Origin: Patescibacteria group bacterium | GTDB taxonomy: Bacteria; Patescibacteriota; Microgenomatia; 0-14-0-10-38-17 | Direction of reading: 5' to 3' | Assembly: GCA_050953885.1 (NCBI GenBank) | Contig: JBMNNJ010000001.1 | Coordinates: 399,437-463,436, forward strand | DNA length: 64,000 bases | Shown: one piece after another, positions 1-64,000 of the stretch | How the letters are laid out: each line of letters opens with the position of its first letter | Position numbering within the stretch: position 1 is the first letter of the stretch | The notes under the pieces: generated by a model | Seen by the model: the letters and a program-made list of their open reading frames with translations, nothing else | Told to the model about the DNA's origin: nothing | Database searches by the model: none | Program-made: the position numbers and the translations under genes

Positions 1-289
1 GAAGCTGAATCATTATCCCTCCTACTTTTTCATCGTCATTCAAATCGCGAATTTTGGCAATTATTTCTTTCGTGGCTAAGCTATCTGGCCAAAAATACTC
101 TTCAAAGTTGATGCCCACCCTCCAAGCCGCCTCTTTCTTAAGATCCAGATAAATTTTGCTAGCTTTACTTTCACCAATTAAAATATCCACCAGTTTTTTA
201 TTTTTCTTTTCCCCAAGCGCTTGCCATCTTTCCCGCAAAATCTTTTCTTTTTCCGAAGCTATTTTGCGGCCGTCAAAAATAATCGTCAT
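1..289 (-). CDS. folD: Bifunctional methylene-THF dehydrogenase/cyclohydrolase FolD, N-terminal part only. The gene runs off the window start, so its 3' end lies upstream of position 1.
   Basis: Minus-strand ATG at 287-289. Translation MTIIFDGRKIASEKEKILRERWQALGEKKNKKLVDILIGESKASKIYLDLKKEAAWRVGINFEEYFWPDSLATKEIIAKIRDLNDDEKVGGIMIQL matches the FolD N-terminus, including the (V/I)xGxxxxSxxY and hGIhVQLP motifs. It sits next to glyA. Confidence 0.75.
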   Translation of the reverse strand, partial: MTIIFDGRKIASEKEKILRERWQALGEKKNKKLVDILIGESKASKIYLDLKKEAAWRVGINFEEYFWPDSLATKEIIAKIRDLNDDEKVGGIMIQL

Positions 290-298
290 AAAGCGTTT

Positions 299-1546
299 TT
301 ACGAATAAATTGGAAAACGAAATGTTAATTTCTCCACTTCTTTTCTTACCAATCCCGCTTTCTGCGGAGCACTAATAACCCTTGCTATCCAGACGGCAAT
401 TTCTTCCATTTCCTTCTCCTTCATTCCCCGAGTCGTTAGCGCTGGTGTTCCTAAACGAATTCCAGAAGGCCGATATGGCGGGTTAGGATCATCGGGAATA
501 GTATTGGCATTAACAACAATACCCGCTTTCTCCAAAGCTACCGCCGCCGTTTTGCCATCAATTCCCTTATTTCTTAAATCAGCCAAAAGCAAATGATTAT
601 CCGTCCCGCCGGAAACCAAATTAAAGCCCCTTTTCTGAAGAGCGCTCACCAGCTGGCAGGCATTTTTTACCACCTGATGAGCATATTCCCTAAATGACTC
701 TTTCCCTGCTTCTTTTAAGGCTACTGCCATTGCCGCAATCGTGTTCTCATGGGGGCCACCCTGAAGACCGGGGAAAACCGCCCGATCAATTTTCTCGGCC
801 AGTTTTGGGTCCTTTTCCAATCCTTTCTTGGTTACCATAATCATTGCCCCTCTGGGCCCGCGTAAAGTTTTGTGAGTGGTCGTGGTCACCACATGAGCAT
901 AAGAAACCGGCGAGGGATGAACGCCCGCCGCCACTAGCCCGGCGATATGAGCAATATCCGCCAAAAGATAAGCGCCTACTTTTTCGGCAATTTGGCCAAA
1001 CTTCTTAAAATCCAAGATCCGCGGATAAGCGGTGGTGCCGGCAACAATAATTTTTGGCCGTTGCTCCTTTGCCTGCTTTTCAATTTCCTCGTAATCCAAG
1101 AGCCCATTCTTACCCACGGCGTACTGAACGCTCTGAAAATAACGGCCGGAAAAGGTAATTTTTGGATGGCCGTGAGTCAAGTGGCCTCCTGAATCAAGCG
1201 ATAATCCCATAATTTTGTCTTGCGGCTCCAAAAGGGCAAAGTAAACCGCGCTGTTAGCCGGTGAGCCAGAATAAGGCTGAACATTAACGTGGGGAACACC
1301 AAAAAGCTTTTGCGCTCTTTTTTGAGCTAAATTTTCAATTTCGTCAATAATTTCGTTACCCTGATAATAACGTTTCCCGGGGTAGCCTTCAGCATATTTA
1401 TTCTGCGTCACCGAGCCCAAAGCCGCCAACACGGCCGGGGAAGCATAATTTTCCGAAGGGATCATCATCAAAGTTTCCTCCTGACGCCTTTTCTCTTTTT
1501 CAATCAACTTGGCAATTTGGGGATCAACGGTATTAAGAGACATCAT
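299..1546 (-). CDS. glyA: Serine hydroxymethyltransferase
   Basis: 415-aa ORF with SHMT hallmarks: the PLP-lysine region TTTTHKTLRGPRGAMI, GHLTHGH and SGSPAN. Confidence 0.95.
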   Translation of the reverse strand: MMSLNTVDPQIAKLIEKEKRRQEETLMMIPSENYASPAVLAALGSVTQNKYAEGYPGKRYYQGNEIIDEIENLAQKRAQKLFGVPHVNVQPYSGSPANSAVYFALLEPQDKIMGLSLDSGGHLTHGHPKITFSGRYFQSVQYAVGKNGLLDYEEIEKQAKEQRPKIIVAGTTAYPRILDFKKFGQIAEKVGAYLLADIAHIAGLVAAGVHPSPVSYAHVVTTTTHKTLRGPRGAMIMVTKKGLEKDPKLAEKIDRAVFPGLQGGPHENTIAAMAVALKEAGKESFREYAHQVVKNACQLVSALQKRGFNLVSGGTDNHLLLADLRNKGIDGKTAAVALEKAGIVVNANTIPDDPNPPYRPSGIRLGTPALTTRGMKEKEMEEIAVWIARVISAPQKAGLVRKEVEKLTFRFPIYS

Positions 1547-1559
1547 TGTTAAATTGATA

Positions 1560-1890
1560 AGCTGTTAAATTGTTGGGGATGGGATAGTTCGTAATGCGTA
1601 ATAAAGAAACGCAAAGTGCAAATATCAAAAATCAAAACCAAGCTCAAAAACCAAAACTATAAATTAAAACTCAAAACGCAAATGTCAAATGTCAAAACTA
1701 CATGTTAAATCTCAAATATTTTTAGAGCTTAATCCGCCAGCTGGCGGATTGAGTTGTAGTTTTGAGTTTTGCGATTTAACATTTGAGTTTATTTATTATT
1801 TTTGAACTTTTATTTAGGCTTTGATTTTTGATATTTGCGATTTGAGTTTTTTCATACTTAATACTTGATACAAAATACCAGATACTAACT
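1560..1890. repeat. Long AT-rich intergenic palindromic element (family E) with a central family A box. It is the representative of a family found in most intergenic spacers.
   Basis: Left arm ...aaaactcaaaacgcaaatgtcaaatgtcaaaactacatg... Centre aatCCGCCAGCTGGCGGatt (1734-1747). Right arm gagttgtagttttgagttttgcgatttaacatttgagttt... is the imperfect reverse complement. Related elements are at 3700-4040, 8790-9030, 11700-11950, 13000-13130, 15300-15480, 26250-26520, 28830-29070, 39130-39620, 41495-41630 and 43740-44110. Confidence 0.7.
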
Positions 1891-1894
1891 CTTA

Positions 1895-2614
1895 TTATAC
1901 CCCTCTTTCCCTAACTTGGGCTCCGGGGATTTTCTTCCACTGCCCGCAAGACATTTTGCCTTCCCAGCAAATTTTTTCCGTTTGGCAACTGGGGCCAGCA
2001 TCAGCAAAAAGCGTTGGCGCCGCTTTTTTAACCAACCTCAACATTTCCCAAGCAAGAGCCCTGATTTCCCACTGCGCCCGCTGGCAGCAACGAAGACGGA
2101 AAAAATTATGCAGTTCCCGCGCATTCATGGTCACCACTATTTTTGTTTCACAAGCATTGGGCAAAACAAAACGCGCGTCTTCCTTTTCGACACCAAGACT
2201 CACTAGTCGCTGGTAAGAATTTTCCGCTTTCCCCAAACTTTTAAGAAAAATTTTTTCTGCTTTGGAATCCTTCTTAATTTGAGGAGGAATAATATAAGAA
2301 AGAGATTCCGTTGGCTTCACATACCGTTGCGATTGTTGCGAGTAAGAAGCCAGGCGATGCCGTACCAGCTGATGAGAACAAGCCCGAGAAATGCCCTCAA
2401 TTGCAAAGGTAAAAGAAGCATGCTCAATCGTAGAAGTGTGACCGGAGGAAATGACTTGCTTAACTAACCTTTCTCTTGTTTCCTGACTGGTTTTTTTCAA
2501 AAGATCTTCTGCCCCCACCGGGCTATAGCACTGGCGAATTGCCGCCGCCGCCACCTCTTCTGGTTTTTTGGTGTAAGACAAAAGAATAACCTTGAGTTTT
2601 TGCTCTTTAGGCAT
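1895..2614 (-). CDS. thyX: Flavin-dependent thymidylate synthase ThyX
   Basis: 239-aa ORF with the ThyX signature RHRxxSxxxxSxR (VRHRLASYSQQSQRY). Confidence 0.9.
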   Translation of the reverse strand: MPKEQKLKVILLSYTKKPEEVAAAAIRQCYSPVGAEDLLKKTSQETRERLVKQVISSGHTSTIEHASFTFAIEGISRACSHQLVRHRLASYSQQSQRYVKPTESLSYIIPPQIKKDSKAEKIFLKSLGKAENSYQRLVSLGVEKEDARFVLPNACETKIVVTMNARELHNFFRLRCCQRAQWEIRALAWEMLRLVKKAAPTLFADAGPSCQTEKICWEGKMSCGQWKKIPGAQVRERGV

Positions 2615-3185
2615 TTATTTTGGTCAAAATTTCTTCCACTTTTGCTTCCAGCTCTTTTATTGTCCCTTTATTAATTAAAACATCATCCGCTTTTTTAAGA
2701 CAAGCTTTTATATTTCTTCCTTTTTCTCCCTGGCCGCTTTTAAAATCAATCCTATCAATTCTTAAAAAATCCTTCCACTCAACAGGATCAGACTCCCGCT
2801 GACGTGAAAGTAGCCGCTGATACCGCAAACGCCGCGGTGCCGTCACCCCAATCAAATAAAAATTCGGCTTCTTTTTAAGAAAATTAACTTCCGCCTCACC
2901 ACGAATAGAATCAATAACCACCCTAGCGCCCCCTTTTTCCCTAACTATTTCCCAAGTTCTTCTAGCCAAAACTTCTCCCCCAAATTCATGGCGCAAATCA
3001 TCGGCAATCTTTTGTAAATTCTCTCGCGTAATTTCTATGCCTCTTTTTTCAATTTCTTCACGTACCCGGTCAGAAGTTGAAGAATAGAAAAACCCTTTCT
3101 TTTTTAAGAATTCTGCGACTATGCCCTTGCCACCCGCAATGGGACCAGTCAAGCCAATAATAATCATTTTTTGGGAAAACACCAT
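2607..3185 (-). CDS. P-loop nucleotide kinase-like protein, possibly a (d)NMP or dephospho-CoA kinase-like enzyme. The family is uncertain.
   Basis: N-terminal Walker [13 protein letters not shown]. 192 aa. Overlaps thyX and the dCMP deaminase gene, suggesting one operon. Confidence 0.45.
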
Positions 3186-3655
3186 TTTTCTAATTTAACC
3201 TTCGCTTCTTTTAATAAACCTTGGGCGAATTCATCGGGGTAAGGGTCAAGATAAACAATACGCTTAATGCCGGCGCCGATTAAAATTTTCGTGCAAATTG
3301 TGCAAGGTTGATGAGTAATATAAATCGTACTCCCCCGAGTAGGCACACCATAAACCGCGCACTGAATAATCGCGTTTTGCTCGGCATGAATAGCCCGACA
3401 AATTTCTGCCCGCGTCCCCGAGGGAATTTTTAGCTGATCACGAATACAGCCGATATCCAAACAATGCGCCATCCCTGACGGCGCGCCATTATAGCCAGTC
3501 GCTAAAATCCTCTTGTCGCGCACCAAAACCGCTCCCACCTGACGTCTTAAGCAAGTACTGCGCGTGGCAACCAGCTGCGCTAATTTCATAAAATATTCAT
3601 CCCATGCTGGCCTAATTTTTCCCGCCTTTGTTCTGACCTGGTTTTCGCTTACCAT
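3164..3655 (-). CDS. dCMP deaminase (ComEB-like cytidine/deoxycytidylate deaminase)
   Basis: Zinc-binding motifs HAEQNAI and PCTICTKIL, in the spacing typical of dCMP deaminase. Confidence 0.85.
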
Positions 3656-4043
3656 ATTTAATTTACCTAAAAAAACGATGCTATAATTTAGCGCGCACCT
3701 ATCACCTCTAATAAAAACAACCCTGCTTCATTATGTTTTTTGATTTTGATTGGTAATGGGTAATAAAAAAGCGCAAAATGCAAAGAGCCTCGCCGCCAGC
3801 GGGGCCCCGCTATGGCGGGATAAAACCTGAATCAAAATTCAAAATTCAAAAGTTAAAAGTTAAAATTACAAGTTAAAATTCAAAAGTAGAACAAAAAACT
3901 TTTAACTTGTAATTTTGATCCGCCAGCTGGCGGATTGACTTTTGCCTTTTGAATTATTTTTGCGCCAGTCATTCGCTTATTCGTGTCTATTCGTTTCCTA
4001 TTTGTTTTAATTCGTGTCTTTTAGCAACTTAATAATGATTTTC

Positions 4044-5561
4044 TTATTCGTTCTTCACCTTTGCCGTTTGCCCATCAGTAGAAACCCAAATTCCTAGTTT
4101 TGAAAAAATACTTTGCTCTGCCGCTGATAATTCATGAGTGGTATGCATAAAGCAACCGCGTAAGTTATTCAAAAATCCTTGCGCTTTTTGCGCCACGGGA
4201 CTAACTTGGGAAGAAACTGCCAAAGCCAAAAGGGCTTCGGTGCAGTTCAGGCTGGTTGATTTTTCCTTAATTTGCTTTTTCAATTTATTAATCTGCTTAA
4301 TAATTGCTGGCGAAATTAAATCAAGATTATCTGGGATTTCCCCTAAAACCTTAATCGCGTTCAAAACTGCCGCCGCTTCCGCATGAAGAAGGGGAGAATT
4401 TTTCCCGCTGATAATTCTCCCATCAGGAAGTTCAATTGCCGCTCCACAATAAATTCCCCTTTCTCCCTTTCCTCTTTTTTGCGTTGCCTCTTTTTTTGCC
4501 CGCCGCGCTGCGGGCACTATTTTAAGATCTTCCTCGCTTATCCCCAAACGCTTCATAATCACTTCCACCCTCTCTATCGTCTTCTTATCAACCAACCCCT
4601 TTTTATATTCCTGCCGATAGCGAAAAAGATAGAAGATAATTTCTTTCTTAGCCGCCTCGCAAACAACTTTTTCGTCAATAATCCCCTGACTTAAAACATT
4701 AAACCCCACATCGGTAGGAGAACAATAAGAACGCGAAAAATTTTTATCGCTCAAAATTTTTTCAAAAATAGCCTTGATAATTGGAAAAGCCTCCACGTCG
4801 CGATTATAATTAACCGCAATCTTTTGGTAAGCCTGAAGATGAAAAGGATCAATGAGATTAAAATCACCTAAGTCAGCCGTCGCGGCTTCATAGGCAAGAT
4901 TAACAGGATGGTCAAGCGGCAAATCCCAAACAGGAAAGGTTTCAAATTTAGCGTAACCAGAATTAAGCCCTTTCTTCGCGTCAAGATATATCTGCCCTAA
5001 ACAAGTTGACAATTTCCCCGACCCGGGTCCGGCTCCCCAAACCACCACCAAGGGTTTTTTGGTCTTAAGATCTTCATCGCGGCCATAGCCTTGGGCGCTC
5101 AAGATATTCTCGAGATTACGGGGATAACCGTCAATCTCATAGCGCCTAAAAACCTTTATTCCCATCCGTTTTAGTCTCTTTTCCAAAATTTTTGCCTCGT
5201 TCTCTCCCTCAAAGCGATTAATCACCACCCCCGCCACTGCCAAACCAATTGCCTCTAAATCTTCTAAGGCCTTAATCGTGGCCAAATCATAACCCATTCC
5301 CCAGTCGCCGCGAATTTTACCATTGGCTAATTGCTTAGCAGAAACACAATAAAGCACCTCTAAATCTTGATGTAAAGCTTTAAGTAAGCGCACTTTAGCG
5401 TCAGGATCGTAGCCTGGCAGGCTGCGGGCGGCGTGGAAATCAGCCATCAATTTCCCCCCAAACTCCAAATAAAGCCGGCCGGAAAATTTAGCTAATCGCT
5501 CTCTAATCGCCTTCTCTTGAGCCGCCAAATACCTTTTGGTATCAAAACCTATTTTATTCAT
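4044..5561 (-). CDS. UPF0371/DUF1846-like family protein. This call rests on remembered family sequence.
   Basis: 505-aa ORF whose N-terminus, MNKIGFDTKRYLAAQEKAIRERL, resembles the UPF0371 family. Its stop overlaps the topA start (ATGA). Confidence 0.45.
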   Translation of the reverse strand: MNKIGFDTKRYLAAQEKAIRERLAKFSGRLYLEFGGKLMADFHAARSLPGYDPDAKVRLLKALHQDLEVLYCVSAKQLANGKIRGDWGMGYDLATIKALEDLEAIGLAVAGVVINRFEGENEAKILEKRLKRMGIKVFRRYEIDGYPRNLENILSAQGYGRDEDLKTKKPLVVVWGAGPGSGKLSTCLGQIYLDAKKGLNSGYAKFETFPVWDLPLDHPVNLAYEAATADLGDFNLIDPFHLQAYQKIAVNYNRDVEAFPIIKAIFEKILSDKNFSRSYCSPTDVGFNVLSQGIIDEKVVCEAAKKEIIFYLFRYRQEYKKGLVDKKTIERVEVIMKRLGISEEDLKIVPAARRAKKEATQKRGKGERGIYCGAAIELPDGRIISGKNSPLLHAEAAAVLNAIKVLGEIPDNLDLISPAIIKQINKLKKQIKEKSTSLNCTEALLALAVSSQVSPVAQKAQGFLNNLRGCFMHTTHELSAAEQSIFSKLGIWVSTDGQTAKVKNE

Positions 5562-7561
5562 TTATTATTTGTTATTTCTCTGGGCTTTCGCCAAGAAGCC
5601 CACTTACAGTTAGGATAAGCCGAACAACCATAAAAACGCCTTCCTTTTTTGCTTCTTCTTATTACCACTTGAGCCCCGCACTGGGGACATTTTACTCCTT
5701 CCAATTTTTCATTATAAGGGGCGGTATAATCGCATTCAGGAAAGCGTGAACATGATAAAAATTTACCAAAACGGCCTGTTCTCACCACCAACTTTCCCTG
5801 TCCGCATTTGGGGCAAGTTTTTTCTGTTTCCTCAACTGGCACGGCTACCCGCGGCGCTTCTTTCTCTACCTTGGCTAATTTCTGCGAGAAAGGCTGGTAA
5901 AAACGCTTAATTAAATTCGTCCAGCGCCTTTGACCACTAGCCACTTCATCAAGGCCTTCCTCCATTTGCGCGGTAAAAGGCAAGTCAACAATTTCGGCAA
6001 AGTTACCTACCAGAAAATCATTAACCGTCTCCCCTAAAACGGTAGGCTTAAATACCCCCTCTTCCTTTTCAACATAATAACGATTTTCCACCGTGGTAAC
6101 AATCGGCGCATAAGTTGAAGGTCGGCCAATCCCTTCTTTTTCCAAAACCGCAATTAAGCTCGCCTCGTTATAACGAGGGGGCGGATTAGTTGCCAATTTG
6201 AGAGGGCTTAAGCAAAAAAGAGAAACTTTTTCTCCTTTTTTCAAATCGGGAAAACTTGAGTCTAAAAATTCTTTTGCCAAAACTTGGCGAAAACCGGGAA
6301 AAACCAATTTTTGGCCAGAAGTTTCAAATAAATACTGCCCTCCTTTAATTTTGGCGGTTACTTTTTCAAAAACGGCCGGCGTCATTTGTGAAGCGATAGC
6401 CCTTTTCCAAATTAACTGGTAGAGTTTATCTTCCTGCCCGCCTAAGCTAATTTTTTGGCGCTGAATATCAGTCGGACGAATAGCCTCGTGAGCTTCTTGC
6501 GCCACCCGGCTGCGTGTTTTGTAAAAAATTGCTTTAGGGGGAAGAAAACGAGGGCCATATTTTTTCAAAATCAAGCTTCTTATTTTTTCCACCGCCTCTT
6601 TTGCTAAAGCCGTCGAATCGGTCCGGTGATAGGTAATTAAACCCTGCTCATAAAGGCGCTGGGCCAGTCTCATTGTCTGTCTTGAGGAAAAACCAAAAAG
6701 ACGGTTCGCCCCTTGCTGCATTGTTGAAGTTGTTAAAGGGGGAGAAGGATAACGGCGGCTTTCTTTTCTAATCACTTCTTCTACTAAAAAAGGGGATAAA
6801 AAACAGTCGGCGATAATGGCCAAAGCTTCTTTTTCGTTTTTAATCTTGCTGGAAGAAAAAGTATAATCGCCGGCAAAAAGGGAAATTTTATGACGCTCTT
6901 CAACTTTCTCCCCATTAATTGCCACCAACCCCGCCGGAAAAATTTCCCCTTCTTTTTTAAAACCACCCTCCAAACGCCAATATTCTTGGGAAGAAAAAAT
7001 TTTAATCTCCCTTTCTCGCTCGACGATTAAACGCACCACTACCGACTGAACCCGACCGGCTGACAAGCCTCGTCTTATTTTCTTCCATAAAATCGGTGAA
7101 AGTTTATAGCCCACCAGCCGATCCAAAACCCGCCGGGCAGTTTGCGCGTCCACCAGAGAAAGATTAATTTCTCCCGCCTGCTGAATTGCTTTTTTCACCG
7201 CCTCAAGGGTAATTTCATGAAAACTAATTCGAGCAAAATGGTTTGTTTTTTTGTCAGGCGCCTGGCATAATACCATTACCTGATAAGCGATTGCTTCCCC
7301 TTCCCGATCCGGATCAGAGGCCAAAAAAACTCTTTCTGCCTTTTTAACGCTTTTTTTAATTTCGTTAATCGTTGCTTTTTTACCGGGAAGAATTTCATAT
7401 TGAGGAGCAAAGTTATTCTCAACATCCACTCCTAACTTGCTTTTTGGCAAATCGCGAAGATGGCCTTTAGTTGCCAAAATCTGGTATTCCTCCCCCAAAA
7501 ACCGAGATAATGTCTTTGCCTTAGTGGGTGATTCAACAATAATAAGATTCATATTCCCCAT
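5558..7561 (-). CDS. topA: DNA topoisomerase I
   Basis: 667 aa. TOPRIM N-terminus (LIIVESPTKAKT), the GYKLSPILW region, and C-terminal C4 zinc ribbons (CPKCGQG...C, CPQCG...C). Confidence 0.95.
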   Translation of the reverse strand: MGNMNLIIVESPTKAKTLSRFLGEEYQILATKGHLRDLPKSKLGVDVENNFAPQYEILPGKKATINEIKKSVKKAERVFLASDPDREGEAIAYQVMVLCQAPDKKTNHFARISFHEITLEAVKKAIQQAGEINLSLVDAQTARRVLDRLVGYKLSPILWKKIRRGLSAGRVQSVVVRLIVEREREIKIFSSQEYWRLEGGFKKEGEIFPAGLVAINGEKVEERHKISLFAGDYTFSSSKIKNEKEALAIIADCFLSPFLVEEVIRKESRRYPSPPLTTSTMQQGANRLFGFSSRQTMRLAQRLYEQGLITYHRTDSTALAKEAVEKIRSLILKKYGPRFLPPKAIFYKTRSRVAQEAHEAIRPTDIQRQKISLGGQEDKLYQLIWKRAIASQMTPAVFEKVTAKIKGGQYLFETSGQKLVFPGFRQVLAKEFLDSSFPDLKKGEKVSLFCLSPLKLATNPPPRYNEASLIAVLEKEGIGRPSTYAPIVTTVENRYYVEKEEGVFKPTVLGETVNDFLVGNFAEIVDLPFTAQMEEGLDEVASGQRRWTNLIKRFYQPFSQKLAKVEKEAPRVAVPVEETEKTCPKCGQGKLVVRTGRFGKFLSCSRFPECDYTAPYNEKLEGVKCPQCGAQVVIRRSKKGRRFYGCSAYPNCKWASWRKPREITNNK

Positions 7562-8772
7562 TCGCCTCTGCCTAAATTTTTAATCGCCCCCTTAATTTCT
7601 AATAATCCTAAAAGGGCATTAACTTTCTCTGCCGGCCAAACTGCCTTTTTAATTATCTCATCAACCGTCAAGTTTTCCTGCGAAAGAAGATCGATAACTC
7701 TTTTCTCATCAGGAGATAAACTTTCTGGAGAAATATTACCCAAAAGCCTTTTTCCTTTTAAATTAAATTCTTCTAAAATATCCTCGGCGCTGCTTACTAA
7801 TTTTGCCCCATTTTTTAAAAGAAAAATTGGACCGGCGCAAAGAGGATAAGTAATCGGGCCGGGAACGGCAAAAACTTCCCGCCCAAAATCAGCTGCTAAA
7901 GAAGCGGTGATTAACGATCCCGACTTCTGCGCCCCCTCGGTAACCAAAACCCCCGCTGATAACCCGGCAATAATCCGATTCCGGGAAGGAAAATTACCCG
8001 GCAGGGGCGGCATCCCCGGGGGAAACTCGGAAATAATCAAGCCTTTTTGGGCAATTTCTTCACTTAATTGATAAGCTTGAGGGGGATAAACCATATTAAT
8101 CCCACATCCCAAAACGGCAATTGTTTTCCCCCCTTTTCTTAGGGCAGTCTGATGAGCCAGCGAATCAACCCCCCAGGCCAAACCCGAAACAATCACCAAA
8201 CCTGCCTCCGCTAAATCTTGAACCAATAAGCTTGTTACCTGTCGACCGTAAGCGGTCATTCTTCTTGTCCCCACCACTCCCAGGGAAGGACAGGAAAAAA
8301 AATCTTTCTTCTCAAAAACTTCGCTCTGCCGTCCTCTGACATAAATCAAAAAAGGCGGTGAGCTAATTTCTTTCAGGAGAGGAGGATAAGATTCATCGGC
8401 CAAAGTTAAAGGCCAAACTGGTACATTCTCCCCTTTTAAATACTCTCCTTTTCTTCTAACCCAAGAATAATCTTTTTCCTGTTCCTGATTATTAAAACCA
8501 AATTTTTCTCCCTCTCCTAACTTACCCGAAATTAATTTCTCAAAATATTCTTCAGGAGAAAAATGCTGACGAAAGCTTAAAAATTGCCTCGTCAATTTTT
8601 CTCCTAAATTAAGTTTCCACCATTCTTCTTCTCTTGCTTCCCAGGCTAAGCGCGCCCCGCTAAAGTAACGTAAAATCGCCAAAAACTTTTGGGGGCCAAT
8701 TCCCTGGAAAACATTAAAAGCCACCCAATAAGGGCGGTCTTTGTCGATATTAATTTTTTTAAAATCAAACAC
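7549..8772 (-). CDS. dprA: DNA processing protein DprA/Smf
   Basis: 407 aa with a Rossmann-like DprA core (GVVGTRRMTAYGRQV, LVIVSGLAWGVDSLAH). The dprA-topA arrangement is common. Confidence 0.8.
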   Translation of the reverse strand: MFDFKKINIDKDRPYWVAFNVFQGIGPQKFLAILRYFSGARLAWEAREEEWWKLNLGEKLTRQFLSFRQHFSPEEYFEKLISGKLGEGEKFGFNNQEQEKDYSWVRRKGEYLKGENVPVWPLTLADESYPPLLKEISSPPFLIYVRGRQSEVFEKKDFFSCPSLGVVGTRRMTAYGRQVTSLLVQDLAEAGLVIVSGLAWGVDSLAHQTALRKGGKTIAVLGCGINMVYPPQAYQLSEEIAQKGLIISEFPPGMPPLPGNFPSRNRIIAGLSAGVLVTEGAQKSGSLITASLAADFGREVFAVPGPITYPLCAGPIFLLKNGAKLVSSAEDILEEFNLKGKRLLGNISPESLSPDEKRVIDLLSQENLTVDEIIKKAVWPAEKVNALLGLLEIKGAIKNLGRGEWGI

Positions 8773-8872
8773 CGTTATTAAATTTTACTAAAATATACAA
8801 ATTAACACGGATGGGAAACAAGAAAATAACTTAAAATGCAAAAGTCAAAATTCAAAATTGCAAATACAATTC

Positions 8873-8964
8873 TGTAGGGGCGGACCCATGTGTCCGCCCA
8901 TCAAAGGGTCCGTGCTGCTTATTTAAAACCATTAATCGGGTCGACACATGGGTCGACCCCTACA
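8873..8964. repeat. Family C ~92-nt double-hairpin element. A second copy lies at 24641-24734 in inverted orientation.
   Basis: tgtaggggcggacccatgtgtccgccc...gggtcgacacatgggtcgacccctaca. The other copy is its near-exact reverse complement. Both are intergenic. Confidence 0.8.
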
Positions 8965-9033
8965 AATATTCCTTTGCGTTTTGCGATTTAACATTTGAGT
9001 TTATTTAATGAAACAATGCGGCAATGAAACAAT

Positions 9034-10647
9034 TTAATCTCCTTTAAAATACTCTTCTAAAATTTCTCTGGCAATAGGAGCCGCTTCTCGTGAGCCTTCT
9101 CCGCCTTCTTCTAAAAAAACCGTCACCGAAATTTCCGGGTTGTCAATGGGCGCAAAAGCGGTAAACCAGGCGTGGGCGCTTTCCTCGCCTACTTCCGCCG
9201 TGCCTGTTTTGCAGGCAACTTTATTCTCCTCTCCTCTTACTTTAAAATCAAAAAAAGGATAAGCTGTCCCCCCCACCCCATCAGTCGCTAAAGCGGGAGA
9301 ACAAGCTTCCTTCATCCCTTCTATCACCAAATCAAGGTTCTCTTTCTTCAAAGAAAGAGAAGAACATTTTTCCTTAACCGCTGGCTCTCCTTCTTTCTCT
9401 TTTACTACAAACGGCACGCAGAAATTACCGCCATTGGCAAAAACGTTGGTCATCATATTTACCTGAAGCGGAGTAAGCGCTAAATCCCCTTGGCCAATAG
9501 CAAAATGGTAAGTATTCCCCAAAAACCAATCTTCTCCCTTGGTTTCTTTTTTCCACTGCGGCGAGGGCACCAAACCGGCAACTTCCGCCGGCAGATCAAC
9601 TCCTGTCGGTCGGTCAAGATAAAAATTTTTAGCCCAAAAAGCAAGCTTTTCCGCTCCCAACCTTTCCCCCACCTTGTAAAAAAAGACATCATTTGACCGC
9701 TTTATGGCGGTAACAAGATCCACTAATCCCTCTTTTTTACCATACTGTAAAAAATACCAGTTAGCGTAACGAAAATCACCAACTTCAATTACCCCGGTGT
9801 CCTCAATTCGTGTTTGGCCATCAATTACCCCTTCTTCCAAGGCAGCGATCGCTGTTACCAACTTAAAAACAGACCCCGGCGGGAAACGGGCAGAAATAAC
9901 CCGATTTAAAAAGGGGTTGCGCCGATCGCTTAAAAGCGCCTCAATTTTTCCCTCATCTCGTTTGTAGGTAAAAAGATTGGGATCAAAAGAGGGAGAAGAA
10001 GCCAAGGCCAGCACTTCCCCATTTTGAGGGTTGGTTACCACCACTGCGCCTCGTTTTTCCCCCAAAAGAGAAGCTACTTTCTGTTGAAGTTTTGAAGAAA
10101 TCGTCAGTTTTAGATCTTTACCCGGTTTTGCCTCCTGGCGACCAATTTCCCGTAAATTATTCCCTTGGATATCAGTTTCTATCAAGCGCTTTCCTGCCTC
10201 CCCTCTCAACCAACACTCGTACTCTTCTTCCACCCCTCCCCTCCCTTTCCAATCATCAGGAGAATAAGCGCCACAATCATTATTTTCTTTTAGTTCTTCC
10301 TCGCTTACCGGTCCTAAATAGCCCAAAAGATGCGCAAAAGAAGCCCCAAAAGGATAGTAACGCTGATAGGCTAATCTTGCTTCGTGATTATTTGCCTTAT
10401 TCTTTAAGTACTCATCACGACTAATTGCCTTTTCCCCCAAAAAATATTGAGGCAAGTTAACCGCCAAAGGCTCGCGGTCGCGATCAAAAATTATTCCCCG
10501 TGGCGCAGAAATTTTTTCCATCACCAAGCGGTTTTCCTCCGCCATTGTCTGGTATTTTCCTCCCAAAATAATAGTAAGATAAAAAAGCCGACCTGCCAAA
10601 AGGCAAAGCAAGCCAAGAACTAAAAAGCGAAAAATTTTTTTGGCCAT
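9034..10647 (-). CDS. mrdA: Penicillin-binding protein 2-like peptidoglycan transpeptidase
   Basis: N-terminal TM segment plus transpeptidase motifs SVFK (SxxK), SND and KTGT. Lies directly downstream of mreBCD. Confidence 0.85.
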   Translation of the reverse strand: MAKKIFRFLVLGLLCLLAGRLFYLTIILGGKYQTMAEENRLVMEKISAPRGIIFDRDREPLAVNLPQYFLGEKAISRDEYLKNKANNHEARLAYQRYYPFGASFAHLLGYLGPVSEEELKENNDCGAYSPDDWKGRGGVEEEYECWLRGEAGKRLIETDIQGNNLREIGRQEAKPGKDLKLTISSKLQQKVASLLGEKRGAVVVTNPQNGEVLALASSPSFDPNLFTYKRDEGKIEALLSDRRNPFLNRVISARFPPGSVFKLVTAIAALEEGVIDGQTRIEDTGVIEVGDFRYANWYFLQYGKKEGLVDLVTAIKRSNDVFFYKVGERLGAEKLAFWAKNFYLDRPTGVDLPAEVAGLVPSPQWKKETKGEDWFLGNTYHFAIGQGDLALTPLQVNMMTNVFANGGNFCVPFVVKEKEGEPAVKEKCSSLSLKKENLDLVIEGMKEACSPALATDGVGGTAYPFFDFKVRGEENKVACKTGTAEVGEESAHAWFTAFAPIDNPEISVTVFLEEGGEGSREAAPIAREILEEYFKGD

Positions 10648-10650
10648 TTT

Positions 10651-10935
10651 TTATTCCGGTAGCCTTAAACGACCGCCTCCTTTTTTCTCGCCAAAATTTT
10701 CTCTTAAAAAGACCACCAAAAAAACAATCGTCAAATTAATTAGCGCCCACTTCCCTAAGTGATCCATAAGCAAAAAATCCAAGAAAAGGCCAGACCAAAA
10801 AGCGGCGATAAAAATTTTCTCCCCTTGTAAATAAGCCAAAACTAGCACCAGGAAAGGTAATAAAAATTTCCCTCCCAAAACAGCCTCAAACAAAGCCGCC
10901 AAAAATAAAATTAAAAACCAAACTATATTCGTCAT
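10651..10935 (-). CDS. mreD: Small polytopic membrane protein, probably a short MreD
   Basis: 94-aa hydrophobic ORF located between mreC and the PBP2 gene. Only position and hydrophobicity support it. Confidence 0.45.
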   Translation of the reverse strand: MTNIVWFLILFLAALFEAVLGGKFLLPFLVLVLAYLQGEKIFIAAFWSGLFLDFLLMDHLGKWALINLTIVFLVVFLRENFGEKKGGGRLRLPE

Positions 10936-11690
10936 TTAATCACAAAAACATAAACTATTTCTGCCAAAGGAATTTCTCGCTTCACTCTTGCTTCCTTGAA
11001 GACTTTATCCTGGCTTTCTTTTACTTCTACCACTTCTCCCAAGAGAATACCATTTGGGCCGCCAAGAAGAGAAACCAGATCACCGCTTTCTACCTTTTCT
11101 TCTCTTAAAATTTCTTTAATTTCCTCTCCTTTTAAAATTCCCTTTCCTTTTTGACAAGAATCCTCAACCCCTTCTTGGCTCAAACAACCACTTTTATTAG
11201 CAAAAATTAAAACCGGAACCGCCAATCGAGGAGAATCTGCCCGCAAAACTTGACTTCGCTTCTTTTCCACCTTAAAAATCCTCCCCACTAAAAAATTATC
11301 CGCCAAAACTAACTGTTCTTCGCTAATCCCCGCTTCCTCCCCTTTATCAATAATAAAAAAGTCTTTCTCCTGACCAATTATCTTAGCGTCAATAAAACCT
11401 AAGTTTTCCGGCAAGGGAAGCTGAAGAAGACGACGAAGACGGCGGTTTTCTTCTTCAAGCTGTTCTTGGCTTACAAGTTGGCTTTGACAAAAAGCTAATT
11501 TCTGACGAATTTCTTGCTCTTCCTTTGGCAAGGCCAATTCTTCCTTTTTCTCCCTAAAATAAGCCAATAAGGGATTGGTAAAAGAGGCAAAAAAATTCTT
11601 CGCGGGTCCAAAAAGAGGGGTAAAATCCAAAATAAAAATTGCCAGCGCTGTTGCTACCAAGAAAAGATACTTCTTATTATCCTTTTTCAT
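10932..11690 (-). CDS. mreC: Rod shape-determining protein MreC
   Basis: N-terminal TM segment, a coiled-coil segment, then a beta-rich domain. Follows mreB. Confidence 0.7.
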   Translation of the reverse strand: MKKDNKKYLFLVATALAIFILDFTPLFGPAKNFFASFTNPLLAYFREKKEELALPKEEQEIRQKLAFCQSQLVSQEQLEEENRRLRRLLQLPLPENLGFIDAKIIGQEKDFFIIDKGEEAGISEEQLVLADNFLVGRIFKVEKKRSQVLRADSPRLAVPVLIFANKSGCLSQEGVEDSCQKGKGILKGEEIKEILREEKVESGDLVSLLGGPNGILLGEVVEVKESQDKVFKEARVKREIPLAEIVYVFVIK

Positions 11691-11952
11691 AAAATAAATA
11701 ACTAAGCTACTAAATTGCTAAAAACCGAGACACGATACAAGGAGACAAAGAAACACGCTAAGCGCTAAGGTCAAATCTCAAATCTCAAAACCATAAATTA
11801 AAACTCAAAACGCAAATGGCAAATGGCAAAACTACATGTCAAATCTTAAATCTTTCTTAGAGCTTAAAAGTGTTTTTTAGATTTGAGTTTTGAGTTGTAG
11901 TTTTGACATTTAACATTTGAATTTTGCGTTTATTTTTCGTGTCCATTCGTGT

Positions 11953-12990
11953 TTATAATTCTATTTTCACCCGCTCTCTTAATTTGGGGTTATCTAATAA
12001 TTTTGCCGCTCCCAAAACCACTGCCGCTTGGGGATCGGAAGCAATAAAAACAGGCATTTTAATTTCCCGGGAAAAAAAATTGGCTATTTGGGGAAGTTCC
12101 GCCACTCCTCCACATAAAGTAATGCCTCTTTCTAAAAAATCATCCATTAGCTCTGGAGGTGATTCTTCAATCATTTCACTTATCTGGCCAACAATTTGAT
12201 TAAGCACCGGCGTAATCGCCTCCCGCACCTCTTCCGAACTAACTTTAACCGAAATAGGCAAGCCAGTTTCCAAACTTCGGCCACGCACCACCATTACTCT
12301 TTCTTTCTCCAGAGGTAGGGCACTGCCGATATTAATCTTAATTTCCTCCGCCGTAGTCTCACCAATCAAAAGGGAGTATTTCAACCTCAAAAAATTAACT
12401 AACGCTTTATCCATTTTGTAACCCGCCACCCCCAAAGAGCGGTTTAAAACAATCCCCCCCAGAGAAATAACCGCGATTTCCGTTGTCCCCCCACCAATAT
12501 CGCAAATTAAAACTCCGCCCGGTTGCTCCACCGGCAAATCAGCCCCTAATGCCGCCGCCAACGGTTCCTCCACCAAAAAACAGCTTCCCGCTCCTGCCTC
12601 AAGAGTCGCCTCCAAAACCGCCCGCCTTTCTACCTCGGTAGAACCGGAAGGAGTCCCCACCACCACCAAAGGCTTAAAAAAAGCATTCCAAATTTTTCCC
12701 TCCGGGGTCAACTGCTCTAAATAATAGCCAATCATCGCCCGAGCGGCGTCAAAATCGGCAATTACCCCCTCATGCAAAGGGTAAAAGGCTTCAATTGCCT
12801 GGGGGGTCTTGCCAACCATTTTTTTTGCTTCTCCCCCCACGGCCACAATTGCCCCATCTTTTTTCTGTCTGGCAACTACCGAAGGCTGACGAAAAACAAT
12901 CCCCTTCCCTTTTTGATAAACTAAAGTATTAGCCGTTCCCAAATCAATGGCTAATTTTTGCGAAAAACGATCTTTTAAAAAGCTAAGCAT
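11953..12990 (-). CDS. mreB: Rod shape-determining protein MreB
   Basis: 345 aa with actin-fold motifs: IDLGTANTLVY, the phosphate-2 loop DIGGGTTEIAV and LCGGVAELP. Confidence 0.95.
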   Translation of the reverse strand: MLSFLKDRFSQKLAIDLGTANTLVYQKGKGIVFRQPSVVARQKKDGAIVAVGGEAKKMVGKTPQAIEAFYPLHEGVIADFDAARAMIGYYLEQLTPEGKIWNAFFKPLVVVGTPSGSTEVERRAVLEATLEAGAGSCFLVEEPLAAALGADLPVEQPGGVLICDIGGGTTEIAVISLGGIVLNRSLGVAGYKMDKALVNFLRLKYSLLIGETTAEEIKINIGSALPLEKERVMVVRGRSLETGLPISVKVSSEEVREAITPVLNQIVGQISEMIEESPPELMDDFLERGITLCGGVAELPQIANFFSREIKMPVFIASDPQAAVVLGAAKLLDNPKLRERVKIEL

Positions 12991-13135
12991 TATATAAAGT
13001 ATAACATCGGAGAAGAAAACTAAGAAATGATATAATTAAAATTGAAATGCTAAATTGATATCCAAAATAAAGACACAAAAAACCACGATAAAAAATTCAA
13101 AATACAAAATACTAAATACTCGCTTTCAACTATTC

Positions 13136-13212
13136 GGGCCCGTAGCTCAGTTGGCTAGAGCGTCCGCATGGCATGCGGAAGGTCAGGGGTTCAACTCCCC
13201 TCGGGTCCACCA
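13136..13212 (+). tRNA. tRNA-Ala (anticodon GGC)
   Basis: Cloverleaf GGGCCCG-TA-GCTC..GAGC-TCCGC-ATGGCAT-GCGGA-AGGTC-AGGGG-TTCAACT-CCCCT-CGGGTCC-ACCA. It has the Ala identity pair G3:U70 and an encoded CCA. Confidence 0.9.
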
Positions 13213-13217
13213 AAACC

Positions 13218-15287
13218 ATGCCTGAAAAAATAAACCAGAATCTTTCTAAAATTATTTTCTCCTCCTTTTTTCTCCTCTTTTTTCTTGTTCCTCTTTTCTT
13301 CCTCCCCCTCACTTCCGAAATATTTGAAATTAACAAAATGCTCTTAAGCTATGCTTTAGGGGTAACTATTTTTTGGGCTTGGGCCAGTAAGGCTTTTTTG
13401 GGAAAAAATAAAAACTTTGAAAAAACGCCTCTTTTTTGGCCCCTGCTTGCCTTTTGGCTTTCCCAGCTTTTGGCCACCGTTTTCTCAATTCATCCTCGCA
13501 CCTCCTTGCTTGGTTATTATACCCGCCTTAATGGCGGGCTCTTCTCACTCACTCTCTATCTTTTCCTTTATTTTGCCTTTATCAACAATAGCGAAAATAG
13601 CCAAAAAACCAAAAGACTCTTTCTTGGCGCCAATCTTGGCGCCGCCTTTTTAGTTTGCTCTTACGGTATTCTCCAACATTACGGTATTGACGACCAATTT
13701 TGGGTTCAAGATGTCAAACGCCGTGTTTTTTCCACCTTGGGCCAGCCAAACTGGTTGGCCGCCTGGATTGACGCCCTAATTTTTCTCCCTCTTTTTTTCG
13801 CCTCAAAAAAAAATTCTTCTCCCAAAAAAAAGCGCGCAGGAAGTTTGCTCTTTGTTATTTGTTTTATCTGTCTTCTTTTTACCCGCTCCCGCTCCGGGCT
13901 TTTAGCTTTCTTAGCCATTTACCCTCTTTTTTGGTTTCTTCTCTTTTGGCTTAAGCCCAAAAAAGAAAGAAAAAAACTTTTCGCCCCTCTTTTCTTTTTT
14001 AGTTTCCTTATCATCTTTTTAACTTGGATTATTGATCCGGCATTAATAAAGGAAACATTCTCTTCTCTTTCTCCCGTCACTTCCTCTCCTGCCACCACAG
14101 AGATTCCTTCAATTGAACAAGGAGGTAGCCCCACCGAGGAAATCCGTAAAGTTGTCTGGCAAGGGGCAATTAATCTTGGCAAAAAGTACCCTCTTTTGGG
14201 AACCGGTCCAGAAACCTTTGCTTATGCCTACTACTGGGTTCGGCCAAAAGAGCATAATCTTTTATCCGAATGGGATTTTCTTTATAACAAAGCTCATAAC
14301 GAATATCTCAATTATTTGGCTACCAGCGGTTATTTGGGCCTTCTTGCTTACTTGGGATTTATTTTTGCTTTTATTATTATTTATCTTCGAAAAATTAACA
14401 GACAAAAAAGGAGTCGTCTGCAAAACGAAGATTCTTTCTTAACCATTGCTTTATTTTGCGGCTTTCTTACCATTCTTATTACCAATTTTTTTGGCTTTTC
14501 GGTTGTCGCTGTTAATCTTCTTTTCTATCTTATCCCCGCCTTTATTTTTTCTCTTTTTAGAAAAGAAAATAATCATCAAGAGAATCTTTTAAAAACAAAA
14601 ACCAACTCTCTCCCTAAAGAGATCCTTTTTCCCCTCTTTGTTTTTTTACTTTTCTCCTATTTTTTAATCATCAATTACTGGCTGGCGGATTATTATTTTA
14701 ATAAAGCAGAAAAGCATTATCAAGAAGGCCAATACTCATTGGCAAAAAAGGAATACGACCGGGCAAGACAAAAAGCCCCCCATGAGCCTCTTTACCAAAG
14801 CAGCGCCGCTCTCAACACCGCTTCTCTGGCACTAATCGCCGCACCGCAGGAGGGAAAAACCTTAAGCGAACAATTTGGCCAAGAGGCCTTTAAGCTCGGG
14901 CAGGAGGCGATTAAAAATAACCCTTATCACCTGAACCTTTATCGCCAATACGCCCAAACTCTTTTTCTTTTGGGACAAATTGATCCTCAATATTTATCTT
15001 CCTTAGAAAAGGTTCTCTCTGCCGCCCAAAAACTCGCCCCCACCGACCCTAAAATCACCTACAATTTAGGAGTTTTGGCTTCAAGACGAGGAGAAAAAAA
15101 CGAAGCGATTAATTGGCTTGAACAAACAATTAATCTTAAGCCAAACTATGAAACGGCGCGACTGGCTTTAGCAAAAATTTACCAGCAAACAGGTGAAAAA
15201 GAAAAAGCCGAAGAGCAACTAAAATATCTACTTCAATTTATCAATCCTCAAAACGAAGAAGCCCAAAAGTTGCTTGAAGGGTTATAA
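13218..15287 (+). CDS. O-antigen ligase-like (Wzy_C) polytopic membrane protein with C-terminal TPR repeats
   Basis: Many TM helices and a C-terminal TPR region. The ORF-track start at 13173 lies inside tRNA-Ala, so the start was moved to the first ATG after the tRNA (MPEKINQ). The coding sequence contains A9 and A8 tracts. Confidence 0.7.
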   Translation: MPEKINQNLSKIIFSSFFLLFFLVPLFFLPLTSEIFEINKMLLSYALGVTIFWAWASKAFLGKNKNFEKTPLFWPLLAFWLSQLLATVFSIHPRTSLLGYYTRLNGGLFSLTLYLFLYFAFINNSENSQKTKRLFLGANLGAAFLVCSYGILQHYGIDDQFWVQDVKRRVFSTLGQPNWLAAWIDALIFLPLFFASKKNSSPKKKRAGSLLFVICFICLLFTRSRSGLLAFLAIYPLFWFLLFWLKPKKERKKLFAPLFFFSFLIIFLTWIIDPALIKETFSSLSPVTSSPATTEIPSIEQGGSPTEEIRKVVWQGAINLGKKYPLLGTGPETFAYAYYWVRPKEHNLLSEWDFLYNKAHNEYLNYLATSGYLGLLAYLGFIFAFIIIYLRKINRQKRSRLQNEDSFLTIALFCGFLTILITNFFGFSVVAVNLLFYLIPAFIFSLFRKENNHQENLLKTKTNSLPKEILFPLFVFLLFSYFLIINYWLADYYFNKAEKHYQEGQYSLAKKEYDRARQKAPHEPLYQSSAALNTASLALIAAPQEGKTLSEQFGQEAFKLGQEAIKNNPYHLNLYRQYAQTLFLLGQIDPQYLSSLEKVLSAAQKLAPTDPKITYNLGVLASRRGEKNEAINWLEQTINLKPNYETARLALAKIYQQTGEKEKAEEQLKYLLQFINPQNEEAQKLLEGL

Positions 15288-15480
15288 TAGAGCTACATTG
15301 CTAAATTGTTATACTGTCTGCGGGAGATTTTCCCCCAGGAAGGCTAAATTATTTCATTGTTAAATTGATACAGAATACAAGAAAACAAAAAAACACGAGA
15401 AAATAAATTAAAACTCAAATATCAATTTGCCAGCTGGCGGATTACATTTTGCGCTTCTTTATTACGCATAACAAACCTTT

Positions 15481-16017
15481 ATGCTTAAAATTCTCACCGC
15501 TCCCCATCCAGTCTTAACTAAAAAATCAAAACCGATAAGTGATTTTGGGCCGAAAACAAAAGATTTTTGCCGTCAATTATCAGAAACCTTACTTTCCTGC
15601 CAAAATCCAACCGGAGTTGGTTTAGCCGCGCCCCAAGTCGGGAAAAACTGGCAAATCTTTGTTATCAGCCTGCCGGGGGAAAAACCAACTGCTTTTATTA
15701 ACCCAAAAATCGTTAGTCATCCTCAAAAGAAAACCTTTTTTTTGATAGAAAACGAAAAAGGCCAAAAAGGGGAACCCTTCTTAGAAGGCTGCCTATCGCT
15801 ACCTAAAATTTTCGGCGCCGTTAAACGCTGGCCAAAAATTAAAGTAGAGTTTTTTAACCCCGCCGGGGAAAAACAAAAAGCTAAGCTTGAGAACCTTGCC
15901 GCCATTGTTTTTCAACACGAGTATGATCACCTTCAGGGAATTCTCTTTACCCAAAGGATCATCAAACAAGGAGGAGAAGTTTTTCAAGAAAAAAATGGCC
16001 AACTGGAAAAAATCTAA
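15481..16017 (+). CDS. def: Peptide deformylase
   Basis: All three PDF motifs are present: GVGLAAPQVG, EGCLSLP and QHEYDHLQG. Confidence 0.9.
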   Translation: MLKILTAPHPVLTKKSKPISDFGPKTKDFCRQLSETLLSCQNPTGVGLAAPQVGKNWQIFVISLPGEKPTAFINPKIVSHPQKKTFFLIENEKGQKGEPFLEGCLSLPKIFGAVKRWPKIKVEFFNPAGEKQKAKLENLAAIVFQHEYDHLQGILFTQRIIKQGGEVFQEKNGQLEKI

Positions 16018-16912
16018 ACCGCCCTTTCCTTTAGTTTTTTTTGGTTCGGCAGAAAATTCCAACCAAATTTTGGCTTCGCTTCTTAATTTAAAATCTTGTC
16101 AGGTTGTTCTCGCGGTTACCCAGCCGCCTCAACCAACAGGCCGCCAGCAAACACTTCAACCTTCTCCAGTGGCTATTTTTGCCCAAGAAAAAAAAATCCC
16201 GCTTTTGGAAAGTGCTAAACTAGATCAAAAAATAATTGAAATTATTAAAAGTAAAAATCCCTACTTGGGGATAATTGCCGCCTACCGGCAAATAATCCCT
16301 CAAGCCCTAATTGATATTTTCCCCGCCGGCATTATTAATTTTCATCCTTCTTATCTTCCCGAACTTCGCGGCCCAAGCCCTGTCCAAAGTGCCATTTTAC
16401 AAAACAAAAAAACCACCGGCGTCTCCCTAATCTTAATTGACAATAAGATTGATCATGGCCCTATCTTGGCGCAAAAGAAAATCGCCATTTTCCCAAAGGA
16501 CAATCAAGTCACCCTCTCCCAACGCCTTTTTAAAGAAGGCGCAAAATTAATAGAAAAAACCCTGCCTCAATATTTAAAAGGGGAAATTAAACCCTGCCCC
16601 CAAGACCATCATCACGCCAGCTACACCCCACTTCTTAACCGTAATGATGGTCTTATTAAACCACAAGACCTAAAAGAAGCAGTAAATATTGGTGGCAAGA
16701 AGGCAGAATTAATAGAAAGAAAATGGCGCGCTTATCATCCCTGGCCCGGTATTTACACCTTTCTTTCCCTATCCCAAAAGCCCCAAAAAAGAGTAAAAAT
16801 TCTCTCTCTTCACCTTGAAGGCAAAAAATTAGTTTTAGACCAAGTTCAATTTGAGGGAAGAAAACCAATTTCTTGGGATAAAAACTTAAATAAAATCTAC
16901 TTTGAAGAATGA
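15995..16912 (+). CDS. fmt: Methionyl-tRNA formyltransferase
   Basis: Formyltransferase motif NFHPSYLPELRGPSPVQSAI plus a C-terminal Fmt domain. The start was moved to the MANWKK ATG at 15995, so the gene overlaps the def stop. Confidence 0.9.
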   Translation: MANWKKSKPPFPLVFFGSAENSNQILASLLNLKSCQVVLAVTQPPQPTGRQQTLQPSPVAIFAQEKKIPLLESAKLDQKIIEIIKSKNPYLGIIAAYRQIIPQALIDIFPAGIINFHPSYLPELRGPSPVQSAILQNKKTTGVSLILIDNKIDHGPILAQKKIAIFPKDNQVTLSQRLFKEGAKLIEKTLPQYLKGEIKPCPQDHHHASYTPLLNRNDGLIKPQDLKEAVNIGGKKAELIERKWRAYHPWPGIYTFLSLSQKPQKRVKILSLHLEGKKLVLDQVQFEGRKPISWDKNLNKIYFEE

Positions 16913-17871
16913 AAAAAAAGCTCTTTATACTTCTCGCCCTTTCTTTAATTTTTGGTTTAGCCGCCCTTGTCTTTTCTGAAAGAAAAAAGAATCAATCCCA
17001 GCCAATTATTTCTCCCCTTATTTTAAAAGAAGAAATTTTTTCCCAAGAGAATAAAAAACCAATTTGGCAACCCCAAGAGCAACCTAACTTTTTAAACGAA
17101 GATAAGCTTTTCCTTGAAGCCAAGTCGGCTCTTGCTATCGATTGGACCACTGATAAAGTCCTTTTTGCTAAAAATGCCCACCAAAGCTTACCGATCGCTT
17201 CTCTTACCAAATTAATGACCGCTTTTGTTGCCCAAGAAATTGCTCCTCTCAAAACAGAGCTGATCGTTTCTCAAGAAGCCACCAAAGACGGCGAGGCAAG
17301 CATGGGCTTATTAAGTGGGGAAAAATTAACTTTGGAAGAACTTCTTTATGGTCTTTTCCTTGTTTCCGGTAATGACGCCGCCAATGTTATTGCCGAAAAT
17401 TTAGGCGGCCGAAAACAAGCTTTTGTCGCCGCAATGAATCAAAAAGCCAAGCAATTAGGTCTTGAAAAAACCATTTTTTATAATCCCCATGGGTTGGACG
17501 AAGAAAACCAGCCGCCAAATCAAAGCACTGCTTATGAGTTAGCTATCCTAACACGAGCACTATTGGATCAGTTTCCCCAAACACGAGAAATTGTCAAAAC
17601 ACGAGAAATTACTTTCCCCGCTAATAAGGATCATCAAGAATATCGCCTTAAGAATGTATTAGGTCTTGAAGAAACTTATCCGGGTATGGTAGGCGTTAAA
17701 CCGGGGAATACTTTCAGCGCCGGTTATTGTCTTGTTGGCTTAGCGCAAAATAATGGCCATGAAGTTCTTACTGTGCTTTTGAATTCCCCTAACCCAAAGG
17801 AAGAGGTGCGACAATTATTTAACTTTAGCTTCAGTCAACTGACTCTTTCCCCTACCCCCATCGATCGCTAA
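16909..17871 (+). CDS. Serine-type D-Ala-D-Ala carboxypeptidase (peptidase S11, DacA-like)
   Basis: Signal peptide/TM segment, SLTKLMT (SxxK), SGND (SxN) and KPGNT (KTG-like). Confidence 0.8.
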   Translation: MKKKLFILLALSLIFGLAALVFSERKKNQSQPIISPLILKEEIFSQENKKPIWQPQEQPNFLNEDKLFLEAKSALAIDWTTDKVLFAKNAHQSLPIASLTKLMTAFVAQEIAPLKTELIVSQEATKDGEASMGLLSGEKLTLEELLYGLFLVSGNDAANVIAENLGGRKQAFVAAMNQKAKQLGLEKTIFYNPHGLDEENQPPNQSTAYELAILTRALLDQFPQTREIVKTREITFPANKDHQEYRLKNVLGLEETYPGMVGVKPGNTFSAGYCLVGLAQNNGHEVLTVLLNSPNPKEEVRQLFNFSFSQLTLSPTPIDR

Positions 17872-18072
17872 CCGCCCCTCTTTTTTCAATTTACTAAGAC
17901 AACCGGTACATACTTTTATTTCCCTTTTTTCTCCTTTCTCAAAAACGGTTACCTTCTGAAGGTTTGGTAAGCGTACTACCTTTACCCTTTTTTTTACCCA
18001 CTTGCCCGTGCCGGTACGAATAATTTTTCTCCCCTTTGCTGGTCCTTTACCACAAATTTGACAGCGCGCCAT
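17815..18072 (-). CDS. rpmB: 50S ribosomal protein L28
   Basis: MARCQICGKGPAKGRKI...NLQKV resembles the L28 N-terminus. Confidence 0.65.
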   Translation of the reverse strand: MARCQICGKGPAKGRKIIRTGTGKWVKKRVKVVRLPNLQKVTVFEKGEKREIKVCTGCLSKLKKEGRLAIDGGRGKSQLTEAKVK

Positions 18073-18145
18073 TTTTAAAAAGTTAAAAGTTTATCTTGTG
18101 CTATACTAACACAGTAAGGTCAAATTATCAATCAGTTAACCAACG

Positions 18146-18796
18146 GTGCTTTCTTATCTTTTTACTAACCCCCTTTCTTTTTTAATCTTTTTGGCGGCTC
18201 TCTTTTTGGCAATTTCTATTCATGAAGCCGCTCATGCTTGGGCGGCAGACCGTTTAGGTGATCCCACCGCTCGTTTTTCCGGTCGCCTTACTCTTAACCC
18301 CTTTGCTCATCTTGACCCCTTGGGAACTTTAATGCTTTTCCTTTTTGGCTTTGGCTGGGGAAAGCCCGTTCCGGTTGATTATTATAACTTACGTCAGCCC
18401 CGCCGCGATGCCGCTTTAATTTCTCTTGCCGGCCCGCTTTCAAACCTTGTCCTGGCAATTTTCATTTCTCTTGCCTGGCATTTGGGAATTTATCTTTCCC
18501 CTCCTTCCGCTCAAATTCTTTCTTTCTTTTTCTTCCCCCTACTCCAGCTAAACTTAGTTTTAGGCATTTTTAACCTCCTTCCTCTTAATCCTTTAGACGG
18601 CGGAAAAATTTTAACCGGTTTTCTTCCTTCTCCCCAATCAGAAGCAGTCGAAAGCTTTTTAGAAAGTTATAGTCTTATTCTTCTCATTCTCCTTTTCCTT
18701 CCCTTATTTGGGGGTCATTCTCTTCTTGACTTTATTATCAGTCCCTTGATCAACTTTTTCCAAACCCTTCTTACCCCCCATTCCTTTCTTCTTTAG
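18146..18796 (+). CDS. Site-2 protease family (peptidase M50) membrane metalloprotease
   Basis: HEAAHAW (HExxH) in a TM helix plus NLLPLNPLDGGKI (the LDG motif). Confidence 0.8.
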   Translation: MLSYLFTNPLSFLIFLAALFLAISIHEAAHAWAADRLGDPTARFSGRLTLNPFAHLDPLGTLMLFLFGFGWGKPVPVDYYNLRQPRRDAALISLAGPLSNLVLAIFISLAWHLGIYLSPPSAQILSFFFFPLLQLNLVLGIFNLLPLNPLDGGKILTGFLPSPQSEAVESFLESYSLILLILLFLPLFGGHSLLDFIISPLINFFQTLLTPHSFLL

Positions 18797-18804
18797 AAAA
18801 AAAT

Positions 18805-18962
18805 AGTCCTGCCTTGAGGTTTAAACAAGAAGTGTTCCCCGGCTAAAGCCAAGGCGGGATCCTGTCTGCTTTTATTTGAAAAAGCAAGAACGCGGTATCC
18901 CTTACACTCATTGTTGGTGAGGAAGACTCTCTTGTTTTGCTTCCCCTCTTTGGCAGGACTAA
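18805..18962 (+). ncRNA. Candidate structured small RNA closed by a terminal helix AGTCCTGCC...GGCAGGACT. Its identity is unknown; SRP RNA or 6S RNA are possibilities. Strand assignment is uncertain.
   Basis: A 158-nt non-coding gap between the M50 protease gene and tRNA-Thr. A perfectly complementary 9-nt closing stem encloses GC-rich internal hairpins. There is a weak resemblance (AAAGCCAAGGCGGGA) to the SRP domain IV motif. Confidence 0.25.
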
Positions 18963-19093
18963 TTAAAGAATAGCAAAAATAAACTTTCTTGTCAACCCCG
19001 CCTTTTTCTGCTAAAATCAAAGTCACCTGATAAAGCCTTAGACTGATCTTGTCGCCTTAGTTTAAACGGTAGAATAATTGTTTTGTCTGTCTG

Positions 19094-19174
19094 TTTTGAT
19101 ATGCCGTCCTGGCTCAATGGCAGAGCAATGGTTTTGTAAACCATAGGTTGTCGGTTCGAATCCGACGGACGGCT
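19094..19174 (+). tRNA. tRNA-Thr (anticodon UGU)
   Basis: Acceptor stem GCCGTCC/GGACGGC, anticodon arm ATGGT-TTTGTAA-ACCAT, TpsiC arm GTCGG-TTCGAAT-CCGAC. No encoded CCA. Confidence 0.85.
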
Positions 19175-19266
19175 CAAGGCGCGTCGGCACGGTAAACCGT
19201 TGATAACAATTCCCTGCCAGCCACCTTTGCCTAAATGGCTGAGTGGTAAAAACCCTACACTTTTCG

Positions 19267-19338
19267 CCAAGGTAGCTCAGTTGGTAGAGCACGTCTTTGG
19301 TAAAGACGAGGTCACGGGTTCGATCCCCGTCCTTGGCT
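19267..19338 (+). tRNA. tRNA-Thr (anticodon GGU)
   Basis: Acceptor stem GCCAAGG/CCTTGGC, anticodon arm CGTCT-TTGGTAA-AGACG, TpsiC arm ACGGG-TTCGATC-CCCGT. Confidence 0.85.
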
Positions 19339-19482
19339 CAAGAATAAAAGCGCGCGGGTGGAACCAATTCCCTCTTCCGGGCCTACAAAAAAATAAGGGA
19401 ACAACAGCAAGTCGCAGACTTAAACTCCCAACTCAAGCTTAAGGGGGTGACTTTTTGAAAAAAATAGGTTAAAATAAGAAAG

Positions 19483-19653
19483 ATGAGTCAAAAAACGAAA
19501 AAGAAAAACGTTAATTTTCAGGCAAAACCAAAGCAAGGGGGCTTTTACCAGCAATTATTGGCCTACTTTGAAACTAAAAGACTTAAGAGTTTGGGAAAAA
19601 TAAAATTTCAAACTCCTCATTGGTGGCAAATAAAAAACAAAAATAAAAAATAA
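19483..19653 (+). CDS. Small lysine-rich hypothetical protein (56 aa)
   Basis: ORF MSQKTKKKNVNFQAKPKQGG... that ends 3 nt before rpmG. The evidence is only ORF structure and position. Confidence 0.2.
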   Translation: MSQKTKKKNVNFQAKPKQGGFYQQLLAYFETKRLKSLGKIKFQTPHWWQIKNKNKK

Positions 19654-19656
19654 TCT

Positions 19657-19830
19657 ATGGCTAAAAAAGGAGCCCGACAATTTATCGGTTTAGTTTGTGC
19701 CGCTTGCGGTCAGCAAAATTATGTGAGTCAGAAAAATAAAACTAACACGCCCCAAAAGGTTAACATCAAGAAATATTGTCCTTTCTGCCGCAAGACCACG
19801 GATCACAAAGAAACGAGCAAGTTGAAATAA
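19657..19830 (+). CDS. rpmG: 50S ribosomal protein L33
   Basis: 57-aa ORF MAKKGARQFIGLVCAACGQQNYVSQKNKTNTPQKVNIKKYCPFCRKTTDHKETSKLK. The zinc-ribbon C-x2-C...C-x2-C and the KKYCPFCRK motif are typical of L33. It is below the ORF-track size cutoff. Confidence 0.85.
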   Translation: MAKKGARQFIGLVCAACGQQNYVSQKNKTNTPQKVNIKKYCPFCRKTTDHKETSKLK

Positions 19831-19879
19831 AGCAAGAATTACTTTTAATTTTTTCCGCCTCAGGCGGAAAACTTTTTTT

Positions 19880-19952
19880 AGGGACGTAGCTCAATTGGCA
19901 GAGCCGCGGTCTCCAAAACCGCAGGTTAGAGGTTCAACCCCTCTCGTCCCTG
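19880..19952 (+). tRNA. tRNA-Trp (anticodon CCA)
   Basis: Acceptor stem AGGGACG/CGTCCCT, anticodon arm GCGGT-CTCCAAA-ACCGC, TpsiC arm AGAGG-TTCAACC-CCTCT. It follows rpmG, as in the classical rpmG-tRNA-Trp-secE-nusG region. Confidence 0.85.
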
Positions 19953-19979
19953 CCCTATTTTAGCCCTTTACTGAGGAAC

Positions 19980-20615
19980 TTACCTCTCCTGCTCCTGATA
20001 CAAAATCCAGTCGGCACTGTTAACCACGCCGTCTTTGTTAATATCGAATTCGGCGTTACTCGTCCCAAACACCTTCTTAAAATCATCCAAGGTATATTTT
20101 CCTCCTGTTGGAGAAATAACCGGTGATAAATTTTGCGTCGGCGTTGCTATTGGCCGAGAAATAACCGCCGTCGGAGAAACTAAGGGAAGTGTTGGCGACA
20201 CCCCCGGCGAAGGCATCTTTGCCACCGCTTCTTTGGTGGTAAAAGAGTAAGGAGCGCCGTTATCATCGTAAATCTCCTCCCCTACTCTGATACGAAAATA
20301 ATAAATCGTTTCCGGCAAAAGCGGCGAGAGACTAACATTATGATTAGTGGTTGGCGATGTTTCTGTTGCCCGCAGTAAAAAACTTCCCGGAGTTGTCCCG
20401 TATTCAACTTGTCCTACCACCGGCTCTGTTGTTTGCCAAGAAATAGCCGCGCTGTTAGCGCTAATATTGGCCACCCGCACTCCCTGCGGTTTTGCCCCTC
20501 CTGTCGCTTCACCAAAAAAAGTCCGAATTGCTCCCATTTGCCAAACAACAATTCCCACCACCACAATCGCTAAAATCCCTCCCCCTGCCATCAAAATTGT
20601 CTTTTTATTCTTCAT
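19980..20615 (-). CDS. Membrane-anchored protein with a fibronectin type III domain and a C-terminal dockerin-like Ca-binding repeat
   Basis: N-terminal TM helix. FN3-like block ISWQTTEPVVGQVEYGTTPG...IYYFRIRV. C-terminal DINKDGVVNSADWIL matches the dockerin D-x-N-x-D-G-x-V-N-x-x-D pattern. Confidence 0.5.
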   Translation of the reverse strand: MKNKKTILMAGGGILAIVVVGIVVWQMGAIRTFFGEATGGAKPQGVRVANISANSAAISWQTTEPVVGQVEYGTTPGSFLLRATETSPTTNHNVSLSPLLPETIYYFRIRVGEEIYDDNGAPYSFTTKEAVAKMPSPGVSPTLPLVSPTAVISRPIATPTQNLSPVISPTGGKYTLDDFKKVFGTSNAEFDINKDGVVNSADWILYQEQER

Positions 20616-20635
20616 TGCTCAAACAACGCTCAATT

Positions 20636-21319
20636 TTAGGCAGAGTTTTCTTCTCTTCTTTTTAAAGACCAAGCCACCCCGCCTAAGGAAAAGAAAAAAC
20701 CTATCCCTAAAAGCCCCGCCGTTAATTCAAAAACGCCTGTCTCGGGTAAAGCTGTCGAAGTAGCCTCACCGGTCGGGGTTGCTTCTCCCCCTCCCACCGG
20801 CACGGTTGCCGCTGTAATGGTGTAAGAGCCGGTGCCATTGGCACTACAAACAATCACATCTATTTGCCCTTCGTTGATATTGGAATCGGCCGTTGAACCG
20901 CTTTGGCAACTAAAAGTAAGCCTGGCTGTGCCTGCCTTTTTGGCCTTAAAATTAATCGTGGCCAGCGTTCCGGTACCGGTTTTGGGGGCATTGCTATCCG
21001 CCACGCCATAAATTTTTACTTCTCCCAAAACACTGGTATCACTCGTCGTGGTAGGGAAAAATCGCCCTTCTTCAACACTCGTTACCTCCAAAAGGCTGCT
21101 GTCAAAAGCCACCACCGCATCAGCACTGCTAATACTTTTCCCGCCGGTATTAATTTCCACCGCCACCGCTAATGTTTCTCCTGTTTCTATAGTAGTTGCC
21201 GCCGGGGAAAAAGAAAAATGCGGTGACACAGTCTGCGCCTCCACAGCACTCCCCCCTAACAACAAACCAAAACTAGCGACTAAAACTAAAAAAGAAAAGA
21301 AAAACTTTCGCTTACTCAT
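20636..21319 (-). CDS. Secreted cohesin-like domain protein with a C-terminal LPXTG sortase-anchoring signal
   Basis: Signal peptide. The cohesin-like pattern is LAVAVEINTGGKSISSADAVVAFDSSLLEVTSVEEGRFF ... GTGTLATINFKAKKAGTARLTF. The C-terminus is LPETG + hydrophobic stretch + KRRE tail. Confidence 0.5.
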   Translation of the reverse strand: MSKRKFFFSFLVLVASFGLLLGGSAVEAQTVSPHFSFSPAATTIETGETLAVAVEINTGGKSISSADAVVAFDSSLLEVTSVEEGRFFPTTTSDTSVLGEVKIYGVADSNAPKTGTGTLATINFKAKKAGTARLTFSCQSGSTADSNINEGQIDVIVCSANGTGSYTITAATVPVGGGEATPTGEATSTALPETGVFELTAGLLGIGFFFSLGGVAWSLKRREENSA

Positions 21320-21456
21320 TTCTTAATCATCTTATACTAATAAAAGTCCTAATGTCAAGAAGAAAGTTTTCCTAAAATTAGGAATGATAAATAAAGGTTA
21401 TTATCTTTGGGCAACAATTACAAGAGGAAAAACAATCAATTAAAAGAGGATCATGG

Positions 21457-22212
21457 CTACACCGCCACGTTTACACCCGGTCCCATTGTCGCGCAAATTA
21501 TTATTTTTTTAATATTCTCTTTGCCTACCCCACTAATCACCGCCTGCAAGTTCTCTTGCAATTCTTTTTCCGCCTGGCTAACTTGACCAAAAACAAGATG
21601 AATTAAAGGAGCTTTTTTTTCTGTTCGCACTATCGCCGCCCCTTTCCCCATCTCCTCCGCTGCTTTTTGGGGGTTTTCCACCAAAGTACCATTCTTGGGA
21701 TTGGGCATCAATCCCAAGGGGCCTAAAGTTTTAGCATAAGGCAAAAGAGCAGGCATCGTTTTGGGGCTAGCAAGAAGAACATCAAAGTCAATTTGCCCTT
21801 TTTTAATCTTTTCAACTACTTCAGGGTCATCAGCAATCGCGATTCTCTTTTGTTTGCCCGTGGAGTAAGGAAAATTTACTTTGGCCGTTAAACCTACTTT
21901 TTTTACCACCAAATGAGCCTCTGCTTTCCCATCAAAACGGCTTATTGAAGTTTTTTTTAACAGAGCAACCGCCTCTTTAAGGGGATATTTTTTACCTTTC
22001 TCCAATTGGGTCACTATTTTTTGGTATTTTTTTCCTCTTGCCTTCCTCTTAGCGGCTTTTCCCTTTCGGATTTTTCCTTTTTCCCCCTGCTCTTTCTCCG
22101 TAATTTCTTTTACCGGCTTCTTTTCTTCCCTCCTTTCTCCCATTTTCTTTTCTTCCGGTTTTTTTTCTTTTTTTTGGTTTTCACCTACTGAGGTAATTCT
22201 TTTTTTTCCCAT
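21457..22212 (-). CDS. rplA: 50S ribosomal protein L1 with a ~60-aa K/E-rich N-terminal extension
   Basis: The L1 core starts near GKKYQKIVTQLEKGKKYPLKEAVALLKK. The preceding 60 residues are lysine/glutamate-rich low complexity. An alternative start at M24 is possible. Confidence 0.85.
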   Translation of the reverse strand: MGKKRITSVGENQKKEKKPEEKKMGERREEKKPVKEITEKEQGEKGKIRKGKAAKRKARGKKYQKIVTQLEKGKKYPLKEAVALLKKTSISRFDGKAEAHLVVKKVGLTAKVNFPYSTGKQKRIAIADDPEVVEKIKKGQIDFDVLLASPKTMPALLPYAKTLGPLGLMPNPKNGTLVENPQKAAEEMGKGAAIVRTEKKAPLIHLVFGQVSQAEKELQENLQAVISGVGKENIKKIIICATMGPGVNVAV

Positions 22213-22229
22213 AATAAAATTTAAATTTT

Positions 22230-22655
22230 TTAACTGGTCACCTCTATTCCCATGCTGCGCGCCGTTCCCGCCACAATTTTTTTTGCTTTCTCTGGGTCAG
22301 ACGTATTAAAATCCTCTTTCTTAATTTGGGCAATTTTTTCTATCTGCGCCGCGCTTATCTTCCCCACAATATTTTTTCCCGCCTCCATTGATCCCTTTTC
22401 AATCCCTACTTCTTTTTTAATCAAATCCGTCACCGGCGGCAATTTAGTCACAAAATCAAAAGAATGATCTTCATAAACAGTAATTACAGCCGGAATAATC
22501 ATCCCCTTTTTCTCTGCCGTCTGCGCGTTGTATTCTTTTACAAAATCCATAATCGGAACGCCGTGCTGCCCTAAAATCGGCCCCACCGGCGGCGCCGGAG
22601 TGGCTTCTCCTGCGGGTAAGTTAATTTTAATTTTGGCAATAACTTTTTTAGCCAT
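22230..22655 (-). CDS. rplK: 50S ribosomal protein L11
   Basis: 141 aa. [33 protein letters not shown] is the canonical L11 N-terminus. Confidence 0.9.
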
Positions 22656-22666
22656 CAGTTTTTTAT

Positions 22667-23263
22667 TTAAACTTTCCTTGCTTGCAAAAAATCTAATTCT
22701 ACTGGGGTTTCTCGGCCAAAAATAGAAACCATCACCTTAAGTTTCCCTTTTTCTTCGTCAACCTCATCAACCGTTCCTAAAAAATCGGCAAAAGGACCTT
22801 CAGTAATCTTTACCGCTTCTCCGGGAGAGAATTTAACCTTAAACTTAGGTTTTTCCGCCGCCAGATACTTTTCGATTACTCTTACCTCCTGTTCGGAAAC
22901 CGGTGTGGGCTGATTACCGCCCGTCCCCACAAAACCCGCAACCCCCCATGTTTCCCTCACTACCGCCCACGAATTATCGTCCAAAATCATTTTCACAAAA
23001 ACATAACCCGGAAAAAGCACTTCTTTTTTCGAAAACCGCTTCCCTCCTCTAATTTTTAGTCTTTCCTCTTTAGGGATCAAAATCTCCCAAAACTTATCTT
23101 CCTGCTTGAACGACTTAATCCTTTGTAAGAGCATTTTGGCCACCTTGTCTTCCTGCCCAGAATAAGTATGAATAATATACCATTGGGCTTGAGGATGCTG
23201 GTCTTCCCTTAAAATCCAATGGCTTTCCTCTCCTTTATTTTTTTTCTTTCCTGTTTTAGCCAT
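22667..23263 (-). CDS. nusG: Transcription termination/antitermination factor NusG
   Basis: NGN domain ([14 protein letters not shown]) and C-terminal KOW ([21 protein letters not shown]). Confidence 0.9.
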
Positions 23264-23269
23264 ATAAAA

Positions 23270-23449
23270 TTATAGAATCAAATTGATAAATTGGGTAAAT
23301 AAAAAATCAATGCCCGCAAAAAATAAACCTAAGCCAAGGCACACACTTATTACCAAAAGCGTCAAATGAATTACCTCCTCTCGCGCTGGCCATGTTACTC
23401 TCTTTAGCTCCCCAAAAGCTTCTTTAATAAACTTCTTTAGTTTTCTCAT
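23270..23449 (-). CDS. secE: Preprotein translocase subunit SecE (59 aa)
   Basis: Hand-translated minus-strand ORF MRKLKKFIKEAFGELKRVTWPAREEVIHLTLLVISVCLGLGLFFAGIDFLFTQFINLIL. It has the SecE (E)L+KV+WP motif followed by one TM helix. It is below the ORF-track size cutoff. Confidence 0.75.
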   Translation of the reverse strand: MRKLKKFIKEAFGELKRVTWPAREEVIHLTLLVISVCLGLGLFFAGIDFLFTQFINLIL

Positions 23450-23488
23450 GGCCTTATTTTATCACAAGAAGCTTATTCTTTTAGCCTC

Positions 23489-23875
23489 TTATTTTAATTC
23501 TACTTTCGCCCCCGCGGCTTCCATTTTCTTCTTTGCCTCCTCTGCTTCTTCTTTTTTTACCTCTTTTAAAATTTCTGCGGGCGCGCTTTCCACTAAATCT
23601 TTAGCCTCTTTAAGCCCTAATGCCTGATTAACCTCTCTTACCGCCTTAATAACGGCAATTTTGTTTGCCCCGGCATCGGTTAAAACAAGATTATATGCAG
23701 ACTTTTCTTCTTGCGGTTCTTCTGCAGCGGTACTCGCCACAGGAGCAGCCATCATTGTAGGCGAAACCCCAAATTTTTCCTCCAAGGCTTTTACTAATTC
23801 CGCCAACTCCAACACTGAAAGTTTGGAAATTGACTCAATAATGGTTTCTACTTGAGAACTTTTCTTTTCTTCCAT
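23489..23875 (-). CDS. rplL: 50S ribosomal protein L7/L12
   Basis: N-terminal dimerisation helix, an Ala/Glu-rich hinge, and the C-terminal domain ([28 protein letters not shown]). Confidence 0.9.
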
Positions 23876-24432
23876 TAATTTTCACCTCCCTTAATTTCTT
23901 TGTTTTGACTAATTTGTCTAAGAACAAAAATAAAATTGCCAAGCAATCCTGATAAAACCAATTGCATCCTCATCAGCGGTCCTTCTATTCCTAAAATTGT
24001 TTGGCCAATTAACTCTTCAAACGAAGGAAGATTAGCCAACCTGCTCACTTCCTCTCCTTTTAAAAGCAACGGTTCCTCTTTGCCTAAAAGCGCTCCTCCT
24101 TTAAAAACAACCTCCATTCCCTCTTTCTTTAAAATCTCAAAAACTTTTTTTAGCGCTTTAATTTCTTCCTCGCGGCCAAAGATACAGACCGTCGGGCCCA
24201 TTAAGAGCCTCTCATCCAAATTAATTCCTTGTGCCGTTAAAGCTCTATGAAAAAGACTATTTTTAACCACTAAAAACTCTCCTCCCGAATTTCTTGCTTC
24301 TTGGCGCAACCTATTCATCAGGTCTGCCTTAATACCATTAAAATTAACTAAAAAAAAGCTTTGCGCCTCCTTTACCTTTTTCTCCAAATCTTCCACCTGG
24401 CGGATTTTATTTTGATTAACCATTTTTTCCAT
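23875..24432 (-). CDS. rplJ: 50S ribosomal protein L10
   Basis: 185 aa. Matches the L10 family in the [19 protein letters not shown] region. The stop is adjacent to the rplL start. Confidence 0.85.
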
Positions 24433-24936
24433 AAAAAAACACCTCTTGCCGAGGTGTCTTTTCTCAAACTAAAACAGTTCTTTTCCTCGGCAGGAAATTA
24501 AGCTTTCTTAAAAAAGCGCCTGCTGTCTTTGGCTTTTTTATTTTTACCACGAACGGGGATTAATGTCAACTACCAGATACATGAGACGAGAACAAAGCTC
24601 GTAATACCGTAATAGGTAATAAAATAGGTAATAAAAATTGGTAGGGGCCGAACCCATGTGTCGACCCGATTAATGGTTTTAAACGGACGAATTACAGGCC
24701 CTTTCACGGGCGGACACATGGGTTCGCCCCTACAATTCGTGTCTATTCGTTTCCCATTCGCATTAATTCGCGTATCCCAACATATAGTAATGTGTTTTTT
24801 TAATTTCTCAATTTCAGCGAGCGAAGCGAGCGAATTTCTTAATTTCTTTTTTTAATAACGTAACCGTTTAATAATTTAGAAATATTTTCCCTGTTGACAA
24901 TCTAATAAATATTTTGATATACTTTTAACTATAAAA

Positions 24937-25167
24937 ATGGAAAACACTAACTCTTCAGCCAAAAATAAATCAAAGCTCTCTTTAGAAAACCTGCCCGATC
25001 TTCTGACCGTCCGGGAAGTAGCCGAAATCCTGCGGGTTTCTCCCCTAACAATCAAACGCTGGGGCAAAAGAGGTAAATTACCGGCAATTAGAATCAACGC
25101 CCGAGGCGATCGGCGCTACCGCAAAGAGCAAGTTCTCTGGCTTCTAGGAATGGAAGAAAAAAAATAA
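24937..25167 (+). CDS. Excisionase-family helix-turn-helix DNA-binding protein
   Basis: LLTVREVAEILRVSPLTIKRWGKRGKLPAIRI is a close match to the excisionase/MerR-type HTH (TIGR01764-like). Confidence 0.65.
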   Translation: MENTNSSAKNKSKLSLENLPDLLTVREVAEILRVSPLTIKRWGKRGKLPAIRINARGDRRYRKEQVLWLLGMEEKK

Positions 25168-25173
25168 AAACCT

Positions 25174-26244
25174 TTAACCTCTTAGGGAATGCTGATATAA
25201 ATCAATGTTTTCAAGAGCAACCCCTATCCCCTTAATGACACAATAAAGAGGATCGGGGGCAATAAAACAAGGCACGCCTGTTTCTTGAGTAAGGAAACGA
25301 TCCAGACCGGCAAGAAGACTGGTACCACCGCTAATTATCATCCCCCGATCGATAATATCCCGAGAAAGTTCTGGCGGTGTCTCCTCAAAAACCTCCTTAA
25401 TCCCCCTCACTATCTGATGCAAAACAGGCATCATCGCCTTATTAACTTCACCGCTGGTAAGGCTAATCGATCGGGGCAAGGCAGTAAGAGAGTCTCTTCC
25501 CTTAATCTCCATTGTCTTCTCTCCTTTTCTCTCCATAGCGCTACCAATCGTAATTTTAATTTCTTCTGCTGTCTGCTCGCCGATAATTAAACCGTAATTT
25601 TTACGCAGGTAAGAAGCAATGGCTTCATCTAATTTATTTCCTCCCACTCGTAATGACTGATGAGCGACCACTCCTCCCAAGGCGATAACGGCAATTTCCG
25701 CCGCCCCGCCACCAATGTCAACAATCATATTTCCCGAAGCTTCGGCAATAGGCATTTGGCTACCAATTGCGGCCGCTAATGGCTCATCAATAAGATAAAC
25801 CTTGCGCGCGCCGGCGGAAAGGGCCGCTCCAATCACCGCCCTTCTTTCTACCTGCGTTGCTCCGGCAGGAATACACACCATTATCTCCGGTTTAAAAAAA
25901 TGAGCTCCCAAAGATTTTCTAATAAAATAGCGAATAAGCGCTTCGGTAACTTTATAGTTTGCCACCACTCCTTCCTTAAGAGGTCTTAAAATAGTAATGT
26001 TTTGCGGGGTTTTGCCTAACATTTTTTTTGCTTCCTGCCCTATAGCAAGCACACGATTATCCTTATAGGCAAGCGCCACCACTGTTGGCTCATTCAAAAC
26101 AATTCCCTTACCCTTAAGGTAAACCAAAGAATTAGCCGTGCCTAAATCAACCCCCAAGGCGGGAGAGGAAAATTTCTCATTAAAAAAATTGACCAGCTTT
26201 CTTTCCATAAAAACACTAAATACCTTAAACTTATTATATAGCAT
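25174..26244 (-). CDS. MreB/Mbl-like actin homolog (second paralog)
   Basis: GVDLGTANSLVYLKGKGIV, DIGGGAAEIAV and IISGGTSLLAG. The true start is probably the internal M (MERKLVNFF). Confidence 0.85.
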   Translation of the reverse strand: MLYNKFKVFSVFMERKLVNFFNEKFSSPALGVDLGTANSLVYLKGKGIVLNEPTVVALAYKDNRVLAIGQEAKKMLGKTPQNITILRPLKEGVVANYKVTEALIRYFIRKSLGAHFFKPEIMVCIPAGATQVERRAVIGAALSAGARKVYLIDEPLAAAIGSQMPIAEASGNMIVDIGGGAAEIAVIALGGVVAHQSLRVGGNKLDEAIASYLRKNYGLIIGEQTAEEIKITIGSAMERKGEKTMEIKGRDSLTALPRSISLTSGEVNKAMMPVLHQIVRGIKEVFEETPPELSRDIIDRGMIISGGTSLLAGLDRFLTQETGVPCFIAPDPLYCVIKGIGVALENIDLYQHSLRG

Positions 26245-26521
26245 TAAACAGAGATTGTTATATTGCTAAACTGTTAAATTGCTAAAGAAATTCAAAAATT
26301 AAAATTTAAAAGTCAAAAGTACAAGTCAAAATTCAAAAGTAGAGCGAAAACTTTTAACTTTTAACTTGTAATTTTGAATTTTGACTTTTGCATTTTGAAT
26401 TATTTTTACACCGACCATCGGCTCATTCGTGTCTATTAACAACATAGTAACTTCAGCCCTTCTCGCCCCAAAAATTCCCAAAATGTATTATAATAAGGTA
26501 TCTATTAATTTAACCTGAAAA

Positions 26522-27787
26522 ATGACCCGAGCGCAAAAAAGAATTGCCATCAGCCTTTTAACTCTTTTTGTTGTCCTAGGCGGGACAATCTCAATCAGCC
26601 TTTTAGCCCGCGGTTATCGTCCTGATTTCCAAGAAAAAGAACTTAAGCCCACCGGCTTATTGGTAGTTAATTCTTTTCCCAAAGGAGCCCAAGTTTTTAT
26701 TAATGGCAAACTAACCACCGCCACCAACCAAACCATCAATCTTCCGCCGGGAGAATATCGGGTAACCATTAAAAAACCAGGGTTTTCTTCGTGGGAAAAA
26801 AACATTACCTTAGAAAAAGAAATTGTTACCAATATCGACGCTTATCTTTTTCCCCTTGCGCCCGACCTTAAAGCCCTTACTTTTTCTCCTACTCTGAACC
26901 CTCTTCTTTCGCCCGACGGCACCAAGCTAATTTACTTTTCTCCCCAAGAAAAAGAAAACCCTCAAGTCCAAAATGCCACCCAAACAGCTACTCTTCTCCC
27001 TCAAGAAAGAGGAGGCATCTGGCTTATTGATTTAACAGAAAAACCTCTTGGCCGTTCTTTTCAGCCCCGTCTTTTAGTGAAAACACCTCAGGACCTATCT
27101 CTTGAGCAAATTGAAACCGAATGGTCTCCCGACTCCAGACAAATTCTTCTTACTATTAACTCAAAAGACGAAAAAAGTAAGCAATATTTTCTTCTCGAAG
27201 TTAATCAAACTTATGACTTCACTCTTTCTCCTCTTATCAGCACTACAAGCGCTCAAGTGATAACTATTCTTAACTCTTGGGAAAAACAAAAAAACCAGCA
27301 AAATAAAGCTCTTTTAAAGAGATTGCCCGAAGAAATGCAAACCCTTTTAGAAGAAAAAGCTGTTAGCTTCTCTTTTTCTCCTGATGAAAGCAAAGTGCTC
27401 TATCAGGCAGGAAGTGACTTCCAAATCAAAGAAAAGCTTTTACCCCACGAAATTATTGGCGCCTCAACCCAAAAAGAAGAAAGAACAGTTAAGAAAAACC
27501 AATGGTACGTTTATGACCTTAGAGAAGACAAAAACTTTCTTGTCCTTAGCAATGAAGAAAATACTAAAATTAGCTGGTTCCCCACTTCTCTCCACCTCCT
27601 TTTAATAAAAGAAGGTGAGGTGGCAATTGAAGATTATGACGGCAAGGTACGCACTACTGTTTATGCCGGCCCTTTTGATAACGGCTTTGTTTTCCCCCTC
27701 CCTTCCGCCAAGGGATTGCTAATTCTCACTTCTTTAAACAACAATACCGACTACACTCCAAATCTCTACTCTATCAATTTTTACTAA
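26522..27787 (+). CDS. PEGA domain-containing membrane-anchored protein with a large C-terminal beta-rich domain
   Basis: N-terminal TM segment, then the PEGA-like module VVNSFPKGAQVFINGKLTTATNQTINLPPGEYRVTIKKPGF. Confidence 0.55.
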   Translation: MTRAQKRIAISLLTLFVVLGGTISISLLARGYRPDFQEKELKPTGLLVVNSFPKGAQVFINGKLTTATNQTINLPPGEYRVTIKKPGFSSWEKNITLEKEIVTNIDAYLFPLAPDLKALTFSPTLNPLLSPDGTKLIYFSPQEKENPQVQNATQTATLLPQERGGIWLIDLTEKPLGRSFQPRLLVKTPQDLSLEQIETEWSPDSRQILLTINSKDEKSKQYFLLEVNQTYDFTLSPLISTTSAQVITILNSWEKQKNQQNKALLKRLPEEMQTLLEEKAVSFSFSPDESKVLYQAGSDFQIKEKLLPHEIIGASTQKEERTVKKNQWYVYDLREDKNFLVLSNEENTKISWFPTSLHLLLIKEGEVAIEDYDGKVRTTVYAGPFDNGFVFPLPSAKGLLILTSLNNNTDYTPNLYSINFY

Positions 27788-27925
27788 ACCTCCCCTTTTC
27801 CTGCAAATCAAAGATTAATAAAGATGGCGAGGCTTATCAAGATAATATCTAGGAATATCCCGTAGTAATTTAACAATTTAGCAACTTAACAGTTTAACAA
27901 TCCTATTTTTACTTTTGACTTTAAG

Positions 27926-27997
27926 TGCCTCTACCAGGAATTGAACCTGGATCGACCGCTTAGGAGGCGATTGCTCTTTCCGTTGAGCTATAGAGGC
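27926..27997 (-). tRNA. tRNA-Arg (anticodon CCU)
   Basis: The minus-strand cloverleaf GCCTCTA-TA-GCTC..GAGC-A-ATCGC-CTCCTAA-GCGGT-CGAT-CCAGG-TTCAATT-CCTGG-TAGAGGC-A has a perfect acceptor stem. Confidence 0.8.
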
Positions 27998-28054
27998 TAA
28001 CTTTATTGAATTTTATCATTTTTTCGGCTAAAATAAAAAAAAGAAGAAGACTCT

Positions 28055-28131
28055 TCGGGGATTGGCCTAGCGGCTTAAGGCGCCACGTTCGGGACGTGGA
28101 GATCACCAGTTCAAATCTGGTATCCCCGACC
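28055..28131 (+). tRNA. tRNA-Pro (anticodon CGG)
   Basis: CGGGGAT-TG-GCCT..AGGC-G-CCACG-TTCGGGA-CGTGG-AGATC-ACCAG-TTCAAAT-CTGGT-ATCCCCG-A-CCA. All stems are perfect and CCA is encoded. Confidence 0.85.
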
Positions 28132-28246
28132 AAAACAAATAAACTTTTTTTCACGTGATACCCTCATCGCTTCCTTAATTTCGAAAGTTATCGCCACCCC
28201 CGGAGTTGCTGCTTTGGCAATTCCGGGGGTAGCTTTTAACCACTTT

Positions 28247-28804
28247 CTAATAGGAAAAAATTTCCTCCTCTTTAAACCAAAGCTGTTTTTCTAAACTTGC
28301 CTCATCAGGGCTCCCGGAAGCGTGAACTAAATTATGAACGGATCTTTTTTCCCGATTCGACAAAGAAGGTGAATCCAGACCAAAATCTCCCCTGATTGTT
28401 CCCGGCGGCGCTGTTAAAGGATAAGTAGGGCCCACAATTTTGCGAACTACCTCTATCGCTACCGGTCCTTCCCAAACCATTGCCAAAACCGGCCCTTCGG
28501 TTAAATAATCCACATTCCATTTTTGAACTAATTTTCCTATCTGGCGGTTGGTAAGCTTGGAAAACTCTTCTCCTTCATCCAAGCCCTCCTGCTGATAAAA
28601 CTCCTTCACTTTTCGGCCCACATTTTCAAACCACTCGTCATTATAACCATAATGTTTTGTAGCCAGTTCAGGCTTTACGACAACCAATTTTGCGGCTACC
28701 ATTTTTAACCCCGCTTTTTCAAAACGAGAAATAATTTCGCCCACCAGACCGCGCTTCACGCCATCAGGCTTAATTAAAACTAAAGTTTGTTCCATTCTTC
28801 TCAC
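28247..28804 (-). CDS. ndk: Nucleoside diphosphate kinase, an unusually long 185-aa form with an internal insertion
   Basis: LVLIKPDGVKRGLVGEIISRFEKAGLKMVAAK and NLVHASGS (active-site His). About 40 extra residues compared with a canonical ~140-aa NDK. Confidence 0.8.
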   Translation of the reverse strand: MRRMEQTLVLIKPDGVKRGLVGEIISRFEKAGLKMVAAKLVVVKPELATKHYGYNDEWFENVGRKVKEFYQQEGLDEGEEFSKLTNRQIGKLVQKWNVDYLTEGPVLAMVWEGPVAIEVVRKIVGPTYPLTAPPGTIRGDFGLDSPSLSNREKRSVHNLVHASGSPDEASLEKQLWFKEEEIFSY

Positions 28805-29072
28805 CTCCTCTTTGTTAAGATATTAAGATACTAAGATACAAAGAAACACACTAAAAAATTTAAAAGTCAGTAATCCGTAATTAAAGAAGTGTAAAGTGCA
28901 AATATCAAAGAGTAAAGCCTAAATCAAAGTTCAAAAATATTTTTAATCTTTAGTTTTTGATTTTGGTTTTGCGCTTTGATTTTTGATATTTGATTTATTT
29001 TTATATTATTCGCTCATTCGTGTTCATTCGTTTCCTATTCGTTTTAATTCGTGTTTCTTAACAATTTGTTCT

Positions 29073-30287
29073 TTATCCCACAATCACTTCCCCAATATTA
29101 TTGGCAGTAAAAATTTTCTCTCCCACTTCCACTACTTCCGCCAATTTTACCTTTTTTATTTTCTTAATTATCTTTTCTGGTTCAACTATTTTTCCTTCTA
29201 AAAGAATTTCTTTTCCATAAAACAAGGCTTGAGCAAGGGAATCCTCCAAAGAAAGCGCCAACTGGCCTTGAAAATAGTTTTTAGCCTTGGCAAGCTCCTC
29301 TTGACTAATACTCTTAATATTTTTTAGCTCTTTTCTTATTTCTTTTACTCCTTTTTCTGCCTTCTGGCGATTTAAACCGGCACTTATTAAAAAAACACCC
29401 GTATCGGCTAATGCCTCCGCTTCTGACTTTACAGAATAAGCCAAACCTGCCTCTTCCCTAATCCGCTGGAAAAGCCGCGACGACATCCCCTGTCCTAAAA
29501 TAATATTTAAAAGCGTTTGCGGAAAACGTTCGCGGGAAAAATAGGAAAAAGCCCGTCCTCCAAGCGATAAATGGGCTTGGTCTGTTTTCCTTCTGATTCT
29601 TTTTTTTGCCACCTTCCCAATAGGCAAAACGGGGAGAAATTCTCTTGGCTCACCTGTCTTCATCTTAGCAAAATAATTTTCTGCCATTTTTTTAACCTCC
29701 TCTTTGGGAAAATTACCCGCCACCACTAAAACTGTTTTATCAGCAGTATAAAAGTTTTGCTGAAAATATAAAAAGTCTTCCCGCCTGATTCTCTCTATCG
29801 TTCGGGGAGAACCAACGCCCGTTTTCCCTAAGGGATGGCGGGGATAAAGCAGCTTCATTATCTCCATTTCTGCCTTATATTGAGGCACGTCTTCGTACAT
29901 ATGAAGCTCTTCCAAGATAATCTTTTTTTCAACGTCAAGACTTTCTTCTGCCAAGAGAGGTTCCACCAAAAGTTGTGAAACAATTTCTAAAGCTGATTGA
30001 AGGTAAACTGCGGCACTTTTAACATAGTAAAAAGTATATTCTTGAGCGGTAGCACCATTATATTCTGCCCCTATCTTGTCAACTGTTAGGGCAAGCTCTT
30101 TTTTGGTGGGGTATTTTTTGGTTCCCCGAAAAACCAAGTGTTCATAAAAATGCGCTAATCCTTCTTTCTCTGGCTTATCATAACGCGAGCCGGTTTTTAC
30201 CATTCCCATCACTGCCACGCTTGGCAATTCGGCAAGAGGGACCAAAATTAAACGTAACTGATTTTTAAGCTGATAGGCTTCTACCAT
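29073..30287 (-). CDS. Peptidase M16 (pitrilysin/insulinase-like) family zinc protease
   Basis: Inverted zinc motif HFYEHLVFRGT (HxxEH) near the N-terminus. 404 aa. Confidence 0.8.
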   Translation of the reverse strand: MVEAYQLKNQLRLILVPLAELPSVAVMGMVKTGSRYDKPEKEGLAHFYEHLVFRGTKKYPTKKELALTVDKIGAEYNGATAQEYTFYYVKSAAVYLQSALEIVSQLLVEPLLAEESLDVEKKIILEELHMYEDVPQYKAEMEIMKLLYPRHPLGKTGVGSPRTIERIRREDFLYFQQNFYTADKTVLVVAGNFPKEEVKKMAENYFAKMKTGEPREFLPVLPIGKVAKKRIRRKTDQAHLSLGGRAFSYFSRERFPQTLLNIILGQGMSSRLFQRIREEAGLAYSVKSEAEALADTGVFLISAGLNRQKAEKGVKEIRKELKNIKSISQEELAKAKNYFQGQLALSLEDSLAQALFYGKEILLEGKIVEPEKIIKKIKKVKLAEVVEVGEKIFTANNIGEVIVG

Positions 30288-30434
30288 GCCGTTTTATTTT
30301 ACCACCCTTTTTTAACAGAAAGAAGATGTTATAATTAAGCACGCAGGATACAACAGGATTAAATACAGGATTTAACAGGATTTTTATCCTGTTTAATCCC
30401 GTGTACTTTACCAACAATTTGACAATTTTTCCCC

Positions 30435-31715
30435 ATGTTCAATCCTTCCGCTTTAAAGATTATCCCCAAGGGAAAAACAGAAATTATTCTTCCTCGTTAC
30501 CAAGATTATTGTTTTGCCAATCTCCCCCTTACGATTCTTAAGCTGTTTGGCTGTCATCACTCCAACCCCACCCTCCCTCAAGACGCTTTTCCCTATCCTC
30601 AAAAATACCAACGCCTTATTCTTATTCTCCTTGATGCTTTTGGCTTCCAAAATTTTAAGAACCAGCAAAGTCAATTTCGCTTCCTTACCAACAAAGCAAT
30701 CGTTTCTCCTCTTACTTCCGTTTTCCCCAGCACCACTGCCGCCGCCCTTTCCACTCTTCATACCGGGGTTTTACCTAAAAAGCACGGTCTTATTGAATGG
30801 CATCTTTATCTACCGGAAGTTGGCCAAATAATCACCACTCTCCCTTTTTCTTTTTCGTCATCTTGCCAAGACGAGCTTTTAAAACAAGGTTTTTCGCCAA
30901 AGCTACTTTTAAACCAAAAAACTATTTTTCAAGCTCTTGCCCAACAAAAGGGCGTCCGTTCTTTTACTTTCGTCAAAAGAGATTATGCCCGTAGCGCCTA
31001 TAGCAAAATTTCTCAAAAAGGCGCCAAAACCATTGCTTATCAAGGCCTAACCGATCTTTTTGTCAATCTTAAAAATGTTTTCCAACATCAGGCAAAAAAA
31101 TCCTCACCCGCTTATTTTTATGCTTATATTGACTCTCTTGATTCTCTTGGCCACCAGTATGGCCCCCAAAGCGAGGCTTATCAAGAAGAAGTAAAAAGAA
31201 TCGCTTGGTCCTTAAAAAACATCTTTTTATCAAACCTCTCCCCTAAAGAAAAAGAAAAAACACTTCTTATCATCACCGCCGATCATGGCCAAATAGATAT
31301 TGACCCGCAAAAAAACTTTTCTCTCAACCACTTCTTAAAACTTAAAAAGAATCTAAAAACCAATCCCATGGGCGAAAAAATTCTTGCCACCGGTGGACCG
31401 AGAGATCTTTTTCTTCATCTTGAAAAAGAAAAAATCCCCGCCACTCTTTTTTACCTTCAAAAAAAACTAGGCAACACCGCTTTTGTTTATTCTTTAAAAA
31501 CTGCCGAAAAAATGGGTTTTTTCGGACCGGGAAAAACTTCCAAAAGATTTCGCCAACGCGCCGGCGACATTCTCATTCTCCCCCGCGGCAAAATCACTTT
31601 CTGGCTGGAAAAAGAAAAAAGAAAAAAGCCACCTAAATTAGGCCATCATGGAGGCTTATCTATCGAAGAAATGCTTATTCCCCTAATCGCCGCCAATCTT
31701 TCACATCTTTCTTAA
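30435..31715 (+). CDS. Alkaline-phosphatase-superfamily enzyme of the type I phosphodiesterase/nucleotide pyrophosphatase (NPP)-like group
   Basis: LILLDAFGFQNF resembles the NPP metal-site DGFR motif. FPSTTAAALSTLHTGVLPKKHG resembles FPSxTxPxHxxxxTGxxPxxHG. Also ITADHGQ and GHHGG. Confidence 0.55.
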   Translation: MFNPSALKIIPKGKTEIILPRYQDYCFANLPLTILKLFGCHHSNPTLPQDAFPYPQKYQRLILILLDAFGFQNFKNQQSQFRFLTNKAIVSPLTSVFPSTTAAALSTLHTGVLPKKHGLIEWHLYLPEVGQIITTLPFSFSSSCQDELLKQGFSPKLLLNQKTIFQALAQQKGVRSFTFVKRDYARSAYSKISQKGAKTIAYQGLTDLFVNLKNVFQHQAKKSSPAYFYAYIDSLDSLGHQYGPQSEAYQEEVKRIAWSLKNIFLSNLSPKEKEKTLLIITADHGQIDIDPQKNFSLNHFLKLKKNLKTNPMGEKILATGGPRDLFLHLEKEKIPATLFYLQKKLGNTAFVYSLKTAEKMGFFGPGKTSKRFRQRAGDILILPRGKITFWLEKEKRKKPPKLGHHGGLSIEEMLIPLIAANLSHLS

Positions 31716-33476
31716 AACCTCAAGACCTAAAATACCCAAACCTTCTTCCAAAATCTTTGCCGTTAAGGCGGTTAGGCCCAAACGAAGACTTTCTTTTTCC
31801 CTCTCTTCTTGTAAAATCTGGTGTTGGTTGTAAAAATGATTATAGTCTTGAGCTAATTGATACAAAAAGTCGGCGACAAGATTGGGAGAAAATTTTTGCG
31901 CCGCCTCGGAAATTACTTCATCCCAATGGCAAGAAAGTCTAACAATTGCTAACTCTTCTTGATTAAGCTGAATTTTCGGTAAATTCTCAAAACTTCTCCT
32001 CCTGCTTTTCTCAAGCACCGAAAAACAGCGCGCCGCTGTATACTGAAGATAAGGGCCAGAGTTTCCTTCTAAGGTAAGCATCTTTTCCCAGTTAAAAATA
32101 ATATCCGTCCGGGGGTTTTGCTTTAAATCATTATATTTAACCGCTCCTATCCCTACTGCCCGGGCCACTTTTTCTTGCTCTTTTGGGGAAAGCTTCTTGG
32201 CCACCCCCGCTTCTGCTGTTAATTTTCGCGCTTTCTTAATTGCTTCTTCCAAAACCGCTTCTAAATGAATTGTTTTGCCGCTCCGGGTGGAAAATTTGCC
32301 TTCTAAACCTAAAATCATCCCGTGCGCCACATGAACTAAGGCTTCCGGCGAGCAATAGCCCAAAAGCGAAGCAACCGAAAAAAGCTGTTGAAAATAGAAA
32401 GCTTGGTCCGCTCCCACCTCATAAATAATTAAATCGGGCCGCCAGCGCTCCTGCCGATATTTAATTGTCGCTAAATCGCGTAAAAGATAGGTGGTTGCCC
32501 CGTCTGATTTAACTAACATTGCCGGTGTTTCCTCGCCGGGCAGGAAAATCACTTTCGCTCCTCGGCTCTGGCAAAGTAATCCCTTTTCTTGGGCATCGGC
32601 AATTACCGCCGCCATTTTATCCTGATAAAAACTTTCCCCTAAAAAAACATCAAAAGAAATACCAAGCATTTTATAAACCCGGCTAAATTCTTTCATTGAT
32701 AAATCGACAATCTTTTGCCAAATTTCTCTTGCCTCCCGATCGCCCTCCTCAAGCCTCTTAAACCATTCTCTTGCCTCCCCTTTTAAACGAGGGTTTTTTT
32801 CTGCCTCCCGATGAAACTCAACATATAGATTTTCTAAATCTTCAATGGTTAGGTCTTCCAGCCCTTTATTATCGTCATTCTGACGAAAATCAGAATCCAG
32901 CTTTGGTTTGCCTTCCCTGCGACATTTTTTAGATAAACCTCGCCGTTTAACCTGATAAAGCAAAACCCCAAATTGCGTTCCCCAATCACCCAAATGATTA
33001 TCGCCAATCACTTTATAACCCAAAAAAGCATAAAGATTATAAAGCGCCTGGCCGATAATGGTGGAGCGCAAATGCCCCACGCCAAAGGGCTTGGCAATAT
33101 TAGGCGAAGAATAGTCAATAATGACCGTTTTCCCCTCCCCTGTTTTAGAAACCAATCTCTCCCTTGAGGAAATTATTTCCTCGCTTGCTTTCAAAAGAAA
33201 GTTTGGCTTTAAATAAAAATTGATAAATCCCGGGGGGGCCACTTTAATTTCCTCAACAAACGATAAAGAAGAAAGTAAAGAAATTTCTTCTTTAATTTTT
33301 TGAGCAACATGAAGTGGCGGTTGATTTAATTTTTTCCCCGCCAAAAGCGCCGCATTAGTAGCATAATCACCAAAAGAGGACAGCTTAGGCGTTTCTAAAG
33401 AAAAATTAACCGCGGGAACACCCAAAGAAGCCAGCGAATCTTTAATTGCTTTAGAGATTTCTTTCTTAAAATTCAT
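31701..33476 (-). CDS. argS: Arginyl-tRNA synthetase
   Basis: 591 aa with class I motifs PNIAKPFGVGHLRSTIIG (HIGH-like) and a KMSK-like GKFSTRSGK. The overall layout is ArgRS-like. Confidence 0.9.
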   Translation of the reverse strand: MNFKKEISKAIKDSLASLGVPAVNFSLETPKLSSFGDYATNAALLAGKKLNQPPLHVAQKIKEEISLLSSLSFVEEIKVAPPGFINFYLKPNFLLKASEEIISSRERLVSKTGEGKTVIIDYSSPNIAKPFGVGHLRSTIIGQALYNLYAFLGYKVIGDNHLGDWGTQFGVLLYQVKRRGLSKKCRREGKPKLDSDFRQNDDNKGLEDLTIEDLENLYVEFHREAEKNPRLKGEAREWFKRLEEGDREAREIWQKIVDLSMKEFSRVYKMLGISFDVFLGESFYQDKMAAVIADAQEKGLLCQSRGAKVIFLPGEETPAMLVKSDGATTYLLRDLATIKYRQERWRPDLIIYEVGADQAFYFQQLFSVASLLGYCSPEALVHVAHGMILGLEGKFSTRSGKTIHLEAVLEEAIKKARKLTAEAGVAKKLSPKEQEKVARAVGIGAVKYNDLKQNPRTDIIFNWEKMLTLEGNSGPYLQYTAARCFSVLEKSRRRSFENLPKIQLNQEELAIVRLSCHWDEVISEAAQKFSPNLVADFLYQLAQDYNHFYNQHQILQEEREKESLRLGLTALTAKILEEGLGILGLEVLRKM

Positions 33477-33499
33477 ATTTTCTCTTTCTTATTCTACCA

Positions 33500-34450
33500 C
33501 TATTCTTCTATCCACCACCGCTGACCGTTACTTACCACCACCACATCGCCATCTTGATCGGTCCGCTTTATCAACAGGCCCTCTTTCTCAAGCTGTTCTC
33601 TTAAAATCTGATGAGGATGACCCCACGGATTTTTCCCCACCGAAATAACCGCCAAAAGGGGTTGGGCTTTTTCCAAAAATTCGTCGGTAAAAGCATATTT
33701 TGAGCCATGGTGGGCCACTTTTAAAACCTCAACCGGAGAAAAAGAAACCGTGGCTAAAATCTCCGGTTGAATCCGGCTGTCAGCATCGCCGGTCAAAAGT
33801 AAGTCAAAATTACCAAAAGAAACCCGCGCCACTAAAGAAAAATCATTCCAAGAAGCCTCTGGCGCTAAAACCTGATCCACTAAAATCTCTTTTGATTGAT
33901 AAAGATCGGCCCCAGAAACCTTATCGGCTGATAGTTTCTTAAAAAACCACTCTTTTTGAGGCCAAAGGAATAAAAAATTTACCCCATTAAAGGAAATTTT
34001 ATCCCCCTGCCAAGGGTTTATCAATGTTATCTTGCCATTGCTAACCAAATCCGATAACCCGTTAAATAATTTATTTTCTTTTGCCAAGGGACTTTTAACA
34101 AAATAATTCACTTGATATCTTTCTATAACCGAGGCGAGGCCGCCAAAATGATCTTTTTCCGGATGGGTTAAAACGACTATCTCCAAACAACGATCCCAAA
34201 AAGGCATGTGCCTACCTAAGCAGGTTAAAACCGCCTCATCTTCCCCACCGTCTACCAAAATCTGGTTATCTCCTCGTGTTAATAAAACCGCGTCTCCTTG
34301 GCCTACATCGCAAAAGACCACCCGTAAATTATCATCCGGCTGTTGCCAAAGAAAAAGGCAAACTACTCCAAGGGCAATTAATAGTAAGGTGGGTAATAAT
34401 TTTCGCGACGCTATCTCCATATTTTTTGTGGCTGGAGCATGATTCGTCAT
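33500..34450 (-). CDS. Metallo-beta-lactamase-fold domain protein corresponding to the ComEC C-terminal domain, encoded as a separate ORF with its own TM anchor
   Basis: VVFCDVGQGDAVLL is the start of the ComEC-type MBL domain. VLTHPEKDHFGG and HHGS are also present. A 131-bp repeat-containing spacer separates it from the ComEC membrane-domain ORF. Confidence 0.7.
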   Translation of the reverse strand: MTNHAPATKNMEIASRKLLPTLLLIALGVVCLFLWQQPDDNLRVVFCDVGQGDAVLLTRGDNQILVDGGEDEAVLTCLGRHMPFWDRCLEIVVLTHPEKDHFGGLASVIERYQVNYFVKSPLAKENKLFNGLSDLVSNGKITLINPWQGDKISFNGVNFLFLWPQKEWFFKKLSADKVSGADLYQSKEILVDQVLAPEASWNDFSLVARVSFGNFDLLLTGDADSRIQPEILATVSFSPVEVLKVAHHGSKYAFTDEFLEKAQPLLAVISVGKNPWGHPHQILREQLEKEGLLIKRTDQDGDVVVVSNGQRWWIEE

Positions 34451-34581
34451 CTTGACAAATTCGCCAGCTGGCGGACAGGATTGTTACTTTGGCAGTAAGA
34501 AAGATCCTGAATCAAGTTCAGGATGACGCTAAATTAAATTTAAAATAACATCATAAATTATATCTCAGCCACTTTTTATAC

Positions 34582-35802
34582 CTATCTTTTTAAAATCATC
34601 GCCATCAAAATAGCACCATAAATTATCAATAACCACCAAGGCAAAGAAAAGGAAAAGAAAGGTAAAACTTGGCTCCAAAAGCTAACGCCCTTAACGAAAA
34701 ATTGAGCAGGCAAAAAAACAAGCCAGGAAAAAGGTGGCGCCAAAAATGGCAAGAAAAAACCAACTATTATCAAAATCGTCCCCAAAAGCATTATCGGCGA
34801 GATAAGCCAAAGGAGGGTAACGTTAGCTAAAAAAGAAAACGGCGAAAACTGGCCAAAAGAAATTAGTAAAAGAGGAACGGTAAAAATCTGGGCCGCCAAG
34901 GTGGTTAACAGGTCATCTTTGAAAGAGCCAAGAGTTGGCAACCAAGAAAAAAAGCTTTCCAAGCGATTTTTCAAAAAAATAATCCCCGCGCTTGAGGCAA
35001 AAGAAAGCTGAAAGCCAAGATCAAAAACAACCTCCGGAGTAAATAAGGCCAGTAAAACTGCCGCCAAAACCAGACCACGCCAACTTTCTTTTTGGCGGCC
35101 AAAGAAAGAGCCGCCCCAAGAAAAGCTGGTCATTATTGCCGCCCGAAGCAAAGGAGGCTCTGCTCCGCAAAGGAAAACATAAAACCAAATCAGCGGCAGG
35201 GTTAAAAGAAGAGCTTTGCGGCGATTAAAAAACTGGTTTAAAAGAGGGAAAGCAAAAGAGGCCACCAAAATCACATTCGCCCCCGAAGCAACCACCACAT
35301 GAAGCGTCCCGGTTCTCACCAAATCCTGATAAAAATCGTCAGGGAGAGCACTTTTAACCCCCAAAAGCACCCCTAACACCAGTGAGGCCGCCGGCTCGGG
35401 TAAAAGCCGCTGGAAGAAAAGAATTATTTTTTGACGAAGGGAAAAAATATTCTCAACCCACCCTTTGGTGGCCGCAGGAGCGAGCAAATTAACTTGAGGG
35501 TAGTTTAGCCAGAGCTCTTTTTGCCCCTTTTTTGTCAGCACTTGCTCAACTTTGCCAACAACTTCCACCCGATCTCCATAATGAAGAAACGGTTCTCTTG
35601 AGGTTTTAACCCTAATTCCTTGAAGGCGAAAACTTTGGCTTTGACCAAAAAGCTGCGGCTCTTCTTTTAAAACATCCTCAATTTTTATTTCTTCTCCTAT
35701 TAAGTTTTCTTTTTTTAAAGAAGCGGCCGTTTTCTGCCAACGACAAAACCAAAGGCTAACCAACGCCAAAAGAAAAAAAAGATAAGAAAAAAACCTCCTC
35801 AC
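34582..35802 (-). CDS. comEC: ComEC/Rec2 competence membrane-channel domain protein (N-terminal part of a split comEC)
   Basis: Polytopic membrane protein with the competence-domain motif GTLHVVVASGANVIL. Lies directly downstream of comEA. Confidence 0.75.
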   Translation of the reverse strand: MRRFFSYLFFLLALVSLWFCRWQKTAASLKKENLIGEEIKIEDVLKEEPQLFGQSQSFRLQGIRVKTSREPFLHYGDRVEVVGKVEQVLTKKGQKELWLNYPQVNLLAPAATKGWVENIFSLRQKIILFFQRLLPEPAASLVLGVLLGVKSALPDDFYQDLVRTGTLHVVVASGANVILVASFAFPLLNQFFNRRKALLLTLPLIWFYVFLCGAEPPLLRAAIMTSFSWGGSFFGRQKESWRGLVLAAVLLALFTPEVVFDLGFQLSFASSAGIIFLKNRLESFFSWLPTLGSFKDDLLTTLAAQIFTVPLLLISFGQFSPFSFLANVTLLWLISPIMLLGTILIIVGFFLPFLAPPFSWLVFLPAQFFVKGVSFWSQVLPFFSFSLPWWLLIIYGAILMAMILKR

Positions 35803-35804
35803 TT

Positions 35805-36443
35805 TTAATTGACACTAATCAAGTCTTTTATTTTTTCAAAAGTTTTCTCCCCTATTCCGGAGACATTTTTAATTTCTTCAATCGAGGAAAAATTGCCCTT
35901 CTCTTCTCGGTATTCCACAATCGCCGAAGCATAAGCAAAACCAATTTCGGGCAAAGTCTCAAGCTCTCCTACCGAAGCGGTATTAATATTAATCTTGCCA
36001 GCCACGGTTTCTCCTCCCCCTACTCCCGCTTTGCCGCCAGAAGAAAGCTGTTCCCCAATATAGGGAATATAAATTTTCTCGCCATCCTGAAGTAGTCGCG
36101 CCCGATTTAATTCCTTTTCTAAAAACGATCTTTGTGCCCAATTGGTAACCCCGCCAGCGGCGATCAATAAGTCGTTAACCCGCGAAGAGGCGGGCAGATA
36201 ATAAACACCCGGCTTGGCTACCGCTCCGCCAATATCTACCACCAGCTCCTCTGCTTTTTGGTCTTTCTCTGCCTTAATCACCGTTAAAGAAGCGCCTTTT
36301 TCTTCCTCAAGCCAACCAAACTGCTGGGCAAAACCAAAAAGAATTAAGGTCACGCCAACGGAGGCCAAAAACCACTCAAAAAGATTTTCTTTTAAAACCT
36401 GAAAAAAATTAACCGATTTTTCGGGGGCAGGAGGATTCTCCAT
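35805..36443 (-). CDS. comEA: Competence protein ComEA (helix-hairpin-helix DNA-binding)
   Basis: N-terminal TM segment and C-terminal tandem HhH (ININTASVGELETLPEIGFAYASAIVEYREEKGNFSSIEEIKNVSGIGEKTFEKI). Confidence 0.8.
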   Translation of the reverse strand: MENPPAPEKSVNFFQVLKENLFEWFLASVGVTLILFGFAQQFGWLEEEKGASLTVIKAEKDQKAEELVVDIGGAVAKPGVYYLPASSRVNDLLIAAGGVTNWAQRSFLEKELNRARLLQDGEKIYIPYIGEQLSSGGKAGVGGGETVAGKININTASVGELETLPEIGFAYASAIVEYREEKGNFSSIEEIKNVSGIGEKTFEKIKDLISVN

Positions 36444-36447
36444 TTTC

Positions 36448-39126
36448 TTAAATCACAAAATTAATTAGCCTTCCCGGCAAGAAAACTACTTTTTTAATCT
36501 TTTGACCTGATAAATATTTCTTAATCTTTTCTTCTCTCTTTACGGCCAAAATAACCGCATCTTTAGCATTCGCTTTATCGCTTTCTATATCAATTTTTCC
36601 CCTTGTCTTCCCGTTAATTTGCACAATAATTGTCGTCATTTTTTCTTCTAACTTCCTCGGGTCATAAGTTGGCCACTCTTGCTGATGAACCGAAAAAGGA
36701 TTCCCAAGAACATTGGTCCAAAGCTCCTCGGCTAAATAAGGAGCAAAGGGGGCAATAAGCTTAACCATTGTCTCCATTTCCTTTTTAGTCAAAACCAGTT
36801 CCTCTTCTTCTATTTTATTTAAAGCCTCCATCAACGCCGCCACCGCGGTATTATATTTAAAATGTTTTATATCCTCGCTTACTTTTTTCGTGAGGCGATG
36901 AAACAATGGTCTTAACTTTTTTCCTTCCTCCTTTGCCACCTTCATGTCCTCCCGAATTTTCTTCTCAAAACGGCGCAAAAACCTCACCGTTCCCTGAAAA
37001 GCGTTCTCGTTCCAAATTGTCGTTCCCTCATACGGCCCCATAAACATCAAATAAAGCCTTAAGGCGTCAACACCATAATTGCCCCAAACTTCGTCCGGGT
37101 TAATCACGTTACCACGCGACTTGCTCATCTTTTGACCATCGGCCCCCAAAACCATCCCGTGAGAAACTCGCCGATAATACGGCTCGGGATAGCGGCGAGG
37201 GAGAAACCCCAAATCATATAAAAACTGATAAATAAAACGTGAATAAAGAAGATGAAGGGTATTATGCTCATCGCCGCCGAAATAAATATCCACCGGCAGC
37301 CAATAGCTAAGAATATCTTTATTATCCATAAAAACATTTTGAGATTTTTGCTTATCGGTAAGTTTATCCGCAAAACAATAAGCAAGGTAGTACCAATCAG
37401 AACCCGCCCAATTAGGCATGGTGTCCGTTTCCCGTCGGGCAGCCTGCCCACAAACCGGGCAGGAAATTTCCCGCCAACCCGGCACACTGGCCAGAGGAGA
37501 TTCCCCGGTACCAGTAGGCTGGTATTTTTCCACCTTTGGCAACTCCACCGGCAAATCTTCTTCTGGCACCGGAAACCACCCCGCTAGTTCCCTTAAGTTA
37601 AAATTTTGAAACTTTTGACTTTTGTCCGCCAGTTGGCGGATTGAATTTTGACTTTTTTTACTGTCCCACCATGTTATCCCCTTCTTCGCGCAACTTGGAC
37701 AATAAATCATCGGAATCGGCTCCCCCCAATAATGCTGACGGGAGAAAATCCAATCCCGAAGATGATAGCTCACTGCTTTCTCGCCAATTTTCTTTTTCTC
37801 CAACCAAGCGATGGTTTCTTTAATTGCCTCTTTGGGACTAAGGCCATTAAGAAAACCAGAGTTGATCATTTTCCCCTTCTCAACTTGTGTATAAGCCCCT
37901 TTATCAAAATCCCAGTTTTCTCTTGGTTCAACCACAGGAATGATGGGTAAACCAAATTTTTTAGCAAATTGCCAATCTCTTTCGTCGTGAGCCGGCACCC
38001 CCATAATTGCCCCACTACCATAACTTTCCAAAACAAAATCAGAAACCCAAACAGGGATTTTCTTCCCCGTGGCCGGATTAACCGCGTAAAGGCCGGTAAA
38101 AACACCTGTTTTTTCCTTGGCCAAATCGGTTCTCTCCAAATCCGATTTTTTTCTTGCTCCCTCAACGTACTCGTCAATCTTTTGCAATTCTGAATTTTTT
38201 CCGCCAGCTGGCGGATTGAGTTTTGAATTTAGGAGCGCAGCGACAAGCGGATGTTCCGGCGCCAGAACAATAAAAGTCGCTCCCCAAAGAGTATCCGGCC
38301 TTGTCGTAAACACCTCAATTTCTTTAATGTCATCCTGAACTACCCCCTTCCCGTCATCCTGAACTTGATTCAGGATCGATCCTGAAATAAATTCAGAATG
38401 ACTAGCTATTGAGAATTTAATCTTTGCCCCTTCCGACTTGCCGATCCAATTAATCTGCGCCGCCTTAACTTTTTCGATAAAATCAACTTTGTTAAGACCT
38501 TCCAGAAGACGCTCGGCATAATCGGTAATTTTGACAATCCATTGCTCTAATTTTCTTTGGCTCACCGTGGCGCCACAACGCTCGCAACGGCCATTAACTA
38601 CCTCCTCATTAGCCAAACCAATTTTACAAGAAGGGCACCAGTTCACCGGCATGGCTTTTTTATAAGCCAAACCATTCTCGAAAAGCTTAATAAAAATCCA
38701 CTGGGTCCAGCGGTAATAAGCCGGGTCGGTAGTATTAATTTCCCGGCTCCAGTCAAAAGAAAAAGCCATTTTCTTCATCTGCCGCCGAAAATTAGCGGTA
38801 TTACGTTCGGTTACTTTTTGGGGATGAATACCGGTTTTAATGGCAAAGTTTTCCGTCGGCAAGCCAAAGGCGTCCCAGCCCATAGGAAATAAGACATTTT
38901 TTCCTTCCATTCGCCGCTGACGGGCGTAAACATCAGCGCCGGTAAAAGTAAAAGCATGACCAATATGAAGCCCCTCGCCCGAAGGATAAGGAAATTCCAC
39001 TAAAATGTACTCTTTTCCCCGTTTTTTATCCAAATCAATTGCCCGATATAAACCCGCTTTTTCCCACCGCTTCTGCCATTTTTCCTCGTCAATGGTTGTC
39101 TTTTCCCCTTTTGACTTCATTGTCAA
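36448..39126 (-). CDS. leuS: Leucyl-tRNA synthetase carrying three in-frame insertions of dispersed repeat elements
   Basis: 892 aa. PYPSGEGLHIGHAF (HIGH) and KMSKSRGN (KMSKS). The peptides NSIRQLADKSQKFQNFNL, NPPAGGKNSELQ and ILNQVQDDGKGVVQDD are translations of family A and family B repeat copies at 37626-37639, 38201-38214 and 38329-38402. Confidence 0.9.
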   Translation of the reverse strand: MTMKSKGEKTTIDEEKWQKRWEKAGLYRAIDLDKKRGKEYILVEFPYPSGEGLHIGHAFTFTGADVYARQRRMEGKNVLFPMGWDAFGLPTENFAIKTGIHPQKVTERNTANFRRQMKKMAFSFDWSREINTTDPAYYRWTQWIFIKLFENGLAYKKAMPVNWCPSCKIGLANEEVVNGRCERCGATVSQRKLEQWIVKITDYAERLLEGLNKVDFIEKVKAAQINWIGKSEGAKIKFSIASHSEFISGSILNQVQDDGKGVVQDDIKEIEVFTTRPDTLWGATFIVLAPEHPLVAALLNSKLNPPAGGKNSELQKIDEYVEGARKKSDLERTDLAKEKTGVFTGLYAVNPATGKKIPVWVSDFVLESYGSGAIMGVPAHDERDWQFAKKFGLPIIPVVEPRENWDFDKGAYTQVEKGKMINSGFLNGLSPKEAIKETIAWLEKKKIGEKAVSYHLRDWIFSRQHYWGEPIPMIYCPSCAKKGITWWDSKKSQNSIRQLADKSQKFQNFNLRELAGWFPVPEEDLPVELPKVEKYQPTGTGESPLASVPGWREISCPVCGQAARRETDTMPNWAGSDWYYLAYCFADKLTDKQKSQNVFMDNKDILSYWLPVDIYFGGDEHNTLHLLYSRFIYQFLYDLGFLPRRYPEPYYRRVSHGMVLGADGQKMSKSRGNVINPDEVWGNYGVDALRLYLMFMGPYEGTTIWNENAFQGTVRFLRRFEKKIREDMKVAKEEGKKLRPLFHRLTKKVSEDIKHFKYNTAVAALMEALNKIEEEELVLTKKEMETMVKLIAPFAPYLAEELWTNVLGNPFSVHQQEWPTYDPRKLEEKMTTIIVQINGKTRGKIDIESDKANAKDAVILAVKREEKIKKYLSGQKIKKVVFLPGRLINFVI
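38201..38214. repeat. Family A dispersed palindrome CCGCCAGCTGGCGG (contains a PvuII site). This copy is in-frame inside leuS.
   Basis: Other copies or variants: 1734-1747, 3920-3933, 15429-15440, 34462-34474, 37626-37639, 39319-39332, 39464-39476, 39533-39546, 43833-43846 and 45076-45087. Usually flanked by aatc / gatt. Confidence 0.85.
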
Positions 39127-39623
39127 AATATTCTATCATAATATCTAAGAGAAGAGGTAGATTACAAGAGCGCGCTCGTAAAAATATATTGATGGAGTTA
39201 AAAATGTCTGCATTTTAAATCTCAAAACGCAAATAGCAAATCTACATGGTAAATGTTAAAACTTTTTAAAGCTTAAAGTTGTTTTTTTTAGATTTGAGTT
39301 TTGAGTTGTAGTTTTGATCCGTCAACTGGCGGATTGAGTTGTCGGTTTGATACGCCTGGCGGGCAGAATCATCCCTGTAGCTGTCATCCTGACAAAAGTC
39401 AGAATCTAACTGATTCTGAATCAAGTTCAGAATGACGCTAATCATGGCCGTCATTCTGACAAATCCGCCAGCTGGCGAACAAAAGTTAAAAGTTTTTTCG
39501 TCTTACTTTTGAATTTTGACTTGCAATTTTGATCCGCCAGCTGGCGGATTGACTTTTGACTTTTGCATTATTCTTATGTCAATCATTCATTCGTGTCTAT
39601 TCGTTTTCCATTCGTGTTAATTC

Positions 39624-40367
39624 GTGTATTTTAACAAACAATCTAACTTTATGCCCTTTCACCAAACCGCTCTTACCATCTTAATCCTTTGTTTTTCTAC
39701 CGCCTTTTCTTTCCTTTGGGTTAATTCTCCTCTTGCCGCTTATAATCTCCAGCTAATTGCCTTGTTATTAATCTTTACCATAATTTTTTTCAGAAAAAAG
39801 AGAATAGCTACCTTTTGGAAAACTTTAATTGGCTTAACCGCCTTTAATATCGCCGTCCTTTTGCTTATCAGCCAAACTGGCAATCTTAACTCCCCCCTCT
39901 TTTTTCTAATCTATTTTTTCCTCTTGGGTTTAGGTTTTTTAACCACCCCGTCCGCTACTCTTATTATTACCCTAAGCCTCGTCTTTTTCTTCCTCCCCTT
40001 CTCCTCCATCCAAAGCGATTGGCTAAAACTTGGTTCCCTTTTTCTAATTACTCCCCTTTGCTTAATTTTGGGTTGGCAACGCCAAGAAATGGAAGAACAG
40101 GAAAAAATAAATTTAGCCCTAAAGGAAAAAAAGAAGGCTGCTGACCAGGCGCTTAGCCTTCAGGAGACCACCAGCCTCCTTTGGCTAAGCCTAACCTTAA
40201 AAAATAATTTAATCGAGATAACCGAGCTTTTAAACGAAGCCCTAAGCGACGTGGCCCATCTTCCCCTCCATCAAAAAGAAATTCTTCAAAAAGCCTACCG
40301 AAAAAGCAAGCGCCTGCTCAAAGAAAGTGATGCCGTTAAGAGCCTAATTGATCAACAAACCGACTAA
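39624..40367 (+). CDS. Polytopic membrane protein with a C-terminal coiled-coil. No assignable family.
   Basis: Hydropathy shows about 5 TM helices, then a charged helical tail. The gene is preceded by the cattcgtgtctattcg leader motif. Confidence 0.5.
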   Translation: MYFNKQSNFMPFHQTALTILILCFSTAFSFLWVNSPLAAYNLQLIALLLIFTIIFFRKKRIATFWKTLIGLTAFNIAVLLLISQTGNLNSPLFFLIYFFLLGLGFLTTPSATLIITLSLVFFFLPFSSIQSDWLKLGSLFLITPLCLILGWQRQEMEEQEKINLALKEKKKAADQALSLQETTSLLWLSLTLKNNLIEITELLNEALSDVAHLPLHQKEILQKAYRKSKRLLKESDAVKSLIDQQTD

Positions 40368-40369
40368 AA

Positions 40370-41491
40370 ATGAAAAAAATCACTTTGATTTTGGCTTCCA
40401 TTCTCGCCACGGTCACTATTATTTCTTTTGTTTTGGTTCTAACCGCTCCCCAAGAGGAAAAACCAATTATCAGCCCTGTGGCTAAAGATTTGGCGGACAA
40501 TTATTCCCCCACTCCCGATCTTAAAGAAGTAAAAACCGCCCAAGCTTATATTGACACTTCGCAGCAATTCTTAGCGCGAGCCGAGGAGCTCTCAAAAAAT
40601 CAAAATCAAAACGAAGAAGATAAAAAGCAAATTTTAACCCTTATCCAAGGGGCCTTGGAAGCCATTAACGAAGGCCTCACCCTTTATCCCCAAGACGATC
40701 GCCTTTGGGCCCAGCGGGCAAAAATCTATCAAGGCATTGCTTCTTTTACTCCCCAAGCGGAAATGGCAGCTTTAGCAGACTTAGAACAAGCCCGCCAACT
40801 TTCCCCCCAAAATCCTAATTACCCTCAAAATCAAAGCTATCTTTGGGCTAAAAATGGTAATTATCAAAACGCCGTTTACTATGCTAATCTTGCCTACCAA
40901 CTTGATCCCACTAATCTTAGCCTCTTAAATAATTTAGGCCAATTACAAATAAAAGCTGGCCAAATTGAAGGGGCGGTAAAAACTTTGCAAAAATTAAGTC
41001 TACTTTTACCAAAAAGCGACCCTTCCTGGGAAAAAGTTAACCAAGAAGTTAAAACCTTAGAAGGCCTTCTGGCGCAAGCCAAAAAAGAAAAAGGCAGCCA
41101 ATTGCAACTAGCCGGAGAAAACCTTAACCAAAAACCGGTAATAGAGGAAACGATCCCCTTGGAGATTCAGATTTCCCCGCAAGAACAAGCAAGAACTGCC
41201 CAAAATCTTATTATCGCCGCGCCAGCGCAAGAGGGAACCGTTAATATTGAGGCTTCCGTTGATCCTAACGCTACCGCGGGCGAGGCAATTATCCCTGCCG
41301 GAGAAGAAGAAATTAAAATCGCCAACAATCATCTTAGCGACAACTGTTCTATCTACTTAGCCCCCCAAGATGATCTTGAGAATCACCTTCTTTTTCTAAA
41401 AACCAAAAATACTGACGAAAAATACTTTACCGCTGCTCTCAATAAACCCCTCCAGAAAGATATTAGATTTAAATGGTGGGTAATAGAATAA
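40370..41491 (+). CDS. TPR-repeat protein with an N-terminal membrane anchor
   Basis: Its ATG overlaps the stop of the preceding ORF. TM helix, then TPR-like helical repeats (AQRAKIYQGIA, WAKNGNYQNAVYYANLAYQLDP). Confidence 0.55.
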   Translation: MKKITLILASILATVTIISFVLVLTAPQEEKPIISPVAKDLADNYSPTPDLKEVKTAQAYIDTSQQFLARAEELSKNQNQNEEDKKQILTLIQGALEAINEGLTLYPQDDRLWAQRAKIYQGIASFTPQAEMAALADLEQARQLSPQNPNYPQNQSYLWAKNGNYQNAVYYANLAYQLDPTNLSLLNNLGQLQIKAGQIEGAVKTLQKLSLLLPKSDPSWEKVNQEVKTLEGLLAQAKKEKGSQLQLAGENLNQKPVIEETIPLEIQISPQEQARTAQNLIIAAPAQEGTVNIEASVDPNATAGEAIIPAGEEEIKIANNHLSDNCSIYLAPQDDLENHLLFLKTKNTDEKYFTAALNKPLQKDIRFKWWVIE

Positions 41492-41632
41492 GAAAAGACA
41501 CGAAGGGGAAAAGAACAAACACGAATCTGGAGGGACGCATCACGATGCGCCCTCATATCGGTATGAATCCGCGCCGGTTATTCGTTCATTCGTGTCTATT
41601 CGCTTTTAATTCGCGTTAATTCGCGTTTTACC

Positions 41633-42385
41633 ATGAACCAATATAGACATCTTTTCTTTCTCCTGGCTATTCTTAACTTCTCACTTTTAATCTTTAATTC
41701 GAGCGAAGCAAACGCCCAAACAATGCGTTCCGACAGCTACGAAATTCATATGGGGAATTTTAATATGACCGCCGGCAAAAAGTCTTCCGAAAACTACCAA
41801 GTTGCCGACACCGTTGGCCAAACTGCTTCCGGCCTTTACGAATCCGAAGGTTATCAGGTTGGCGCCGGCTTTTGGTATCTTAAAAGAAAAGTCCCCTTTA
41901 CATTCACCATTTCCGAGATTAACCTTAATTTTGGTTTACTTACCCCCCAAGTTCCCAAGGTGCTTACCAACACCCTCACTGTTTCTGCCGGCGGCGCCGG
42001 CGGTTATCAGGTAAGTGCTTTTGAAAACCATCCCTTAATGTCGGCGGCGGAGAATTATATCCCCGACACCTTAGGCGATAACGGCCAAGCCTCGGAAATC
42101 ACCGCCTCCTCGTGGGTCCAAAATACCACTTATGGGTTTGGCTTTAAAATGGAAGGTGATGATATCCCCGCTGATTTTACCAACCCTGCTTGTCTTCCCA
42201 ATTGTTTTCGCCAGTTTGCCGACCCGACCGCCAGCCCCCCCGAAGAACCGCAAATTGTGATGAGCTCGGTTGATCTGGCCCGCCACGCCGAAGCCACCGC
42301 TTCTTATAAAATTAACATCTCCGGTGACCAGCCGGCCGGCGTTTACCAAAACCAAATTATTTTTATCGCCATTCCTTTATATTGA
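41633..42385 (+). CDS. Secreted hypothetical protein
   Basis: Signal peptide MNQYRHLFFLLAILNFSLLIFNSSEANAQ. No recognisable family. Confidence 0.5.
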   Translation: MNQYRHLFFLLAILNFSLLIFNSSEANAQTMRSDSYEIHMGNFNMTAGKKSSENYQVADTVGQTASGLYESEGYQVGAGFWYLKRKVPFTFTISEINLNFGLLTPQVPKVLTNTLTVSAGGAGGYQVSAFENHPLMSAAENYIPDTLGDNGQASEITASSWVQNTTYGFGFKMEGDDIPADFTNPACLPNCFRQFADPTASPPEEPQIVMSSVDLARHAEATASYKINISGDQPAGVYQNQIIFIAIPLY

Positions 42386-42394
42386 TATATTGAT

Positions 42395-42739
42395 TTGGAC
42401 GAATTCCAAATTATGCCCAACCACCTGCACACCATCATCATTATCAATAATTCTGTAGGGGCGTATTGCCATACGCCCGCCAACAGGAAACAGGCAGCCA
42501 ATACGGGTTTATGCAATAAACCCCTACAAAAACCATGGTATCAATCATCATCAATTGGCCTGGGAGCGATAGTCAGGGGTTTTAAATCGGCCACCACCAA
42601 ACAAATCAACCGATTACGAAATACGCCTCAACAATTGGTTTGGCAAAGAGGATCTTATGAACACATCATTAACCTCAAACCCCTCAACCCCCTGATGTGG
42701 TTAAAAGACGAGGATAATTTAGAAAGGCCAAAAAAAATT
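42395..42739 (+). pseudogene. Decayed REP-associated tyrosine transposase (RAYT/TnpA_REP, IS200-like HUH) fragment. It is fused in-frame to the downstream gene and interrupted by a REP-like element.
   Basis: HUH motif PNHLHTIII and catalytic-Tyr region LVWQRGSYEHIIN (compare the RAYT motifs PEHMHCIWTLP and IWQPRFWEHAIRN). The N-terminal ~50 residues are missing. A 73-bp palindromic element (42455-42527) sits between the two motifs. Confidence 0.55.
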
Positions 42740-43735
42740 ATGGAAGAAATTAAATCCGCTCCTAATCCGTGTAAATCCATAATTAGTTTTCTTGCTATCA
42801 CCATCCCCTTTTCTTTCTTCTTATTAATGTTGTTGACGCTGCTAATCAAGCCCACTCCCGTTTTCTCCCAATCTTTCTCTCTCTCCCTCTCACCGCCGGT
42901 GGTTGAGGTGATGATGCAACCGGGAAGAAAAGCTACCTACGCCTTCCAGCTTAAAAACAATTCCTCCTCACCAGTAAACCTTCTCCCCAAGATTATCCCT
43001 TTTCAACCCCAAGGAGAACAAGGTCAAGTTAAATATCCCCCAGAAAACGGCAACTGGCCGGGTCAGGACTATTTTTCTTTTTTAAATGCCGACTTGCAAA
43101 TAAATCAGCCCTTCCTGCTTGCTCCCGATGAGGAAATTCAGCTGGTTTTAAAAATTTCCCTTCCTCAAAACGCTCCCGAAGGCGATTATTATCAAAGCCT
43201 TATTTTGGAACAACTCGCCGCTAACACCCCAAACCAAACTCAAACCCAATTGGTAGGCCAAATCGGCAGTCATATTCTTCTCACCGTTTCCTCCTCGGGA
43301 AAACCAAAAAAAGAAGCCGCCATTGTTGAATTTTTCTCCCCTTCTCTTCTTTTTGGCAAAATATTAGATTCTTTTGATGCTCTTAACCTTGAACTTCGGA
43401 TTAAAAATACCGGCCAGGCCTTTTTCAAACCTTTTGGGGAAATTATCATTTTAAATAACAATGAAGAAAAAGTTGCCTCTCTTCCTCTGCGGCCTGACAA
43501 CATTTTAAAAGACACTACCCGCCAAATTTATTGCCAAGAAGGCCCTTGCCGGGCTGATAAGCTGAACTTTCTTGGTCGTTACCAAGCTCAAGTCCAGTTT
43601 ACCGCTGACGAAAACGGCCCGGTTAGCAAACAAGGTTTTATCTTTTGGGTTCTACCAATTAAATTGATGCTGGGGTTGGTTTTAGGACTGCTTTTGGCTA
43701 TTTTTATCTGGTGGGGATATCGGAAGCGGAAATGA
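42740..43735 (+). CDS. Secreted beta-rich protein with a C-terminal TM anchor
   Basis: Internal Met (MEEIKSAP...) is followed by a signal/TM segment. C-terminal TM helix plus a YRKRK tail. The ORF-track start at 42395 includes the transposase remnant. Confidence 0.5.
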   Translation: MEEIKSAPNPCKSIISFLAITIPFSFFLLMLLTLLIKPTPVFSQSFSLSLSPPVVEVMMQPGRKATYAFQLKNNSSSPVNLLPKIIPFQPQGEQGQVKYPPENGNWPGQDYFSFLNADLQINQPFLLAPDEEIQLVLKISLPQNAPEGDYYQSLILEQLAANTPNQTQTQLVGQIGSHILLTVSSSGKPKKEAAIVEFFSPSLLFGKILDSFDALNLELRIKNTGQAFFKPFGEIIILNNNEEKVASLPLRPDNILKDTTRQIYCQEGPCRADKLNFLGRYQAQVQFTADENGPVSKQGFIFWVLPIKLMLGLVLGLLLAIFIWWGYRKRK

Positions 43736-43867
43736 TAAAAACAAAACACAATATAAGGATAAAAAGAAACATGCTAAGCGCTAAGGTCAAATCTCAAATC
43801 TCAAATATCAAAACTCAAAACTACAACTCAATCCGCCGGCTGGCGGACAAGAATAACGATAATCGCA

Positions 43868-43965
43868 CCTGTCATCCTGACGAAAGTCAGGATCTAATTG
43901 ATTCTGAATCAAGTTCAGAATGACACTAATCGTGGTCGTCATTCCTGAATTAAATTCAGGATGAC
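43868..43965. repeat. Family B hairpin repeats (GTCATCCTGAAYTTGATTCAGGATGAC and the TTCTGAATCAAGTTCAGAATGAC variant). This is a cluster of two or three units.
   Basis: Other copies: 34504-34527 (between the comEC halves), 38329-38402 (inside leuS), 39376-39460 and 45038-45170. Confidence 0.8.
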
Positions 43966-44115
43966 GCCATTCGTTCATTCGCGTTCATTCGCTTTTAATT
44001 CGCACATCCCAGCAATATAGCAATGTGTTTCCTAATTTCTTAATTTCAGCCCCGCCAGGGCGGGGCGAATTTCTTAATTTCTTTTTTAGCAATTCAACAA
44101 TATCGCAATTTAACC

Positions 44116-45126
44116 ATGAAACAACATTACCTTTTCCTTGCTTTTCTGGTTTTTCTTTCCCTCATCTTTCCTCATCCCACCCTTGCCTCAACCACCGTTC
44201 TCTGGCAGAAAATAAGCGAGGAAGGACCAAAAGAAACAATCGGATCTTCAAGCCAGGAAGTGGCTCTTTCTGCGCTGGTAGGCCAAGGGATTTTTACTAT
44301 TGAAGGCTACTCTTCGCCCGGGGCGACTATTTTTCTCACCAGCTCTCAAGGCAACTTAAGCCCACAAACCGTTAAGGCAGATAAAAACGGCTATTTTATT
44401 TTTAAAAATGTTCTCCTGCCGGTAAACCCCGGCGAGCTTTGGTTTCAAGCCCGCGACCAAAAGGGAAATTTTACTACTCCCTTGGCTATTGCCCAGCCGC
44501 CAAGGGAAGTAGAAAAAATTAAGGATGTTTTCCTTCCTCCCACCTTTTCCCAAACCAAAGGGCAAATAATTACCGGTGAAAATGCTTTTTTATGGGGATA
44601 TAGCCTGCCCGACGCTACCGCCGAAATTTATTTTTTCAAAACCCCCACAAAGAAATGGTGGCAAGCTTTTATCGGCCGACCCGCCCTTGCTTTTGAACCT
44701 CTTAAAATAGAAATTAAAACCGACCAAAACGGCTATTTCGAAGTAAATCTTCCTAATACTGCTCGGGGGCACTACCAAATTTTTGCCTCAAGTCAAAAAG
44801 AAGAAAATCCTTCTCCTAAAAGTAATACCCTCTCATTTCGGATTTTGGGAAAATGCGAAACCTTTTGGTTTTTTCTTAAGGCTTTATTCACACGATTAGC
44901 CTTGTTCCTAAAAAAGATTGTCGCTGATTTACTTTTTTGGATTACGATCGAGCTGATTATCTTAATTTATTTAATCTGGAAAATAAGACAAAAAAAAGAA
45001 TTGCCGCTAACCGTGTCACCACAACAAAACAAGGCCATCATTCCTGAATTAAATTCAGGACAGGCTCTGACGAATCCGCCAGCTGGCAGACAGGATCTAA
45101 CTGATTCTGAATCAAGTTCAGAATGA
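44116..45126 (+). CDS. Secreted protein with a C-terminal TM helix. Its last ~40 residues are encoded by family A and family B repeat elements.
   Basis: Signal peptide MKQHYLFLAFLVFLSLIFPHPTLAS. C-terminal TM helix (LLFWITIELIILIYLIW). The tail ...NPPAGRQDLTDSESSSE is translated from repeat copies at 45038-45125. Confidence 0.5.
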   Translation: MKQHYLFLAFLVFLSLIFPHPTLASTTVLWQKISEEGPKETIGSSSQEVALSALVGQGIFTIEGYSSPGATIFLTSSQGNLSPQTVKADKNGYFIFKNVLLPVNPGELWFQARDQKGNFTTPLAIAQPPREVEKIKDVFLPPTFSQTKGQIITGENAFLWGYSLPDATAEIYFFKTPTKKWWQAFIGRPALAFEPLKIEIKTDQNGYFEVNLPNTARGHYQIFASSQKEENPSPKSNTLSFRILGKCETFWFFLKALFTRLALFLKKIVADLLFWITIELIILIYLIWKIRQKKELPLTVSPQQNKAIIPELNSGQALTNPPAGRQDLTDSESSSE

Positions 45127-45240
45127 CGCCCGAGTTATTTTAACAAAATTCAGAATGACGATTGCGCTATCCCTAAATTTATCAGAAATAACGCCCACCA
45201 CAGAATGGCAACACCGAGGGTTACCACCAAAAGAGAAAGC

Positions 45241-45269
45241 TTGACAAAAAAACTTTATTAGTTTATGCT
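45241..45269 (+). promoter_or_regulatory. Sigma70-like promoter TTGACA-17 nt-TATGCT, placed so that the transcript of the 45277 gene would be leaderless or have a very short leader
   Basis: TTGACA at 45241-45246, a 17-nt spacer, then TATGCT at 45264-45269. The ATG is at 45277. Confidence 0.35.
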
Positions 45270-45276
45270 TTAGGAA

Positions 45277-45708
45277 ATGGCCGAAGAAAAAAAAAGGAGC
45301 TTGGCACCAGTTTTGGCGATCGCCATTGTTTTAATTTTAGTGGGGGTGGCGATGTTCTTATCCCAACAGGAAATTATTTTTCGGGGCCAAGCCTCTCCTT
45401 CCACCACCTATTCTTTGGCCAATTCCTACCTCTTTGGCTCTCCTCTTTCCGCCGCCGCTAATGGTCAGGAAAAAATTAAAGTCAGCGTTTTTCTCCTTAA
45501 CCAACAAGGATTAGGCGTGGATAAAAAACAAATTACCCTAAAAACCCAGCCAAGTGGGGGGTTAAACATCGAAGCCAGCCAACCCACCACCGATAAATCC
45601 GGCCAAGCTATTTTCTATCTTTCTTCCTCCACCCCGGGCAGTTTTGAAATAAGCGCCCAGGTAGAGGGACAGGAGTTCCCCCAAAAAATAAGCGTTCACT
45701 TCCGATAA
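45277..45708 (+). CDS. Membrane-anchored bacterial Ig-like (Big_1/invasin-like) domain protein
   Basis: TM anchor, then a Big_1-like pattern (KVSVFLLNQQGLGVDKKQITLKT...TDKSGQAIFYLSSSTPGSFEISAQV). An A9 homopolymer at 45287-45295 lies inside codons 4-7. Confidence 0.5.
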   Translation: MAEEKKRSLAPVLAIAIVLILVGVAMFLSQQEIIFRGQASPSTTYSLANSYLFGSPLSAAANGQEKIKVSVFLLNQQGLGVDKKQITLKTQPSGGLNIEASQPTTDKSGQAIFYLSSSTPGSFEISAQVEGQEFPQKISVHFR

Positions 45709-45762
45709 ACCACGGGACACGAAACAAGGAAAAACAAGGAGGATTGCTACATTGTTACGTTT

Positions 45763-45836
45763 GTGGTGGGCGTATTGCCATACGCCCGCCAACAAGAAAC
45801 AGACAACCAAGACGGGTTTATGCAATAAACCCCTAC
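45763..45836 (+). repeat. Family D REP-like 73-nt palindromic element. A second copy lies at 42455-42527, inside the RAYT remnant.
   Basis: g(t/g)ggggcgtattgccatacgcccgccaaca(g/a)gaaacag(g/a)ca(g/a)ccaa(t/g)acgggtttatgcaataaacccctac. Contains the perfect hairpin GGGCGTATtgccATACGCCC. Confidence 0.8.
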
Positions 45837-46129
45837 TTCTCATTTGCGTATTTTTAACAACATTACCTCTAACTACAGGCTTTTTCACGAAAAAATTATC
45901 CGTCTTCTTTCTTTCCCTAAGAATTCCCAATCTCTTCGTTTTTAATCCTTTAAAAACCTCCTTTTAAAAACGGGCAAATAAATGTTTTGGCTGATAAAAT
46001 GATAAAAAAAGAACTGTCGTTTTTTTTATCAATCTCACCTCATCACTGATAAAAAACCGCCCTTTGGCCCAAAAACTCTCTTTTGCTATAATATTTTTGT
46101 GAAAAAAACCAAAATAACAACCAAAAGGC

Positions 46130-46340
46130 GATAGTCTTATAATAAATTAGATTTTTTGGGGTAATTTTTCCCTTTTTTAAAAAAATTTTTTCTGAATTTT
46201 TTTTGGCAATTTTTCAAAAATTTTTCTGAAATTTTTTTATTTTCTTAAAACTTTTTATTATTTTTTTTCAATTTTTAATTTTTAATAAAAAAATTTAATA
46301 AATTTTAAAAAGTTTTAATAAATTTAAAAAAATCTTTCTT
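46130..46340. promoter_or_regulatory. Extremely AT-rich, phased A/T-tract low-complexity region upstream of the giant-protein locus. It may be a curved-DNA upstream region or the boundary of an acquired segment.
   Basis: Runs of aaaaatttttt / ttttttaaaa repeat for ~200 nt. No ORF. Sequence character changes sharply between the flanks. Confidence 0.4.
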
Positions 46341-46720
46341 AAGAACCCTACCCTCCTTCTTCTTTCCACTTCTTAATATTAAGATGTCTTAATTTACCTT
46401 TTGATATGCGGCTAAAATTCGCATGAAATTCATGTGAAAAAATACCCGCAAACTTCTGCGGTAATTACTAAAGCTATTTCTCCATTTTTAGGGCCTATCT
46501 AAAACCATCAAAATATATCAACTTTAAAAAATAGGGGACTTGACAAACATTTTATAATAGTGTACGCTTTTTATAATTCTGATAATTTATGATAATTTAA
46601 GGCTAAAATTTTATTACCGCAAAAATCATGAACAATCAAAAGGCATCAAACCAAATAGTAGACTTTCTTACTGTTTTTTTGATTTTTTTAATGAGTTTTA
46701 TTTGGCTGTTTATTTAACAT

Positions 46721-47203
46721 ATGCCCCAAACCCTGCTCTCCTCTTTCCGGCTTTATCTTAAAGCCCAAGGGAAAAAGGAAAACACCATCAGGAATTATCT
46801 TCAGGACATTGATCACTTTTTCTCTTGGCTTTCCTCCCAAATTAAAGATTCTTCACTGCAAGCGCTTCTTAACGACCCTAACAAAATAGCTCAAAACATA
46901 ACGGTTAAAAATTTAACTGTCTATCAGCGATTTTTGGAAAAAAATGAAGTTTCCCCTACCACTATCAACCGCCGCCTTTCCTCTCTTCGCCAATTGACAA
47001 AGTTTTTCCTTTCTCAAGGTTGGTTAAAAGAAGACCCAATAAAAAAATTAGCCAATATCTCCATTGAAAAAGAAACCGATAAAACTTCGCAAATTCTGGA
47101 AAAGTTTGCCAAAGCGCTTGAAGAAGAAGGGAAAAGCAAAACCACCATTAGAAATTATCTTTCTGACGTGAAGGGGTTTTTGGAATGGCACGAAAAAGAT
47201 TAA
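46721..47203 (+). CDS. Small protein made of tandem phage-integrase-N-terminal-like (SAM-like/core-binding) modules, with no catalytic domain
   Basis: Three ~35-aa modules of the pattern FxxYLxxxGxSxxTIxxYLxxxxxFxxW: SFRLYLKAQGKKENTIRNYLQDIDHFFSWL, VYQRFLEKNEVSPTTINRRLSSLRQLTKFF and LEKFAKALEEEGKSKTTIRNYLSDVKGFLEW. Confidence 0.5.
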   Translation: MPQTLLSSFRLYLKAQGKKENTIRNYLQDIDHFFSWLSSQIKDSSLQALLNDPNKIAQNITVKNLTVYQRFLEKNEVSPTTINRRLSSLRQLTKFFLSQGWLKEDPIKKLANISIEKETDKTSQILEKFAKALEEEGKSKTTIRNYLSDVKGFLEWHEKD

Positions 47204-47215
47204 AAAGTTAAAAAA

Positions 47216-47776
47216 ATGACCAACAGAATTATTTTGCCTCACGGCAATTATCGTCAGCTTAAATCGTTCCAAACTACAACAATTATTTACGATTTCACGA
47301 TGGCTTTTTGTAATCAATACCGGTCCCTCCTGACTTACAAGAACTACGAGCAAATGATCGGTGGTGCCAGATCGGGTAAGCAAAATATCGCCGAAGGCAG
47401 TCAGGTTTCTGGCACTTCTAAAAAAACAGAGATAAAACTTACCAGCGTTGCCCGTGGGTCACTTGAAGAATTGCTTCAAGATTGCCTTGATTTTCTTCGC
47501 CAAAACAATCTTGTTTTGTGGGATAAAAACGATCCCCGGGCTATTACCATCCGCAAGATTGCTTATAAGCCTGATCGGTCTTATGAGTCCTACAAGTCCT
47601 ATCTTAAAGACCCGGAAAGCGCCGTCAACTGCCTAATTTGCTTAATTCATCAGGCTAATTTTCTTCTTGACCGTCAGCTTGAAGCTTTAGAAAAAGATTT
47701 TTTAGAAAATGGCGGCTTCACTGAAAGGCTTTATCGGGAAAGAAGCGAAGCAAGAAAAAAGCAAAAATATGACTAA
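47216..47776 (+). CDS. Four-helix-bundle protein (23S rRNA intervening-sequence protein / Avd-like family), long form
   Basis: Family motifs NIAEGS...S and ARGSLEEL in the expected spacing. The stop overlaps the start of the giant gene (ATGACTAA). Confidence 0.55.
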   Translation: MTNRIILPHGNYRQLKSFQTTTIIYDFTMAFCNQYRSLLTYKNYEQMIGGARSGKQNIAEGSQVSGTSKKTEIKLTSVARGSLEELLQDCLDFLRQNNLVLWDKNDPRAITIRKIAYKPDRSYESYKSYLKDPESAVNCLICLIHQANFLLDRQLEALEKDFLENGGFTERLYRERSEARKKQKYD

Positions 47777-50700
47777 TAGGACTAATAGGACCAATAATAG
47801 GACCAACTCAGCGGGCTTTTTAGAACCATTGCAAATTCAGGCTTACCTGAAAAGGCTTAAAAAGGAAGGGGCTTCTCCGGCCACTCTTAAACGCAAGGAG
47901 GCGGCCTTAAAAAAATTCCAAAGCTGGCAGGGAAAAGAATACGGACCAAAGTATCCCTTGCCAAAAGGCGCCCCTAAGCCCAAAAAGATAATCTCTAAGA
48001 AGGGAATTTTCCCCAAGGCTTTTCCTCCTTTTTTAAGATATTTTTCTTTCCTAATCGGTTTGGTGCTTTTGGCTAGTTTAGGCTGGGGAGTTTATAGCCA
48101 ATTTTTTGCCCAGCCGAAAGAAACCCCCTCCATGGCCTTCCCTACTAACCCGCCGCTCTTAATTTCTTTTCAGGGTCAGCTTACCGATGATGACGGCACT
48201 CCGATTAATGCCACTATTCCTGCCATTTTCCGCCTTTATAATGTGGACGAGGGTGGTACCGCTCTTTGGGAAGAGCAAAAAAATGTCTCCACCGACCAGG
48301 ACGGCATTTTCAATACTTTCTTGGGTGACACCGCCACGCTGGATCCGGCCATTTTTCGCGACAATATGAATCTTTGGCTGGCAATTGAAATCGACAACGA
48401 CGGGGAAATGGAACCCCGTCAGCAAATTGCCACCGTGGGCTATGCTTTCAATTCCCGCTATCTTCAAGGTTATGAGGCCACCACAGCAGCTACCGCTAAC
48501 ACCATACCGGTTATTAATGCCGATGGCGATTTAATTTTAGCCTCCTCCTCTCCCGCCATTGAAGCCACCTCCGGCACCTTTGGCCTTAAAGGCGAAGCGA
48601 TTACTATTCAATCAACCGGCGGCACGGGCGGCGGGGATATTTTAATTCAGCCCGATGCCGATACCCAAGGACAGGTAATTATCTACTCGGCAACTACCGC
48701 CGACAATTCTTTTACCGTTCAAAATAGCAATATCACCACTGGCTCGCTAATTTATGGCGAGGCCGGTACTAGCGCTAGCGGTTATAACCTGCTAAAACTT
48801 ACCTCCGGAAGCCTTTTAACCGATAAGTTTGTGGTTGACTATGCCGGCAACACCGACATCGCCGGCAACTTAACCGTTGACAGTTCCGGATTTTTTGGCA
48901 ATAGTGTCGGCATCGGCACCACCAGCCCCGGGGCAACCTTGGATGTTAACGGCAACTTACGAATTGGCACCCTGACAACAGGCTCCACCGATACCGTCTT
49001 AACCCACTCCAACAATATTGTCCAGCAAAGAACAATTGATCCCCGGGTTTGGGGGGAAACCTTGGTAGACGGCAGCGGTAGTGCCGGCTATGTGGCCTAC
49101 TGGCAGGATGCCAATACCCTGACGGGGGAGCAATACCTCGCCACCTCAAGAGGTGGCACCGGCGATGACACCTCCTCTACCACTGGTGTCCCCTACATTT
49201 CTTCCGGCAACTGGCAATATGAATCAAGTTTAAATGTGAGCCGGGGCGGCACTGGGTTTTCTTCTTTAGCAGCTGGCTCCCTAATCTACGGTTCCGGCTC
49301 CTCCCCAATGAACGCTTTAGCAATTGGCACTACTAACTATGTTTTAACCTCCAATGGTTCTGCTCCTAACTGGTCACTAATTAGCCAGGCAAATATCAGT
49401 CCTGATTCTCTAGACTTTGACCAATTCCAGGATACCCTAGATCTGGATACTGACTTAGTCTTAAATCAAGCCGCTTACACCTGGACGCAAAACTTTACCG
49501 GAGCAACTACTACCGGCTTAACTTACAACGCTAATGCTTTAACTTCAGGAAAAGGGGTATATGTTTCTTCTACTTCAACTGGTTTAACAGGAAACTTGGC
49601 AGAAATAAGTCTGTCGGGAAACAATGCCGCCAACACCGGTAATGTTTTAAGACTGGCCCAAACTGGCGCCTTATCAGCGGCAATTCCTTTAATGGTGACC
49701 AATCTTGGCGCCGGCGCTTCCTTCAGGGTTAACGATGAAACGGGCGACAATGACAGCACCCCCTTTATTATTGATGCTTCCGGCGCTGTGGGGGTGGGAA
49801 CAGCCATGCCAAACGCCTCGGCAATTCTTGATTTAACTTCAACCGCCAAGGGCTTTCTTGCTCCAAGAATGACTACCAGCCAAAGAGATGCTATTGTTAA
49901 CCCCGCCGCCGGCCTTTTAATCTATAACACCACCACCAATCAATATAACATGTATAACGGCACGGGCTGGACTCTTATTGGCGGCGGAGATGTTTCTTGG
50001 AGTAGCTTAATTGACCCGACAGAAAATCTCTTGCTAAACCATGGGGCCTACACCACCACCTTTACCTGGGGAGCCTCAACCGGAGCTAATAACCTCTTTA
50101 CCCTTACCGATACGGCCAACAATACCGGCACGGGCTACCTTTTAAACCTTAATACCGCCACGGGGTCAAGTCTTAAACCTTTAAGGGTGGCTTCGGCCGG
50201 AGTTGAGGCTTTGGCCATCGATGCCGCCGGCAATGTGGGGATCGGGACAACGAGCCCGGGAGAAAAGTTGGATGTAGTTGGAGCAATCCGTTCCAGTGGA
50301 GTCGATGTATCATCTTTAAATCCAGGAACAAGCACCACCGGAGGTTTATATTTAGGTGCACATATGGGACACCTTATACTTGACTTAAGAAATAATGATT
50401 CCAATGACTCAATTGCTTTCCGATATTCAGCGGCAAACAACACAGTAGTAGATACTATTGGTCTAGTTATGAAAGGCGGAACTGGCAACGTCGGCATCGG
50501 CACCACCAGCCCCGGGGCAACCTTGGATGTTAACGGCAACTTACGAATTGGCACCCTGACAACAGGCTCCACCGATACCGTCTTAACCCACTCCAACAAT
50601 ATTGTCCAGCAAAGAACAATTGATCCCCGGGTTTGGGGGGAAACCTTGGTAGACGGCAGCGGTAGTGCCGGCTATGTGGCCTACTGGCAGGATGCCAATA

Positions 50701-53700
50701 CCCTGACGGGGGAGCAATACCTCGCCACCTCAAGAGGTGGCACCGGCGATGACACCTCCTCTACCACTGGTGTCCCCTACATTTCTTCCGGCAACTGGCA
50801 ATATGAATCAAGTTTAAATGTGAGCCGGGGCGGCACTGGGTTTTCTTCTTTAGCAGCTGGCTCCCTAATCTACGGTTCCGGCTCCTCCCCAATGAACGCT
50901 TTAGCAATTGGCACTACTAACTATGTTTTAACCTCCAATGGTTCTGCTCCTAACTGGTCACTAATTAGCCAGGCAAATATCAGTCCTGATTCTCTAGACT
51001 TTGACCAATTCCAGGATACCCTAGATCTGGATACTGACTTAGTCTTAAATCAAGCCGCTTACACCTGGACGCAAAACTTTACCGGAGCAACTACTACCGG
51101 CTTAACTTACAACGCTAATGCTTTAACTTCAGGAAAAGGGGTATATGTTTCTTCTACTTCAACTGGTTTAACAGGAAACTTGGCAGAAATAAGTCTGTCG
51201 GGAAACAATGCCGCCAACACCGGTAATGTTTTAAGACTGGCCCAAACTGGCGCCTTATCAGCGGCAATTCCTTTAATGGTGACCAATCTTGGCGCCGGCG
51301 CTTCCTTCAGGGTTAACGATGAAACGGGCGACAATGACAGCACCCCCTTTATTATTGATGCTTCCGGCGCTGTGGGGGTGGGAACAGCCATGCCAAACGC
51401 CTCGGCAATTCTTGATTTAACTTCAACCGCCAAGGGCTTTCTTGCTCCAAGAATGACTACCAGCCAAAGAGATGCTATTGTTAACCCCGCCGCCGGCCTT
51501 TTAATCTATAACACCACCACCAATCAATATAACATGTATAACGGCACGGGCTGGACTCTTATTGGCGGCGGAGATGTTTCTTGGAGTAGCTTAATTGACC
51601 CGACAGAAAATCTCTTGCTAAACCATGGGGCCTACACCACCACCTTTACCTGGGGAGCCTCAACCGGAGCTAATAACCTCTTTACCCTTACCGATACGGC
51701 CAACAATACCGGCACGGGCTACCTTTTAAACCTTAATACCGCCACGGGGTCAAGTCTTAAACCTTTAAGGGTGGCTTCGGCCGGAGTTGAGGCTTTGGCC
51801 ATCGATGCCGCCGGCAATGTGGGGATCGGGACAACGAGCCCGGGAGAAAAGTTGGATGTAGTTGGAGCAATCCGTTCCAGTGGAGTCGATGTATCATCTT
51901 TAAATCCAGGAACAAGCACCACCGGAGGTTTATATTTAGGTGCACATATGGGACACCTTATACTTGACTTAAGAAATAATGATTCCAATGACTCAATTGC
52001 TTTCCGATATTCAGCGGCAAACAACACAGTAGTAGATACTATTGGTCTAGTTATGAAAGGCGGAACTGGCAACGTCGGCATCGGCACCACCAGCCCCGGG
52101 GCAACCTTGGATGTTAACGGCAACTTACGAATTGGCACCCTGACAACAGGCTCCACCGATACCGTCTTAACCCACTCCAACAATATTGTCCAGCAAAGAA
52201 CAATTGATCCCCGGGTTTGGGGGGAAACCTTGGTAGACGGCAGCGGTAGTGCCGGCTATGTGGCCTACTGGCAGGATGCCAATACCCTGACGGGGGAGCA
52301 ATACCTCGCCACCTCAAGAGGTGGCACCGGCGATGACACCTCCTCTACCACTGGTGTCCCCTACATTTCTTCCGGCAACTGGCAATATGAATCAAGTTTA
52401 AATGTGAGCCGGGGCGGCACTGGGTTTTCTTCTTTAGCAGCTGGCTCCCTAATCTACGGTTCCGGCTCCTCCCCAATGAACGCTTTAGCAATTGGCACTA
52501 CTAACTATGTTTTAACCTCCAATGGTTCTGCTCCTAACTGGTCACTAATTAGCCAGGCAAATATCAGTCCTGATTCTCTAGACTTTGACCAATTCCAGGA
52601 TACCCTAGATCTGGATACTGACTTAGTCTTAAATCAAGCCGCTTACACCTGGACGCAAAACTTTACCGGAGCAACTACTACCGGCTTAACTTACAACGCT
52701 AATGCTTTAACTTCAGGAAAAGGGGTATATGTTTCTTCTACTTCAACTGGTTTAACAGGAAACTTGGCAGAAATAAGTCTGTCGGGAAACAATGCCGCCA
52801 ACACCGGTAATGTTTTAAGACTGGCCCAAACTGGCGCCTTATCAGCGGCAATTCCTTTAATGGTGACCAATCTTGGCGCCGGCGCTTCCTTCAGGGTTAA
52901 CGATGAAACGGGCGACAATGACAGCACCCCCTTTATTATTGATGCTTCCGGCGCTGTGGGGGTGGGAACAGCCATGCCAAACGCCTCGGCAATTCTTGAT
53001 TTAACTTCAACCGCCAAGGGCTTTCTTGCTCCAAGAATGACTACCAGCCAAAGAGATGCTATTGTTAACCCCGCCGCCGGCCTTTTAATCTATAACACCA
53101 CCACCAATCAATATAACATGTATAACGGCACGGGCTGGACTCTTATTGGCGGCGGAGATGTTTCTTGGAGTAGCTTAATTGACCCGACAGAAAATCTCTT
53201 GCTAAACCATGGGGCCTACACCACCACCTTTACCTGGGGAGCCTCAACCGGAGCTAATAACCTCTTTACCCTTACCGATACGGCCAACAATACCGGCACG
53301 GGCTACCTTTTAAACCTTAATACCGCCACGGGGTCAAGTCTTAAACCTTTAAGGGTGGCTTCGGCCGGAGTTGAGGCTTTGGCCATCGATGCCGCCGGCA
53401 ATGTGGGGATCGGGACAACGAGCCCGGGAGAAAAGTTGGATGTAGTTGGAGCAATCCGTTCCAGTGGAGTCGATGTATCATCTTTAAATCCAGGAACAAG
53501 CACCACCGGAGGTTTATATTTAGGTGCACATATGGGACACCTTATACTTGACTTAAGAAATAATGATTCCAATGACTCAATTGCTTTCCGATATTCAGCG
53601 GCAAACAACACAGTAGTAGATACTATTGGTCTAGTTATGAAAGGCGGAACTGGCAACGTCGGCATCGGCACCACCAGCCCCGGGGCAACCTTGGATGTTA

Positions 53701-56700
53701 ACGGCAACTTACGAATTGGCACCCTGACAACAGGCTCCACCGATACCGTCTTAACCCACTCCAACAATATTGTCCAGCAAAGAACAATTGATCCCCGGGT
53801 TTGGGGGGAAACCTTGGTAGACGGCAGCGGTAGTGCCGGCTATGTGGCCTACTGGCAGGATGCCAATACCCTGACGGGGGAGCAATACCTCGCCACCTCA
53901 AGAGGTGGCACCGGCGATGACACCTCCTCTACCACTGGTGTCCCCTACATTTCTTCCGGCAACTGGCAATATGAATCAAGTTTAAATGTGAGCCGGGGCG
54001 GCACTGGGTTTTCTTCTTTAGCAGCTGGCTCCCTAATCTACGGTTCCGGCTCCTCCCCAATGAACGCTTTAGCAATTGGCACTACTAACTATGTTTTAAC
54101 CTCCAATGGTTCTGCTCCTAACTGGTCACTAATTAGCCAGGCAAATATCAGTCCTGATTCTCTAGACTTTGACCAATTCCAGGATACCCTAGATCTGGAT
54201 ACTGACTTAGTCTTAAATCAAGCCGCTTACACCTGGACGCAAAACTTTACCGGAGCAACTACTACCGGCTTAACTTACAACGCTAATGCTTTAACTTCAG
54301 GAAAAGGGGTATATGTTTCTTCTACTTCAACTGGTTTAACAGGAAACTTGGCAGAAATAAGTCTGTCGGGAAACAATGCCGCCAACACCGGTAATGTTTT
54401 AAGACTGGCCCAAACTGGCGCCTTATCAGCGGCAATTCCTTTAATGGTGACCAATCTTGGCGCCGGCGCTTCCTTCAGGGTTAACGATGAAACGGGCGAC
54501 AATGACAGCACCCCCTTTATTATTGATGCTTCCGGCGCTGTGGGGGTGGGAACAGCCATGCCAAACGCCTCGGCAATTCTTGATTTAACTTCAACCGCCA
54601 AGGGCTTTCTTGCTCCAAGAATGACTACCAGCCAAAGAGATGCTATTGTTAACCCCGCCGCCGGCCTTTTAATCTATAACACCACCACCAATCAATATAA
54701 CATGTATAACGGCACGGGCTGGACTCTTATTGGCGGCGGAGATGTTTCTTGGAGTAGCTTAATTGACCCGACAGAAAATCTCTTGCTAAACCATGGGGCC
54801 TACACCACCACCTTTACCTGGGGAGCCTCAACCGGAGCTAATAACCTCTTTACCCTTACCGATACGGCCAACAATACCGGCACGGGCTACCTTTTAAACC
54901 TTAATACCGCCACGGGGTCAAGTCTTAAACCTTTAAGGGTGGCTTCGGCCGGAGTTGAGGCTTTGGCCATCGATGCCGCCGGCAATGTGGGGATCGGGAC
55001 AACGAGCCCGGGAGAAAAGTTGGATGTAGTTGGAGCAATCCGTTCCAGTGGAGTCGATGTATCATCTTTAAATCCAGGAACAAGCACCACCGGAGGTTTA
55101 TATTTAGGTGCACATATGGGACACCTTATACTTGACTTAAGAAATAATGATTCCAATGACTCAATTGCTTTCCGATATTCAGCGGCAAACAACACAGTAG
55201 TAGATACTATTGGTCTAGTTATGAAAGGCGGAACTGGCAACGTCGGCATCGGCACCACCAGCCCCGGGGCAACCTTGGATGTTAACGGCAACTTACGAAT
55301 TGGCACCCTGACAACAGGCTCCACCGATACCGTCTTAACCCACTCCAACAATATTGTCCAGCAAAGAACAATTGATCCCCGGGTTTGGGGGGAAACCTTG
55401 GTAGACGGCAGCGGTAGTGCCGGCTATGTGGCCTACTGGCAGGATGCCAATACCCTGACGGGGGAGCAATACCTCGCCACCTCAAGAGGTGGCACCGGCG
55501 ATGACACCTCCTCTACCACTGGTGTCCCCTACATTTCTTCCGGCAACTGGCAATATGAATCAAGTTTAAATGTGAGCCGGGGCGGCACTGGGTTTTCTTC
55601 TTTAGCAGCTGGCTCCCTAATCTACGGTTCCGGCTCCTCCCCAATGAACGCTTTAGCAATTGGCACTACTAACTATGTTTTAACCTCCAATGGTTCTGCT
55701 CCTAACTGGTCACTAATTAGCCAGGCAAATATCAGTCCTGATTCTCTAGACTTTGACCAATTCCAGGATACCCTAGATCTGGATACTGACTTAGTCTTAA
55801 ATCAAGCCGCTTACACCTGGACGCAAAACTTTACCGGAGCAACTACTACCGGCTTAACTTACAACGCTAATGCTTTAACTTCAGGAAAAGGGGTATATGT
55901 TTCTTCTACTTCAACTGGTTTAACAGGAAACTTGGCAGAAATAAGTCTGTCGGGAAACAATGCCGCCAACACCGGTAATGTTTTAAGACTGGCCCAAACT
56001 GGCGCCTTATCAGCGGCAATTCCTTTAATGGTGACCAATCTTGGCGCCGGCGCTTCCTTCAGGGTTAACGATGAAACGGGCGACAATGACAGCACCCCCT
56101 TTATTATTGATGCTTCCGGCGCTGTGGGGGTGGGAACAGCCATGCCAAACGCCTCGGCAATTCTTGATTTAACTTCAACCGCCAAGGGCTTTCTTGCTCC
56201 AAGAATGACTACCAGCCAAAGAGATGCTATTGTTAACCCCGCCGCCGGCCTTTTAATCTATAACACCACCACCAATCAATATAACATGTATAACGGCACG
56301 GGCTGGACTCTTATTGGCGGCGGAGATGTTTCTTGGAGTAGCTTAATTGACCCGACAGAAAATCTCTTGCTAAACCATGGGGCCTACACCACCACCTTTA
56401 CCTGGGGAGCCTCAACCGGAGCTAATAACCTCTTTACCCTTACCGATACGGCCAACAATACCGGCACGGGCTACCTTTTAAACCTTAATACCGCCACGGG
56501 GTCAAGTCTTAAACCTTTAAGGGTGGCTTCGGCCGGAGTTGAGGCTTTGGCCATCGATGCCGCCGGCAATGTGGGAATTGGGACGACGAGTCCGGGGGCA
56601 AAGCTACATGTAAATGCTGGTGCAGCACAATTGACAATGGAAAGAGATGAAACCCACATTAACACATGGGATTTCAGAATCACTCAGGAGGCGGGCATCT

Positions 56701-59700
56701 CTGCAAACTCCCTATACCTGAGAGCGTCAGAAAATACAGCCGACTTTGGAATAAGGGCAGCTAATTCTGGGAACGTCCAGTTCATTTTGAAGGGCCCAAC
56801 AGGCAACGTCGGCATCGGGACGACGGCGCCGGGGGCGAAGCTTGATGTTAACGGAACGGGTAGGTTTGCCACTTCCGTGTCTTCGCCTCTTTTTCAAGGT
56901 GATACCGGGGCGGTTACCTTTGGCAATGCTTCCTATGCCACCACCATTGCCGGTTCAGGATTAACCATCTCTCCTACTGCCTGGACAGCCACTCCTACCA
57001 TATCAGGGCTTATTACCGCTACTTTAGGATTAACCGCCAATGGAGCCTTAACCGCCAACAGCACCTTCACTTTAGGAGACGGCGCTGATGCCGGTTCGGT
57101 TAATACCTCAAGTTGGGATATCTCCACCACTGGCGTCGCCTCGGGATTTACCGGCCTTACTTCCTCCGGCACGATCACCTTCTCTTCTCTGGCCGCCAAC
57201 CGACTGGTGACCACCACCACAGGAGGAGAACTAACCACCAGCGCCGAGGGGACTGTCGGCCAGCCCTTACTTTCCGGAGGGACATCCTCCCCCAACTGGG
57301 GGACTCTTGGTCTGGTTTATGGCGGTACCAATGCCGATCTTTCCGGGGTGGCCCAAGGAGGGCTAATTTACAAGGAAACTTCCGCCTTAGCCGGCACCGG
57401 GGCCTTAACGGGAATTCTTCAGGGAAATAACGCCAGCGCCCCCACCGCCATCACCGGCACCGCCAATTATCTGCCCAAATGGTCCTCAACCGCCCCTTAC
57501 CTCACCACCGCTTCCCAAATTTTCGACAGCGGCGCTAATGTCGGCATTGGCAATAGCAATCCTCAAGCCCTGCTTCATGTGGGCGCCGGCGGCACGCCCA
57601 ATTATGCTTCAAGCGGCGATGTTTATATCCAAAACGATCTCGAAGTGGACGGCACCATTTACGGCGCGCTGGATATTACCGACGCCACTTTTGACTTTTT
57701 GGAAGTTAAGCGGGCGGCCACTTTCTCCGCCCAAATCGCCTCGGATATTCCCATTACCGTTAAAAACACCGGCGGCAATGAGGTGGCGCGGTTCACCAAC
57801 GAGGGCAAGCTAAGACTTGGTTCTGCCGGCGCGCCCACCGACACTTTAGATATTGATGGCGACGCTGATATTTCCGGCAACTTGGATGTGGGCAATGGCC
57901 TTGATGTTTTAGGCGCCAACTTCACCGTCGGCGGCGCTAACTTTACCGTTAGCCAAGCCGGCACGGTGACCGGCGGCACCTACAACGGCCAAACTATTTC
58001 CTCCACTGCCAGCTTTACCGGCACTCTTAGCGTCGCTTCAACCTTCAACGCTAATAGCAATGTGGGCTTGGGAAACGAAGCCACCGACACCATCAACGCC
58101 GCCGGGCAATTTGTCTCCGGCCTTATCCCCCAAACAAACAGTTATAACCTTGGCTCCCCCACTAACCACTGGGGCGCTTTGTACGTTGATTCCATTTACG
58201 GCGGTCAGGTGGGCGAATTTGACTTTCTTAAGGCCCGGGGCGCCACCCTCTCGGCCGAAATCCCCACCGACAAAACCTTGGTTTTGGAAGGCCTTGCTTC
58301 CGGCCATACCGCCAATTTAATTGAAGCCAACGCCAACGGCGCCACCGCTCTCACCCTCTCCCCGGCCGGCAATTTAACCTTAGGAGGAACGATAACTTTA
58401 CCCAACGGTAACACCTTAACCGGCGTGGCTTCTTATATTCAATTTAACAATGGCATAAGCGTTGGCGGGGGAACCACCTATCGGCTCACCTCCACTGGCG
58501 ACGCATATCTTAATAATCTCTACACCGGCGGAACGCAAAGGCTTTCTTCAACCGGCGCCCTTGCCAACATTACCGACTACAGCCAATCCTCCGGCAATTT
58601 CGCCATTTCGGGAACTGGCACTTTCTCTACCGCCACCGGCAATATCTCCCTAAATGGAGCCACCACCGTAGCCGACGGCAAATCTTTCACCGCCAACGGG
58701 CCGGTGACCTTGGGCGACGGGGGCGATGCGGTGGCCATTAACAGCAACATTTGGGATATTACCTCGGCCGGCGTCGCTTCCGGCTTAACCCAATTAACCG
58801 TTGACAACCTCCAGCTTGACGGCAACACTCTTTCTTCAACCACGGACAACATTACTCTTGACGCCGCCGCTTACTTGGTGATTGCCGACCAAATTGCCTC
58901 AAGCTTAATTCCTTCCGCCACCAACACTTATGATTTGGGCTCCCCGGAGAACTACTGGGACGATGCTTACATCAACACTTTAACCGCTAATTCGCTAAAT
59001 TTTGATTTTATCGCCGCCCGCGGCGCCACTTTTTCGGCCGAAATCCCCACCGACAAAACCTTGGTTCTTAATGCCGCTACCGGCCAAACCGCCAATCTTT
59101 TGGAAATCAATTCCGCCCCCGGCGCCAGCGGCGACTTAATGGTGGTCACCGGCGGCGGCAATGTCGGCATTGGCAACAGCAATCCGGGAACATATAAATT
59201 AGATGTGGCGGGCACGGGAAGATTTAATTCCACCGCTAATCCGGGGTTAACGGTTGGCAACGGCGCTATTGGCTATTTAAAAATTGGCGGCTCAACTATT
59301 TATGATAACAACAGCGACTTAACTTTAGACTCCGATACTGCCTTGGTGATTTTAGCCGATGATTTGCAAATTAACGGCAATGATATTTATGATTCCGGCG
59401 CAAACCAGAGAATCAATTTGGGCGCCACCACCACTTTATACAACACCACCACCATCCTTTCGGGCACCACCGCCTTAACCGCCTCTTCCTTGGCAACCTT
59501 TACCACCGCCTCCTCTTTGGCAATGCCCGCCACCACCTCTTTAACCTTAGGCGGTTCAGCAACCATCTACGGCGGCACGACGGCTTCAGGAACACTAACT
59601 CTTCAGTCAACTTCAAACGCCACCAAAGGCAATATCCTAATTAATCCTTCTGGCGGCAATGTCGGCATCGGGACGACGGGGCCGGGGGCGAAATTATCTA

Positions 59701-62700
59701 TTAATGGCTCGCCAGCGATAGAGTTTGCTTCTTGCGGGACTTCTTACGGAGGTTGTTATATCAAGGAAGGATGGGGCCCTGAATTATATTCCAATACATC
59801 GCAACCTTTTCAAGTTTTAAATACTTCACTTTTGGTTGGATATGACCAAACAGATTCAACCGCCAGAGGAAGCGGTAATTTACTCGTAAGCGGCAATGTC
59901 GGCATCGGGACGACGGGGCCGAACACTGAACTAAGTTTAAATCACGGTTATATAAATTTTGAGCCCTCGCTAACCTCGTGGCTAAAAACTGGAGGAGAAG
60001 GAATACTTATGTGGAACTCTAATGATATTGAGTGGCTCGAATCAACATACGAGAGCGGATACGGCCACAGATTATATTCCATCGATCCTGGGGCAGGTGC
60101 AGTTACACACCTTCGGCTAGCCGCAAGAAATAACTCTGCCTCGTGGACAGATATGGTTACTTTTGTTTCTAACGGCAACGTCGGCATCGGGACGACGGGG
60201 CCACAACATAAATTACATATTTATACGACAACCGCACAAGAGGGAATAATTATTAACGCTGGCACTTATCCAGAAATCAGATTTGAAGAGGCTGGAACAG
60301 TAAGAGGCTATCTTAGCGTTGCTGGAAGCGCAGGAGGATATGGAACAGGCACATTAGCTGATTCTATGATACTTCGCGCTGAAGGTAATATGCATCTTAT
60401 TACGAATGCAGGGACTGTGGTACAAACATTAACCAGTGGCGGCAATGTGGGCATTGGGACAACAACTCCGGGGGCAAGACTGGATGTTAACGGCAATTTA
60501 AAAATCGCCACCCTGACAACCGGCGCCACCAATACGGTTTTAACCCACAGCGGCAATATTGTCCAGCAAAGAACCATTGATTCCCGAGTTTGGGGATCAG
60601 CGTTGGTTGATTATTCCGGCACCTCGGCTAACTACATTCCCAAAATGCTTGACGCCGACACGATTACCAATTCCCTAATTTACGAAGCCGCCAGCAGCCG
60701 CCGCATCGGCATTAGCACCACCAGCCCGGGTTCAAAATTAACCGTTGCCGGCGGCGCTTCCTATTTTGGCGCCCTGCCTGCCCCCACCGGAGTAGTGGCC
60801 ACTCCCACCTCGGGAGGCGGCTTAGTGGCGGGAACTTACTATTATGTGGTCAACGCCTTTGACAGCAACAACCTTTCCTCAAACAAATCAAGCCAGGTTT
60901 CCTGCACGGTTGATGGCTCTACCACCACCGCCTGCCAAATTTCCTGGGTGGCCGTTCCCGGCGCCACCAACTACCGCGTTTACGGCAGAGCCAGCAACGC
61001 CCAAAACCAATACTGGCAAACCACTTCTCTCTACTACACCGACACCGGCGCCGCCGGCGCCAGCGACACGCCGCCGGGACCAATCTCCGCTTTCTTTACC
61101 GGCAATATAAAAGCGGAACGCTTTGCGGATTCGGCTAACGACACCTACTACCTTGATCCGGCCTATGCCACTCTTTCCCTCACCACCGCCGGAGCGGCGG
61201 GCATCGGCTACTCGGCCGGCCAGATGAGCGGTGCCACCGCCAAGCTGGCCGTTGACGGCAATGTGGGAATTGGGACGACGAGTCCGGGGGCAAAGCTACA
61301 TGTAAATGCTGGTGCAGCACAATTGACAATGGAAAGAGATGAAACCCACATTAACACATGGGATTTCAGAATCACTCAGGAGGCGGGCATCTCTGCAAAC
61401 TCCCTATACCTGAGAGCGTCAGAAAATACAGCCGACTTTGGAATAAGGGCAGCTAATTCTGGGAACGTCCAGTTCATTTTGAAGGGCCCAACAGGCAACG
61501 TCGGCATCGGGACAGTTTTCGGCGAAGCAGATACTACAGGAAAATTGAACGTAAGAAAAGATAGCACAGCAGATGGAATGATTAGCGATGTTCTTACGTT
61601 GCGCAATCATTGGCATACCGTTACTAATATAGGAACTGGAATTGCATTGAGATTTAAACAAGGATCAACCAGCGAAACCGGAAAGCTTGTTGATATTGGT
61701 TCAATTGCTGAAAGTGGGTGGAGCAACGCAGTCGGTTTCTTTGTTAAGACTGGTGGTACTGAAAGGTTAAGAATAAGTAACGGCGGCAACGTCGGCATCG
61801 GGACAGCGAGTCCAAGTTACCCACTACACGTATATAAAAATGCAGGTGACTGGACGGCGCGCTTCCAAAACACTTCGGGATCCATAGATATTGGACCAGC
61901 CAATGGTAGTGGAGCCCACATTTATACAGACCTAAGCCAATTTTTCTTTAATCAACCCATTACCCTCACGGGCACCAGCAGTATTTCTTCTTATTCCACG
62001 AATAATCTCTATCTTAAAACAGGTACGCAGGCTAACACAAGGATGACAATTCTTGCTAGTAATGGCAATGTCGGCATCGGGACGACGGGGCCTGTTCAAA
62101 AATTGCATGTTGAAGGCAATTGTGTAACGGGAGATACAAAGTTAGCAATTTTTGAGGATCACAGTTCACAGTTCACAGTTCACAGCAATGCTCCTTCAGA
62201 GCAGATCACAGATCACAGATCACAGTTCACGGAAATACAAATAAAGGATATAAAATCAGGAACAAAAGTATATTCGCTAAATCAAGAAACTGGGAAACTA
62301 GAACCTGCTAGGATCAACAAACTTCTTGACATGGGAACAAAGCCTGTATTTAAATTAACTACAGAGGGTGGAAAAGAGATTCGCACCACTGGCAACCACC
62401 CATATCTTGCCCAACTATCTTATGAACAATACCAGCAAAGAGTTCAACTTCGAGAAACTGGAAGTTTGGAAGAAGAGTATGGCCTTAGTCAAGGCGATCT
62501 ATCAGTTGCTCGAGAGTTTTCCCAAACACGAGAGGTATGGTCTAGTGGATCAACTTCGCCGAGCAGCAACCTCAATTCTTCTGAATATCGCCGAGGGGAA
62601 CGGGAGGTACAGCCACAAGGAATTTATCCAATTTCTCTATCAGGCCAGGGGCAGTCTCTACGAGGTGGTGGCTTGTCTCAAACTAACTCAAGAGCTGGGT

Positions 62701-64000
62701 TACTTAACTCAGCAACAGATTACTCCTCTACTCCAACAGACTCACGAGATCAACAGGATGCTCTCGGGGCTGATCAATTATCTCAAGAAGAAAGCTGGCA
62801 AAGCCAGCTAAATCACGGTTCACCGTTCACGGATCACAGATGGGTGAAGGTGATTTATTTATCTCCAGGTGACTCTATTGCTACCGCTTCTTTCTGTGAA
62901 CCAAGAACAGTGAACGGTGAACCACGAGCCGAAGGCGAGTATAACTCCCGTGAACTACGATCTGTGAACTGTGAACCATACGTTGTTTGGGACAAAATCG
63001 TTTCCATCGAGTATGTTGGCTATGAGCAGGTCTATGACATAGAGGTTGAGGGCACGCATAACTTTGTTGCTAATGGAATTTTGGCCCATAACACGTATAT
63101 TAGCGGCAATGTCGGCATCGGGACGACGAGTCCGGGGTACAAACTAGACGTAAATGGAACACTAAACGCCACATCAATCTATGAGAACGGAACACCGCTC
63201 TCTAACAGTTATAGCAACGTTGTTTATAAATATGGGCCAACAGGTTTAAATGGAGCGGCCACTAGTGATTTTGGATTAAGAATTACTCACTCAACTGGTG
63301 ATACCAGTCACGCTGACCATGGTTCTTATTTAGTTAACATTAAAAGCAGGTACATTGATGAAACGTGGCTTTTCTACTTAGCATCTGAATATCTCGGGGC
63401 ATACAAGTATAATATAGAGCGGGTGGGTGGGCATACGAACAGCGTTACCGCAGTACTGGTAACAAATACTAGTACGAGTTTTCAATTAGAACTGCAAACA
63501 TCAGGATCACAAAATGACTGGCATAGCGTAACGGTCACTAGAGTTGGGTATTCTCAGTCCGGTAATCCAACGTTTAGTTACATTGATTCCACAGCATTTA
63601 GTGCTGGTACTACTGTTGGTAGGAAATCTTGGATTGGGAATAACAATGGTGGAACAAGTACTTACTATAGCGGCAACGTCGGCATCGGGACGACGAGTCC
63701 AGGGTATACACTACATGTTAACGGCACGGCCAATATCGGCTCTTCTTTATACGTTGCCGGCAACCAACGCTTTAATTCCTCCGGCGCTCTTATTCCCCAT
63801 ACCGTTTCTTCAACCACTAAATTTACTAACCTTAACGCCGATATGGTTGACGGTTATAGCTACTCCTCCTCTTGGCCAAATGCCTCAAATACTGTCCTGC
63901 GTTCAGGCTCCACTACAAACTACATACCAAAATGGAGCGGAACCTATACCCTAACTAATTCAATTATCTACGATAACGGCACCAATGTCGGCATCGGGAC
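47769..64000 (+). CDS. Giant tail-fibre-like repeat surface protein, more than 5,400 codons in the window and still open at the window end
   Basis: The frame of 47769 (positions divisible by 3) has no listed stop to 64000. Hand translation of several long stretches confirmed it is open. N-terminal integrase-CB-like module (IQAYLKRLKKEGASPATLKRKEAALKKFQSW), a TM anchor (FLIGLVLLASLGWGVY), then modules with the GNVGIGTTxPxxKL(D/H)VNG motif. Also LAPRMTTSQRDAIVNPAAGLLIYNTTTNQYNMYNGTGW, and an FN3 segment (YYYVVNAFDSNN...ISWVAVPGATNYRVYG). All ORF-track entries in this span are in other frames or antisense. Confidence 0.85.
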   Translation, partial: MTNRTNRTNNRTNSAGFLEPLQIQAYLKRLKKEGASPATLKRKEAALKKFQSWQGKEYGPKYPLPKGAPKPKKIISKKGIFPKAFPPFLRYFSFLIGLVLLASLGWGVYSQFFAQPKETPSMAFPTNPPLLISFQGQLTDDDGTPINATIPAIFRLYNVDEGGTALWEEQKNVSTDQDGIFNTFLGDTATLDPAIFRDNMNLWLAIEIDNDGEMEPRQQIATVGYAFNSRYLQGYEATTAATANTIPVINADGDLILASSSPAIEATSGTFGLKGEAITIQSTGGTGGGDILIQPDADTQGQVIIYSATTADNSFTVQNSNITTGSLIYGEAGTSASGYNLLKLTSGSLLTDKFVVDYAGNTDIAGNLTVDSSGFFGNSVGIGTTSPGATLDVNGNLRIGTLTTGSTDTVLTHSNNIVQQRTIDPRVWGETLVDGSGSAGYVAYWQDANTLTGEQYLATSRGGTGDDTSSTTGVPYISSGNWQYESSLNVSRGGTGFSSLAAGSLIYGSGSSPMNALAIGTTNYVLTSNGSAPNWSLISQANISPDSLDFDQFQDTLDLDTDLVLNQAAYTWTQNFTGATTTGLTYNANALTSGKGVYVSSTSTGLTGNLAEISLSGNNAANTGNVLRLAQTGALSAAIPLMVTNLGAGASFRVNDETGDNDSTPFIIDASGAVGVGTAMPNASAILDLTSTAKGFLAPRMTTSQRDAIVNPAAGLLIYNTTTNQYNMYNGTGWTLIGGGDVSWSSLIDPTENLLLNHGAYTTTFTWGASTGANNLFTLTDTANNTGTGYLLNLNTATGSSLKPLRVASAGVEALAIDAAGNVGIGTTSPGEKLDVVGAIRSSGVDVSSLNPGTSTTGGLYLGAHMGHLILDLRNNDSNDSIAFRYSAANNTVVDTIGLVMKGGTGNVGIGTTSPGATLDVNGNLRIGTLTTGSTDTVLTHSNNIVQQRTIDPRVWGETLVDGSGSAGYVAYWQDANTLTGEQYLATSRGGTGDDTSSTTGVPYISSGNWQYESSLNVSRGGTGFSSLAAGSLIYGSGSSPMNALAIGTTNYVLTSNGSAPNWSLISQANISPDSLDFDQFQDTLDLDTDLVLNQAAYTWTQNFTGATTTGLTYNANALTSGKGVYVSSTSTGLTGNLAEISLSGNNAANTGNVLRLAQTGALSAAIPLMVTNLGAGASFRVNDETGDNDSTPFIIDASGAVGVGTAMPNASAILDLTSTAKGFLAPRMTTSQRDAIVNPAAGLLIYNTTTNQYNMYNGTGWTLIGGGDVSWSSLIDPTENLLLNHGAYTTTFTWGASTGANNLFTLTDTANNTGTGYLLNLNTATGSSLKPLRVASAGVEALAIDAAGNVGIGTTSPGEKLDVVGAIRSSGVDVSSLNPGTSTTGGLYLGAHMGHLILDLRNNDSNDSIAFRYSAANNTVVDTIGLVMKGGTGNVGIGTTSPGATLDVNGNLRIGTLTTGSTDTVLTHSNNIVQQRTIDPRVWGETLVDGSGSAGYVAYWQDANTLTGEQYLATSRGGTGDDTSSTTGVPYISSGNWQYESSLNVSRGGTGFSSLAAGSLIYGSGSSPMNALAIGTTNYVLTSNGSAPNWSLISQANISPDSLDFDQFQDTLDLDTDLVLNQAAYTWTQNFTGATTTGLTYNANALTSGKGVYVSSTSTGLTGNLAEISLSGNNAANTGNVLRLAQTGALSAAIPLMVTNLGAGASFRVNDETGDNDSTPFIIDASGAVGVGTAMPNASAILDLTSTAKGFLAPRMTTSQRDAIVNPAAGLLIYNTTTNQYNMYNGTGWTLIGGGDVSWSSLIDPTENLLLNHGAYTTTFTWGASTGANNLFTLTDTANNTGTGYLLNLNTATGSSLKPLRVASAGVEALAIDAAGNVGIGTTSPGEKLDVVGAIRSSGVDVSSLNPGTSTTGGLYLGAHMGHLILDLRNNDSNDSIAFRYSAANNTVVDTIGLVMKGGTGNVGIGTTSPGATLDVNGNLRIGTLTTGSTDTVLTHSNNIVQQRTIDPRVWGETLVDGSGSAGYVAYWQDANTLTGEQYLATSRGGTGDDTSSTTGVPYISSGNWQYESSLNVSRGGTGFSSLAAGSLIYGSGSSPMNALAIGTTNYVLTSNGSAPNWSLISQANISPDSLDFDQFQDTLDLDTDLVLNQAAYTWTQNFTGATTTGLTYNANALTSGKGVYVSSTSTGLTGNLAEISLSGNNAANTGNVLRLAQTGALSAAIPLMVTNLGAGASFRVNDETGDNDSTPFIIDASGAVGVGTAMPNASAILDLTSTAKGFLAPRMTTSQRDAIVNPAAGLLIYNTTTNQYNMYNGTGWTLIGGGDVSWSSLIDPTENLLLNHGAYTTTFTWGASTGANNLFTLTDTANNTGTGYLLNLNTATGSSLKPLRVASAGVEALAIDAAGNVGIGTTSPGEKLDVVGAIRSSGVDVSSLNPGTSTTGGLYLGAHMGHLILDLRNNDSNDSIAFRYSAANNTVVDTIGLVMKGGTGNVGIGTTSPGATLDVNGNLRIGTLTTGSTDTVLTHSNNIVQQRTIDPRVWGETLVDGSGSAGYVAYWQDANTLTGEQYLATSRGGTGDDTSSTTGVPYISSGNWQYESSLNVSRGGTGFSSLAAGSLIYGSGSSPMNALAIGTTNYVLTSNGSAPNWSLISQANISPDSLDFDQFQDTLDLDTDLVLNQAAYTWTQNFTGATTTGLTYNANALTSGKGVYVSSTSTGLTGNLAEISLSGNNAANTGNVLRLAQTGALSAAIPLMVTNLGAGASFRVNDETGDNDSTPFIIDASGAVGVGTAMPNASAILDLTSTAKGFLAPRMTTSQRDAIVNPAAGLLIYNTTTNQYNMYNGTGWTLIGGGDVSWSSLIDPTENLLLNHGAYTTTFTWGASTGANNLFTLTDTANNTGTGYLLNLNTATGSSLKPLRVASAGVEALAIDAAGNVGIGTTSPGAKLHVNAGAAQLTMERDETHINTWDFRITQEAGISANSLYLRASENTADFGIRAANSGNVQFILKGPTGNVGIGTTAPGAKLDVNGTGRFATSVSSPLFQGDTGAVTFGNASYATTIAGSGLTISPTAWTATPTISGLITATLGLTANGALTANSTFTLGDGADAGSVNTSSWDISTTGVASGFTGLTSSGTITFSSLAANRLVTTTTGGELTTSAEGTVGQPLLSGGTSSPNWGTLGLVYGGTNADLSGVAQGGLIYKETSALAGTGALTGILQGNNASAPTAITGTANYLPKWSSTAPYLTTASQIFDSGANVGIGNSNPQALLHVGAGGTPNYASSGDVYIQNDLEVDGTIYGALDITDATFDFLEVKRAATFSAQIASDIPITVKNTGGNEVARFTNEGKLRLGSAGAPTDTLDIDGDADISGNLDVGNGLDVLGANFTVGGANFTVSQAGTVTGGTYNGQTISSTASFTGTLSVASTFNANSNVGLGNEATDTINAAGQFVSGLIPQTNSYNLGSPTNHWGALYVDSIYGGQVGEFDFLKARGATLSAEIPTDKTLVLEGLASGHTANLIEANANGATALTLSPAGNLTLGGTITLPNGNTLTGVASYIQFNNGISVGGGTTYRLTSTGDAYLNNLYTGGTQRLSSTGALANITDYSQSSGNFAISGTGTFSTATGNISLNGATTVADGKSFTANGPVTLGDGGDAVAINSNIWDITSAGVASGLTQLTVDNLQLDGNTLSSTTDNITLDAAAYLVIADQIASSLIPSATNTYDLGSPENYWDDAYINTLTANSLNFDFIAARGATFSAEIPTDKTLVLNAATGQTANLLEINSAPGASGDLMVVTGGGNVGIGNSNPGTYKLDVAGTGRFNSTANPGLTVGNGAIGYLKIGGSTIYDNNSDLTLDSDTALVILADDLQINGNDIYDSGANQRINLGATTTLYNTTTILSGTTALTASSLATFTTASSLAMPATTSLTLGGSATIYGGTTASGTLTLQSTSNATKGNILINPSGGNVGIGTTGPGAKLSINGSPAIEFASCGTSYGGCYIKEGWGPELYSNTSQPFQVLNTSLLVGYDQTDSTARGSGNLLVSGNVGIGTTGPNTELSLNHGYINFEPSLTSWLKTGGEGILMWNSNDIEWLESTYESGYGHRLYSIDPGAGAVTHLRLAARNNSASWTDMVTFVSNGNVGIGTTGPQHKLHIYTTTAQEGIIINAGTYPEIRFEEAGTVRGYLSVAGSAGGYGTGTLADSMILRAEGNMHLITNAGTVVQTLTSGGNVGIGTTTPGARLDVNGNLKIATLTTGATNTVLTHSGNIVQQRTIDSRVWGSALVDYSGTSANYIPKMLDADTITNSLIYEAASSRRIGISTTSPGSKLTVAGGASYFGALPAPTGVVATPTSGGGLVAGTYYYVVNAFDSNNLSSNKSSQVSCTVDGSTTTACQISWVAVPGATNYRVYGRASNAQNQYWQTTSLYYTDTGAAGASDTPPGPISAFFTGNIKAERFADSANDTYYLDPAYATLSLTTAGAAGIGYSAGQMSGATAKLAVDGNVGIGTTSPGAKLHVNAGAAQLTMERDETHINTWDFRITQEAGISANSLYLRASENTADFGIRAANSGNVQFILKGPTGNVGIGTVFGEADTTGKLNVRKDSTADGMISDVLTLRNHWHTVTNIGTGIALRFKQGSTSETGKLVDIGSIAESGWSNAVGFFVKTGGTERLRISNGGNVGIGTASPSYPLHVYKNAGDWTARFQNTSGSIDIGPANGSGAHIYTDLSQFFFNQPITLTGTSSISSYSTNNLYLKTGTQANTRMTILASNGNVGIGTTGPVQKLHVEGNCVTGDTKLAIFEDHSSQFTVHSNAPSEQITDHRSQFTEIQIKDIKSGTKVYSLNQETGKLEPARINKLLDMGTKPVFKLTTEGGKEIRTTGNHPYLAQLSYEQYQQRVQLRETGSLEEEYGLSQGDLSVAREFSQTREVWSSGSTSPSSNLNSSEYRRGEREVQPQGIYPISLSGQGQSLRGGGLSQTNSRAGLLNSATDYSSTPTDSRDQQDALGADQLSQEESWQSQLNHGSPFTDHRWVKVIYLSPGDSIATASFCEPRTVNGEPRAEGEYNSRELRSVNCEPYVVWDKIVSIEYVGYEQVYDIEVEGTHNFVANGILAHNTYISGNVGIGTTSPGYKLDVNGTLNATSIYENGTPLSNSYSNVVYKYGPTGLNGAATSDFGLRITHSTGDTSHADHGSYLVNIKSRYIDETWLFYLASEYLGAYKYNIERVGGHTNSVTAVLVTNTSTSFQLELQTSGSQNDWHSVTVTRVGYSQSGNPTFSYIDSTAFSAGTTVGRKSWIGNNNGGTSTYYSGNVGIGTTSPGYTLHVNGTANIGSSLYVAGNQRFNSSGALIPHTVSSTTKFTNLNADMVDGYSYSSSWPNASNTVLRSGSTTNYIPKWSGTYTLTNSIIYDNGTNVGIG
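48906..56575 (+). repeat. Perfect tandem array of five 1,584-bp coding units (528 aa each; the fifth is ~0.84 of a unit) inside the giant gene
   Basis: Unit starts at 48906, 50490, 52074, 53658 and 55242. The ORF-track antisense ORFs recur with an exact 1,584-bp period and identical sequences. Sequence diverges at about 56575. Confidence 0.9.
56558..56820 (+). repeat. Copy 1 of an exact ~252-bp duplication inside the giant gene. Copy 2 is at 61255-61507.
   Basis: By eye, identical from ggcaatgtgggaattgggacgacgagtccgggggcaaagctacatg ... to ggcaacgtcggcatcggga in both places. Confidence 0.85.
62157..62990 (+). repeat. Heptamer (TTCACAG/CTGTGAA) direct and inverted repeat blocks that bracket the intein interior and the nested four-helix-bundle ORF
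   Basis: Left block 62157-62231 (cacagttcacagttcacagttcacag...cacagatcacagatcacagttcacgg). Right blocks 62811-62843 (direct), 62893-62923 and 62949-62978 (inverted: ctgtgaactgtgaacc). These allow a long-range stem L/R3 and a local hairpin R1/R2. Confidence 0.7.
62422..62811 (+). CDS. Four-helix-bundle protein (23S rRNA intervening-sequence protein / Avd-like family) encoded in the +1 frame inside the intein
   Basis: The ORF-track ORF 62368..62811 contains a near-canonical family sequence: [83 protein letters not shown]. The likely start is MNNTSKEF at 62422. It sits where an intein homing endonuclease would be. Confidence 0.8.
   Translation: [129 protein letters not shown]

Follow-up and report, generated by a model that had tools for sequence, protein, structure and literature searches.

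The window analysed here, that is, the whole 64-kb (64,000-nucleotide) stretch of a CPR (Patescibacteria) chromosome, ends within a giant open reading frame that contains one intein, and the intein-coding DNA carries a gene for a four-helix-bundle (4HB) protein in another frame. The principal features, in window coordinates, are as follows.

47706-63998, + strand: giant host ORF, >5431 codons, continuing past the window end
62121-63092, + strand: DnaB-type intein, 324 aa, host frame (PF14890, TIGR01445, TIGR01443)
62385-62408, + strand: intein block B (TTGNHPYL)
62412-62840, + strand: site-2 insert relative to empty inteins, 429 nt, 143 host codons
62422-62811, + strand: 4HB gene (23S rRNA IVS protein / TIGR02436), 129 aa, +1 frame relative to the host ORF
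62841-62885, + strand: intein block N4 strand (WVKVIYLSPGDSIAT)
62979-63092, + strand: intein blocks F and G
63093-63095, + strand: Thr codon, the +1 extein nucleophile

No stop codon interrupts the host frame from 47706 to 63998. The giant ORF encodes 23 'GNVGIG' repeat motifs, and a Pfam search of its exteins returned no domain. The segment 62121-63092 matches PF14890 (E=3.6e-22) together with TIGR01445 and TIGR01443, all above their cut-offs, with the N-terminal junction falling between ...KLHVEGN and CVTGDTKL. It has the features of a class 1 intein of the HINT fold, namely blocks A, B, F and G, Cys1, the T-x-x-H motif (in block B, TTGNHPYL), a penultimate His, a terminal Asn and the +1 Thr, and once the insert is trimmed it matches the DnaB mini-inteins 4O1R (E=4.5e-26) and 1MI8. 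Block B residues T89-Y95, block F D306 and the terminal A322-H323-N324 are invariant in an alignment of 72 inteins, as is C1 in alignments of 11 and 7 sequences. Structure prediction for the intein from its single sequence gave no useful model (pLDDT 35); the intact catalytic residues and the purifying maintenance of the open host frame suggest that the intein is competent for protein splicing. Endonuclease family profiles did not match the host-frame product, a homing-endonuclease domain was found in 0 of 72 inteins of the same family, and the window intein, having no in-frame domain of LAGLIDADG, HNH or GIY-YIG type in the stretch from N4 to block F, is not a homing-endonuclease intein.

The overlapping +1-frame ORF lies where the initial annotation had described it, extending to 62811 from an upstream in-frame GTG at 62368 or from the ATG at 62422, the start indicated by homologues. 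Its proposed family membership is borne out by both profiles above their curated cut-offs: PF05635 23S_rRNA_IVP at 139.9 bits (cut-off 33.8, E=4e-41) and TIGR02436 at 136.2 bits (cut-off 24). With 268 matches at E<=1e-10, the product belongs to a large and widespread family, and an exact-protein look-up found no record of the window protein itself. A phmmer comparison with the PDB entry 2GSC gave E=1.6e-22, and the AF2 model of the monomer (pLDDT 94.7) has four long helices, the same fold as in 2GSC (XCC0516; Foldseek TM 0.86/0.95, rmsd 1.0 Å, 43% identity) and 2RLD (BT_0352; TM 0.74). Each of these two entries holds 5 chains of the same sequence, and XCC0516 has been described as a homopentamer.

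The limits of the insert were set by alignment with two empty inteins (L032, 386-781, and L064, 1996-2436). The insert starts with a 10-nt leader, followed by the 4HB ORF and a heptamer array (A3, below), and stands in place of a 3-residue turn of the empty mini-inteins (HPYLT-PDG/KNG-W.KVIYL). It was thus correct that the gene sits between blocks B and F, but not that it occupies the place of a homing endonuclease: the alignment puts it in the turn between blocks B and N4, ~20 codons ahead of where an endonuclease canonically sits, a site which we take from the deletion boundaries of the Ssp DnaB intein to lie after N4. In the window intein that site, after 'GDSIA', holds heptamer arrays only.

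The simultaneous openness of the two frames was evaluated by synonymous codon permutation of the window 4HB ORF, which produced a mean of 7.9 host-frame stops and no open host frame in 5000 permutations, as against 0 stops observed. Eleven other copies behaved alike, with 0-0.13% of permutations open. Over the 4HB gene, all 14 intein-borne copies are free of host-frame stops (0 in each), as against 10-17 in the six free-standing relatives; in the third frame every one of these sequences, intein-borne or free-standing, contains 7-18. One contig, L002, was rejected as a free-standing control since a chimeric or recombinant junction falls within its 4HB gene (1.2x coverage), the second half of the contig being another intein-borne copy. 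The earlier judgement that two such frames would be improbable by chance therefore holds, and chance is excluded as the cause of the double open frame. The same arithmetic leaves the first entry of the gene hard to explain: with 6-8 stops expected a random 390-nt insertion would be open in the host frame only about once in 1000.

The two frames differ in what has been conserved. Translated in the host frame, the insert gives a 143-aa peptide rich in S/Q/G/E/R and 20% hydrophobic, in line with the low-complexity, Q/S/E-rich product noted initially. For the 4HB frame dN/dS is 0.03-0.20 (0.16 for the window against its relative L001, with 18/16/45 differences at 4HB codon positions 1/2/3), and for the host frame over the same DNA it is 1.3-1.9. 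These values show the 4HB frame to be under purifying selection as a conserved protein, the host frame being kept only stop-free and not conserved as a protein. Permutation, dN/dS and stop counts thus support the earlier proposal of a selfish passenger within a host frame selected to stay open. Overprinting in the de novo sense was not upheld: the +1-frame product belongs to a widespread family, the 4HB gene being a pre-existing gene that was inserted, and the novel product is the host-frame peptide.

A different account of the openness is that the host frame is truly interrupted, through an artefact or as a fractured gene, with the 4HB gene standing free between split-intein halves; a sequencing frameshift with a split host ORF had been named initially as the reading that would undo the nesting. 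Genes that stand free between the halves of a split intein have been described (PMC2677866), and L002 shows that a related contig can be chimeric or recombinant. Yet the host frame is unbroken over 47706-63998 and in 13 related loci, the same uninterrupted arrangement recurring in 14 independent assemblies from different projects, and codon choice specifically avoids host-frame stops. Moreover, in four lineages (L004, L005, L007 and L008) the host codons for V-I in the conserved W.KVIYL strand supply the 4HB stop TAA, so that no separate C-intein start is possible there. We regard this account as effectively refuted.

Expression of the nested gene was considered from two candidate signals.

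62326-62354, + strand: promoter-like TTGACA-17 nt-TTTAAA, lying within the intein codons LLDMGTKPVFKL and 68 nt ahead of the 4HB ATG
62793-62809, no assigned strand: 17-nt palindrome AGCTGGCAAAGCCAGCT, which overlaps the stop codon of the 4HB gene, called terminator-like on the - strand

The promoter-like element is not conserved in relatives and was missed by a consensus scan, and was not relied on. On the + strand, scanning for sigma-70 promoters and terminators identified no promoter ahead of the 4HB gene, and the internal promoter and RBS upstream of 62422 that had been envisaged did not emerge, there being no Shine-Dalgarno sequence before the window ATG and no conserved promoter among relatives. 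This bare start would suit a silent relic, in which the 4HB ORF is no longer expressed, stays intact by inertia and host read-through alone matters. The S23p homologue of Coxiella is probably not translated in vivo and its ORF is decaying, and clear decay products occur in sister inteins (L027, L006, L015 and others): the 4HB of L027 breaks off after 44 aa with the host frame still open, and other inteins hold '..NFPK..YG..' remnants with stops. Against inertia stand the low dN/dS across synonymously saturated pairs and the third-position bias, which amount to continuing selection on the protein, the intact ORF in 14 copies (46-81% pairwise identity among nine representatives) and a canonical GGAGG(G) before the ATG in L033 and L017. 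We consider a relic improbable; the inserted 4HB gene appears, from its substitution pattern, to be functional still.

The lack of a Shine-Dalgarno sequence, together with a +1 frame open from 62359, 63 nt ahead of the ATG, might also point to programmed +1 ribosomal frameshifting that yields the 4HB as an N-extein-intein(N)-4HB fusion. However, we recognised no slippery or shift-prone motif, homologues begin at an equivalent Met or Val, a stop just upstream closes the +1 frame in every locus, and the product would be a truncated giant protein of >4900 residues. Such a fusion is very improbable.

The intein-coding DNA also contains five arrays of a heptamer.

62157-62185, + strand: array A1, (A/T)TCACAG x4, site 1, the first intein beta-turn
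62204-62232, + strand: array A2, ATCACAG x3 + TTCACGG, site 1; pairs with A5 in the predicted fold
62812-62839, + strand: array A3, directly after the 4HB stop; pairs with A4
62896-62924, - strand: array A4, degenerate, reverse orientation, at the canonical endonuclease site (site 3)
62950-62978, - strand: array A5, site 3, reverse orientation; complementary to both A1 and A2

The heptamer occurs 11 times within the 64 kb, always in the intein, where 0.06 matches would be expected. The arrays bracket the 4HB gene as inverted repeats with 79-100% complementarity (A1/A2 with A4/A5, and A3 with A4). The predicted RNA minimum free energy is -260.8 kcal/mol (shuffles -219±8, z=-5.3), the A2:A5 and A3:A4 stems being present in both the MFE and the centroid folds, and the duplex between loops 1 and 3 of the window intein reaches -72.7 kcal/mol as compared with -32.8 for shuffles. 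By its predicted fold, therefore, the ORF is enclosed by terminal inverted repeats with a long stem as in an IVS element. In several relatives a second inverted repeat, with arms before block F and at the 3' splice junction, is stronger than the synonymous expectation; in the window it lies within that expectation (z=-0.9) and was not counted as part of the feature.

The arrays could be neutral junk, a microsatellite-like filler of unconstrained intein turns whose complementarity has no function. They are found in surface turns only, their copy number differs between close relatives (L028/L030 and L007/L008), and some inteins lack them. Neutral filler would be harder to reconcile with the way in which pairing is kept: forward and reverse arrays share one unit within a lineage and use other units in other lineages, these lineage-specific units preserving the loop 1 to loop 3 complementarity at z<=-4.7 in 8 loci, and the reverse arrays A4 and A5 keep pairing and depart from the perfect repeat only where an in-frame TGA would arise. 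An intact 4HB is associated with strong array complementarity (Fisher p=0.003-0.008), with exceptions of both kinds, as two inteins with 4HB remnants only (L006 and L053) have strong complementarity and three 4HB-bearing inteins (L004, L005 and L038) pair weakly. The same architecture is seen in rRNA IVS as well as around 4HB genes that stand free, those in L003, L075 and L096 likewise being bracketed by inverted repeats. On balance we doubt that the arrays are junk, while giving the idea appreciable weight.

The initial annotation had suggested looking for the nesting in other genomes, and it proved general: with the window, 14 inteins from independent assemblies of different projects carry a 4HB gene in this way, although the loci are phylogenetically related and so do not represent 14 independent events. 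The genes occupy two different intein turns, in the +1 phase each time. Identity of the intein core correlates with that of the 4HB (r=0.55), as in co-inheritance, and two pairs of loci, L028 and L030 (same MAG) and L007 and L008, are 98.4% and 96.5% identical, respectively, over the element only. Sister inteins carry antisense toxin-antitoxin genes (DUF433/DUF5615, ParE, PemK), again with the host frame open; synonymous permutation says nothing on such codon-aligned antisense cargo (P=1 by construction), for which a codon-usage estimate gave P=0.02-0.1 per gene. The phenomenon is thus broader than initially noted. Rfam at its gathering threshold and ARAGORN (tRNA) returned nothing for L001-L003, and Rfam gave only sub-threshold tRNA/tmRNA-like matches for L027.

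Another reading is that the 4HB serves the intein itself, as a mobility or maintenance factor replacing the endonuclease or as an addiction-type factor. It might do so by binding the heptamer arrays, and such a role would be compatible with a nested element. The inteins were without a homing-endonuclease domain in all 72 cases and yet units of intein and 4HB have recently been copied to new sites; the 4HB recurs in two turns at a constant phase, arrays and 4HB co-occur, DUF433/DUF5615, ParE and PemK genes fill the same niche in sister inteins, and Avd, its structural relative, acts for a mobile retroelement as an accessory factor that binds nucleic acid. However, no biochemical function is on record for PF05635 and PADLOC gave no match, recombination between repeated GNVGIGTT flanks can explain the spread, inteins with a decayed 4HB persist, and the window gene offers 23 candidate sites with one intein. 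We therefore think a service to the intein rather unlikely.

Taken together, the data make it likely that the locus is a selfish element nested in three layers, a giant gene containing an endonuclease-free DnaB-type intein into which a 4HB gene was inserted in the +1 frame. Ribosomes on the giant ORF would read through the insert and produce a 143-residue S/Q/G-rich filler loop, which protein splicing would discard along with the intein; the host protein would be unharmed because the filler leaves with the spliced-out intein. The intein may thus be a safe harbour for the 4HB as an rRNA helix is for an IVS, with the 4HB protein presumably translated separately from its own ATG at 62422. With less confidence, we propose that pairing of the arrays in neighbouring turns (A2:A5 and A3:A4) may place the 4HB ORF in a stem-loop, from which RNase III-type processing or stabilisation could free a 4HB mRNA from some host transcripts. 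This role of the stem is speculative, because host mRNA cut by RNase III would be lost, and ribosomes moving along the message would open the stem. Intein and cargo are inherited as one and copied as one to new 'GNVGIGTT' sites.

A wider proposal, which we advance only tentatively, is that the endonuclease-free inteins of giant Patescibacterial proteins form a hitherto unrecognised safe-harbour niche for independently expressed selfish genes, with the 4HB and the arrays as a unit that replaces the endonuclease. If so, the cargo would comprise 4HB/IVS-type cassettes, DUF433-DUF5615, ParE and PemK, out of frame or antisense, and the codon choice of cargo lineages would have adapted to life within a translated ORF. 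The 4HB pentamer and the inverted arrays would then represent an RNA or DNA stem that is recognised or processed for cargo expression, and the 4HB-array unit would promote retention or copying of the intein.

To our knowledge, inteins have been regarded as selfish elements with exactly one kind of passenger, the in-frame homing endonuclease. The window intein has a passenger of a different kind in another frame, with dual-frame selection visible in the sequence, and offers a natural, conserved bacterial case of a long (390 nt) same-strand gene overlap with a clear evolutionary logic. Through it, the enigmatic 23S-rRNA-IVS protein family becomes connected with a second type of host element that removes itself; this points to residence at sites that the host can excise as a general strategy, and the locus provides a tractable system for asking what that family does. 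Annotation pipelines report one of the two genes, giant or 4HB, but never the pair, so that nested cargo is systematically missed, and the antisense TA modules of sister inteins suggest that the phenomenon is widespread. The initial annotation knew of no intein with a 4HB gene instead of its endonuclease; we likewise found no published example of a 4HB gene nested in an intein, which is not proof that none exists.

Among known systems, the DnaB intein of Trichodesmium reportedly contains large tandem repeats, in frame, throughout its non-splicing region (Yang, Meng and Liu, 2004) and would thus share both the DnaB type and the tandem repeats with the window intein; we know of no description there of a nested gene in another frame or of an inverted repeat arrangement. 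The DGR accessory protein Avd has the four-helix-bundle fold (TM 0.74 to 4DWL) and the 4HB product has a weak bAvd Pfam match, but identity is 13-14%, the Avd profile NF033474 gives 40.9 bits against a cut-off of 80, and no YxDD reverse transcriptase motif is present in any window ORF of >=200 aa; a DGR reading was accordingly rejected. Homing-endonuclease inteins such as Ssp DnaB and Mtu RecA also consist of a HINT domain with a second selfish gene in a surface loop. Their cargo is an endonuclease placed after N4, whereas here it is a 4HB in the block B/N4 turn, out of the host frame and not part of the intein polypeptide. Fractured genes (Dassa et al. 2009, PMC2677866) resemble the window in having an independently translated gene inside intein-coding DNA. 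In them a free-standing endonuclease gene lies between split-intein halves and trans-splicing rejoins a broken host ORF (PMC2677866), unlike the continuous host ORF seen here, in which the cargo overlaps in another frame and is a 4HB.

A further likeness is to rRNA IVS with an S23p / 23S_rRNA_IVP ORF (Coxiella, Leptospira and CPR rRNA insertions), whose protein family is the same. In both, a long stem of inverted repeats has the ORF in its loop, and tandem heptamers accompany it (PMC4990558; PMC11270868); the Coxiella stem is made of terminal inverted repeats and is cut by RNase III, its loop containing the S23p ORF and the tandem heptamers lying upstream (PMC4990558). By analogy, the function of the host element would survive the insertion in either setting, and the 4HB element would work like an IVS cassette without being an rRNA IVS, since its host is a protein-coding intein and not an rRNA helix and its repeat arms are interleaved with intein-coding segments. 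A stop-free host frame is needed here, unlike in an rRNA IVS, because removal would proceed by protein splicing after read-through.

The window carries a giant host ORF with 23 'GNVGIG' motifs, the tested parts of which gave no Pfam domain. It contains one intein only, against 23 candidate motifs, and the junctions and motifs of that intein read KLHVEGN/CVTGDTKL ... TTGNHPYL ... WVKVIYLSPGDSIA ... in the host frame. With its variable loops removed, the intein matches the solved DnaB mini-inteins 4O1R (E = 4.5e-26) and 1MI8 (E = 1.8e-17). The surrounding genes encode LeuRS, ArgRS, topoisomerase I and O-antigen ligase, which identifies the DNA as chromosomal, and the nearest relatives of the feature lie nearly all in Patescibacteria/CPR MAGs.

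47706 to window end, + strand: giant host ORF, uninterrupted, >5431 codons
62121-63092, + strand: intein, host frame; PF14890 (E = 3.6e-22) and TIGR N- and C-terminal splicing models
62412-62840: insert of 429 nt, consisting of a 10-nt leader, a 390-nt ORF and a 29-nt repeat array
62422-62811, + strand: four-helix-bundle (4HB; 23S rRNA IVS protein) gene, +1 frame relative to the host; 129-aa product

The initial annotation had placed a 4HB ORF in the +1 frame inside the intein, and this gene proved to be real and to lie at the coordinates given: the profile search it had proposed matched TIGR02436 with 136.2 bits (PF05635, 139.9 bits), and the product also matches XCC0516 (2GSC; E = 1.6e-22). 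A model built from a 58-sequence MSA consists of four confidently predicted helices (pLDDT 94.7); 2GSC is a close structural match (TM 0.86/0.95) and DGR Avd a more distant one. A DGR reading was rejected, as no window ORF of >=200 aa has the RT motif YxDD; PADLOC gave no match. Homologues agree with the MNNTSKEF start at ATG 62422, not GTG 62368. The initial annotation had proposed looking for a ribosome-binding site and an internal promoter at this start: there is no Shine-Dalgarno sequence before ATG 62422 and no evident conserved promoter upstream of the gene; a GGAGG-type site precedes the 4HB gene in L033 and L017, two of the related loci from other assemblies (L001, L002 and so on). There was no sign of a frameshift signal. 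The ORF is a predicted gene, and an exact-product look-up for the window sequence found no such gene on record. Gene callers hide the nested arrangement, as in the 2.8-kb contig of L001, where the 4HB gene alone is called.

That both frames are open is more than chance, as had been supposed: synonymous-codon permutation of the window 4HB ORF gave a mean of 7.9 host-frame stops, and 0 of 5000 permutations were open. To gather relatives we searched metagenomes with the host-frame intein and genomes with an intein alignment, which gave about 100 loci. An intact 4HB ORF is present in 14 inteins (window, L001, L004, L005, L007, L008, L017, L025, L026, L028, L030, L033, L038 and L081), in every case in the +1 phase and without a single host-frame stop, and the permutation P was <=0.0013 in each of the 12 copies tested. 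The equivalent frame of six free-standing 4HB relatives contains 10-17 stops, and the third frame has 7-18 in every 4HB copy. A sequencing frameshift, which the initial annotation had named as a finding that would refute its reading, is excluded by the stop-free host frame of the 14 inteins, the permutation P and the stops in free-standing relatives; the same stop counts (14 intein-borne copies versus 6 free-standing) and permutation P exclude a 'fractured gene' reading.

When the window is compared with L001 (Candidatus Roizmanbacteria, 79% amino acid identity), 4HB codon positions 1/2/3 show 18/16/45 differences; for L007 against L008 the counts are 1/0/9. By the Nei-Gojobori method, the 4HB frame has a dN/dS of 0.03-0.20 and the host frame one of 1.3-1.9. 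The low ratio and the skew towards position 3 show purifying selection on the 4HB protein. The host-frame filler peptide encoded across the insert (143 aa, S/Q/G/E/R-rich, 20% hydrophobic) is, on these comparisons, unconstrained save for a ban on stops. To translate intein blocks N4, F and G and the remaining giant protein, ribosomes would have to cross the insert, and the filler would then be lost together with the intein by splicing. An open yet unconserved host frame is the signature expected under such read-through and discard, assuming that splicing occurs.

Empty mini-inteins of the same family (HPYLT-PDG/KNG-W.KVIYL; L032 386-781, L064 1996-2436) show the turn without an insert and so define the insert boundaries in the window. 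There is zero spare DNA at the insert in L004, L005, L007 and L008, where GTA-ATT, two host codons in the conserved strand W.KVIYL, also supply the 4HB stop TAA. When the intein is aligned to the Ssp DnaB mini-intein, the deletion boundaries of the latter put the canonical endonuclease/linker site after 'GDSIA'. The 4HB gene lies in the block B/N4 beta-turn (site 2), about 20 codons upstream; the proposal that it sits where a homing endonuclease would holds only roughly, the true site being downstream. In L017 and L081 a 4HB gene occupies the first beta-turn instead; its phase is likewise +1, and the host frame remains open.

Intein-core and 4HB identity are correlated (r = 0.55), which fits mostly vertical co-inheritance. 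Nearly identical elements with unrelated flanks (L028 and L030 from one MAG, 98.4%; L007 and L008, 96.5%) show that intein and 4HB gene can spread as one unit. In L027 the 4HB ends after 44 residues and the host frame is still open; only a '..NFPK..YG..' remnant, broken by stops, is left in L006, L009, L010, L014, L015, L053 and site 2 of L017. These decay intermediates mark the host frame as the indispensable one and the 4HB as a gene that can be lost over longer times. At site 2 of L006, L010, L014, L015 and L053, across what was the 'NFPK..YG' region, the host-frame peptide HLTE[ED]YEFS.x[KR].IW is better conserved than the +1 frame, which may reflect exaptation or constraint from antisense small ORFs. 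Small ORFs inside the inteins on the - strand (L006 3122-3343, L012 3342-3590, L015 3012-3245, L020 3285-3599) encode two-TM-helix-like products with a common '...A[AG]W...VTPNF...' motif and no Pfam match.

The sister inteins carry other cargo. All 72 inteins of >=200 aa match a splicing domain and none matches a homing-endonuclease family; in nine the host frame also encodes an NYN domain (PIN-like nuclease; best E = 1.2e-23), which could be an unrecognised intein-associated nuclease. A Pfam scan of 124 alternative-frame ORFs of >=80 aa nested in the family's inteins assigned 11 to 23S_rRNA_IVP, 10 to DUF433, 9 to DUF5615, 5 to ParE and 1 each to PemK and PIN_10. Where orientation was checked, the toxin-antitoxin-type genes are antisense, comprising DUF433 and DUF5615 (PIN-like) pairs or a ParE-like toxin and partner, with the host frame open throughout:

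L017 3334-3893, - strand: antisense cargo
L018 226-838, - strand: antisense cargo
L019 3310-3900, - strand: antisense cargo
L020 3640-4017, - strand: antisense cargo

In four of six such genes the antisense frame is codon-aligned with the host frame, so that host openness requires only avoiding TTA, CTA and TCA (chance 0.02-0.1 per gene); for the other two, in a different phase, 24-30% of synonymous permutations keep the host frame open. Only one sequence family (L010/L011/L037) lacks an open host frame.

Several further features accompany these loci. An additional insertion of some 230 nt comes after the 4HB in L001 (~820-1050) and takes the place of most of the 4HB in L027. It contains a tRNA/tmRNA-like stretch on the minus strand (L027 3198-3265 and 3661-3732), for which neither model score reaches gathering (tmRNA 26 bits, E = 1.7e-7; tRNA 23.7 bits); ARAGORN was negative on L001, and the host frame is open across the insertion. 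The 'YVVWDKI' codons immediately preceding block F show more complementarity to the 3' splice-junction region than synonymous resampling yields, with p <= 0.01 for 7 of the 32 loci, including L007 (3767-3790/3880-3903), L008 (862-877/983-998), L004, L005, L025 and L028; the complementarity is not significant in the window. The C-extein of L007 and L008 has six extra codons ('ATTTIM'), 16/16 complementary to the intein. Giant genes of L012, L017, L034, L064, L071 and L025 plus L032 (same contig) hold two or three inteins of the family, at different repeat motifs and each with different cargo. Just 5' of the window's giant ORF lies an ORF (46718-47200) whose sole domain is a phage-integrase SAM-like N-terminal one, followed by a second, weak 4HB-like ORF (47204-47773; PF05635 E = 9e-6, below cut-off) that overlaps the giant ORF start; faint SAM-like similarity recurs at the giant ORF N-terminus, and in L017 a 4HB gene likewise lies immediately upstream of the giant ORF. 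Within the window's giant ORF a tandem 1584-nt unit is present in at least 5 copies (50121-56517), seen as 30-nt repeats at 50121, 51705, 53289, 54873 and 56457, with identical antisense 178-aa open frames at the same spacing. G+C is ~0.50 over 47706-62120 overall versus ~0.45 from ~61300 on, through the intein and following extein, and the drop may mark a recombination boundary.

The window intein also carries (A/T)TCAC(A/C/G)G heptamers, of which the 64-kb window contains 11 (0.06 expected), all within the intein and arranged as arrays that form inverted repeats:

A1 and A2: first turn of the intein
A3: directly after the 4HB stop
A4 and A5: canonical endonuclease site, reverse orientation

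The predicted RNA fold of 62140-63000 pairs A2 with A5 and A3 with A4 (-260.8 versus -219±8 kcal/mol for shuffles, z = -5.3). Repeat units differ in other lineages (GTTCAAA, GGTTCAG, GACCATA/GACGATA, AGGGTCA), yet complementarity between the two loops is kept (z <= -4.7 in eight loci), and strong complementarity is associated with an intact 4HB (p = 0.003-0.008, phylogenetically uncorrected). A perfect reverse array would put TGA in every frame, and A4 and A5 deviate from the repeat at exactly those codons. We propose that the stem might be processed or might stabilise a 4HB transcript, roles that clash in part with the need for translation through the region.

At the sequence level the feature is well supported, and we class it with nested selfish elements. 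The initial annotation knew of no intein carrying a 4HB gene in place of its endonuclease, and our literature search likewise turned up no report of an intein with a 4HB gene, or with any gene nested out of frame or antisense. Closest among published cases are inteins with an in-frame endonuclease, fractured genes (PMC2677866) and rRNA IVS elements. In the Coxiella 23S rRNA IVS, terminal inverted repeats form a stem that RNase III cuts; its loop holds an S23p (4HB) ORF, and tandem heptamers lie upstream (PMC4990558). The window cargo has the same architecture, its 4HB ORF being enclosed by a predicted inverted-repeat stem. CPR rRNA insertions also contain 23S_rRNA_IVP ORFs (PMC11270868), and free-standing 4HB genes in L003, L075 and L096 are bracketed by inverted repeats. 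Given this shared architecture and family, we read the cargo as a probable IVS-type cassette that colonised an intein.

What the first reader, a model, noticed from the sequence alone, without database searches (positions are those of the whole stretch)
62157..62990. Heptamer direct and inverted repeats (TTCACAG / CTGTGAA) bracket the insertion that carries the four-helix-bundle gene
The left block (62157-62231) holds three or more tandem cacagtt and cacagat heptamers. Downstream of the four-helix-bundle ORF stop there is a direct copy (62811-62843) and two inverted copies (62893-62923 and 62949-62978). These can form a local hairpin just after the ORF and a long-range stem that encloses ~800 nt. 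Four-helix-bundle genes of this family classically sit in the loops of 23S rRNA intervening sequences, whose long stems are RNase III substrates. This looks like an IVS-like or MITE-like mobile module that has landed inside a protein-coding gene. Within the intein, these repeats are translated as FTVHSSQFTVH and DHRSQFT insertions.
Basis: seen in the sequence. Interest (0 to 1): 0.7.

Follow-up and report, generated by a model that had tools for sequence, protein, structure and literature searches.

The report
Hairpin-armed four-helix-bundle gene nested in intein
A small four-helix-bundle gene of the kind usually found in ribosomal-RNA intervening sequences sits inside a protein intron (intein) of a giant bacterial surface-protein gene, enclosed by complementary 7-base repeat arrays that keep pairing while their sequence changes between related genomes; similar arrays flank most of the 80 relatives of this gene that I sampled across many phyla.

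Summary
There are five TCACRGW heptamer arrays: a, b and c are direct, d and e are inverted. All lie within 62157-62978 and nowhere else in the window. They sit inside a 324-aa DnaB-type mini-intein (62121-63092) that interrupts a giant ORF. A four-helix-bundle (4HB, PF05635/TIGR02436) gene (62422-62811) lies in the +1 frame, and the intein frame stays open across it.

The arrays do not tightly bracket one insertion. Conserved intein sequence lies between the arms and the 4HB gene. The arms occupy separate loops of the Hint fold.

Orthologous inteins from four other assemblies carry arms at the same two positions. Their heptamers differ (TTCACAG, CGAAGNT, GGAAGTG, GTTCAAG). In the three with both arms on the contig, the arms are mutually complementary and fold into a 22-28 bp long-range stem.

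Of 77 sampled 4HB homologues from many phyla, 49 have a period-7 array upstream, 56 downstream and 44 both. Where both are present the units tend to be complementary. These genes are almost always co-oriented with their neighbours.

My best reading is an IVS-type, RNase III-style stem-loop cassette living in an intein "safe harbour". The RNA-level mechanism is inferred, not shown. A DNA-level role is not excluded.

The parts
47706..64000 (+). Host gene. A giant ORF, open from 47706 and running off the window end, with 21 G[NK][VL]GIG motifs. The N-extein ends ...KLHVEGN at 62120. The C-extein starts with Thr at 63093 (TYISGNVGIGTTSPG...).
   Evidence: Translation; in-frame stop and motif scan; 1584-nt internal tandem repeats.
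62121..63092 (+). DnaB-type mini-intein of 324 codons. It has Cys1 (CVTGDT), block B (TTGNHPYL), blocks F/G ([21 protein letters not shown]) and a +1 Thr.
   Evidence: Pfam Intein_splicing 3.6e-22; TIGR01445 and TIGR01443. Closest solved structures are the Npu and Ssp DnaB mini-inteins, 2.8e-20. In the AF2 model the Hint strands have pLDDT 67-87 and the inserted segments are below 55.
62157..62189 (+). Arm a: (TCACAGT) x3.9, a direct heptamer array translated as DHSSQFTVHS. It is the outer left arm and pairs with e.
   Evidence: a:e 24 Watson-Crick pairs, -37.0 kcal/mol.
62204..62236 (+). Arm b: (CAGATCA) x4.1, a direct heptamer array 88% identical to a and offset by 47 nt. It is translated as DHRSQFT and is the preferred partner of e in the ensemble.
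   Evidence: 19.1 expected bp with e; -39.4 kcal/mol.
62422..62811 (+). Four-helix-bundle gene of 129 aa plus stop, in the +1 frame relative to the intein. It lies between intein block B and the WVKV block. The intein frame is stop-free across it.
   Evidence: PF05635 2.8e-41, TIGR02436 3.1e-40. It is 79% identical to a Roizmanbacteria protein. Frame test: 4/4 intein-embedded copies are open against 0/78 other homologues.
62811..62843 (+). Arm c: a direct heptamer array (AATCACGGTTCACCGTTCACGGATCACAG) that starts at the last base of the 4HB stop codon. It pairs locally with d. It is present only in the window allele.
   Evidence: 22.9 expected bp with d; -39.2 kcal/mol. Absent from L001, L003 and L004.
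62841..62891 (+). Conserved intein block WVKVIYLSPGDSIATAS, enclosed by the c:d hairpin.
   Evidence: Conserved in all orthologues and in 4HB-less relatives.
62893..62923 (+). Arm d: an inverted heptamer array (CTGTGAA-type). The second unit is degenerate (CCAAGAA), so no TGA falls in the intein frame.
   Evidence: A perfect (CTGTGAA)n has TGA in every frame.
62949..62978 (+). Arm e: an inverted heptamer array (CGTGAACTACGATCTGTGAACTGTGAAC) that abuts the codons for PYVVWDKI (block F). It is the conserved right arm of the long-range stem.
   Evidence: The same position, and nearly the same sequence, in L001, L002 and L083. The same position with a different sequence in L003 and L004.

Best explanation
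What it is. This is an IVS-type four-helix-bundle cassette: a 4HB gene enclosed by a long stem made of two complementary tandem-heptamer arrays. It is nested inside a DnaB-type mini-intein of a giant surface-protein gene from a candidate-phyla-radiation (Patescibacteria) bacterium.

Shown:
- The arms sit in loops of the Hint fold that tolerate insertions.
- The 4HB ORF overlaps, in the +1 frame, an intein linker whose own frame is kept free of stops.
- The arms keep their positions and their complementarity in orthologues while their sequence turns over.
- Complementary heptamer arrays flank most of the 80 sampled 4HB genes. Those genes lie in the sense orientation inside host transcription units.

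Inferred:
- The host transcript folds so that the left arm(s) (a/b) pair with the right arm (e) over about 750-800 nt. In this allele c pairs with d next to the 4HB stop codon.
- As in 23S rRNA intervening sequences, this double-stranded stem is a processing or stability signal, most likely an RNase III substrate. It would liberate or delimit the 4HB message, which is then translated from its own start codon.
- Transcripts that escape cleavage are translated straight through. Protein splicing then removes the peptide encoded by the arms and by the overlapped 4HB region, so the host protein is unharmed.
- The intein therefore acts as a safe harbour for the cassette, much as rRNA helices do.
For: Local anatomy and pairing.

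Orthologues. L001, L003, L004 and L086 are orthologues at the same extein site (..KLHVEG[NQ]|C.TGD ... ILAHN|TY.SGNVGIGTT); L083 shows only the 3' part, with the same C-extein junction. Arms lie at the same two positions but with different heptamers. Each pair is complementary (24-31 Watson-Crick bp, -37 to -48 kcal/mol). L:R pairing dominates the ensemble, with 22-27.5 expected bp.

Open intein frame. It is open over the 4HB gene in 4/4 intein copies against 0/78 other homologues (Fisher 6e-7).

Translation constraint. The right arms are interrupted at the unit where a perfect (CTGTGAA)n would put TGA in frame.

Arms go with the gene. The 4HB-less relatives of the intein, L207 and L084, lack arms.

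Family-wide pattern. A period-7 array lies within 150 nt upstream in 49/77 loci, downstream in 56/77 and on both sides in 44/77. Background is 0.056 per 150 bp. Other periods are near zero. Arm complementarity exceeds the 99th percentile of displaced controls in 43/71 loci. Units are complementary in register.

Orientation. The 4HB gene is co-oriented with its upstream neighbour in 61/66 loci and its downstream neighbour in 55/65. This is what an element that depends on read-through transcription would show.

Literature. In the Coxiella 23S IVS, tandem heptamers precede the S23p ORF and the 5' RNase III cut maps to the first repeat (PMC4990558).

Independent translation. L086 has a GGAGG Shine-Dalgarno 7 nt before the 4HB start codon, embedded in the intein frame.
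Against: - Mismatches in the arms of 46 cassettes show no excess of G:U over A:C on the sense strand (71 vs 103). Sense-strand duplexes are no more stable than antisense ones. The classic signature of selection on a sense RNA helix is therefore missing, and DNA-level maintenance is equally compatible.
- RNase III cleavage inside a coding mRNA would destroy the host message.
- The window's 4HB start codon has no visible Shine-Dalgarno or promoter.
- How the arms came to lie in different loops from the ORF is unexplained.
- No transcript, cleavage or splicing data exist for this organism.
- The structure model is only moderately confident (mean pLDDT 55.8).
Confidence: 0.5

Rival explanations
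1. DNA-level element. The heptamer arrays are terminal inverted repeats, or cruciform or hairpin-forming DNA, of a mobile or duplicative 4HB cassette. Their complementarity is kept by DNA processes such as template switching that corrects quasi-palindromes, gene conversion, or slippage within arrays. It is not kept by selection on an RNA helix.
For: - There is no G:U-over-A:C asymmetry (71 vs 103), and duplex stability is symmetric between strands.
- The whole cassette including its arms is duplicated at two different sites in one Atribacterota MAG.
- Heptamer identity tracks 4HB protein identity across phyla: 74% of pairs at 80% identity or more share a unit within 1 mismatch, against 2% of pairs below 45%.
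- ORF-less heptamer hairpins are common in the window's intergenic regions. Convergent heptamer-array pairs are known in Xanthomonas (PMC4692102).
- In the window, extra arms arose by local duplication (a to b at 47 nt, e to d at 54 nt). Arm c carries an exact 14-mer complement of d.
Against: - No transposase or nuclease is associated with the cassette.
- The strong sense co-orientation with neighbouring genes is not expected for a purely DNA-level element.
- In the intein the arms are not contiguous with the ORF, so the unit cannot have inserted as one piece.
- The arms persist, under coding constraint, in vertically related copies whose sequence has turned over completely. Dead terminal repeats would be expected to decay.
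Confidence: 0.25
2. Protein-binding lattice. Each 7-bp unit is a binding site for the 4HB protein, a homologue of the nucleic-acid-binding DGR protein Avd. The arrays would then serve autoregulation or packaging of the cassette's own RNA or DNA. This could coexist with either explanation above.
For: - The strict 7-nt periodicity holds whatever the sequence.
- Heptamer sequence co-varies with 4HB subfamily.
- A TCAC/GTGA core recurs in many unrelated arrays.
- There is weak homology to Avd (PF22296 3.7e-08, NF033474 1.4e-10, both below their cut-offs).
Against: - No binding data exist.
- ORF-less heptamer hairpins and solitary arrays are abundant. TCACAGW arrays in metagenomes are near a 4HB gene in only 2 of 120 loci.
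- Arrays are heterogeneous even within a single arm.
Confidence: 0.12
3. Contingency locus. Slipped-strand mispairing of the perfect 4-unit array a would shift the frame of the giant surface-protein gene by 7 nt and switch its C-terminal part on or off.
For: - Array a is a perfect 7-nt repeat inside a coding frame.
- The number of heptamers varies between Coxiella strains (PMC4990558).
Against: - It does not explain the complementary partner arrays, their conservation, or the association with 4HB genes, most of which lie in non-coding spacers.
- Four units is a short tract.
- No length variants of this locus were seen.
Confidence: 0.06

Closest known systems
23S (and 16S) rRNA intervening sequences carrying an S23p / 23S_rRNA_IVP ORF (Leptospira, Coxiella, Xanthomonas, CPR rRNA insertions)
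   Same: - The same protein family (PF05635/TIGR02436).
- The ORF sits in the loop of a long stem formed by complementary flanks.
- The ORF is in the sense orientation of the host transcript.
- In Coxiella, tandem heptamers precede the ORF and the 5' RNase III cut maps to the first repeat (PMC4990558).
- The element sits where the host can dispose of it after synthesis.
   Different: - The host is a protein-coding gene, not rRNA.
- Disposal would be by protein splicing, not RNA excision.
- The arms and the ORF are themselves translated in the host frame, giving dual coding with stop avoidance.
- The arms are 650-900 nt apart and separated from the ORF by essential intein segments.
Inteins with a nested homing-endonuclease gene, and DnaB-type mini-inteins
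   Same: - A Hint fold with blocks A, B, F and G intact.
- A foreign gene nested in a permissive region.
- The closest solved relatives are the Npu and Ssp DnaB mini-inteins.
   Different: - The nested gene is not a nuclease.
- It is read in a different frame from the intein, as a free-standing ORF.
- It lies between block B and the following W.K...L..GD block rather than at the canonical endonuclease site.
- Complementary repeat arrays accompany it.
Bacterial tandem heptamer repeats: cyanobacterial STRR, Beggiatoaceae TAACTGA repeats, Xanthomonas GGGAATC arrays
   Same: - Tandem 7-nt units, often several variants mixed.
- They are frequently intergenic and sometimes occur as convergent pairs able to form stem-loops (PMC4692102).
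- Their function is unknown, with proposed post-transcriptional roles (PMC4679880).
   Different: - Neither of the two papers I checked mentions the 4HB gene family (term searches).
- Here the arrays are paired around a specific gene family, and the pairing is conserved through sequence turnover.
MITEs and other inverted-repeat elements
   Same: - Inverted terminal arrays.
- Multiple copies, and ORF-less versions in the same genome (window intergenic hairpins).
   Different: - The element carries an ORF.
- The arms are periodic arrays of variable sequence.
- No target-site duplication or cognate transposase was identified.
- In the intein the arms are not contiguous with the cargo.
Avd of diversity-generating retroelements
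   Same: A four-helix-bundle fold family with weak profile similarity.
   Different: - Scores are below the Avd model cut-offs (41 vs 80 bits).
- For >14 kb upstream and about 1 kb downstream (to the window end) the sequence is the giant host ORF; I made no search for reverse transcriptase or template/variable repeats.

Membership tests
PF05635 / TIGR02436 four-helix-bundle (23S rRNA IVS protein) family | Profile score above the curated cut-off over the full domain | tested here: met
   PF05635 140.4 bits (cut-off 33.8), residues 11-116 on profile positions 1-106. TIGR02436 136.8 bits (cut-off 24).
Intein (Hint domain, class 1) | Splicing blocks and catalytic residues: Cys1, block B T..H, penultimate His, terminal Asn, and a +1 Cys/Ser/Thr | tested here: met
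   CVTGDT..., TTGNHPYL...ILAHN|T. Pfam Intein_splicing 79.3 bits (cut-off 35.8). TIGR01445 and TIGR01443 are above their cut-offs.
Intein (Hint domain, class 1) | Actual protein splicing | not testable with these tools
   Indirect only. The open frame is maintained across the insertions in 4/4 orthologues, and the Hint strands are modelled with pLDDT 67-87.
rRNA intervening sequence (IVS) | Located in an rRNA gene (23S helix 25/45 or 16S) | tested here: not met
   The window has no rRNA (Rfam gathering scan). The element lies in a protein-coding ORF.
rRNA intervening sequence (IVS) | Complementary flanks that form a long stem around the ORF | tested here: met
   Conserved with covariation in orthologues.
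rRNA intervening sequence (IVS) | Excision by RNase III | not testable with these tools
   By analogy only, from PMC4990558.
MITE | A short non-coding element with contiguous terminal inverted repeats and target-site duplication | tested here: not met
   The element carries an ORF. The arms are separated from the ORF by conserved intein segments. Target-site duplications were not looked for.
Homing endonuclease gene nested in an intein | A LAGLIDADG, HNH or GIY-YIG domain in frame with the intein | tested here: not met
   The only Pfam hit of the intein-frame protein is Intein_splicing. The nested ORF is a 4HB gene in another frame.
DGR accessory protein Avd | Score above the NF033474 / PF22296 cut-offs | tested here: not met
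   NF033474 41.4 bits (cut-off 80). PF22296 34.2 bits (cut-off 40). An adjacent reverse transcriptase or TR/VR pair was not searched for; for >14 kb upstream and about 1 kb downstream (to the window end) the sequence is the giant host ORF.

The most novel reading that the evidence does not exclude
The 4HB gene plus its complementary heptamer-array arms may be a widespread and so far unrecognised class of selfish cassette. It would live in the sense orientation inside host transcripts. It would persist wherever the host can dispose of it after synthesis: rRNA helices (as IVS), operon spacers, and here inteins.

On this reading the 7-nt periodicity reflects a lattice bound by the 4HB oligomer. 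Inteins of CPR giant surface proteins would act as safe harbours that accumulate nested elements while their reading frame is kept open. The nested elements seen here are 4HB genes, minus-strand tRNA-like genes and GTCATCCTGA-type hairpins.
Probability: 0.3. Interest if true: 0.85.

Novelty: new variant of a known kind. Interest (0 to 1): 0.74.

Why it matters
**An old puzzle.** The 23S-IVS four-helix-bundle proteins are very common and have had no known function for some 30 years. The over-representation of heptamer repeats in bacteria is also unexplained. This locus, and the survey it prompted, tie the two together: the gene usually sits in a hairpin built from complementary heptamer arrays, in the sense orientation of host operons.

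**A natural experiment.** In the intein-nested copies the arms must also encode protein, yet pairing survives complete sequence turnover. That makes the function of the arms directly testable, for example by RNase III cleavage, 4HB binding or splicing assays.

**Three further points:**
- An intein can host a non-nuclease gene in an overlapping frame.
- The stretch is a clear example of selected dual coding.
- Automatic annotation misses or fragments these genes. In the Roizmanbacteria orthologue contig L001 (2,830 nt) only the 4HB gene was called and the host ORF was not.

Tried and rejected
- **RNAduplex on 330-nt flanks as a pairing metric.** It did not discriminate, because long inputs always give large energies. 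I replaced it with local alignment against controls.
- **A strict lag-7 self-match criterion.** It under-detected arrays. I used TRF-based counts instead.
- **Alignment A1 for locus retrieval.** I used the 6-sequence A2.
- **Metagenome scan for TCACAGW x3.** It returned 120 loci, mostly solitary arrays in unrelated contexts. Only 2 had a 4HB gene and none was a further intein allele. This particular heptamer is therefore not diagnostic, and I could not search the rest of the source genome.
- **G:U versus A:C mismatch test and sense versus antisense duplex energies.** Neither gave the hoped-for support for a sense-strand RNA helix.
- **Promoter and terminator scan of 61900-63200.** Nothing above shuffled expectation on the + strand.
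- **Look-up of P0002.** Not on record.
- **L002.** It looks like a chimeric low-coverage contig joined inside the conserved KEFIQFLYQARGSL core. I used only its right half.
- **Literature searches.** I found no description of 4HB genes in inteins and no general link between 4HB genes and heptamers. The only trace is the Coxiella note.
- **"Simple MITE insertion".** Rejected, because conserved Hint segments lie between the arms and the ORF.
- **"Assembly artefact".** Rejected, because the same architecture recurs in independent assemblies.
Full report
**1. What is at the coordinates**

The region lies inside a giant ORF on the + strand. The ORF is open from 47706 and runs past the window end. 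It carries 21 G[NK][VL]GIG motifs and 1584-nt internal tandem repeats.

At 62121 the ORF is interrupted by a 324-codon intein:
- It starts with Cys1 (CVTGDTKLA).
- Block B is TTGNHPYL.
- A WVKVIYLSPGDSIATAS block follows.
- Blocks F/G are [38 protein letters not shown].
- The +1 extein residue is Thr at 63093.

Pfam Intein_splicing scores 3.6e-22, and both TIGR intein-end models are above their cut-offs. The closest solved structures are the Npu and Ssp DnaB mini-inteins. Query residues 38-102 and 283-324 align to them. The segments that fail to align are the ones discussed below.

A 129-aa ORF (ATG 62422, stop 62809-62811) lies in the +1 frame. It is a full-length PF05635/TIGR02436 four-helix-bundle (4HB) protein (2.8e-41 and 3.1e-40).

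**2.

TRF and the repeat finder recover five heptamer arrays:

| Arm | Coordinates | Orientation | Notes |
|---|---|---|---|
| a | 62157-62189 | direct | TCACAGT x3.9, perfect |
| b | 62204-62236 | direct | CAGATCA x4.1 |
| c | 62811-62843 | direct | starts at the last base of the 4HB stop codon |
| d | 62893-62923 | inverted | CTGTGAA-type |
| e | 62949-62978 | inverted | CTGTGAA-type |

The motif TCACRGWTCACRG (up to 1 mismatch) occurs 10 times, all here, against 0.08 expected.

Folding 62140-63000 gives z = -5.3. In the partition function c pairs with d (22.9 expected bp). Arm e pairs with b (19.1 expected bp) or a (5.0 expected bp). Arm duplexes have 24-30 pairs, almost all Watson-Crick, at -37 to -39 kcal/mol.

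**3. The arms do not bracket one insertion**

- Arms a and b lie in the loop after block A.
- The 4HB ORF lies between block B and the WVKV block.
- Arms d and e lie at the canonical linker (endonuclease) site just before block F.
- About 185 nt of conserved Hint coding sequence separates b from the ATG.
- The conserved WVKV block lies between c and d.

An AlphaFold model is only moderately confident (mean pLDDT 55.8). It gives pLDDT 67-87 for the Hint strands (residues 36-95 and 287-324). The arm-encoded and 4HB-overlapped segments score below 55. This is consistent with insertions in permissive loops.

**4. Orthologues show the architecture is conserved and the arms covary**

The closest 4HB proteins (64-79% identity) come from Patescibacteria. 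Their contigs carry the same intein at the same extein site (..KLHVEG[NQ]|C.TGD ... ILAHN|TY.SGNVGIGTT). In each, the 4HB gene is in the +1 frame and the intein frame is open.

| Locus | Left arm | Right arm | Expected L:R bp |
|---|---|---|---|
| Window | (TCACAGT)n, arms a/b | CTGTGAA-type, arm e | 19.1 (b:e) + 5.0 (a:e) |
| L001 | (ACAGTTC) x4.6 | CTGTGAACTACGATCTGTGAACTGTGAAC | 27.5 |
| L083 | contig starts inside the 4HB gene, not seen | CTGTGAA-type | – |
| L003 | GAAGATCGAAGTTCGAAGAGCGAAGTTC | GATCTTCGCTCTTCGAACTCCGAACC | 22.1 |
| L004 | GGAAGTGGAGAGTGGAGAGTGGGAAGTGGAGG | CCCACTTTCCACTTCCCACTTACCACC | 26.4 |
| L086 | (GTTCAAG) x4 | contig ends, not seen | – |

L086 also has a GGAGG Shine-Dalgarno 7 nt before its 4HB start codon.

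In every case the left arm lies about 30-45 nt after the Cys1 codon, and the right arm abuts the codons for PYVVWDKI. L:R pairing dominates the predicted ensemble in all the complete orthologues, at -37 to -48 kcal/mol. The encoded peptides are not conserved (DHSSQFTVHS, EVSEDRSSKSEV, EVESGEWEVEEE). What is conserved is position and complementarity.

Relatives of the intein that lack a 4HB gene also lack heptamer arms. These are L207 from a Pacebacteria contig and L084.

**5. Dual coding is selected**

The intein frame, which is +2 relative to the 4HB frame, is stop-free across the 4HB gene in the window, L001, L003 and L004. It is stop-free in none of 78 non-intein homologues (Fisher p = 6e-7).

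(TTCACAG)n is open in all three frames. A perfect (CTGTGAA)n contains TGA in every frame. Arms d and e are degenerate at the unit where that stop would fall (CCAAGAA in d, CTACGAT in e). The arms are therefore under two constraints at once: to pair and to be translated.

**6. The pattern is general for this gene family**

I analysed 80 loci from GTDB species representatives. They encode homologues 42-72% identical to the query. They come from Bacteroidota, Omnitrophota, Nitrospirota, Campylobacterota, Atribacterota, Planctomycetota, ANME archaea, CPR and others.

- Of the 77 loci with at least 150 nt of flank on both sides, 49 have a TRF period-7 array within 150 nt upstream, 56 within 150 nt downstream and 44 on both sides.
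- Background in the same loci is 0.056 arrays per 150 bp. Periods 5-12 other than 7 are nearly absent next to the gene.
- Upstream and downstream units are reverse complements in register. The minimum Hamming distance is 0-1 in 22 of 44 loci, against 18 of 440 for mismatched loci.
- Arm alignment scores exceed the 99th percentile of displaced same-locus controls in 43 of 71 loci.
- Typically the left arm ends about 15-45 nt before the start codon and the right arm starts 0-40 nt after the stop.
- Heptamer identity tracks 4HB identity.
- In one Atribacterota MAG the whole cassette, arms included, occurs at two different sites.
- L109 is a canonical intergenic cassette with GTTCACA-type arms of about 26 units.

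**7. RNA or DNA?**

For RNA:
- The 4HB gene is co-oriented with the nearest upstream ORF in 61 of 66 loci (p = 3e-13) and with the downstream ORF in 55 of 65. This is expected if the cassette depends on read-through host transcription, as in rRNA IVSs.
- In Coxiella, tandem GACAGAT heptamers precede the S23p ORF. Their number varies between strains. The RNase III 5' cut maps to the first repeat (PMC4990558).

Against RNA, or for DNA:
- Arm mismatches show G:U 71 against A:C 103.
- Antisense duplexes are as stable as sense ones, or more so. The wobble signature of a sense RNA helix is absent.

I therefore commit to the IVS-like RNA stem at about 0.5. I keep DNA-level maintenance or mobility at about 0.25.

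**8. What remains unexplained**

- It is unclear how the arms and the ORF came to occupy three different loops. A single insertion cannot do it.
- In the window, the arms have multiplied locally (a to b at 47 nt, e to d at 54 nt). Arm c carries an exact 14-mer complement of d (GGTTCACCGTTCAC / GTGAACGGTGAACC). The arms are therefore dynamic.
- The window's 4HB start codon has no visible Shine-Dalgarno or promoter.

**9. Comparison with known systems, and novelty**

- The protein and the stem-around-ORF design match rRNA IVSs. The location (a protein gene), the disposal route (protein splicing) and the translated arms do not.
- Inteins normally nest in-frame homing endonucleases, not an out-of-frame 4HB gene.
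- Heptamer repeats (STRR, TAACTGA, GGGAATC) are known but unexplained. Neither of the two papers I checked mentions this gene family.
- Literature searches found no description of 4HB genes in inteins, and no general 4HB-heptamer rule.

I rate this a new variant of a known kind. The family-wide rule is possibly the more important by-product.

Noticed in passing
window 47216-47776 (+), with 46721-47203 and 47706 onward: There is a second 4HB-family gene here. It encodes 186 aa and matches TIGR02436 (28 bits) and the TIGR04258 four-helix-bundle suffix domain (78 bits). It sits between a 160-aa ORF with two integrase SAM-like domains and the start of the giant ORF. The giant ORF's first ~100 residues carry another SAM-like remnant and then a hydrophobic stretch that looks like a transmembrane segment. 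It looks as if this gene splits the 5' end of the same giant gene. Inverted 9-mer arrays (47574-47605 and 47764-47806) bracket its suffix domain.
   Followed up: partly
window 1605-1860, 3825-3955, 11765-11935, 26285-26402, 28885-29000, 39200-39570, 43783-43850: The intergenic regions are full of ORF-less hairpins built from A/T-rich heptamer arrays (TCAAAAT / TTGAGTT types). They often have an ATCCGCCAGCTGGCGGAT palindrome at the tip. Five of the eight fold strongly (z -4.7 to -10.2; for example 1605-1860, -81.6 kcal/mol, z = -10); the other three give z -2.0 to -3.9. Several share sequence, for example 1650-1720 with 11790-11860. They look like ORF-less counterparts of the 4HB cassette arms.
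   Followed up: partly
window 3978-4019, 29014-29055, 39588-39627, 43968-43992, 41583-41627: Tandem decamers of the type CATTCGTGTC / TATTCGTTTC recur next to the heptamer hairpins and close to gene ends or starts. Their function is unknown.
   Followed up: no
L001 818-1050; L083 110-320; L207 3460-3540: In some alleles of the same intein family there is an extra segment between the 4HB gene (or block B) and the W.KV block. On the minus strand it holds a tRNA-like gene. ARAGORN calls it tRNA-Asp at L083 242-315, and Rfam gives a sub-threshold match to the tmRNA tRNA-like domain. In L001 and L083 it comes with a terminator-like hairpin. The intein frame still stays open through it.
   Followed up: partly
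L207 2840-2890; window 39365-39470 and 43860-43965: A GTCATCCTGA(GG/CA)...GAAGGATC-type small hairpin repeat occurs in window intergenic regions. In L207 it is also inserted in frame in the loop after intein block A (..SVAVILRSGATKDP..). This is another structured element tolerated inside this intein family.
   Followed up: no
L002 1270-1310 and about 1500: The ENA contig (coverage 1.2) appears chimeric. A GC-rich trxB-like gene and the 5' half of a different 4HB gene, preceded by CGTGAAA heptamers, are joined inside the conserved KEFIQFLYQARGSL core to the 3' half of the intein-borne 4HB. It is either an assembly chimera or real recombination at the conserved core.
   Followed up: no
window 50121-56517: The giant ORF contains five tandem copies of a 1584-nt unit. 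TRF picks up the same 30-nt sub-repeat every 1584 nt.
   Followed up: no
L001 (PEVA01000126), called genes: On the 2,830-nt contig of the Roizmanbacteria orthologue only the 4HB gene was called. The host ORF that spans the 4HB gene and most of the contig was not called. The window's own 4HB protein had no identical entry among the protein-search hits (best 79% identity). Nested, overlapping genes like this are likely to be systematically mis-annotated.
   Followed up: no
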